Shown one piece after another: positions 1 to 32,000 of a stretch of 32,000 nt of DNA. Within the stretch, counting starts at the first letter, position 1, and each line of letters begins with the position of its first letter. Both the position numbers and the translations under genes were made by a program. This stretch comes from Nitrosococcus oceani ATCC 19707 (GTDB lineage: Bacteria > Pseudomonadota > Gammaproteobacteria > Nitrosococcales > Nitrosococcaceae). The stretch spans positions 3,240,001 to 3,272,000 of the forward strand of contig NC_007484.1 of assembly GCF_000012805.1 (NCBI RefSeq), given 5' to 3'. The notes beneath the pieces were generated by a model that saw only the letters and a program-made list of their open reading frames with translations, searched no databases and was not told the origin of the DNA.

Positions 1-1031
1 CCTACCCTATGGAGCTGCCGGGCTGCTTGAGCCATGCTTATGAAAGTAGAGTAATCCGCTCCCAAGCGCTCGATTTCTTGCGCCAGCCGCGAAGGGGATA
101 GCTCCTTTTCCGGTAATAGTAGAGCAGCCCCCGCCACAACAAGATAATCCGCATTAGCTCGTTGATGGTCATCAATTGCTAATGGAAACGGCACCAGTAA
201 CGCGCCAATCCCCGCAGCCATTAACTCTGCCACCGTTAACGCTCCGGCGCGGCACACCACTAGATCAGCCCAGGCATAAGCCGCCGCCATATCATCAATA
301 AAAGGTACTAACCGAGCCTCCACTCCCGCCGCTCGATAAGCAACCACCGCCCCTTCCCACTGCCGAGAACCGCACTGATGCCAAACCTGAGGGCGTACCT
401 TGGTGGGCAACAGGGCCAGTGCCTGAGGAACGGTTTCATTTAATATTCGTGCCCCCTGGGAACCGCCAAGAACTAACAAGTGGAAGCAGCCCTGCCGGGC
501 CTGAAGCCGAGCTCGCGATTCGGAAAGCTGCTCGATACTTTCCCTCACTGGGTTTCCGGTCCATTCAGCCTTTCTCGCGGGAGGAAAAGTGCCGGGAAAG
601 GCTTCCATCACCCGACCGGCCAGCGGAGCCAGCAACCGGTTGGCCGTGCCTACAATCGCATTTTGTTCATGAATCAGCAAAGGCCGCCGCAGTAGCCAGG
701 CTCCCAAGCCCCCTGGCCCAGAAACAAACCCACCTAGCCCCAACACGACCGCCGGCTGCCAGCGGCGCAGAGCACGCAAAGCTTGAGATAAAGCAAGCAA
801 CAATTTGAATGGCGCCCTTAACCAATGGGTTAGACCCTTACCACGCAAACCACCAATTGAAATCCACTCGATAGGATAACCCGCCTTTGGCACCAGCTCG
901 GCTTCCAGCCCATGGCGAGTTCCCATCCATACCACCTCAACCCCCCATGCCCGGAGCCTATCGGCCACCGCCAAGGCGGGAAATATATGCCCCCCCGTGC
1001 CGCCAGCCATGATAAGCACCCGTATTGCCAT
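1..1031 (-). CDS. murG: MurG, undecaprenyl-PP-MurNAc-pentapeptide GlcNAc transferase (C-terminus runs off the left window edge)
   Basis: My own translation of the minus strand from the ATG at 1029-1031 gives MAIRVLIMAGGTGGHIFPALAVADRLRAWGVEVVWMGTRHGLEAELVPKAGYPIEWISIGGLRGKG. This contains the MurG G-loop GGTGGH. The frame stays open to position 1 (about 343 codons). It is absent from the ORF track, presumably because no stop lies in the window. Its ATG overlaps the ftsW stop (TAATG), and it sits in the canonical dcw position after ftsW. Confidence 0.9.
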   Translation of the reverse strand, partial: MAIRVLIMAGGTGGHIFPALAVADRLRAWGVEVVWMGTRHGLEAELVPKAGYPIEWISIGGLRGKGLTHWLRAPFKLLLALSQALRALRRWQPAVVLGLGGFVSGPGGLGAWLLRRPLLIHEQNAIVGTANRLLAPLAGRVMEAFPGTFPPARKAEWTGNPVRESIEQLSESRARLQARQGCFHLLVLGGSQGARILNETVPQALALLPTKVRPQVWHQCGSRQWEGAVVAYRAAGVEARLVPFIDDMAAAYAWADLVVCRAGALTVAELMAAGIGALLVPFPLAIDDHQRANADYLVVAGAALLLPEKELSPSRLAQEIERLGADYSTFISMAQAARQLHRV

Positions 1032-2185
1032 TATTTAATGCCTCTCCGGGCGGTTTTAGGGAAGCGGGTCTCCAGATCCACCCGCAGTATAAGCGCTACT
1101 GCAATGCAGGTGACGATGATGCTACTACCCCCCGCGCTCATAAGGGGGAGAGTTAACCCCTTGGTGGGAAGCACTCCCATATTGACCCCCAAATTGATAA
1201 ACGCCTGTAACCCTATCCAGATTCCGAGACCATAGGCCAGATAAGCACCGAAAACACGACCTGCCCGCTCCGCTGCCCGCCCAATCAGCAAAGCCCGGTA
1301 AACCAGCACGGTAAACAGGGCAATCACAGCTAAACTTCCTACCAAGCCTAATTCCTCAGCCAAAACTGCATAGAGAAAATCCGTATGGGCCTCGGGCAAA
1401 TAGAATAATTTTTGAATACTGTTGCCTAATCCCACCCCAAACCATTCGCCCCGGCCAAAAGCAATCAAAGCCTGGGTCAATTGGTAGCCACTATCTAGAG
1501 GATCAGACCAGGGATCGAGAAAAGAAGTTAACCGCTCCATCCGATAGGGAGAACCCCAAGCTAGGGCAGCGAGTCCCACTCCCCCTATGGCGGCAAGCAG
1601 CACAAAATACCAAAGACGAGCCCCTCCCAGAAACAGCATTCCCAGCATGGTGGCGAACAGAATAACTACCGCGCCAAAATCAGGTTCCAGCAGTAATAGC
1701 AGCCCCACTAGAGTTAATACCCCTACCGGGAAGAAAAACCCCCTTACGGTAGTGCGCACCTCATAACTGCGGCGCACCAAATATCCGGAGAAATAAACCA
1801 CCATAAATAACTTCACTAACTCCGAAGGCTGCAGGCTTATAGGTCCAATAGCCAGCCACCGCCGGCTACCATTGGCCTCTACGCCAATACCCGGCATTAA
1901 CACCAGCAACAATAGCCCCAATCCGAACAGCAACAGCACCGGACCAAACCGCTCCCAAAAGATTAACCGTATCCGCCAAACCACAAAAGCCGCGGCCAAT
2001 CCCATCAATAAAAAGATCCCTTGGCGCCAAAGAAAGCGAGGACCATCGGCAATGGCTAAGGAAGCCGAGCCCACCATCACCCAGCCAAGGCCCGCCAAAG
2101 CCAGCGCTGCCCCAAGCAAATAGAGATCTGGCTGCGATACACTACCGCGAGCCGCTTGCCGGGTAGATAAGAAACGGTTCAACAT
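1031..2185 (-). CDS. ftsW: FtsW, SEDS-family peptidoglycan polymerase / lipid II-associated cell-division protein
   Basis: 384-aa polytopic membrane ORF. The C-terminal SEDS motif reads GVLPTKGLTLPLMSAGGSS. The ATG at 2185 overlaps the murD stop. It lies in dcw order between murD and murG. Confidence 0.9.
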   Translation of the reverse strand: MLNRFLSTRQAARGSVSQPDLYLLGAALALAGLGWVMVGSASLAIADGPRFLWRQGIFLLMGLAAAFVVWRIRLIFWERFGPVLLLFGLGLLLLVLMPGIGVEANGSRRWLAIGPISLQPSELVKLFMVVYFSGYLVRRSYEVRTTVRGFFFPVGVLTLVGLLLLLEPDFGAVVILFATMLGMLFLGGARLWYFVLLAAIGGVGLAALAWGSPYRMERLTSFLDPWSDPLDSGYQLTQALIAFGRGEWFGVGLGNSIQKLFYLPEAHTDFLYAVLAEELGLVGSLAVIALFTVLVYRALLIGRAAERAGRVFGAYLAYGLGIWIGLQAFINLGVNMGVLPTKGLTLPLMSAGGSSIIVTCIAVALILRVDLETRFPKTARRGIK

Positions 2186-3570
2186 GACAAGATCTCCCGT
2201 ACAGCTTGCCTAAACGCTTGACCGCGAGCTTCAAAATCAGCATACATATCGAAGCTAGCGCAGGCAGGCGATAACAGGACGCAATCACCAGATTGGGCCA
2301 AGACATTCGCTTTAACCACCGCCTCATCCATGCTATTAACCCGATAGAGGGGGGGGCCACTGGCTAACACCGCTTCCAACCGGGAAGCATCTTGACCCAT
2401 CAAGACAACTGCCCTGGCCCGCTGGATCAAAGGCTTGGATAAAGGAGAAAAATCCGCGCCCTTGCCGACACCTCCTGCAATAAGTATCAGCTTGCCTTGG
2501 CAGGGAATTCCTTCAATCGCAGCTACCGTGGCACCTACATTGGTTCCTTTGGAGTCGTTGTACCAGCGCACCCCGTTTACCTCTGCCAACCACTCGCAAC
2601 GGTGAGGTAAACCGGAGAATGCCTGTAAAGCCGACAACATCGCAGCGCGAGGCAATCCCACGGCCTCCCCCAGCGCCAGCGCGGCCAAGGCATTGGCTAG
2701 ATTATGGCGCCCAGCTAAAGGTAACCGCCGAGCCGATAGCAGCCGCTCATGGCCGCGGACCAGCCAAGTTTCACCGGCCCGCTCTTGTAAGCCGTATTCA
2801 TCAACAGCCGGCATCCCCAAGGTAAATCGAAGGCAAGGCCGATGGGGTTGGACGAGGCTTGCCACACGAAAATCATCGGCGTTAATAACCATCGTCCCAG
2901 TCCCCCGGTAAATTCTGGCTTTCGCCTGACAATAGGCATCTAGATCGGGGTATCGATCCATATGATCGGGACTGATATTAAGGACGCAAGCAGCAACGGC
3001 ATCTAGGGTATACGTAGTTTCCAATTGAAAGCTGGATAATTCCAGGATATAAAGATCCGGCACCGGCTTTTCTAGCAATTCCAAGGCGGGGGTTCCCAAA
3101 TTGCCACCCGCGAGTACCTGCCTGCCTGCCTGGCGCGCCATCGCTTCAAGAAGCGAGGTCACAGTGCTTTTACCATTAGAGCCGGTGATCCCTATCACGG
3201 GCGCCTTGACATAGGAAGCAAATAATTCAATATCCCCTACCACAGGTATTCCTCTTGCCCGAGCTGCCAGGATTGCTGGCTCACTCAAGGCTACGCCAGG
3301 ACTGACGACCAATTGTTCGGCCTCCGCTATCAGGGCAGCATCAAAACCACCCAGCCGGAGCACCGCATCAGGATTTTGCTCCTGGAGGGCAGCCAGTCCT
3401 GGCGGGGACTTACGACTGTCCATGACTGCTATCGAGAAGCCGCGGCTAGCTAGGAAGCGGGCACTAGATAGTCCGGTTTTGCCGAGACCAAGAATCACGC
3501 TAGTTGCCGCCACTTGGGGCTGTAGGGGTTCATTCAACACGTCACCATCCCGTCCATGAAGAAAAAGCAC
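2179..3570 (-). CDS. murD: MurD, UDP-N-acetylmuramoyl-L-alanine--D-glutamate ligase
   Basis: 463-aa ORF with the N-terminal Rossmann motif ILGLGKTGLS and the Mur ligase P-loop GITGSNGKST. It lies in dcw order. The start is uncertain: position 3570 is a GTG, and in-frame GTGs occur further downstream. Confidence 0.88.
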   Translation of the reverse strand: MLFLHGRDGDVLNEPLQPQVAATSVILGLGKTGLSSARFLASRGFSIAVMDSRKSPPGLAALQEQNPDAVLRLGGFDAALIAEAEQLVVSPGVALSEPAILAARARGIPVVGDIELFASYVKAPVIGITGSNGKSTVTSLLEAMARQAGRQVLAGGNLGTPALELLEKPVPDLYILELSSFQLETTYTLDAVAACVLNISPDHMDRYPDLDAYCQAKARIYRGTGTMVINADDFRVASLVQPHRPCLRFTLGMPAVDEYGLQERAGETWLVRGHERLLSARRLPLAGRHNLANALAALALGEAVGLPRAAMLSALQAFSGLPHRCEWLAEVNGVRWYNDSKGTNVGATVAAIEGIPCQGKLILIAGGVGKGADFSPLSKPLIQRARAVVLMGQDASRLEAVLASGPPLYRVNSMDEAVVKANVLAQSGDCVLLSPACASFDMYADFEARGQAFRQAVREILSC

Positions 3571-3629
3571 TGGCTGAACTTACGGCTCCATTCCTTATAA
3601 TGCCTAGCATTTCTATAGTTTCTATAAAA

Positions 3630-4706
3630 TTAGCGAATTTTCAGGGTTGCTAAGCCAATCAATACCAAGATGACAGTAATAATCCAGAAACGAACAATCA
3701 CTCGAGGCTCCGGCCAGCCCTTAATCTCAAAATGATGGTGTAAAGGCGCCATACGAAAAATACGCCGTCCCGTTAGCTTGTAAGAAGCCACTTGCAGCAT
3801 GACGGACACCGTCTCAACAACAAACACCCCTCCCATAATGAAAAGCACTAGCTCTTGCCGTACTAGAACTGCCAGTATGCCCAAGGCAGCACCTAAGGCT
3901 AAGGCGCCGATATCCCCCATAAACACTTGAGCCGGATAAGCGTTGAACCAAAGAAACCCTAACCCAGCGCCCACCAGGGCACCACAAAATACGACTAACT
4001 CTCCTGCCTCTGGAATGTAGGGAATCCCTAAATACTGAGCAAATCCGCTATGCCCCGCAGCATAAGCAAAGATCCCCAAGGCGCCCCCTACCAGCACGGT
4101 AGGCAGTACAGCCAACCCATCCAGGCCATCCGTGAGGTTAACCGCATTGCTGCTACCGACTACCACAAAGTAGGTCAGCAGAACATAATAGCCCCCCAAA
4201 TTCACCGCAACGTCTTTAAAGAAGGGAACGATCAGCTCGGTCTCCGCCGCCACCGAGGCGGTAAAATACAAAAACAGGGCAACTCCCAAGGCAATCACAG
4301 ACTGCCAGAAATACTTGTACCGGCTCGTTAATCCCCGAGAATCCTTAGCAAGCAGCTTCTTGTAATCATCCACAAATCCCACCCCTCCGAACAGGAGGGT
4401 TACCACCAACACCACCCAAATGTAGCGGTTGCTCAAATCTGCCCACAATAATGTTGCCGCGGCAATAGCCACCAGGATAAGGGCTCCCCCCATCGTTGGA
4501 GTCCCTGCTTTACAAAGATGAGTAGTGGGTCCGTTTGAGCGCACCGGCTGGCCCACAAATTTCAAACGGCGAATCATGGGCGGCCCTACGACAAAAGAGA
4601 TCACCAAAGCGGTCAACACGCCCAAGATAGCCCGCAAGGTCAGGTATTGAAATACATGAAAGCCGCTATCGAAGCGAGCAAGATAGTCGGTCACATATAG
4701 TAACAT
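3630..4706 (-). CDS. mraY: MraY, phospho-N-acetylmuramoyl-pentapeptide transferase
   Basis: 358-aa polytopic membrane ORF with the MraY signatures FVDDYKK and [13 protein letters not shown] and the C-terminal MAPLHHHFE. It lies in dcw order. Confidence 0.93.
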
Positions 4707-4710
4707 TGCC

Positions 4711-6075
4711 CTAACCGCTCTCCCCGCTGCTGCTCAAAACCGCGACTATTTGCTCCATACGCATACAGCGGGAGCCCTTTACCAGCAGGGTGATATTAGG
4801 ATGCAACTCCTCTTGCAAAACCTCCAGTAAGGACCGCTGCTCTAAAAAATGCAATGCCCCCCGCCCAAAAGCTTCCGCCGCAAAAGCACCCAGACGACCC
4901 AGGGTATAAAGTCTGTTCACACCCGCTGCCCGAGCCTGTTTTCCCATGATTCGATGCAAAGAGGCCGCTTCTTCTCCAAGTTCGGCAAAATCGCCCAGCA
5001 CCAGGGCACGTTCTCCAGGAAATTTGGCGAGCAATTCCAAGGCTGCTTGAAAAGAGGCAGGGTTGGCATTGTAAGTGTCGTCAAGCAGCCGCATCCCACC
5101 GATTCCCCGGCGGATCTGCAACCGGCCTGGAACAGAGGACAAAGCTGCCAGAGAAGCGCTCAGATGCTGCCGGTCCACTCCCAGGGCAATGGTAGCGGCG
5201 CTTGCCGCAAGGGCATTAAGAACATTATGCCGTCCAGGCAAGGGTAACTGAATCTTAGCCTTGCCGGCAGGAGTAATGAGGGTGAAACAGCTACTCCCAG
5301 TAGAAGCCACTACATGACGGGCCGTTACTTCCGCGGATTTGCTTAAACCAAACCCTATCACCGGCAGCTCGCCTGCCAAATCTCGCCAATAGCTAAAACA
5401 AGGGTCATCGGCATTAAGAATGGCAACGCCTTCTGAGCCCATCCCCTGGAAAATTTCCCCCTTAGCGCGAGCCACTCCCTTGAGATCGCCAAATCCATCT
5501 AAATGGGCTGGCCCCGCATTGGTAATGAGGGCCACCTGAGGACGCGTCAAACGACTCAAATATTCAATCTCGCCAGGCCGGTTAGCACCCATCTCGATTA
5601 CAGCAAAACGATGACTTGTATCGAGCTCCAACAAGGTCAAAGGAACACCGATATCGTTATTAAGATTACCTCGGGTCGCCAATACAGGCTCCCTCCAGCC
5701 TAGGACCGAGGCTATCATCTCCTTAACTGTGGTTTTACCATTGCTGCCGGTCACCGCTACGATGGGACGGACAAAACGCTGGCGCCAGCAGGCTGCTAAC
5801 TGACCTAAGGCGATTCGGGCATCTGCAACCTCAATCTGGGGTAGCGGATCATTAATCGCTTGTTCTAACAGGGCAGCACTTGCCCCTTTTTCCCGCGCTT
5901 GGGCGATAAAGGCATGGCCATCAAAACGCTCCCCTCTCAACGCTACAAACAAGGACCCAGGCACTAAGGAACGAGTATCAGTACTCACCCCGCTCGCAGC
6001 AACATTTGCCCCCTGCAACCGCCCCTGAACTGCAGAAGTTAGTTCTCTCAGACTCATGGCGAATCCCCGCGCCAT
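4711..6075 (-). CDS. murF: MurF, UDP-MurNAc-tripeptide--D-alanyl-D-alanine ligase
   Basis: 454-aa ORF with the Mur ligase P-loop VTGSNGKTT and an [10 protein letters not shown] motif. Its start overlaps the murE stop (ATGA). It lies in dcw order. Confidence 0.92.
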
Positions 6076-7634
6076 CAGCGCAACCCTCCTCGCCGCTGCC
6101 GCAAAGCTTCTTGCACCTGCTCCCGATCACTGAAGGGGCGCTGCTCAGCGCCGATCTGTTGATATTCCTCGTGCCCTTTTCCAGCAATGAGTACGATGTC
6201 CTCAGGTCCAGCTAATTGGGTAGCACGGATGATTGCTTCAGACCGGCTCCTAAACTGGTAAACCCTATCTGGATTATGAATGCCGGAGAGAATATCTATG
6301 ATAATTTGGATGGGATCCTCATCCCGGGGATTATCGTCCGTCAGTATCACAAAATCAGCCAGACGCTCAGCTGCCGCCCCCATTAAAGGACGTTTACCGC
6401 GATCTCGATCCCCGCCACAACCAAACACACACCATAACCGGCCTCCTGGACCCAAATGCATCTGTAAGGAGCACAAAACTTGTTCCAGAGCGTCCGGGGT
6501 ATGGGCATAGTCCACTACCAATAAAGGTTCACCTTCCTTCTCGCCAAAAGCCTCCATACGCCCGGCCACTGCCCGAACCTGGGAAAGCCGCTGCAACGCC
6601 TCGGTAAAGGGCATCCCAACCACCAGCAATCCACCAAGAGCGGCCAGCAAATTATAAGCATTAAATCGGCCCAGCAGAGAGCACGTTAATTGCCCTTCAC
6701 CCCAAGCACTTTGAACCGTCATGGCAATACCATAACGGTCACAATGAAGTTCACTGGCCCAAAGATTAGCTTGAGGATTCGTTATTCCGTAGCTAATGGC
6801 CGCTACCTCAGAAGGAAGATTCGCTAAAAAAGCACGGCCTGCGACATCGTCTATATTAATAACGGCATGGCGTAGTTCAGGCTGGTTAAAGAGGCGAAAT
6901 TTGGCGGCTTCATAGCGGACCATATCACCGTGATAGTCAAGATGTTCGCGGCTTAGGTTGGTAAAAATAGCAGTATTAAAAACCACCCCATTGACCCGCC
7001 CCTGTTCCAGGGCATGGGAAGAGACTTCCAACACCGTATAACGGATCCTTGCCGCCGCCATGGCCGCCAATTGTTCCTGCACAGTCACCGCATCCGGGGT
7101 GGTGAGGGGGCTAGGTTGGAGCGTGCCCACCAGCCCCTTGCCCAGGGTTCCCACCAAACCACAAGGAATCCCTTGCCGGTGAAGCGCTTGAGCTAAAAAA
7201 TGGCTAACCGAGGTCTTGCCATTGGTTCCCGTAACCCCCAACACACAAACCTGCCGTGACGGCCGAAGGTAAAAACGATCGGCTATTATTCCTACCCTGG
7301 CGCCTAAATCAGGTAAAGGGATTAATGGTATATTTTGGACCTGTAACCGCGTTTGGATTGCTGGAGAAACGGGAATTACCGGATCATAAACAATCGCAGC
7401 GGCACCTTGATCCACAGCGGCACCGATATGGCCATGGCCTGACCGTTGTGTCCCCTGGCAGGCAAAAAACAGCGCTCCGGGAGCAACCCGACGACTATCC
7501 AGAGATAAGCTACTAATCCGCCGTTCCTGAACTGCCCCAATGGACACCCATTCTGCCAGCAAATCACTTAAACAGCAGCTTCGATCCCTGGATGCCGCCA
7601 CCATTGCTCCACGCTCTCTTGCTGCCGTTTCCAT
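6075..7634 (-). CDS. murE: MurE, UDP-MurNAc-L-Ala-D-Glu--2,6-diaminopimelate ligase
   Basis: 519-aa ORF with the P-loop GVTGTNGKTS and the DNPR motif (LTDDNPRDEDP) typical of meso-DAP-adding MurE. AAGGA lies upstream of the ATG at 7634. Confidence 0.92.
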   Translation of the reverse strand: METAARERGAMVAASRDRSCCLSDLLAEWVSIGAVQERRISSLSLDSRRVAPGALFFACQGTQRSGHGHIGAAVDQGAAAIVYDPVIPVSPAIQTRLQVQNIPLIPLPDLGARVGIIADRFYLRPSRQVCVLGVTGTNGKTSVSHFLAQALHRQGIPCGLVGTLGKGLVGTLQPSPLTTPDAVTVQEQLAAMAAARIRYTVLEVSSHALEQGRVNGVVFNTAIFTNLSREHLDYHGDMVRYEAAKFRLFNQPELRHAVINIDDVAGRAFLANLPSEVAAISYGITNPQANLWASELHCDRYGIAMTVQSAWGEGQLTCSLLGRFNAYNLLAALGGLLVVGMPFTEALQRLSQVRAVAGRMEAFGEKEGEPLLVVDYAHTPDALEQVLCSLQMHLGPGGRLWCVFGCGGDRDRGKRPLMGAAAERLADFVILTDDNPRDEDPIQIIIDILSGIHNPDRVYQFRSRSEAIIRATQLAGPEDIVLIAGKGHEEYQQIGAEQRPFSDREQVQEALRQRRGGLR

Positions 7635-7650
7635 CTGCGTCCTTACTAGC

Positions 7651-9363
7651 TTACCCGCTATTTTCCCGCTCCGCTAAACGCAGGGGAGGCAAATTGTCCG
7701 GTGCAATGTTCAGCAATCGCATTGCCCCGATCATCACTTGAGAAAAAACCGGAGCCGCCACTTGTCCCCCATAGTATTTCCCCTGGGGTTCATCGATCAG
7801 CACCACTGCCGCTAAACGGGGATGGCTGGCGGGGATAAGACCGGCAAATACGGCAAGATACCTTTCCTTGGCATATCCGCCCCGAGTCGCTTTTTTCACC
7901 GTACCTGTCTTACCCGCCACCCGGTAGCTAGGAACATAGGCTCGCTCTCCCGTGCCACCATCACTAATCACCTCTTCAAGCATAGACAACACTGCAGGCG
8001 CAATGCCCTCAGACCACACCTGACGCCCCTTTATGGCCTGTTCTCGATAAAGGAAGCTGACTGGCTTTAGCTCACCTCCCGCCCCTAAAGCTGCGTAAGC
8101 CCGAGCTAACTGCAGCGGGGTTACCGAAAGGCCGTAGCCAAAAGCCAGCGTGGCTTGCTCAATTTCCCGAAAAGGAAAAAAACGAGGATTAGGCAAATGG
8201 CCTTCCGCTTCGCCAGGAAATCCACTGGCTGTTGAAGCCCCTAGCCCCGCTTGGGAAAAACCCTGCCAGAGACGCTGCGGATCGAGGCTTAAGGCAATTT
8301 TACTTGCGCCTACATTGCTTGATTTTTTAATCACTGTGCTGACGTCAATGCGACCATAATTACGAATATCACGAATGGTATAACGTCCTACCCGGAAGTA
8401 ACCGGGTGCTGTATCAATAGGGGTATGGGGATAATACTTTCCCGACTCCAGCGCTATCCCTATCGTGAAAGGCTTGATAGTAGAACCGGGTTCAAATAAA
8501 TCCGTAACTGCCCGATTACGATATAAATGGCTTTTCAGCTGAGAACGATCATTGGGATTGTAAGAAGGCTGATTCACCATCGCTAAAACTTCACCGGTGC
8601 CAACATCCAGAATCACCAATGAACCAGCGCGGGCATTATGGGCCTGAACCGCCGTTTTAAGTTCCCGATAAGCTAAATACTGAAGCCGCAGGTCAATACT
8701 TAAGCGCAGATCTCGTCCCGGCCGCGGGACTCTCAGATTCTCCACATCCTCCACTACCCGCCCACGGCTATCCTGGATAACCCGCTTTTTACCCGGAATT
8801 CCTCGCAGGGTCTCATCAAAAGCCAACTCCAGGCCCTCCTGGCCCCGATCATCAATATTGGTAAACCCCACCACATGGGCCGCTACTGGACCCGCAGGAT
8901 AATAGCGCCGGTATTCCGATTGGAGATTAACGCCGGGGATATCCAGAGCTTGTACTCGCTGGGCCACATCGGGTTCGACCCAGCGATTCAGGTACACAAA
9001 CTCCCGCTCACCTCCTTCTTTTATCCGTTTTTCCAGATGGGCCATGGAAACGCCTGCTGCTTTTGCCAGTGCGCGCCATTGTTCCCTAGCCTTACCTAAC
9101 AGTTGAGGATTGAACCATATCGAAGCCACGGGTGTGCTCACGGCCAAAGGCTCCCCATGACGATCAGTAATGATGCCCCGATGAGCAGGCATCTTCACAA
9201 CCCGAAGGTGACGGGCTTCTCCTTCCCCTCGCAGGAAATCGCAGTCGAGCACTTGCAACTCGATGAGGCGCCAAGCCAGCCCAGCAACGGCCACGGCAAA
9301 AACAAGCCCTACGACCCCTAAGCGGCCAGGATAATCCTTATCGTGTCCTCGTCGGCTTACCAT
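7651..9363 (-). CDS. ftsI: FtsI / PBP3, division-specific class B transpeptidase
   Basis: 570-aa ORF with an N-terminal membrane anchor. All three penicillin-binding motifs are present: STIK (FEPGSTIKPF), SSN (KSSNVG) and KTG (AGKTGTV). It overlaps the ftsL stop. Confidence 0.93.
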   Translation of the reverse strand: MVSRRGHDKDYPGRLGVVGLVFAVAVAGLAWRLIELQVLDCDFLRGEGEARHLRVVKMPAHRGIITDRHGEPLAVSTPVASIWFNPQLLGKAREQWRALAKAAGVSMAHLEKRIKEGGEREFVYLNRWVEPDVAQRVQALDIPGVNLQSEYRRYYPAGPVAAHVVGFTNIDDRGQEGLELAFDETLRGIPGKKRVIQDSRGRVVEDVENLRVPRPGRDLRLSIDLRLQYLAYRELKTAVQAHNARAGSLVILDVGTGEVLAMVNQPSYNPNDRSQLKSHLYRNRAVTDLFEPGSTIKPFTIGIALESGKYYPHTPIDTAPGYFRVGRYTIRDIRNYGRIDVSTVIKKSSNVGASKIALSLDPQRLWQGFSQAGLGASTASGFPGEAEGHLPNPRFFPFREIEQATLAFGYGLSVTPLQLARAYAALGAGGELKPVSFLYREQAIKGRQVWSEGIAPAVLSMLEEVISDGGTGERAYVPSYRVAGKTGTVKKATRGGYAKERYLAVFAGLIPASHPRLAAVVLIDEPQGKYYGGQVAAPVFSQVMIGAMRLLNIAPDNLPPLRLAERENSG

Positions 9364-9638
9364 TTCATAAGTGTGATAATGACCACTTCGCTTGGGTTCG
9401 GCACAACCATCCCAAGCCGTTCATGAGCCAAGTGTTCCACCCGCCCCTGCCTAGCCAATGTACTTTGTTCCAGAAGTAAACGCCCCCATTCCTCATCTAA
9501 TTGATCCCTTACCTTATAAAAGCTCTGTAACTCCATAAATAGCTTGCGGTTCTCATGCTTGACATAAACCACGGCCACGCCCGAACCTATAACCAAGGCA
9601 CTTAATACCGCTACTAACAACCAGCGCGCCAGGACCAT
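9357..9638 (-). CDS. ftsL: FtsL, cell-division protein
   Basis: 93-aa ORF with a single N-terminal TM helix (WLLVAVLSALVIGSGVAVVYV) followed by a coiled-coil-like stretch. It occupies the conserved position between rsmH and ftsI. Confidence 0.85.
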   Translation of the reverse strand: MVLARWLLVAVLSALVIGSGVAVVYVKHENRKLFMELQSFYKVRDQLDEEWGRLLLEQSTLARQGRVEHLAHERLGMVVPNPSEVVIITLMKW

Positions 9639-9648
9639 GAACGCTCCG

Positions 9649-10596
9649 CTAATACGTCTGTTTCTCCGCTACCCGTAGCCGTGCGCTACGGGCTCGAGGA
9701 TTATGGGCAATCTCTTCTGGGACCGGCCAAATCGGCTTACCTAATACTTTCAGGCTAGCTTGCTGAAAATCCTTCTGCATGACTGGTAGATCCGGGGGCA
9801 GCTCTTCCCCCCGGGCTTTCTCTCTAAAAAAACGTTTAACGATTCGATCCTCTAGAGAATGAAAACTTATCACCGCCAAACGTCCCTTGACCGCAAGCGC
9901 CGCCAGCGCCTGCTCAAGCGCGGCGCGCAGTTCTTCCAATTCATGGTTGATAAAAATACGGATTGCTTGAAAGGAGCGGGTCGCAGGATGCATCCTTCGT
10001 TCCCAACGGGGAATAGCTTTGGCTACGACTTCAGCCAGTTGCTTCGTGCGAGTCAGAGAATTGAGTTCTCGGGCCTGGATAATGGCTCGGGCAATGCGTC
10101 GGCAATAGCGCTCTTCTCCATAAACCCTAAGAACCTCTGCGATCTCTTTTTCTTTAGCATTAGCAAGCCATTCGGCCGCGCTTTGTCCCACTGTTGGATT
10201 CATGCGCATATCCAAAGGCCCATCCCGTAAAAAACTAAAACCTCGCTCAGCACTCTCAAGCTGGGGAGAAGAAACACCCAGATCAAACAACACTCCATTT
10301 ATCCTTTTTAACCAGCCCCGCTCCGACACTACCCGGGCCAAATCTCCGATAGAAGCCTGAACAATGGTAAAACGCCCGTCCTTTTGGGCTAGGGCATGAC
10401 CCGCAGCGATAGCTGCTGGATCTTTATCCACGCCCAGCAAGCGTCCTTCGCTGGACAGCGCAGCTAAAATTGCCTGGGCATGGCCGCCACGGCCAAAAGT
10501 ACCGTCTATATATAGGCCATCTCTCCGAATGGCCAAGGCTTGAATAGCTTCTCGCAGCAGCACAGGTTGGTGGCTTGAGATTTCATTGTTATCCAT
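9649..10596 (-). CDS. rsmH: RsmH (MraW), 16S rRNA m4C1402 methyltransferase
   Basis: SAM-binding motif DGTFGRGGH and the conserved PVLL near the N-terminus. I place the start at the internal ATG at 10594-10596 (MDNNEISSHQPVLLREA), 17 nt after the mraZ stop. The track ORF reaching 10707 would overlap mraZ by 94 nt. Confidence 0.9.
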   Translation of the reverse strand: MDNNEISSHQPVLLREAIQALAIRRDGLYIDGTFGRGGHAQAILAALSSEGRLLGVDKDPAAIAAGHALAQKDGRFTIVQASIGDLARVVSERGWLKRINGVLFDLGVSSPQLESAERGFSFLRDGPLDMRMNPTVGQSAAEWLANAKEKEIAEVLRVYGEERYCRRIARAIIQARELNSLTRTKQLAEVVAKAIPRWERRMHPATRSFQAIRIFINHELEELRAALEQALAALAVKGRLAVISFHSLEDRIVKRFFREKARGEELPPDLPVMQKDFQQASLKVLGKPIWPVPEEIAHNPRARSARLRVAEKQTY

Positions 10597-10613
10597 AGGG
10601 GCATTTTCCGTTC

Positions 10614-11063
10614 TCAAAGCGCTAATAGGGCCAGCTCCCGAGTCAGTTCTTCTTTGGCCGACGCCTCCTCTTTTGCCATTTGCCGTTCCCAAACCATCGA
10701 GTCCCACAGTTCAAATTTGTTGCCCTGCCCCACCAAGCTAATATTCTTCCCAAGCTCTGTCCGGCTCCTCAGCTCTAGTGGTAACAGAATACGACCATGA
10801 CCATCGAGCTCGCACTCCTCTGCATGACCAATAAGTCGTCGCTTGATATACCGAGCCTGGCGATTATGGGAGGGCAAGGCTACCAATTTCCGCTCTACAA
10901 TTTCCCACTCGGGCAGGGGATATAACTGCAAGCAAGGCTCAAGCAAATCAACTGTGATAATGACTTTACCATCGCAACAGATCCCTAAGGATTTGCGGTA
11001 TTTGGCAGGTATGGATAACCGTCCTTTGGCATCCAGGTTGAGTGTGGTTATCCCCCGAAACAA
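10614..11063 (-). CDS. mraZ: MraZ, dcw-operon transcriptional regulator
   Basis: 149-aa ORF starting MFRGITTLNLDAKGRLSIP (TTG start). It carries the duplicated MraZ DxxxR motifs (LDAKGRLSIP and LDGHGRILLP). It is the first gene of the dcw cluster. Confidence 0.93.
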   Translation of the reverse strand: MFRGITTLNLDAKGRLSIPAKYRKSLGICCDGKVIITVDLLEPCLQLYPLPEWEIVERKLVALPSHNRQARYIKRRLIGHAEECELDGHGRILLPLELRSRTELGKNISLVGQGNKFELWDSMVWERQMAKEEASAKEELTRELALLAL

Positions 11064-11090
11064 CGCCTACCCCTCAACTGAGCCATCTCT

Positions 11091-11114
11091 CCCACTTTAG
11101 CCCACTTTAGCCCA
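11091..11114 (-). promoter_or_regulatory. Candidate MraZ operator: three direct TGGG repeats at 10-bp spacing
   Basis: The minus strand reads GTGGGCTAAA GTGGGCTAAA GTGGGAGAG. On the plus strand this is CCCA at 11091-94, 11101-04 and 11111-14. The boxes lie immediately downstream of the candidate -10 and about 30 nt upstream of the mraZ start. In E. coli, MraZ binds TGGGN repeats with 10-bp periodicity at Pmra. Confidence 0.7.
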
Positions 11115-11123
11115 CTCGGCCTC

Positions 11124-11153
11124 ATAGTAGGTGCGCGCACCGCAGAGTGTCAA
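11124..11153 (-). promoter_or_regulatory. Candidate sigma70 promoter of the dcw operon (Pmra)
   Basis: On the minus strand there is a TTGACA (plus tgtcaa, 11148-11153), an 18-nt spacer, then TACTAT (plus atagta, 11124-11129). It lies about 60 nt upstream of the mraZ start. Confidence 0.55.
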
Positions 11154-11286
11154 CAGAGACTTAAGAGTTTCCTTTAAGTTTTCCCTGAAATAGCATATTT
11201 TTTTCAAAAATTTCAAGTATTTACAAACGAATGCTTGGGAAAAGGTTGAAGCTAAGAAGAAAGGGGAAAGGCAATAATGCGAAAGG

Positions 11287-11640
11287 ATTGAGACGACCGA
11301 TAAGCCGGGTTCTGTCGTGGACAGCCATTCATCTGGGATACATGTCACCATGCACCTCAAGCAGCCTACCCAGGAACGATGCGGGCCACATCTTTGTTCC
11401 TCTATTTGGCCTTGCTCCGAGTGGGGTTTACCTTGCCACGGTGTGTTGCCACCCGCGCGGTGCGCTCTTACCGCACCATTTCACCCTTACCGGCGCCCGC
11501 AGACGCTTAGGCGGTATATTTTCTGCGGCACTTTCCGTAAGCTCACGCCCCCCAGGCGTTACCTGGCACCCTGCCCTATGGAGCCCGGACTTTCCTCATT
11601 ACCTGAATTCAAGGTAACGCGGCTGTCTGGTCGTCTCATT
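11287..11640 (-). ncRNA. rnpB: RNase P RNA (bacterial type A, M1 RNA)
   Basis: The minus strand reads GAGACGACCAGACAGCCGCG...GAGGAAAGTCCGGGCTCCATAGGGCAGGGTGCCAGGTAACGCCTGGGGGG...GGTAAGGGTGAAATGGTGCGGTAAGAGCGCACCGCGCGGG...CTGTCCACGACAGAACCCGGCTTATCGGTCGTCTC. These blocks closely match the universally conserved regions of E. coli M1 RNA as I recall them. A P1 stem can form between GAGACGACC (11629-11637) and GGTCGTCTC (11290-11298). The ends are approximate to within about 5 nt. Confidence 0.93.
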
Positions 11641-11642
11641 AA

Positions 11643-11648
11643 ATTATA
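11643..11648 (-). promoter_or_regulatory. Candidate -10 box for rnpB
   Basis: A perfect TATAAT lies on the minus strand (plus attata, 11643-11648), 5 nt upstream of the first P1 nucleotide. I could not find a convincing -35. Confidence 0.3.
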
Positions 11649-11694
11649 ATAAGCTTAAATAGAAGGCGGGTTCTACATTTTGCTTAAATTAATT

Positions 11695-12648
11695 CTACCC
11701 GAGCGAATCTTCTTTGTCCTTGTCTATCGGATCCTGGTGGATAATAATCTCTGCTTGGGGAAAAATATTCAAGACCTTAGCCTCTACTTCTTTCCCTATC
11801 CGATGGGCCCGGTACAAACTTAACTGCCCATCCACACCTAGATGAAATTGAATAAATATATTTTGGCCGGCAGCTCGTGTCCGGAGATCATGGAAATCGA
11901 GCACTTCAGGATGGGATAAAGCAAGTTGGGTAATCTGCGCGCGCTTTTCTTCCGGCAGCTCCCGGTCCATGAGCTGGTCCAGCGAGCGGAAAATAATTTG
12001 CCAGGCAGTCCATAAAATATAAGCTGCAATACCCAACGCAAACAGTGGATCAGCCAGAGTCCAGCCCCCAAGCGTGCTTAACCCAATAGCCGCTATAACC
12101 CCCAAATTAACCAGCACATCCCCCGTGTAATGGAGCGAGTCCGCGCTAATCGCCAGGGAACCCGTCTTACGTATTACGCCGCGCTGATAGTAGACTAAGG
12201 CAAGCGTCAGCATAGTGGATACGCCCATCACGCCTATACCTAAAGCGCCATTTTCTACTGGCTGCGGTACCCATAGTAGCCTTATGGATTCCACCGCTAG
12301 AAAAAGCGCGGACCCCGTAATAAAAGCCGCCTGGCCTAACCCAGCCAAGGGTTCAGCTTTACCATGACCAAAACGGTGCTCCCGATCAGCTGGCGTCAGC
12401 GCGGTACGCACCGCAAACACATTAATCAGGGAAGCCGCCACATCTAGGGCAGAGTCAATCAAAGCGGAGAGCATAGCTACAGAGCCCGTCACTAGGTAAG
12501 CACCTAACTTAATCACCACAAGAATTACCGCCACCGACACGGCGGCATAGGTGGCACGCTGCGTAATCCGAGCATGATCACGAGATATAAGGACGGTTTC
12601 CGAAGGAAATATCGCCTTTTTAAGCTTATTTTCGGTTTGAGCCTTCAT
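11695..12648 (-). CDS. Cation diffusion facilitator (CDF) family divalent-metal efflux transporter, FieF/YiiP-like
   Basis: Six predicted TM helices. CDF metal-site motifs are present: DSALDVAAS (TM2 DxxxD) and HYTGDVLVN (TM5 HxxxD). The FieF-type loop HRFGHGKAEPLAGL and a C-terminal cytoplasmic domain are also present. I prefer the start at the internal ATG (MKAQTENKLKK, 12648) over the TTG-type extension to 12720. Confidence 0.85.
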   Translation of the reverse strand: MKAQTENKLKKAIFPSETVLISRDHARITQRATYAAVSVAVILVVIKLGAYLVTGSVAMLSALIDSALDVAASLINVFAVRTALTPADREHRFGHGKAEPLAGLGQAAFITGSALFLAVESIRLLWVPQPVENGALGIGVMGVSTMLTLALVYYQRGVIRKTGSLAISADSLHYTGDVLVNLGVIAAIGLSTLGGWTLADPLFALGIAAYILWTAWQIIFRSLDQLMDRELPEEKRAQITQLALSHPEVLDFHDLRTRAAGQNIFIQFHLGVDGQLSLYRAHRIGKEVEAKVLNIFPQAEIIIHQDPIDKDKEDSLG

Positions 12649-12749
12649 CCTTTCGCTCGCTATGAAATAAATGGGATTAGCGCAAGATGCATAAATAATT
12701 GGCGGTGGGGGTAAAAACAAAACCAGCTATCTGTCGGCGAATTTTCCGC

Positions 12750-14780
12750 TCAAAAACGGACCACTACGCTGCCGCGAATACTACGCGGAATGACAGGATG
12801 AAAAAGAATATCCGGAACGCCGCTTGATGGCTCTCCCGGCAGGCGAGAATCATAAAAATAAGCAATATCCGGATCTTCCGAGTTCAGAAGATTCAAAACG
12901 TCAAGCGCTATTTCCCATTGCTTAGCGTTGTACCCTGCTTTTAAGTTGAGCACTGTAGTACTGCGCGCTTTTACGTTCCCCCCCTCGGTTAAAGGAGAAT
13001 CGCCATAATGGCGAAGACGCAGTGCGCCAAAAAAACGGGTATTGGCCGGCCAATCCATGGTAACGCCTGCACTAATCACCCGTCCCAAAGAATTGGGCAC
13101 TTCCCCTCCTCCAGCAAATTTTGCTTTTGAAAACGCAAAGTCCGCCTCCAACGTGAGCCAGGAGATCAACTGATAGGAATTAGTCCATTCCACGCCGTAG
13201 CGATTACTGCTACCGGAGGGTTCAGTCGTGCCCGCATCACCCACAAAAACCAACTCAGAATCTAAAGCAAGGTACCATACGGCCAATGTCGTTGTAAGCC
13301 CCGGGATCCCCTGGTTCTTAAGACCCCCTTCTGCCCCTTGGGATCTGACCAAAGGATTGACTTGCTTAAGCGGCATGCCTGTTTCAGGATCCACCGTTGC
13401 CGTAACGCCGCGGGCATCATTGCTATGAAAACCATAGCCTGCATTAATAAAATATTCCGTTTTAGCCCAAGGTCCTAAGATAAAGCTCAGTTTCGGGCTG
13501 GCGATAAAATCCGTTCGATCGCCGGTATTTTCAGGCAGCCTACTATTCACATCAAAATTGTAAAAATCGCCCCGCAATCCTACAACGGAACGAAATTTAT
13601 CATTCCATTTTATTTCGCTTTCTCCATACCAACCTACTCTGCTTTGATAGACCTGGTCGCTGCGGACAGTACTTAGGCTCTTACGAGCCCGGGTGTGAAA
13701 AAGCCCCACCTCACCAATCGCATCATGGCGAAACTGCAAACCAATGGTATTAGCAACCTCTCGCTCGCCCCAGGCCAAAAACCAGGTATGCTCGGCTTCG
13801 GTGCCCACCACCCAGCGCCGATCTTTTTGATGTATCTGATCACCATTAAGGGGATCCTCAAGAAAAAAGGTAAAATTCGAGTAGAGATCGAGATCGTAGT
13901 AAAATCCATAGGCTGTGATATGAGTGCTGCTATTAGCCCGGTGATGTCGCCAGTTCACACCCAAACTATACCGGCTGCTTTCCCCCCCATCCGTGGGATC
14001 AATCGTGCCTAGACGGGAGATAAGCCCTTGCTCCACAGCGCGTTGCGGGATTTGATCCGTCGCCTTCCAACGCCCATGATAAGCTGAGCCCAATAAGGTT
14101 AGACCTTGGGCGCTATCACCCACCGTATACTTAATAAGCCCCTTATACTGCTTGCTATCATTGGAATGCACCCAAGGTCCATTATAAAAATTAAATTCAC
14201 CCGCATAAACCAGATCACCCTTTCCCAATTGGCTGGAATCAGCCAATAAACCACGATAAAAATCGTCCTCTCCAACGGCCAACTTCGCAATCCCCTGAGA
14301 CAGCCGATTAAAGGTTTGGATGCGGGCGTTTCCCGCCGAAGAAAAATCTCCAACATCCGCATAGTAAGGGCCTTTTTGAAAGGCAATACTCTCAACCATC
14401 TCAGGAATAAGACTATTTAAATCAAGATAGCCCTGTCCATGGGCATGGGTAGGCAAATTCAGCGGAATTCCATCAATGCTGGCTGAAAAATCGGTACCGT
14501 GATCCAGGTTGAATCCTCGCAGAAAATATTGATTGGCTTTACCCGGCCCGCTGTGCTGGGTTGCAATCATTCCCGGCACGACTTCTAGCAACTCGCCAAT
14601 CCTTAACAGGGGCCGCTTTTCGAGTTGAACATAGCTGACGCGGCCTTGGGAAACCGAAGCAGTAGGCCCAGTTAAATCTTTGGCATACTCGGTAACATTG
14701 ATTTTATCTAATTCGGCTGTTAGCGGCTCAGACTCTACGGGATGGGCATAAATCGCTTTACTCAAAAAAAAAGCGCGCAA
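12750..14780 (-). CDS. TonB-dependent outer-membrane receptor; the N-terminal signal peptide appears separated by a frameshift in an A9 tract
   Basis: 676-aa ORF with a plug domain (LEVVPGMIATQHSGPGKANQYFLRGF, GIPLN) and a long beta-barrel ending in the aromatic terminal residue VVVRF. The tracked TTG start leaves no usable signal peptide. An ATG at 14819-14821 opens a 19-codon ORF (MKDKKIWSTLLRGGCALFF) that would join in frame if the tract at 14764-14772 were 10 or 7 nt long. Confidence 0.85.
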   Translation of the reverse strand: MRAFFLSKAIYAHPVESEPLTAELDKINVTEYAKDLTGPTASVSQGRVSYVQLEKRPLLRIGELLEVVPGMIATQHSGPGKANQYFLRGFNLDHGTDFSASIDGIPLNLPTHAHGQGYLDLNSLIPEMVESIAFQKGPYYADVGDFSSAGNARIQTFNRLSQGIAKLAVGEDDFYRGLLADSSQLGKGDLVYAGEFNFYNGPWVHSNDSKQYKGLIKYTVGDSAQGLTLLGSAYHGRWKATDQIPQRAVEQGLISRLGTIDPTDGGESSRYSLGVNWRHHRANSSTHITAYGFYYDLDLYSNFTFFLEDPLNGDQIHQKDRRWVVGTEAEHTWFLAWGEREVANTIGLQFRHDAIGEVGLFHTRARKSLSTVRSDQVYQSRVGWYGESEIKWNDKFRSVVGLRGDFYNFDVNSRLPENTGDRTDFIASPKLSFILGPWAKTEYFINAGYGFHSNDARGVTATVDPETGMPLKQVNPLVRSQGAEGGLKNQGIPGLTTTLAVWYLALDSELVFVGDAGTTEPSGSSNRYGVEWTNSYQLISWLTLEADFAFSKAKFAGGGEVPNSLGRVISAGVTMDWPANTRFFGALRLRHYGDSPLTEGGNVKARSTTVLNLKAGYNAKQWEIALDVLNLLNSEDPDIAYFYDSRLPGEPSSGVPDILFHPVIPRSIRGSVVVRF

Positions 14781-14883
14781 CCTCCTCTAAGAAGAGTGCT
14801 CCAAATCTTCTTATCCTTCATGAAAATTACAACGATTTTTATTTTTATTTATTAGTCATGCTTAATTATAGCTAAATCTATAA

Positions 14884-15408
14884 TTACTGATACGCTGCAA
14901 CGATATTCTCAAGGGTTTCATGTTCGTTGTATTCTCTGATTTTTTTGATATTTCCGAAGTCTTTTTCTATGGGGTTAAAGTCAGGGGAATAAGGGGGGAG
15001 GAATAAAATTCCCGCCCCTGTTTTTTTGATGATTTCACGTGAAGAAACGGCTTTGTGGAACGGAGCATTATCCATGATGACAATGTGGTTGCTGTTGAGC
15101 AAGGGGCAAAGCTCTTTTTCCAGCCATGCATTGAACACAGCCGTGTTACAGGTTCCCTCAAATAGAAACGGCGCTTCAAAGCCTTCATCCATACGGGCGG
15201 CCAATAAAGAGGTTCGCGGTCTGCGATGACCGGAGATCAGACCATAAACACGCCGCCCCTTTGGAGCGTAAGCGTAACGACGGGAAACCTCCGGCTCAAA
15301 ACCGCTTTCATCAAGATAGACAAATCTTTTGCCGCGGCGGCGATAGCGTTCACGAAGGCGAAGAAAGCTCTTTCTTTTCATATTACAGCGCTGCGTGTAC
15401 CCCGTCAT
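14884..15408 (-). CDS. IS630-family transposase, DDE catalytic part (orfB)
   Basis: The catalytic triad is visible: YLDESGF, IVIMDNAPFH and FNPIEKDF. I count 35 residues between the second D and the E (DD35E), as in IS630/Tc1. The frame is +1 relative to orfA. Removing one A from the A8 run fuses the two ORFs into about 277 aa. Confidence 0.85.
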   Translation of the reverse strand: MTGYTQRCNMKRKSFLRLRERYRRRGKRFVYLDESGFEPEVSRRYAYAPKGRRVYGLISGHRRPRTSLLAARMDEGFEAPFLFEGTCNTAVFNAWLEKELCPLLNSNHIVIMDNAPFHKAVSSREIIKKTGAGILFLPPYSPDFNPIEKDFGNIKKIREYNEHETLENIVAAYQ

Positions 15409-15718
15409 TTTTTTTACGGGTTAACCCCATTTTGTGCATCGCATGCCAAATACAGTAATACGAAACGCCAAAATGCCGGGCGCGTTCTTTATAGGTGAGA
15501 GCAGCCTTGTCTTCCACATGGACCCGTAAAGCCTCCCAGTCCAGCTTGTGTGAACGGCGAGGGCCGGGACGCTCGTAACACAGCGCATCATCCTGCGACA
15601 ACCAGCGATAAATGCTCGCGCGGCCTACCTGAAATCTCCGGGCCGCTTCCGCCTTGCTTCCACCGCCCCTTACAAAATCGATTACTCGTTTGCGCAAATC
15701 AATTGAACATCTCATCAC
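15383..15718 (-). CDS. IS630-family transposase, N-terminal HTH part (orfA)
   Basis: 111-aa ORF with helix-turn-helix-like segments (SKAEAARRFQVGRASIYRWL and YKERARHFGVSYYCIWHAM). It ends just after an A8 run (minus strand, 15408-15415). Confidence 0.85.
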   Translation of the reverse strand: MMRCSIDLRKRVIDFVRGGGSKAEAARRFQVGRASIYRWLSQDDALCYERPGPRRSHKLDWEALRVHVEDKAALTYKERARHFGVSYYCIWHAMHKMGLTRKKNDGVHAAL

Positions 15719-15843
15719 AACAGTATGAATGAATATAACACAAATGTCTCAATATTTATAAATTTAGATATAGGTTCCCAAACGGCACTTTCGTCAAATG
15801 ATCCACTGCAAAATGAATCATTGCCAGTAATATATTACCCTGC

Positions 15844-17037
15844 TTACCGCAACTGGAGTTGAACACCAATGCCAACCGCACTGACTTTTTCTCCTTCCAC
15901 GCCAGGGACCCAAACCCTTCCCTTAGTATTAATATCACCGTATTGGTAAAAAAGAGAGATCCTAGCGTCATGTCCGTCTAGAACATAATTAAGGCCCACT
16001 TCAACCTCATTACGGTCTGAACTGTTACTGGGCCTATTATCCGTCCAGCGCATATAGGGCTGAAATTGACCTACCCATACTTGTTGAGAAAACAGATAAA
16101 GCGCCGTTGCCATATAGGCATGCCCTTCAAAGATGCAAAAGCAATTTGCAGCGGCTAACGCAGCTTGATCTAAATTAGGAACAAAATATTGGTACTCTCC
16201 CTCGAGGGTCAACACATCTTTATTGGCAAGCACTTTCTCTATGAGGAGATCCGCATTGGTTCCTAAAAAATCCGCCGGATTTTCGCTCGTGCCAACGCCA
16301 TTATCTTGATATTGAAAGGCAGCAGCAACGGTAAAAATATCGCCCGCCGCGCCATAATAAGTGCTGCTAGTGTAATAACCTGGATTTTGCTCTACATTCC
16401 AGAAGTTATAGCTCAAGCGCGCCGCGTACAGGGGGCCAGGCGCATCCTGGTGGCCGCGAAATATACCGGCCACATAAGTGAATCTTTTCTCCGCGCCTAA
16501 AGCACCCCAGAGATTCATCCCTTCATCGCGGCCGAACCGTCCCGCCTCACGATTCTCGCCAGAAAAATCGGAAGGATAGAAAGGAGTTCTATTAAATTCG
16601 AAAATATTTTGAAAAAAAGGACCGCTTAGCTCTCCCCGGGTAGCGGGAGTTAGCATGCGTCCTAGCCAAACATTGAAATAATCGGTAATGTCAAATTTTA
16701 AGATTCCATCCAATATCGTGATATCCCCTTCCTCCTCGCAAGCTGCGCACTCGGTATTAAATTCAAATTTAATATACTTATGCAGCTGCCCGTTAACATA
16801 AATACGAAAATTATTGATAGTGGGATTGGTGCTCCAACCATCGCCCGTTACATTACCGTTCTCGGTTGCCTTAAAGCTCGATTTTAAACCGCCACCAACA
16901 CTTATCCATTTAGTTTCATCAAGCTTGTAGTAACCTGCTGCCGCCTGAACCACGCTAGGGAGCCCCATGATAACCAGGATAAAGACGCTAGCAATGCCTG
17001 AGCGGTAATGCCCTTTCTTGTCATTGCTTCGAGACAC
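15844..17037 (-). CDS. Outer-membrane beta-barrel porin-like protein (OprO/P- or FmdC/SAP-like); candidate urea or small-solute channel
   Basis: 397-aa ORF with a GTG start preceded by AGAGGA. Sec signal peptide IASVFILVIMGLPSVVQA/AAG. Alternating aromatic and glycine-rich beta-strand pattern throughout. A WLGRMLTPATRGELSGP segment resembles the GRFxxPFxxE motif of phosphate and amide porins. It lies next to the urease cluster. The family assignment is from memory only. Confidence 0.6.
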   Translation of the reverse strand: MSRSNDKKGHYRSGIASVFILVIMGLPSVVQAAAGYYKLDETKWISVGGGLKSSFKATENGNVTGDGWSTNPTINNFRIYVNGQLHKYIKFEFNTECAACEEEGDITILDGILKFDITDYFNVWLGRMLTPATRGELSGPFFQNIFEFNRTPFYPSDFSGENREAGRFGRDEGMNLWGALGAEKRFTYVAGIFRGHQDAPGPLYAARLSYNFWNVEQNPGYYTSSTYYGAAGDIFTVAAAFQYQDNGVGTSENPADFLGTNADLLIEKVLANKDVLTLEGEYQYFVPNLDQAALAAANCFCIFEGHAYMATALYLFSQQVWVGQFQPYMRWTDNRPSNSSDRNEVEVGLNYVLDGHDARISLFYQYGDINTKGRVWVPGVEGEKVSAVGIGVQLQLR

Positions 17038-17078
17038 CTTAATCGTTTCCTCTTTTGTAATTTTATTGAATTCTAACC

Positions 17079-17093
17079 GCTGTTACAGCGCCA
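17079..17093 (-). promoter_or_regulatory. Candidate sigma54 (RpoN) -24/-12 promoter upstream of the porin gene
   Basis: The minus strand reads TGGCGC-TGTAA-CAGC, compared with the consensus TGGCAC-N5-TTGC. GG (17092-17091) and GC (17080-17079) are separated by exactly 10 nt. The -12 GC lies about 40 nt upstream of the GTG start. The same bases form a palindrome (CGCTGT-T-ACAGCG), so the call is ambiguous. Confidence 0.35.
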
Positions 17094-17190
17094 CTACCTA
17101 ATAAAATCCACGGACAGACAATCTCCTCCGGCCGAATAAAGATTTTATGACCGGATAGAACCTCTTCCTAAAGTGTTTGCTGGAGGCGAG

Positions 17191-17227
17191 AAAAACAGCC
17201 CGCGCAACGAATGGTTGCTGCGCGGGC
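17191..17227 (-). terminator. Rho-independent terminator after hupE (end of the urease operon)
   Basis: GC-rich hairpin in which GCCCGCGC (17198-17205) pairs with GCGCGGGC (17220-17227), plus further inner pairs. On the minus strand it is followed by TGTTTTTCT. It starts 13 nt after the hupE stop. Confidence 0.7.
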
Positions 17228-17239
17228 CAGGAAGCTTCC

Positions 17240-17824
17240 CTATGAGGCAAGCAGCCACAGGCCAGCACCTGCGGAACAGGTGCCCAGCATACGGACAAGA
17301 GGGGCAAAACGAGGGGGCAGAAAGCTGACGAGTCCAAAACCAATGGCATGCAGCGCCATGGTAGCCAGTACAAAACCCATGGCAAATCCGGCCGGGCTAG
17401 CCAATACCGGAATCTCCACCCCATGGGCATAGCCGTGGTTAACGGCAAACAAGGCTGTTCCCAATATCGCTACGAACAGGGGCAAACGTATGGCTAGGGC
17501 AACCAATAAACCCAGGGCGAGCACAGATACGGCGATAGCGTTCTCTACAAACGGCAGCGTTATTCCAAGATAAGCCGCCGATAGGCCGGCAAACAGCATG
17601 GCCAGAATAAAAGTCGCTGGCACCACTAGCCGCGCCTTCCCTTGCTGCTGAGCGGCCCATAGTCCCACGGCAAACATTGCCAACAAGTGATCCAAACCGG
17701 TCAAAGGATGCAGCAATCCGCTGATGAAGCCAGAAAAGTCATGCTCCGTATGGCCGGGGTGAGCCAGCGCAATACTAGAAAATAGTAGCAATGCAAGAAT
17801 GGATAGGTATTTTTTTGTCTTCAC
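17240..17824 (-). CDS. hupE: HupE/UreJ-family nickel permease
   Basis: 194-aa ORF with a signal peptide ending IALA/HPGH. The family signature HPxxGxDH is present (LLHPLTGLDHLLAM). It is a multi-TM protein directly downstream of ureG. Confidence 0.88.
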   Translation of the reverse strand: MKTKKYLSILALLLFSSIALAHPGHTEHDFSGFISGLLHPLTGLDHLLAMFAVGLWAAQQQGKARLVVPATFILAMLFAGLSAAYLGITLPFVENAIAVSVLALGLLVALAIRLPLFVAILGTALFAVNHGYAHGVEIPVLASPAGFAMGFVLATMALHAIGFGLVSFLPPRFAPLVRMLGTCSAGAGLWLLAS

Positions 17825-17842
17825 AATAAACTCTCCCTCTCA

Positions 17843-18454
17843 TTAGGTTTTAAACAGACCTTGGCGTTCAATGAAATCAATGATCTGATCGAGCCCCTCC
17901 CCGCTTTTTAAATTGCTGAACAAAAAGGGGCGCTCGCCACGCATTTTGCGTGCGTCTCGGTCCATGACTTCCAAGGAAGCACCTACGAGGGGAGCTAAAT
18001 CAGTCTTATTGATAATCAGCAAATCGGATTTACAAATTCCAGGACCACCTTTACGGGGGATTTTCTCGCCCGCGGCGACATCAATCACATACAGGGTTAA
18101 ATCGGACAACTCAGGGCTGAAGGTCGCCGCCAAGTTGTCGCCGCCGGATTCCACCAAGATCAGATCAAGATCTGAAAAACGCTGGCTAAGTTGGGCCACC
18201 GCCTCCAGATTAATAGAAGCATCTTCCCGAATCGCCGTATGAGGACAGCCGCCTGTTTCCACGCCAATAATCCGCTCTTGCGCAAGCGCCTGGTGGCGCA
18301 CCAGAAATTGAGCATCCTCCTCGGTATAAATATCATTAGTGACGACGGCCACATTGTAGCGATTGCGCAAGGCATTGCAGAGAGAAAGGGTAAGGGTTGT
18401 CTTACCGGACCCCACCGGACCTCCTATGCCAACACGCAGAGGTTGCTTACTCAT
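17843..18454 (-). CDS. ureG: UreG, urease accessory GTPase
   Basis: 203-aa ORF with the P-loop [10 protein letters not shown], the ETGGCPH metal-binding motif, and ESGGDNL and NKTDL GTPase motifs. Confidence 0.95.
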
Positions 18455-18468
18455 TATTAATAAACCTC

Positions 18469-19143
18469 CTAGGATCGAAATAAACGAGTGTATTGAGTTT
18501 CATGGATCATAGAAGCAATCGAGAGGCCCAACGTACCGTTGGCCAGCTGCTCATCAGAGCATGCCAGAGCAGTCTCAAGAGCTTCATCCAGTTCTGGCAA
18601 CAGCTGCGAGAGCAGCCGCTGGGCCGCCTGCTGACCCAAAGGTAGCGCTTTCATTAACGCCGCCAGTTGATTTTCTAGCCAACCCCAAAGCCAAGCAGCC
18701 ACCGCGCTTCGGGTGTCAAGGTTCCAAGTTCGAGCAGCCACTGCCCAGACCAAGGGCAAAGGCGGTTCCACAAAACCCAACAGCTGATGCCGCATCGCCT
18801 CATCCAATTCAGGCAAATCGTTTAACAGCTGAACCAAGGAAAAACCCATTTGCCGGCTTTCCTGGTATAGCTCGCGGGTTTCACGGCTGGCGACATACTC
18901 TTCCGCCCAATAAAATAACTGCTGCCACTGCCCCTGGGCCGCTGCCTCCAACATGCGGGCAAACAGGGGCGCTTCAAAACAGGCGATATTCATGGCTAAT
19001 TGGTCAGAAAGCCAGAGGCGGACGCTGTCGGCATCCCAGACAATGCCCTGATCGATAGCGCTCTCTAGCCCCTGGGAATAGGTATAGGCACCAATAGGCA
19101 ATTGCGGACTTGCTAGACGCAACAAGGGCCAAAGACTGTTCAT
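18469..19143 (-). CDS. ureF: UreF, urease accessory protein
   Basis: 224-aa ORF whose N-terminus [21 protein letters not shown] is typical of UreF. Its start overlaps the ureE stop (ATGA). It lies between ureE and ureG. Confidence 0.9.
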
Positions 19144-19643
19144 TGGCTCCCTCCGAAATGGTGCAAACGGGGCTTGGAATGGAACTCATCCCCCTCATGA
19201 TGGCTGTGACTATGATGGTGGCCCCCTCCATAAGCGCCCGATTCGGGTTGGTAAGGAGCAGTAACCTCGAAAACTTCCACACCGAGGCGCATTAGCATAT
19301 CGCGCAGCACATAATCTGGCGGTAAACGCAACCAGTGCGCTCCTATCTCCAAACGCACATGACGATTGCCCAGATGATAGGCAGCCCGAACCAAAGTAAG
19401 CGGATCGGAGGTGCGTACCTCCATCAATAGCTCGGGCTTAGCCTGGATAGCCAGTACCAGGCCTTCCGCGGTTCCCAAGCGTTCTCCTTCAACTAGAGGC
19501 GCGCCCCGTTCGATGAGAAAAGCGGCCTCACGGCCATCGGGTAATGGGAAGCGCAACCGGCTGCGCTCCCGCTGCTCAAAAGTAAAAGCCATCTCTAGAT
19601 CTGCCGGAGTATCGCTTGGCAGACGCCGCTCAAAGCACAGCAT
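19140..19643 (-). CDS. ureE: UreE, urease nickel metallochaperone with a His-rich tail
   Basis: 167-aa ORF with the conserved AYHLGNRHV motif and the C-terminal His-rich tail GGGHHHSHSHHEGDEFH. Confidence 0.92.
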   Translation of the reverse strand: MLCFERRLPSDTPADLEMAFTFEQRERSRLRFPLPDGREAAFLIERGAPLVEGERLGTAEGLVLAIQAKPELLMEVRTSDPLTLVRAAYHLGNRHVRLEIGAHWLRLPPDYVLRDMLMRLGVEVFEVTAPYQPESGAYGGGHHHSHSHHEGDEFHSKPRLHHFGGSQ

Positions 19644-19661
19644 AAGCTTAAAGAGTCCCTG

Positions 19662-21362
19662 CTAAAATAGAAAATAACGTTGGGCCATGGGCAGAACCTT
19701 AGATGGCTCGAACCATAAAAGCTGGCCATCGGCACGCACCTGATAGTTCTGAGGGTCCACTTCTATGCGCGGCAGCGCGTTGTTATGGATCAGATCGCTT
19801 TTGCGCAGGCCGCGAATATTTTTCACCGCCACAAGACGCTTCTGGAGGCCCAGCTTCTCGCCGATGCCTTCATCTAACCCTGCTTGGGAAACAAAGCTGA
19901 CGCAGCTCGCGGTGCGGCTGCCGCCAAAACTGCCGAACATGGGACGGTAATGCACCGGCTGCGGGGTGGGAATAGAGGCGTTGGGATCCCCCATGGGAGC
20001 AGTGACAATCACACCTCCTTTTAGCACCAAACTTGGCTTAACCCCAAAGAAGGCTGGTTTCCACAGCACCAAATCCGCCAGTTTCCCCACTTCTATCGAG
20101 CCGATCTCGTGGGCTATTCCATGGGTGATCGCCGGGTTAATCGTGTACTTGGCAATATAGCGCTTAATGCGAAAATTATCATGATCCCCCTTATCCTCCG
20201 GTAAGGTACCCCGGTCGCGTTTCATAACTGATGCGCTCTGCCAAGTGCGCAAGATCACCTCCCCCACCCGGCCCATGGCCTGGGAGTCGGAACCATGCAT
20301 ACTCAACGCTCCCATATCATGTAGGGCATCCTCGGCGGAAATCGTCTCCCGCCGAATACGGCTTTCGGCAAAGGCCACATCTTCCGGAATGGAAGGGTCC
20401 AGGTGATGGCAAACCATCAACATGTCTAGGTGCTCATCTATGGTATTTGCCGTGAAGGGAGTGGTCGGGTTAGTGGAACTAGGCAGTACGTTCGCCTCGC
20501 CGCAAGCCTTGATGATATCCGGCGCGTGGCCACCCCCGGCACCTTCCGTATGATAGGTATGAATAGTGCGGTCCTTGAAGGCGGCAATCGTGTCCTCAAC
20601 GAAACCGGATTCATTGAGGGTATCCGTATGAATAGTCACCTGCACATCGAAACGCTCCGCCACGCTCAAACAATTATCAATGGCGGCTGGCGTGGTACCC
20701 CAGTCTTCGTGCAACTTAAGACCGAGTACCCCCGCCCGTACCTGCTCCTCAAGGGATTGGGGTAAACTGGCATTGCCCTTACCTAAAAAACCCATATTTA
20801 TGGGGAAAGCATCCGCCGCCTGGAGCATCCGTCCAATATTCCATGACCCCGGCGTGCAGGTAGTCGCATTGGTGCCAGTTGCTGGGCCTGTGCCGCCGCC
20901 AATCAGGGTAGTCACCCCCGAGGTTAGCGCTTCTTCCACTAACTGGGGACAGATAAAATGAACATGGCTATCGATACCTCCTGCGGTGAGAATCTTGCCT
21001 TCCCCAGCAATAACTTCAGTCGCGGCCCCAATATTAATATCTACGTTAGGTTGGGTGTCAGGGTTCCCGGCTTTGCCTATCGCCGCGATACGACCATCCT
21101 TGATGCCCACATCAGCCTTGATGATTCCCCAATGGTCTACAATGAGAGCATTGGTAATCACCAAATCCATGACCTGATCCCTGGAAAGCTGGCTTTGGCC
21201 CATCCCATCACGGATGACCTTGCCACCACCAAATTTAACCTCATCTCCATAGGTCGTTAAATCCCGTTCCACTTTGATCCACAGATCCGTGTCGGCTAAA
21301 CGCACCCGGTCTCCTGTAGTAGGGCCATAGGTATCCGCATAAGCGTGCCGAGAAATTTTCAT
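19662..21362 (-). CDS. ureC: UreC, urease alpha (catalytic) subunit
   Basis: 566-aa ORF with urease active-site blocks: [32 protein letters not shown] and MVCHHLD. Confidence 0.97.
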
Positions 21363-21664
21363 AGCGCCCCCATAATTTTGCCGTTAAACCCATATACATG
21401 GCGCCGCCCTGCATACTCCACCAGTTCTACCGTACGGCTTTGTCCAGGTTCAAAACGCACCGCATTACCCGCCGGGATATTTAAGCGCATCCCCCGGGTC
21501 TTATCCCGATCGAAGGACAAGGCGCCATTGGTTTCAAAAAAATGAAAATGAGATCCTACTTGGATGGGGCGATCACCCGTGTTAGCTACACTGATCGAAA
21601 GCGTACGGCGGCCCGCATTAAGCTCGATATCTCCGCCCGCTGTTTGTACTTCCCCTGGTATCAT
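21359..21664 (-). CDS. ureB: UreB, urease beta subunit
   Basis: 101-aa ORF starting MIPGE, with the conserved [15 protein letters not shown]. Its stop overlaps the ureC start (ATGA). Confidence 0.95.
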
Positions 21665-21694
21665 GGGTATAGATCCTCTTTATTATCATTAATT

Positions 21695-21997
21695 TTAGGT
21701 AATAGGATGGTGGACCGTCACCAGCTTAGTACCATCGGGAAAGGTGGCCTCTACCTGGATATCAGATATCATTTCCGGCACTCCTTCCATGACTTCATCC
21801 CGGGTCAATAAAGTCGTGCCGTGGTGCATCAACTCGGCAACGCTCATACCCTCCCGTGCTTTCTCCAGCACGGCTGCGGAAATGTACGCTACTGCCTCCG
21901 GATAATTGAGTTTCAAACCCCGCTCGCGGCGTCTTTCGGCTACCAAGCCCGCGGTAAAAATCAGCATCTTGTCTTTTTCCCGTGGAGTGAGTTCCAT
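21695..21997 (-). CDS. ureA: UreA, urease gamma subunit
   Basis: 100-aa ORF starting [23 protein letters not shown], the canonical urease gamma N-terminus. Confidence 0.95.
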
Positions 21998-22014
21998 AAA
22001 ACCTCCTTAACAGT

Positions 22015-22905
22015 TCAGGTATTCCAAATACGAGGAATAGATACGGAGCGGCCCAATAAAGCGGGACGCAGTTCTTGCCACAAGGCGATAAACCAATTGC
22101 GCGCTGCCTCGGTTTCCTCACCCAGAAAGCGCGCGACAACTAGCCCTGGAAGTTGGCTCAAACCGCCACGCCCTCCTTCGATTGGAAGGCTGCGGCAGGC
22201 GGTTAACTGCTGATCGTTTAGCTCTCCACTCGCGAGCAAGGTGCCCGCCACGGGATAGCCAGCAAAACCAATGGGCGATTCGAGCAATCGGCTGCCCCCA
22301 AGCAGTTGCATCCGCTCACTCCAAAGCAGACGGCCGTTGCGGCGCAGGCGAAATCGTTGATAAATCCGTCCTGAGTTAAACCGCTCCCCGCTGGCAGGCC
22401 GGCCAAGGGCAATAATATCCCAAGCAATTACCTTGGCATCCTCAGCCAAGTCAATAGTGGTATCCAACGCTGTCTGACAACCTGCAAAAAAAATGGTCTC
22501 TTGGGGCAACCATTCAAGGATGCCACCAGGCTCCGTGCTCAATGCCAGGTTTTGCCGAGCTAACGAAACCTCGGAGCGGTACCACTTTGCTGCCCCAGGA
22601 CTGGTCAGCTGCGCCCAGGCATGGGAGCCCGCATGTATTTGGATATCCAAGGTATCACCCCCCGCGATACCCCCGGGAGGATGTAAAATCATATGCTGAC
22701 AAACTGCTGGCCCTTCCGGATAAAGGTGTTTTTGTACCCGCAGCGGTCCTTGATGACGCCGCAAGACGGGCACAGTGCGCATTTTCACCCGCTGATAACC
22801 AAGTTCAAGCTTAGCGGGCCAAGACAAAGGGAGTAGGTCAGTTTTGGCAGGAGGAGCATCCGCCGCTTCACAAGGCATCTGCTTAAAAACAGCTATTTTT
22901 TTCAT
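22015..22905 (-). CDS. ureD: UreD (UreH), urease accessory protein
   Basis: 296-aa ORF immediately upstream of ureA, with UreD-like blocks ([19 protein letters not shown]). The start is uncertain between MKK at 22905 and an internal Met. Confidence 0.85.
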
Positions 22906-22982
22906 AGGCCGCTCGCTTCAATTCATAAAATGAGCGTATAAAACCCACTGGGGACTAAAGATTTTAGGGCTCTGCGACACCT

Positions 22983-24098
22983 CTATTCCCTTTGATCCTC
23001 CATCGGCTTTTCTGGGTCCAGCTGATGCGGCGAATCACGCCTTTTTTCAGGGGCCCCCTCAATTTCCTGGGCCGCAAAGCGAGCTAAATTGGCTTCCGGG
23101 GTAAGAGCTTCCGCTGGCAGAATATATCTTAATCTGCCAACACTCATCGCCCCGAGCAGCAGCGCCCAGGTAACGATAACAAAGGGGAAAGTGTAAACGG
23201 GAAATTCCAGGTGATACAGGGCAAGCCCAACCGCCAAACTCACCCAAACGGTAACCACCACGCCAAACAAAGCATAGAAGCCAGAACTGATAGTAAAACG
23301 AACAAATAAGACGACCGCTAATGCCGTTAAAATTGGATTATAACTGTGAAGTCCTAGTCGAATACTCTCCTCAGTCACACCAAATAGCATGGCTGCCGTA
23401 ATAGATAGCAACGCTGCTAGCAAACCCATGATTGCGCTGATACGGGAATTAATGAGAATCCCCAGTAAAATTAGATATCCCGCAATGGCGCTATCTTGCA
23501 AAAAAATCTCACTGAATCCCTTGCCAATGCCCATGTACCAGGTTTCTAAAGTGTATTGCCGATATTCTTCTATACGGTGGCCAATCTCAGGCTGAAAAAG
23601 TTGGTAGGCATAGCTCTCCAAGGCGCCCGGCGTTTCAAGCTTGACGGTATGCTCAACCGATCCTACGAATATCCAAGCGCACAACACAAAGGGCATGGTC
23701 AAAGCAGGCATGTTCCAGGGAGAAAGAAACCTGCTGAGCGCCATCATCACCACCGTTGAGAAAGCTGATCCCATCACAACCAGAGACCATATCTTCCAAA
23801 CCGGCAGATCACCCAGGGTAACATTATGACTACTATAAAGACTGATCGCGATCCCTACCAAAACGCCATTAAAACCCAACAACCCAGCCCCAATAAGATC
23901 CTTATCAACCTTTAATAAAACGGCTGTCAGAGTACTGACGATCACTCCCACTAAAGCTGCCGTTCCCGCTGCTAAAGAAGCAAAAAAAAGGCCGGTTAGA
24001 ATAACCAGCCCTGAGATAGGATTGTTCTGAAATACAACTTGCCCAACGCCTCGCAGCAAAACGCTGACAGCTTTTATCATTATTTTTAATGACTGCAT
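22983..24098 (-). CDS. Urea transporter, UT (SLC14-like) family
   Basis: Polytopic membrane protein with the two-fold internal repeat typical of UT proteins: LRGVGQVVFQNNPISGLVILTGLF and GFSEIFLQDSAIAGYLILLGIL. I prefer the ATG at 24098 (MQSLKIM, preceded by GAGGG) over the GTG at 24125. It has a hydrophilic C-terminal tail of about 40 aa. Confidence 0.85.
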   Translation of the reverse strand: MQSLKIMIKAVSVLLRGVGQVVFQNNPISGLVILTGLFFASLAAGTAALVGVIVSTLTAVLLKVDKDLIGAGLLGFNGVLVGIAISLYSSHNVTLGDLPVWKIWSLVVMGSAFSTVVMMALSRFLSPWNMPALTMPFVLCAWIFVGSVEHTVKLETPGALESYAYQLFQPEIGHRIEEYRQYTLETWYMGIGKGFSEIFLQDSAIAGYLILLGILINSRISAIMGLLAALLSITAAMLFGVTEESIRLGLHSYNPILTALAVVLFVRFTISSGFYALFGVVVTVWVSLAVGLALYHLEFPVYTFPFVIVTWALLLGAMSVGRLRYILPAEALTPEANLARFAAQEIEGAPEKRRDSPHQLDPEKPMEDQRE

Positions 24099-24141
24099 AA
24101 CCCTCACACTTTCATACCCTCGCACTTTCGTAGCTTATTAC

Positions 24142-24170
24142 TATATAACTTATATTTTCGGCTTTTGTAA
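24142..24170 (-). promoter_or_regulatory. Candidate sigma70 promoter for the urea transporter and urease operon
   Basis: On the minus strand there is a TTACAA (24165-24170), a 17-nt spacer, then TATATA (24142-24147). It lies about 45 nt upstream of the ATG at 24098. Confidence 0.3.
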
Positions 24171-24462
24171 AGTACTCTCTCTAAATCATAAATCACGTGG
24201 AATAAGCTTCGCCCAACCTCTCGGGTAAGTATCGCTTCGCTACCAGCACTTACTAGGGGGTATTTAAATAAAAGTAATGAGGTCAGATAATAGAATAAAA
24301 TATTACAGAGGAGGCAGTAGAGAAAAACTTAAAGACTGCTATTTCCCCCATACCCTGCTCTGCCTCCGCAGTTCTTTATATAATTCACGAACTAATTTTC
24401 AATTAGAAATAATGGGATGATGAACTCGGGTTGCTGTCTCTAAATCTTTGGAAAACAGCTTA

Positions 24463-24639
24463 TTATCCAGCCTGTTGGTTGCGGCAAGCACATGCGCCGT
24501 GTTCACAGCCTTGCTCCCTAGCGCACGCTTCACTACAGTATACTTGTCCGTCTTTCTTTACGCCTTCCTCAGCGGTGACGACACACGAGCAGGGAGCATG
24601 CGCGCATTTCATCGTAGAACTCTGCGTGTCAGTATTCAT
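24463..24639 (-). CDS. Bacterial metallothionein, SmtA/BmtA family (58 aa; not in the supplied ORF track)
   Basis: My own translation gives MNTDTQSSTMKCAHAPCSCVVTAEEGVKKDGQVYCSEACAREQGCEHGACACRNQQAG, followed by TAA TAA. GAGGAG lies 10 nt upstream of the ATG. It aligns with Synechococcus SmtA as I recall it (KCACEPCLCNV...NGLYYCSEACADGH...GCGHTGCNC). The KCAxxPCxC, YCSEACA and C-x-H-x-x-C-x-C blocks are shared. I count 8 Cys and 2 His. Confidence 0.8.
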   Translation of the reverse strand: MNTDTQSSTMKCAHAPCSCVVTAEEGVKKDGQVYCSEACAREQGCEHGACACRNQQAG

Positions 24640-24673
24640 TTACTATAGTCTCCTCATTATACAAGCGCCAAGG

Positions 24674-24706
24674 AAAAAGACTATCGGAACTAACGATAGT
24701 CTTTTT
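24674..24706 (-). terminator. Hairpin / bidirectional-looking intrinsic terminator between the lipoprotein and metallothionein genes
   Basis: The element reads AAAAAGACTATCG-GAACTAA-CGATAGTCTTTTT. It has a perfect 8-bp core stem (24679-24686 pairing with 24694-24701), extendable by five A-T pairs, and a 7-nt loop. A T-run follows on the minus strand. It begins 15 nt after the lipoprotein stop. Confidence 0.55.
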
Positions 24707-24720
24707 CCAACCTGGTTTTC

Positions 24721-24990
24721 TTATTCTTTCGGCATGTCTACATCTACGTCAGGTACTTCTATCTCCTTTGTTTCAGTATCCACATCCACATCAGGAACTT
24801 CTATCTGTTTTTTCTCGGTGCCCACGTCCACATCTGGAGTATCTACATCATATTCTGGCATTTGGCCCGACTCTGTTTGGATATCAACATCTGGCATCTC
24901 ACCTTCTTGCGTTTTATCCACATCACAACCTGCTAGCACAAACGAAAACGCTAATAATAACGCGCTTATACTCAAGTTTTTATAAATCAT
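24721..24990 (-). CDS. Small, highly acidic lipoprotein with tandem PDVDV repeats
   Basis: 89-aa ORF with AGGAGG 6 nt upstream of the ATG. Lipoprotein signal peptide with the lipobox LAGC (Cys22). The mature part contains five (M/T/V)P(D/E)(V/Y)D(V/I)-type repeats, including two near-identical EIEVPDVDVD units. I count 24 Asp plus Glu against 5 Lys in 68 mature residues. Confidence 0.75.
   Translation of the reverse strand: MIYKNLSISALLLAFSFVLAGCDVDKTQEGEMPDVDIQTESGQMPEYDVDTPDVDVGTEKKQIEVPDVDVDTETKEIEVPDVDVDMPKE
24736..24897 (-). repeat. Intragenic tandem repeat (42-45-nt units plus degenerate copies) encoding the PDVDV motif
   Basis: Unit 24736-24777 and unit 24778-24822 share 24 of their first 29 nt (gtctacatctacgtcaggtacttctatct against atccacatccacatcaggaacttctatct). 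Shorter acatc(t/c)gg copies continue to about 24897. Confidence 0.7.
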
Positions 24991-25571
24991 AATACCTCCT
25001 GTGGCATTTTATTTTTACTACGTTTTGCTTTTCCTTAACCCTGACGGCAATATTTTTGAGTTCTACTAAAAGCACTCCACATTAATACTAGTACAAGTTA
25101 AATTAGCCTGCATTAATATTTTTACTATCAACCTAATAAATATTACAACTTCATTGTCAAATTTGCGTTTTTATTAGAACCATCAATGCGCTAAATTGAA
25201 CCCGATTACGACCTGATAGAACGCCCTCCAGCATTTGCGCTATACACTACAAGAAGCACATGTAATCTACACATTACAATTGTGTGCTAATTGGATAGAT
25301 CTAAACCAGTCTCGCCACTTTGACAAGGTAAATATTAATCATTTATGTTAATTTATACTGCCCGCGCAAATAAGGACATCCTGCTTAAGCACAGCAGGAA
25401 AGGGCAATTAGAACTTTGGGGAAGGGAAAAAGTTAAAGTATAAGGAGAGACGTTTGAGTGTCGTTGCTTAACCTCTTTTTTGGGAATTCCAAATTAATTA
25501 TTTTACCTAATGTTAGCCATGGATAAAATATTATAATGGCTATAGCTTATTTGAATAGACGTTAGCTTGAG

Positions 25572-26768
25572 ATGGCTTCTAACTTACAATCTTACCCTCC
25601 AAACACAATAGAATTAGGATGGCTGATTATTAATGAGCTGGAGTCCGTAGAAGAAATTTCTATCTCTCAAGGACGGGCTCAAATGCTCCAATACCTGCAA
25701 CAGCACTTTCCTCAATTTGAATGGCGGATGCCCGTCATTAAACGGACCGAACAGCCTCACGGCACCCTGGAAGCCCCCACCGATTTACTACAAAAAGGCG
25801 AGCATGAGCGGGAAATCCGGCGCTGGGATTATGCGTTTGTAGTCACCCGCGCCGATTTAAAAAGCTATTATAAACCTTACGCTTTGGCAATACCTTCCCG
25901 GGCCATAAATGTGGCGGTGCTCTCCACTGCTCGGCTTGCCTTTCACTTGGATGACGATAAAAATAACACGGTCATGGCGCAGCAGATCTTCGCCTTGGGA
26001 ATGCACCTATTAGGTGATTTAAATGATTTGCCCCATAGAGATGATCCGAAAGGATTTATGTATCCGCCCCGAATCATCCGTGACCTAGACGGAATGACAA
26101 GCTATTCACAGAAAGAGCAAGAACAACTTGCTGAAGCTTTTGCAGAGGTGGGAGACATTCGTTTAGAAGAACAATTCCAAACCGGCAAAACGCGGCCCTG
26201 GCTTTTCTATCTTAAAGTCCTCGGGAGGAGTCGCGGCGATATTGCCAGCGCTGTCATACAAGCTAAACCTTGGGAGTTTCCTTTTCGATTAAGCCGCTTA
26301 ACGGCAGCAGCGATCTCCACTTTGCTTGTCCTGATCATCACGGCTGAAGTCTGGGAACTAGGCATGAGCCAACCGCCGCTGCTTGTCACTGGACTCTCAC
26401 TGCTGGCATTGACCGGCACCAGCCTGTTTATTCTGAAACGGCAGCAGTTATTGCTCCATCGGGGCAAGCGCCCATTAACCGAACAGACGGTTATTACCAA
26501 CCTTGCCATTACTACGGTGGTGGTCCTGGGAATGACGACCACTTACCTGATGTTATTTTTGCTAGTGCTACTCTTAGGGAAGGTCTTCTATAATCCCGTC
26601 TTGCTCCAAGGATGGGCTGCCTCCCTAGAAAGCCATATTTACCTCCGGCACTATTTGGTGCTATCCGGATTTATCGCCTCCTTAGGAATAATGATAGGCT
26701 CGCTAGGCGCTTCCTTTGAAGGCCAGCGTTATTTTCGTCATGTCACCTATGTAGACGAGGAAATTTAA
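25572..26768 (+). CDS. Membrane protein: N-terminal archaemetzincin (peptidase M54)-like domain with a degenerate active site, fused to 4 C-terminal TM helices
   Basis: 398-aa ORF, the only long plus-strand gene in the window. The N-terminal roughly 230 aa is soluble. Its blocks FVVTRADL, NVAVLSTARL, MHLLGDLNDLPH and IIRDLDG line up with the M54 pattern (TDvDL, vAVvStaRL, HELGHxxGLxHC, sl.elD) as I recall it. The catalytic Glu, the second His and the Cys are replaced. Four hydrophobic helices occupy about residues 245-385. There is no obvious SD at the ATG. Confidence 0.6.
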   Translation: MASNLQSYPPNTIELGWLIINELESVEEISISQGRAQMLQYLQQHFPQFEWRMPVIKRTEQPHGTLEAPTDLLQKGEHEREIRRWDYAFVVTRADLKSYYKPYALAIPSRAINVAVLSTARLAFHLDDDKNNTVMAQQIFALGMHLLGDLNDLPHRDDPKGFMYPPRIIRDLDGMTSYSQKEQEQLAEAFAEVGDIRLEEQFQTGKTRPWLFYLKVLGRSRGDIASAVIQAKPWEFPFRLSRLTAAAISTLLVLIITAEVWELGMSQPPLLVTGLSLLALTGTSLFILKRQQLLLHRGKRPLTEQTVITNLAITTVVVLGMTTTYLMLFLLVLLLGKVFYNPVLLQGWAASLESHIYLRHYLVLSGFIASLGIMIGSLGASFEGQRYFRHVTYVDEEI

Positions 26769-27043
26769 GGAACGTTGCCCCTCCCTTTAAGCCATAAAAT
26801 AAAAGCAGCCGGCACATGCGCGGCGCCAAAACCATTAAGAAAAGCCAGCACAGGAGGTATATTCGCACTTCCTTGATAACGGCTTACCGAAACAAAACCT
26901 ACACCCACGCCTATCACCACCAACATCAGGCGGACTATCCAACTTTGGGTGGTACTCGTAGAATGAGAGGGGATGCGGTACTGAGCATAAACTACCGCGC
27001 CCACCATAGCTAAAGTCCAAATAAATATCCATACTATACTCAT
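26765..27043 (-). CDS. Small integral membrane protein (3 predicted TM helices), unknown function
   Basis: An ATG at 27043 is preceded by AGGAGA 11 nt upstream. The product is 92 aa with three hydrophobic segments: IVWIFIWTLAMVGAVVYA, IVRLMLVVIGVGVGFVSV and VLAFLNGFGAAHVPAAFILWL. The track ORF extends to a TTG at 27082. Confidence 0.55.
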   Translation of the reverse strand: MSIVWIFIWTLAMVGAVVYAQYRIPSHSTSTTQSWIVRLMLVVIGVGVGFVSVSRYQGSANIPPVLAFLNGFGAAHVPAAFILWLKGRGNVP

Positions 27044-27208
27044 AGTAATATGTTTCTCCTGGCTTTTAGAGGCACCTTTCAAGGCTCACGATATCGTTGC
27101 ACGGTCTTCAAAAAAGCAAGCAACCCAACCGGAATAGTCTTTATCAATAGGAGTAAAACCGCCTTGCATTTACCCCTATCTCTCTATCCAGAAACCAGGC
27201 ATCGTCTC

Positions 27209-28378
27209 TCACACGCGAGGATAAAGCACGGCTGTTCTTTCCGCAATGCGATCGATTTGAAAATACTGACGAAAACGCTGCTCCCCCGCCTTACCAAGTG
27301 ATTCCCGTTTTTCGGGAGTGTGCAATAAATCTCCGAGGGCTTGGGTTAAGCTAGCCGGGTCTTGAGGGGGGCACAATATTCCTGTTTCTCCATCGGCGAC
27401 AACCCAGCCCACGCCAGAGCCCTCTATCCTGCTGGCGACTACCGGCTTTGCAAACTTCATGGCTTCCAAAAGCACGACTCCAAAGGCTTCGGTCCGCTCG
27501 ATGGAAGGCAAGCAAAAGACATCGCAGGTTGCCAATAGCGCATTGCGCTGCGCCTCCGTGCAGCCACCCTGCAAGCTGACCCGCCCTTCCAAGGCTAGCT
27601 TTGCAATCAGCGCCCGCAGTTTCCCTTCGCCAGCGCCGGCGCCAACCACCACCAAACGGGCTTCTGGCAAAGCTTTAATGGCATGTAAGAGTACCTCATG
27701 CCCTTTGTAGTAGGTCAGACGGCCAATAGTAAGTACTCGCAAGGACGTTCCATCTCCCCAGAGCCGATGGGCGTCTGCTTGCTCGGTTTCACTAGGTCCC
27801 GGCAAGCGGGACGGATCGAGGCCAAGGGGAATGGTGTGGCACTTCTCTCGCCAGAGCCTTAGCGCCAGGCTGCTATTAAGGTAGGGAGGCGAAGTGGCGA
27901 TGATAGCCGAAGCGCCCCCCAGAAGACTTTGTTCAAAAGGGCGGTAAAAAAGATAAGCGGGAGCAAGGAACTTGTCGTGACGGGATGCAACAACATCGGC
28001 ATGCCAGTGGATGATCCAGGGCAGCCGCCGGGCTACCGGCACCACCATGGCCCAAAAAGCGGAGGTATTGGGAAGGTGCAGATGCAAAAGGTCTGGTTTA
28101 AAATCCCGGATAGTTTTTTGCAGCCAGAAAGGAAACTGAGGGCTGACCGGGGCATAGAGAAAACGGCCATGGCAGGGGGCGCGATAAACGGGAAAGGGCC
28201 ATTCGGCGGGATCGGGATGATGGGAACAGCGCCGTTGCCGGGGCATAAGATGATCGTGAACCAACGCCGCCACCTCAATACCTTGCCGGGATAAAGCTCC
28301 TAACAAATCCCGCAGAAAATACTCCATCCCACCAGCGAAAGGCGGGAAAAATTTGCCAATGTGGAGAGCCCGTAACAT
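27209..28378 (-). CDS. Glycosyltransferase, GT4 family (GT-B fold, retaining)
   Basis: 389-aa ORF. The N-terminal GKFFPPFAGGME is typical of GT4. The C-terminal EX7E motif is present (ERTEAFGVVLLEAM), as is the GETG nucleotide-sugar loop (VADGETGIL). Confidence 0.85.
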   Translation of the reverse strand: MLRALHIGKFFPPFAGGMEYFLRDLLGALSRQGIEVAALVHDHLMPRQRRCSHHPDPAEWPFPVYRAPCHGRFLYAPVSPQFPFWLQKTIRDFKPDLLHLHLPNTSAFWAMVVPVARRLPWIIHWHADVVASRHDKFLAPAYLFYRPFEQSLLGGASAIIATSPPYLNSSLALRLWREKCHTIPLGLDPSRLPGPSETEQADAHRLWGDGTSLRVLTIGRLTYYKGHEVLLHAIKALPEARLVVVGAGAGEGKLRALIAKLALEGRVSLQGGCTEAQRNALLATCDVFCLPSIERTEAFGVVLLEAMKFAKPVVASRIEGSGVGWVVADGETGILCPPQDPASLTQALGDLLHTPEKRESLGKAGEQRFRQYFQIDRIAERTAVLYPRV

Positions 28379-28413
28379 TTAAGAACCGCTTTAAGCTAAA
28401 CGGGATGAAAGGC

Positions 28414-29637
28414 TTACCGTAGTTGATAAAGGACGCCCATGGTGGCCTCGTGAATCTTTTTTGCCGCCAGCTTTACCCTTTCTCCTCCTCTTTCTTTCAG
28501 GAACTCCTTTTCTGGATCAAAAATAAAGTTAGGAGTCGCGCCGAGTATCAAAACATAGTCACCTCTTTGGGCATGGGCTTGGCGGGGCAAATGGATGCCA
28601 TAATCATGAATATTGTAGGGCAGTAAATGGTAACGCACCCGAAGGCGAGTATAAGGATCTTCTTCTAAGGACTTTGCCGTTACCAGAAAAACGCGCTGGG
28701 GAATAGACTCTAAGTGGGCCTTGATCTCAACAGCAAATTCAAACAGCAGCTTATCTTCGGCAGCCCGGTGTTTTTCCGCCCATCCTTTGCCGCCATAGCG
28801 GTCATAGGTTGCTTGCAATTGCTGCCAAAGACCCGCTTGCCAATGAATATCAACCGCCAGCCATGCCAGCAAAAAAATCGTTCCTATTACGCGCCAATCC
28901 CAGTACCGGCGCTTAAAAATACTCCCCACAACGTACAAGCATAAAGCAAGTCCAGCCCAAGCGGCTGCCCCTATCAGCGGTGGAGCCAAAGCATTACCCT
29001 TTGCCACAAAATTAATGGAACGCTGACTCCAGCCTCCGAAAGTACGCCAATCAGGCCCTACCAGAGCCAGCAATGTCCCTGCCGAAAGCGGTTTAAAATC
29101 GAGCTCTTTAATCACCACCGGATCAGGAAGTGTGTTACGGAAGCCGAGACCAAATTCAATGATGGCGCCCCGCCAGGCGGGGTGATGGTTAAGCCGCATC
29201 AAAGTGCTTTCCTCCCCATCCCAGCGCAAAGGCAAAGAAATCACCTTTCCCGGCGCCGTTTCCCTGCGCCAAAAAAAGACCGCTTCCATGTCTGGCTGGA
29301 GGCCCTGTAAATGATATTCGAGAACAGGATATTGCGCTGCGGTCAGGGTAATTCTGCCCGATGAAATGATGGCTTGGCCCCCGGCGGAAAGGGCCTGAAG
29401 CTCCAATGATTCCCCCACGCTGGCGCCTTGCCCGGCAACCAATTGCAGGGTATTTCCACGCCAAACCCTAGGCTGAACCTCAGGCAAGGTAAAACCTTTG
29501 AGGTAATAGGCCAGAAAACCACCCGCCAGCAGAACGCCGCTGAGGACCATCACCCCCAAGGCTACGAACAACATACGCCAGAAGGAAAAAACAGGGGCCG
29601 TACTCAGTGAAGGCACAGGGGAGAGCATCCCTTTCAT
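28414..29637 (-). CDS. Membrane protein of unknown function (1 N-terminal plus 2 central TM helices)
   Basis: Long ORF with no motif I recognise. I prefer the ATG at 29637 (MKGMLSPV; GAGGGA lies 5 nt upstream), giving 407 aa; the track starts at a GTG at 29652. TM segments are MLFVALGVMVLSGVLLAGGFLAYY, LIGAAAWAGLALCLYVVGSIF and VIGTIFLLAWLAVDI. It is co-oriented with the pseudopilin genes upstream (61-76 nt gap, depending on the start chosen) and the GT4 gene downstream (35 nt gap). Confidence 0.65.
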   Translation of the reverse strand: MKGMLSPVPSLSTAPVFSFWRMLFVALGVMVLSGVLLAGGFLAYYLKGFTLPEVQPRVWRGNTLQLVAGQGASVGESLELQALSAGGQAIISSGRITLTAAQYPVLEYHLQGLQPDMEAVFFWRRETAPGKVISLPLRWDGEESTLMRLNHHPAWRGAIIEFGLGFRNTLPDPVVIKELDFKPLSAGTLLALVGPDWRTFGGWSQRSINFVAKGNALAPPLIGAAAWAGLALCLYVVGSIFKRRYWDWRVIGTIFLLAWLAVDIHWQAGLWQQLQATYDRYGGKGWAEKHRAAEDKLLFEFAVEIKAHLESIPQRVFLVTAKSLEEDPYTRLRVRYHLLPYNIHDYGIHLPRQAHAQRGDYVLILGATPNFIFDPEKEFLKERGGERVKLAAKKIHEATMGVLYQLR

Positions 29638-29713
29638 TAAAATCCCTCGCACAAATATTAAGTTTAATTATTTTTTCTGGAGGTTGAATGCAATGGGGCG
29701 GCCAGCACGCCTT

Positions 29714-30163
29714 CTAGGGCAGGATTGCTCCCAGGCGTAAAGTTTCGAGGACAACCTCTCGCACCTTGCCCCCCCCTGTTTCCCAAAACACTTCTACTCT
29801 GACCTGGTAAGGAAGAACAGGGAGATTTATCGGATTATTATCAAAGCCTCCTCCCTGATTTATTTGCCGTCTTTCTAGTTCTTCCAGGGCTTCCTCTGGT
29901 TCCACATAGGGAAGGATAGTGGTGCGCCAGCTATATTTCTGGTCGAATTTTCCCTCTTCAACTCCTTCTAAATAGGGCGCCTCCACCCCAATAGCCGCAA
30001 GCTTAGTCTCCGCGAGTGAGGCAGCATAAGTATAGTCCTCCGATAATGTAGTGGCCCGCATCCCGGTGGCAAAAATCTGGAGTAATACTCCCAGCGCGAC
30101 TCCCAGAATAGCGAAGGCTACCAATACTTCAAGTAAGGAGAACCCCCGCTGGCTCCTAATCAA
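29714..30163 (-). CDS. gspI: Type II secretion minor pseudopilin, GspI-like
   Basis: 149-aa ORF with the prepilin cleavage/methylation motif QRG/FSLLEVLVAFAILG. The TTG start overlaps the gspH stop by 8 nt. Its position after gspH matches the canonical gsp order. It is longer than a typical GspI because of an acidic insertion (EPEEALEELERRQ). Confidence 0.7.
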   Translation of the reverse strand: MIRSQRGFSLLEVLVAFAILGVALGVLLQIFATGMRATTLSEDYTYAASLAETKLAAIGVEAPYLEGVEEGKFDQKYSWRTTILPYVEPEEALEELERRQINQGGGFDNNPINLPVLPYQVRVEVFWETGGGKVREVVLETLRLGAILP

Positions 30164-30665
30164 GAATGGCCACCTGACCCGTCAGCCAATTGACATCAAC
30201 CCCATATTTGCTCTTGCCCTGGGCAACAGTAATGCGACCACCGGTGGAAGTGCCATCGGGGAAGAAGCGGATTTTGCCGATATGATCGCTATCCAGCTCG
30301 GAACGGGCGGTAACGAGGGAGATTTCCAGATTATCTGGAATTGGATATCGGCGCTTTTTGCCGGTAATCATAAAATAGCGGCGCTCTAAATCCACTACCA
30401 AAACGGCTTCCTGGTGGTGAGTAATGGCTTGGCTGCGAACGTATTTTAGGGCCGCCGCCAATTTCCGAGCGGTGCTTTTCAACTCGGCGTTGGCAACGCC
30501 TCCCTGCAATAAAGGCGGTACCAACGCCATCAATATTGCTGCAAGAGCCAAAACGACCAGCAATTCAAGCAGGGTAAATGCGCGCTGGGGCTGGTGCCGA
30601 AAAAGTCCCCGGGAGGCGCTCCCCTCCCGCTGGAAGAGGAGAGCGGAAGACCTCTTCACCGCCAT
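30156..30665 (-). CDS. gspH: Type II secretion minor pseudopilin GspH
   Basis: 169-aa ORF with a pseudopilin N-terminal helix FTLLELLVVLALAAILMAL and a GspH-like body. It lies directly after gspG. It has an unusual 29-residue leader and Ala at position -1. Confidence 0.75.
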   Translation of the reverse strand: MAVKRSSALLFQREGSASRGLFRHQPQRAFTLLELLVVLALAAILMALVPPLLQGGVANAELKSTARKLAAALKYVRSQAITHHQEAVLVVDLERRYFMITGKKRRYPIPDNLEISLVTARSELDSDHIGKIRFFPDGTSTGGRITVAQGKSKYGVDVNWLTGQVAILD

Positions 30666-30739
30666 TGGACTTGGGCCATGGAGGCTTCTTCCCTAGTCAA
30701 AAGCTCCCTACCTTACTTGAAAACATGGTGGTCTGGTGG

Positions 30740-31174
30740 TTATTTCCAGCTGACGATATCCTGGTCTTCACCCTCGCCTCCTTCGGAGTTATCCGCGCCC
30801 AGGGAGTAGATGTCGAAAGCACCGTGCTCACCTGGCGAACGGTAATGGTACTCATATCCCCAGGGATCTACTGGCACCTGCTTTTTCTTTAAATAGGGAC
30901 CATTCCAGCGAGTAGCCCCAGGAGGCGCTTCCACCAGCGCCTGGAGCCCCTCCTCGGTGCTGGGATAGCGTCCTACTTCCAGCCGGTAGAGATCAAGGGT
31001 AGCAGCTAGATCCTCAATCTGGAGACGGGCTGAATCAGTTTTTGCACTGCCTAAATATTTCATCACCTGGGGACCGATAAGTCCCGCCAATAAACCTAAG
31101 ATAACCAGTACAACCAATAACTCAATAAGGGTAAAACCAAAGCTACCGGCAGGGCTTACTTTCTTTAGTTGCAT
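30740..31174 (-). CDS. gspG: Type II secretion major pseudopilin GspG
   Basis: An ATG at 31174 is preceded by GAGGAA 6 nt upstream. The product has the G/FTLIELLVVLVILGLLA motif and GspG body blocks (DLYRLEVGRYPSTEEGLQALV, DPWGYEYHYRSPGEHGAFDIYSLGADNSEGGEGEDQDIVSW). The track ORF starting at 31213 would overlap gspF. Confidence 0.92.
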   Translation of the reverse strand: MQLKKVSPAGSFGFTLIELLVVLVILGLLAGLIGPQVMKYLGSAKTDSARLQIEDLAATLDLYRLEVGRYPSTEEGLQALVEAPPGATRWNGPYLKKKQVPVDPWGYEYHYRSPGEHGAFDIYSLGADNSEGGEGEDQDIVSWK

Positions 31175-31190
31175 CAAAATTTCCTCGTTT

Positions 31191-32000
31191 TTAAAACGCC
31201 AATTCATTAACACTCAAAATAGCGACCAATATAGACATAATGATCCCGGCGATGACGACACCCAGGGTCAGGATCAGGACGGGTTCCAATAAGGCCAATA
31301 GGCGCTTAATCGTCGATTCCACTTCCAGATCATAAGCCTCGGCGACCTGACCGAGCATATCCTCTAATTGGCCTGTTTCTTCCCCCACCTTAATCATTTG
31401 CACCGCCATTTTGGGAAATAAGGCCGTCTCCAGCAAGGGATCAGCCATTCCATGGCCTTGGCGCAGGGCGTCGGCGACCTCGCTTAGAGCTTCCGCCATC
31501 ACCTGATTGTTCAAGGTATTCTTGATAATCGCCAGCGCCGAAAGCAAAGGCACTCCATTTAGCAGCAAGCTATTCAAGGTGCGAGAGAGACGCGCCACTT
31601 CCAGCTTGGCGATCAAGTCGCCCACCAGGGGCAGCCGCAGCAACCAGCCATCCCAGCGATAACGGCGTTCCGGGATTTGTAGCTGATGACGCATAAACAA
31701 TAAGATGGCCAGAAAACCCAGTAACAGCGCCCACCAATAATTTTGCAGAAGATTACCCGCGGCAATCACGATCTGGGTAGCCACCGGCAAGGCTTTACCC
31801 GCGTCTTCAAATAGCTGCTGGAACTGGGGAACCACAAAAGTTAAGAGAATAATGACGGAAAGACCGGCAACGCCCACCAAAATAGCAGGATAAATGAGGG
31901 CCGAAGTGACCGCGTTTTTCAATGCTTTGGAGCGTTCCATGAAATCGGCGAGCCGCCCCAGGATCACATCCAAAGCGCCTCCCGCCTCGCCCGCGCGAAT
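31191..32000 (-). CDS. gspF: Type II secretion inner-membrane platform protein GspF (N-terminal part lies beyond the right window edge)
   Basis: The frame is open to position 32000 and reads IRAGEAGGALDVILGRLADFMERSKALKNAVTSALIYPAILV, matching the central GspF/PilC repeat. The M at 31973 in the track is an internal TTG. The second GspF repeat and TM helices follow, ending 17 nt before the gspG start. Confidence 0.9.
   Translation of the reverse strand: MRAGEAGGALDVILGRLADFMERSKALKNAVTSALIYPAILVGVAGLSVIILLTFVVPQFQQLFEDAGKALPVATQIVIAAGNLLQNYWWALLLGFLAILLFMRHQLQIPERRYRWDGWLLRLPLVGDLIAKLEVARLSRTLNSLLLNGVPLLSALAIIKNTLNNQVMAEALSEVADALRQGHGMADPLLETALFPKMAVQMIKVGEETGQLEDMLGQVAEAYDLEVESTIKRLLALLEPVLILTLGVVIAGIIMSILVAILSVNELAF

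Follow-up and report, generated by a model that had tools for sequence, protein, structure and literature searches.

Which metal does a small cysteine-rich protein bind when its gene lies between a nickel-dependent urease system and the gene of an acidic lipoprotein? This question is raised by a 58-codon open reading frame (ORF) in the genome of Nitrosococcus oceani ATCC 19707, a marine gammaproteobacterial ammonia oxidiser. From the DNA letters the ORF had been read as an unannotated metallothionein (MT) of the SmtA/BmtA type with an altered metal cluster, and Zn, Cu, Cd and Ni had been named as the metals that it might buffer. We analysed the locus within a window, i.e. the whole stretch of 32,000 nucleotides on which that reading was based (contig NC_007484.1, positions 3,240,001 to 3,272,000). 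The features are compiled in Table 1.

Table 1. Features of the metallothionein locus and of the remaining window (+, forward strand; -, reverse strand).
Feature	Position	Strand	Details	Basis
bmtA-type metallothionein ORF	24463..24639	-	58 aa; coordinates take in the stop codon	Sequence, PF02069, model, identical records
ATG start codon (Met1)	24639..24637	-
TAA stop codon	24465..24463	-
Second in-frame TAA	24460..24462	-	Abuts the stop codon (double stop)	Read directly
Alternative start Met10	24610..24612	-	Gives 49-aa form, RefSeq WP_231561856.1	Public record
GAGGAG, SD-like	24650..24655	-	10 nt upstream of ATG (Met1); kept in N. watsonii and N. wardiae	Sequence
TATAAT, candidate -10 hexamer	24656..24661	-	TATAAA in N. 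wardiae, TATTAAT in N. watsonii	Sequence reading only
Promoter-like match TTGGCG-N18-TATAGT	24642..24671	-	9/12 matches	Consensus scan
Perfect 13-bp hairpin + T-run	24674..24706	-	AAAAAGACTATCG-(7 nt)-CGATAGTCTTTTT	Read directly
Acidic lipoprotein-like ORF	24721..24990	-	89 aa; lipobox LAGC, mature pI 4.05
Block highly similar to N. watsonii	24231..25571		~1.3 kb
Least conserved intergenic part	24099..24230
16-nt tandem repeat	24096..24127	-	GAAAGTGCGAGGGTAT
Downstream context: urea transporter, ureD, ureA, ureB, ureC, ureE, ureF, ureG, HupE/UreJ	17240..24098	-		Domain hits, public calls
Urea transporter	22983..24098	-		Public call
5' ureB sRNA match (RF02514)	20930..21216	+	Antisense to the 5' part of ureC	Rfam
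HupE/UreJ	17240..17824	-
IS630-family transposase, split in two ORFs	14884..15718	-	HTH_Tnp_IS630 15383..15718, DDE_3 14884..15408
TonB-dependent receptor	12750..14780	-
CDF-family cation efflux protein	11695..12720	-	Cation_efflux + ZT_dimer
Bacterial RNase P RNA class A	11285..11638	-	Full length, 342.9 bits
Spurious ORFs overlapping RNase P RNA	11231..11617; 11317..11649
dcw cluster	1031..11063	-	mraZ, mraW, PBP transpeptidase, three Mur ligase genes, ftsW

Identity of the ORF and predicted fold

Read on the minus strand, the ORF opens with ATG and its 58 codons translate into MNTDTQSSTMKCAHAPCSCVVTAEEGVKKDGQVYCSEACAREQGCEHGACACRNQQAG, a peptide also written MNTDTQSSTMKCAHAPCSCVVTAEEGVKKDGQVYCSEACAREQGCEHGACAC RNQQAG. 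Its extent, the GAGGAG element 10 nt from the start codon and the double stop were all as originally predicted. The residues of the predicted motif are likewise correct, apart from the spacer between CSCVV and YCS, which is 12 instead of 13 residues long. Putative ligands are C12, (H14), C17, C19, C35, C39, C45, H47, C50 and C52. With a GC content of 53.7%, compared with 51.2% for the window, the gene gives no sign of a recent foreign origin.

The protein matches the Pfam profile PF02069 (Metallothio_Pro) over positions 2-51 of 51 with 62.1 bits (E = 5.5e-17; gathering cutoff, 33 bits), so that the search proposed as a check on the original prediction came out positive. An NCBIfam search returned sub-threshold noise only (MymT, 9.2 bits versus a cutoff of 80, E 1.1). 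Best sequence matches in the PDB are SmtA (1jjd, E 2e-5) and the entries for the PflQ2 MT of Pseudomonas fluorescens Q2-87. An AlphaFold2 structure model derived from an alignment of 42 relatives (mean pLDDT 83.6) has strands at 20-22, 27-29 and 32-34 and a helix at 37-40, that is, a predicted beta-hairpin followed by a short helix. When this model was compared with the PDB by Foldseek, the top four matches (6grv, 6gv7, 6gv6 and 1jjd) were solved BmtA structures, with rmsd values of 1.3-1.7 A over 44-49 columns and a probability of ~1; the remaining matches were unrelated zinc fingers with probabilities of <= 0.21. Because of the PF02069 score and the superposition of the model on SmtA and the PflQ2 MT, the predicted assignment is correct: judged by profile match and modelled fold, the ORF is a genuine SmtA/BmtA-family metallothionein (PF02069, MT family 14).

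C12, C17, C35 and C39 align with the cysteines of the zinc-finger site A of SmtA, which we take to be those numbered Cys9, Cys14, Cys32 and Cys36. Furthermore, all three aligned proteins (the N. oceani MT, SmtA and PflQ2) share the residues that correspond to Y34 and A38. By their entry names, 6gv7 is the PflQ2 A44H mutant and 6gv6 the wild-type shortened form; the alignment used 6gv7 as the PflQ2 row, and A44H seems to concern the His in the CxH motif at the C-terminus. In SmtA, the Tyr31/Ala37 pair packs the hairpin against the helix, and site A, which is fully conserved in BmtA proteins, is a tetrahedral Cys4 zinc-finger site (PMC3323870).

This gene has entries in public databases and has appeared in the literature. 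An identical 58-aa protein is deposited as ABA59331.1, ADJ27176.1 and WP_011331083.1 under the name "metallothionein [Nitrosococcus oceani]" and in UniProt as Q3J765, "Metallothionein, family 14". N. watsonii, several assemblies of N. oceani and assemblies made from raw reads (sequencing runs) all have public gene calls with a precomputed PF02069 match. Barnett et al. (2012) reported that Nitrosococcus species carry bmtA genes (PMC3323870). Hence, the exact protein being named in GenBank, RefSeq and UniProt, the label "unannotated" has to be dropped. The accompanying remark that gene callers routinely miss such genes is sound as a general point, since bmtA ORFs are easily overlooked (PMC3323870), but the N. 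oceani gene itself was not missed. In the papers searched, guessed N. oceani locus tags and the known tag Nwat_0205 gave no match, and we found no expression data.

Start codon and upstream signals

Two start codons come into consideration, and Met1 is favoured over Met10 on sequence grounds. The 9-codon extension stays in frame in N. wardiae, where three of its four differences fall at third positions, and in members of the family 7-14 residues usually precede the first Cys. The lone change of N. watsonii within the extension is synonymous.

TATAAT lies immediately 5' of GAGGAG; therefore, GAGGAG may sit at or before the transcription start. If TATAAT served as the -10 element, the MT mRNA would have a very short leader. 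N. wardiae has kept the TATAAA-GAGGAGACT block, which is followed by an 8-nt insertion, and has a separate AAGGA closer to the ATG. Thus, the "strong SD" of the original prediction is present at the predicted distance, but it may precede the transcription start and is 18 nt away from the ATG in N. wardiae. The promoter-like match TTGGCG-N18-TATAGT would, if used, force a start at Met10. It is the less likely promoter, as it is not conserved in N. wardiae.

The perfect hairpin with its T-run, which was missed by the consensus terminator scan, ends ~30 nt from the ATG, and both TATAAT and GAGGAG fall into this distance. We regard it as the probable intrinsic terminator of the lipoprotein gene, by which that gene would be set apart from the MT gene. 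No Zur-box-like palindrome was recognised by reading the ~30 nt between this upstream terminator and the MT start codon.

The lipoprotein-like ORF itself codes for 24 Asp+Glu in 68 residues and for repeated (V)PDVDV motifs. A Pfam search with it gave no match, and its 756 homologues at E <= 0.001, from Woeseia, Luteimonas, Pseudomaricurvus and several Planctomycetes among others, are all hypothetical proteins. Of all neighbours, this gene alone accompanies the MT gene in each of the three Nitrosococcus species, its N. wardiae counterpart being 64% identical. The idea that it travels with MT genes more generally was rejected, because it is not found next to MT genes outside Nitrosococcus.

Conservation within Nitrosococcus

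The MT genes of N. watsonii and N. oceani differ by two nucleotides, both changes being synonymous. The nearest relative is the MT of N. wardiae (QBQ54074.1 / WP_240761804.1), which is 64% identical and has the same N-terminal extension. Here, 20 of the 35 differences in the core are at third codon positions, and all eight Cys and His47 are kept. Judged by this substitution pattern, the MT gene is under purifying selection. We therefore assign a practically negligible probability to a chance ORF or a decaying pseudogene. The ORF is indeed short and below many gene-caller thresholds, but the Pfam E-value, the calls by public pipelines in GenBank and sequencing-run assemblies, and the retention of the gene in three species with synonymous-biased change and intact ligands all stand against this explanation.

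The surroundings of the gene show an uneven divergence. When N. oceani is compared with N. watsonii, identity reaches 95-99% in a block that contains the MT and lipoprotein genes, the 3' flank of the former and the 581-nt intergenic region upstream of the latter; in the flanking genes (urease, transporter and 398-aa genes) it is no more than 90-95%. Since non-coding DNA is thus conserved above the level of neighbouring genes, the alignment suggests either a recent recombination tract or functional non-coding sequence that has not been recognised. Within the region, identity is lowest (76.5%) in the intergenic stretch next to the block, towards the transporter.

Ligand pattern and the short-loop subtype

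According to the alignment with SmtA, His14 of the N. oceani MT occupies the position of SmtA Cys11. The loop from the helix Cys to the next Cys is AREQG (5 residues) versus ADGHTGGSKG (10 residues) in SmtA, and His40 of SmtA is gone. Both the change from CxC to CxH and the shortened His40 loop had been foreseen. The wider comparison shows, however, that neither is special to the N. oceani gene.

A word-indexed homology search with the 58-aa protein returned only the protein itself and its 49-aa form, and an exhaustive HMMER search was therefore needed to find relatives. Among 1.84 billion representatives, 52 relatives were retrieved at E <= 0.001, 48 of which fit the Cys framework. The 5-residue loop is present in 46 of these 48 classified relatives, and the exact N. 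oceani pattern, which is the modal one, in 31 of 48. None of the 46 short-loop relatives has a Cys at the Cys11 position; the residue is His in 37, Tyr in four, Phe in two, and Asn, Arg or Gln in one each. When 42 short-loop members were aligned, the eight Cys were invariant and His47 was at least 90% conserved, with more variation in the His14 column. The N. oceani protein deviates by a Glu at the Gly of CAxGxGC, a position otherwise at least 90% conserved. Accordingly, the altered ligand pattern belongs to a common subtype. We define this short-loop "CxH" subtype by a 5-residue loop, a non-Cys residue (mostly His) at the Cys11 position, eight Cys and the C-terminal CxH, all of which are found in the N. 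oceani MT.

The picture differs in cyanobacteria, where all 80 loci have CxC and a 9-10-residue, His-containing loop. These 80 loci are all that were recovered by a genome-collection scan of species-representative genomes; all are cyanobacterial, and Nitrosococcus itself was not returned. Because the back-translated scan patterns, which ask for K/R before the first Cys and for YCS[EQ]AC, disfavour the short-loop subtype, and because the source genomes may be masked, the loci served only as an SmtA-type comparison group. The named short-loop members are mostly MAG proteins listed as "metallothionein [Gammaproteobacteria bacterium]". One member is encoded on a 1.37-Mb contig, and its neighbouring genes look planctomycete-like. 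A further metagenomic contig (L090) carries two PF02069 MT genes ~500 nt apart (6001..6213 and 6741..6956), adjoining genes for an ECF sigma factor and a Ser/Thr kinase. This pair represents a gene duplication within the short-loop subtype.

Proposed metal cluster

Two structurally characterised proteins allow a comparison of the cluster. SmtA of Synechococcus elongatus PCC 7942 (1JJD), the prototype of the BmtA proteins, belongs to the same Pfam family, has 42% sequence identity and superposes on the predicted fold with an rmsd of 1.5 A over 48 columns. Both proteins share the site A cysteines, the Tyr/Ala pair, the C-terminal C-x-H-x2-C-x-C and a 15-residue hairpin. They differ in host, SmtA being cyanobacterial and the N. 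oceani MT belonging to a gammaproteobacterial ammonia oxidiser, and in ligand set, with 8 Cys + 2 His in the N. oceani MT versus 9 Cys + 2 His in SmtA (His40, His49; Zn4Cys9His2). As Cys11 is replaced by His14, the His40 loop is deleted and only 8 Cys + 2 His are left, the aligned sequences argue that the N. oceani MT should not be filed as an SmtA-type Zn4 protein.

The second reference is the PflQ2 MT (6GRV, 6GV6, 6GW8; A44H mutant 6GV7), the best structural match to the model. It resembles the N. oceani protein in that it belongs to the BmtA family, comes from a gammaproteobacterium, deviates in its ligand set and has no metal sensor encoded next to it (PMC7387436). It binds three Zn (Zn3Cys9His) or four Cd, and site C is absent (PMC10612145; PMC7387436). 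Unlike the N. oceani MT, it has kept the N-terminal CxC and a 9-residue His-containing loop, and it carries a long disordered His-rich tail (81 aa) that the N. oceani protein lacks.

From these comparisons it is reasonable to propose a single thiolate/imidazole cluster around the zinc-finger site, similar to that of SmtA, with which the protein would sequester and buffer Zn(II) and bind Cd(II) as well. In this cluster the finger site (C12, C17, C35 and C39) would be kept and the remaining part would be smaller. In particular, the labile site C of SmtA is expected to be missing or remodelled, since Cys11 and the His40 loop are lost together. Blindauer et al. are said to have described, in 2001, Cys11 and His40 as both being ligands of site C in SmtA. 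The strict co-loss of Cys11 and the His40 loop among relatives is what one would expect if both form one site. Site C is also the least conserved and most labile site and the first to release zinc (PMC3323870; PMC10612145). We would therefore expect about three Zn on Cys8His1-2 instead of four, with eight Cys and His47 as the likely ligands. His14 may be either a remnant ligand of the fourth site or an aromatic cap; because it alternates with Tyr and Phe among relatives, as with the Tyr at this position in N. wardiae, it may be a cap and not an obligate ligand. In principle, four metals could still be held by ten ligands (8 Cys + 2 His) via more bridging thiolates.

By analogy with SmtA, which is a Zn-MT, zinc, and adventitiously cadmium, is most likely the metal of this MT. 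A four-coordinate ion is required at the finger site, and copper is poorly taken up: SmtA expressed with this metal bound only ~1.5 Cu (PMC3323870).

A role as Cu(I) buffer, comparable with that of MymT in mycobacteria, has to be weighed for an organism that depends on ammonia monooxygenase and multicopper oxidases. Ammonia oxidisers need much copper, proteins rich in thiolates have a high affinity for Cu(I), and the NCBIfam search did give a weak, sub-threshold match to MymT. Yet we regard this as very unlikely: with its score far from the cutoff the MymT match is noise, CopA, CsoR and CueR were not found in the window, and in SmtA the low copper content goes along with a finger site that excludes Cu(I) (PMC3323870).

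Urease neighbourhood and the nickel question

Nickel as the metal is suggested by position. The MT could be a nickel store or buffer for urease, co-transcribed with the urea transporter gene and ureDABCEFG-hupE/ureJ, and either deliver Ni(II) to UreE/UreG or shield the cell against nickel that has been imported. The MT gene is on the same strand, and a gap of 364 nt separates its stop from the publicly called start of the transporter gene (24098). A consensus scan found no canonical terminator in this gap, so that transcripts of the MT gene may extend into the transporter gene; the 196 nt after the MT stop showed no significant structure (folding z = -0.46 versus shuffles). The arrangement is retained in N. 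oceani strains and in N. watsonii.

Beyond these, however, the adjacency breaks down. N. wardiae likewise has the lipoprotein gene before the MT gene, but the latter is followed by convergent DAO/Rieske and DUF1264 genes and there is no downstream urease cluster. Five other loci of the subtype are likewise devoid of urease genes; their neighbours are BON, DUF883, DUF421, DksA/TraR and sensor kinase genes. A nickel role is unlikely for this reason, and the link to urease and nickel that had been drawn from the position of the gene is not sustained by the comparison. In addition, the low conservation (76.5%) beside the transporter gene suggests a separate promoter region, UreE is already the nickel metallochaperone, and the BmtA fold, by general coordination chemistry, suits d10 ions and not Ni(II). 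The conserved site A also speaks against nickel, being a tetrahedral Cys4 zinc-finger site (PMC3323870). Taken as a whole, a function in nickel supply is highly improbable, and the urease adjacency is most likely a positional coincidence. The nickel, copper and pseudogene readings of the ORF were thus rejected on the locus comparison, the SmtA copper data and conservation.

Some observations on the urease region are independent of the MT. The 16-nt tandem repeat lies directly before the start codon of the urea transporter gene. It is present in ~1.9 copies in the window and in 3.9 copies in another N. oceani assembly (L003, 10511..10572). Each unit carries GAGGGT-ATG-AAA-GTG-TGA, i.e. an SD-like element and a 3-codon mini-ORF, and the copy number could therefore affect translation of the transporter. 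The match to Rfam RF02514 (5' ureB sRNA) scored 90.1 bits versus a cutoff of 40; it may reflect the conserved coding sequence of the urease large subunit and not an antisense RNA.

Regulation and physiological role

SmtA is accompanied by a divergent smtB repressor gene; the N. oceani MT is not. No HTH_5/HTH_20 (ArsR/SmtB), FUR (Zur) or MerR domains were detected in the scanned ORFs of the window or in public calls within +/-10 kb, and none of the SmtB, Zur and ZntR probes found a match below E 0.5 by tblastn, in agreement with the original statement that no SmtB/ArsR repressor lies nearby. An adjacent smtB is not universal in the BmtA family (PMC3323870). BmtA (SYNW0359) of Synechococcus sp. 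WH8102, also a marine bacterium, lacks an SmtB regulator as well, and it is zinc-induced via Zur as activator, which makes control from a distance possible (PMC9337993); unlike the N. oceani MT, its sequence is of the cyanobacterial SmtA type. For the N. oceani gene, a distant Zur, another sensor or the growth phase could provide the signal.

The last of these possibilities leads to a different physiological role, that of a stationary-phase or general-stress protein acting as thiol redox buffer or as zinc reservoir during starvation, and not in detoxification. In Pseudomonas fluorescens, induction of the MT is confined to stationary phase, and the protein aids long-term survival under starvation and is dispensable for metal resistance (PMC7387436); therefore, "zinc buffer" may not be the physiological role in N. 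oceani either. Like its Pseudomonas counterpart, the N. oceani MT is without an adjacent metal sensor, and other subtype members are found among the stress-type genes BON, DUF883, DUF421 and DksA/TraR. Such neighbourhood hints are weak, however, and the SmtB-less BmtA of marine Synechococcus responds to zinc via Zur (PMC9337993). We consider the stress role the less probable one, albeit with an appreciable chance of being right. In mechanism it overlaps with the main explanation, as zinc would still be bound, and it differs in the physiological role.

In summary, we think it likely that the bmtA gene of N. oceani encodes a cytosolic metallothionein that buffers Zn(II), and also Cd(II), in a reduced cluster of ~3 Zn, that it has no adjacent SmtB-type repressor, and that its urease neighbours are unrelated.

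Other features of the window

The CDF-family efflux gene adjoins the TonB-dependent receptor gene ~10-13 kb from the MT gene, and this efflux gene possibly has a further part in metal handling in the region. The split IS630-family transposase also occurs in N. oceani AFC27 (L001). It is absent from the matching position in N. watsonii and in L003 and L005, the two other N. oceani loci long enough to cover it, and it is therefore a strain-specific insertion. The cell-division/cell-wall (dcw) cluster in the left part of the window, in which mraY lies between the second and third Mur ligase genes, is of the ordinary kind and unrelated to the MT.

Significance of the short-loop subtype

For the window itself the MT finding matters little, as the family is known, the gene is annotated and the nickel link fails the comparison. 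What deserves further attention is the short-loop CxH subtype, which seems to be biochemically uncharacterised throughout. Its members are encoded by Nitrosococcus, by gammaproteobacterial MAGs and by a planctomycete-like contig. We tentatively put forward, as a possibility that we hold to be doubtful, that these proteins are a structurally distinct and mostly non-cyanobacterial class, in which site C was lost as a unit and a compact three-metal Cys8His cluster with an aromatic cap would differ from SmtA in affinity, lability and role. If this is true, members of the class may be, for example, tight zinc reservoirs or stress proteins and not detoxifiers. Measuring one short-loop member would extend the view, gained from SmtA and the PflQ2 MT, of how ligand variation tunes zinc buffering. 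Since N. oceani is in culture, its MT would be a practical choice.
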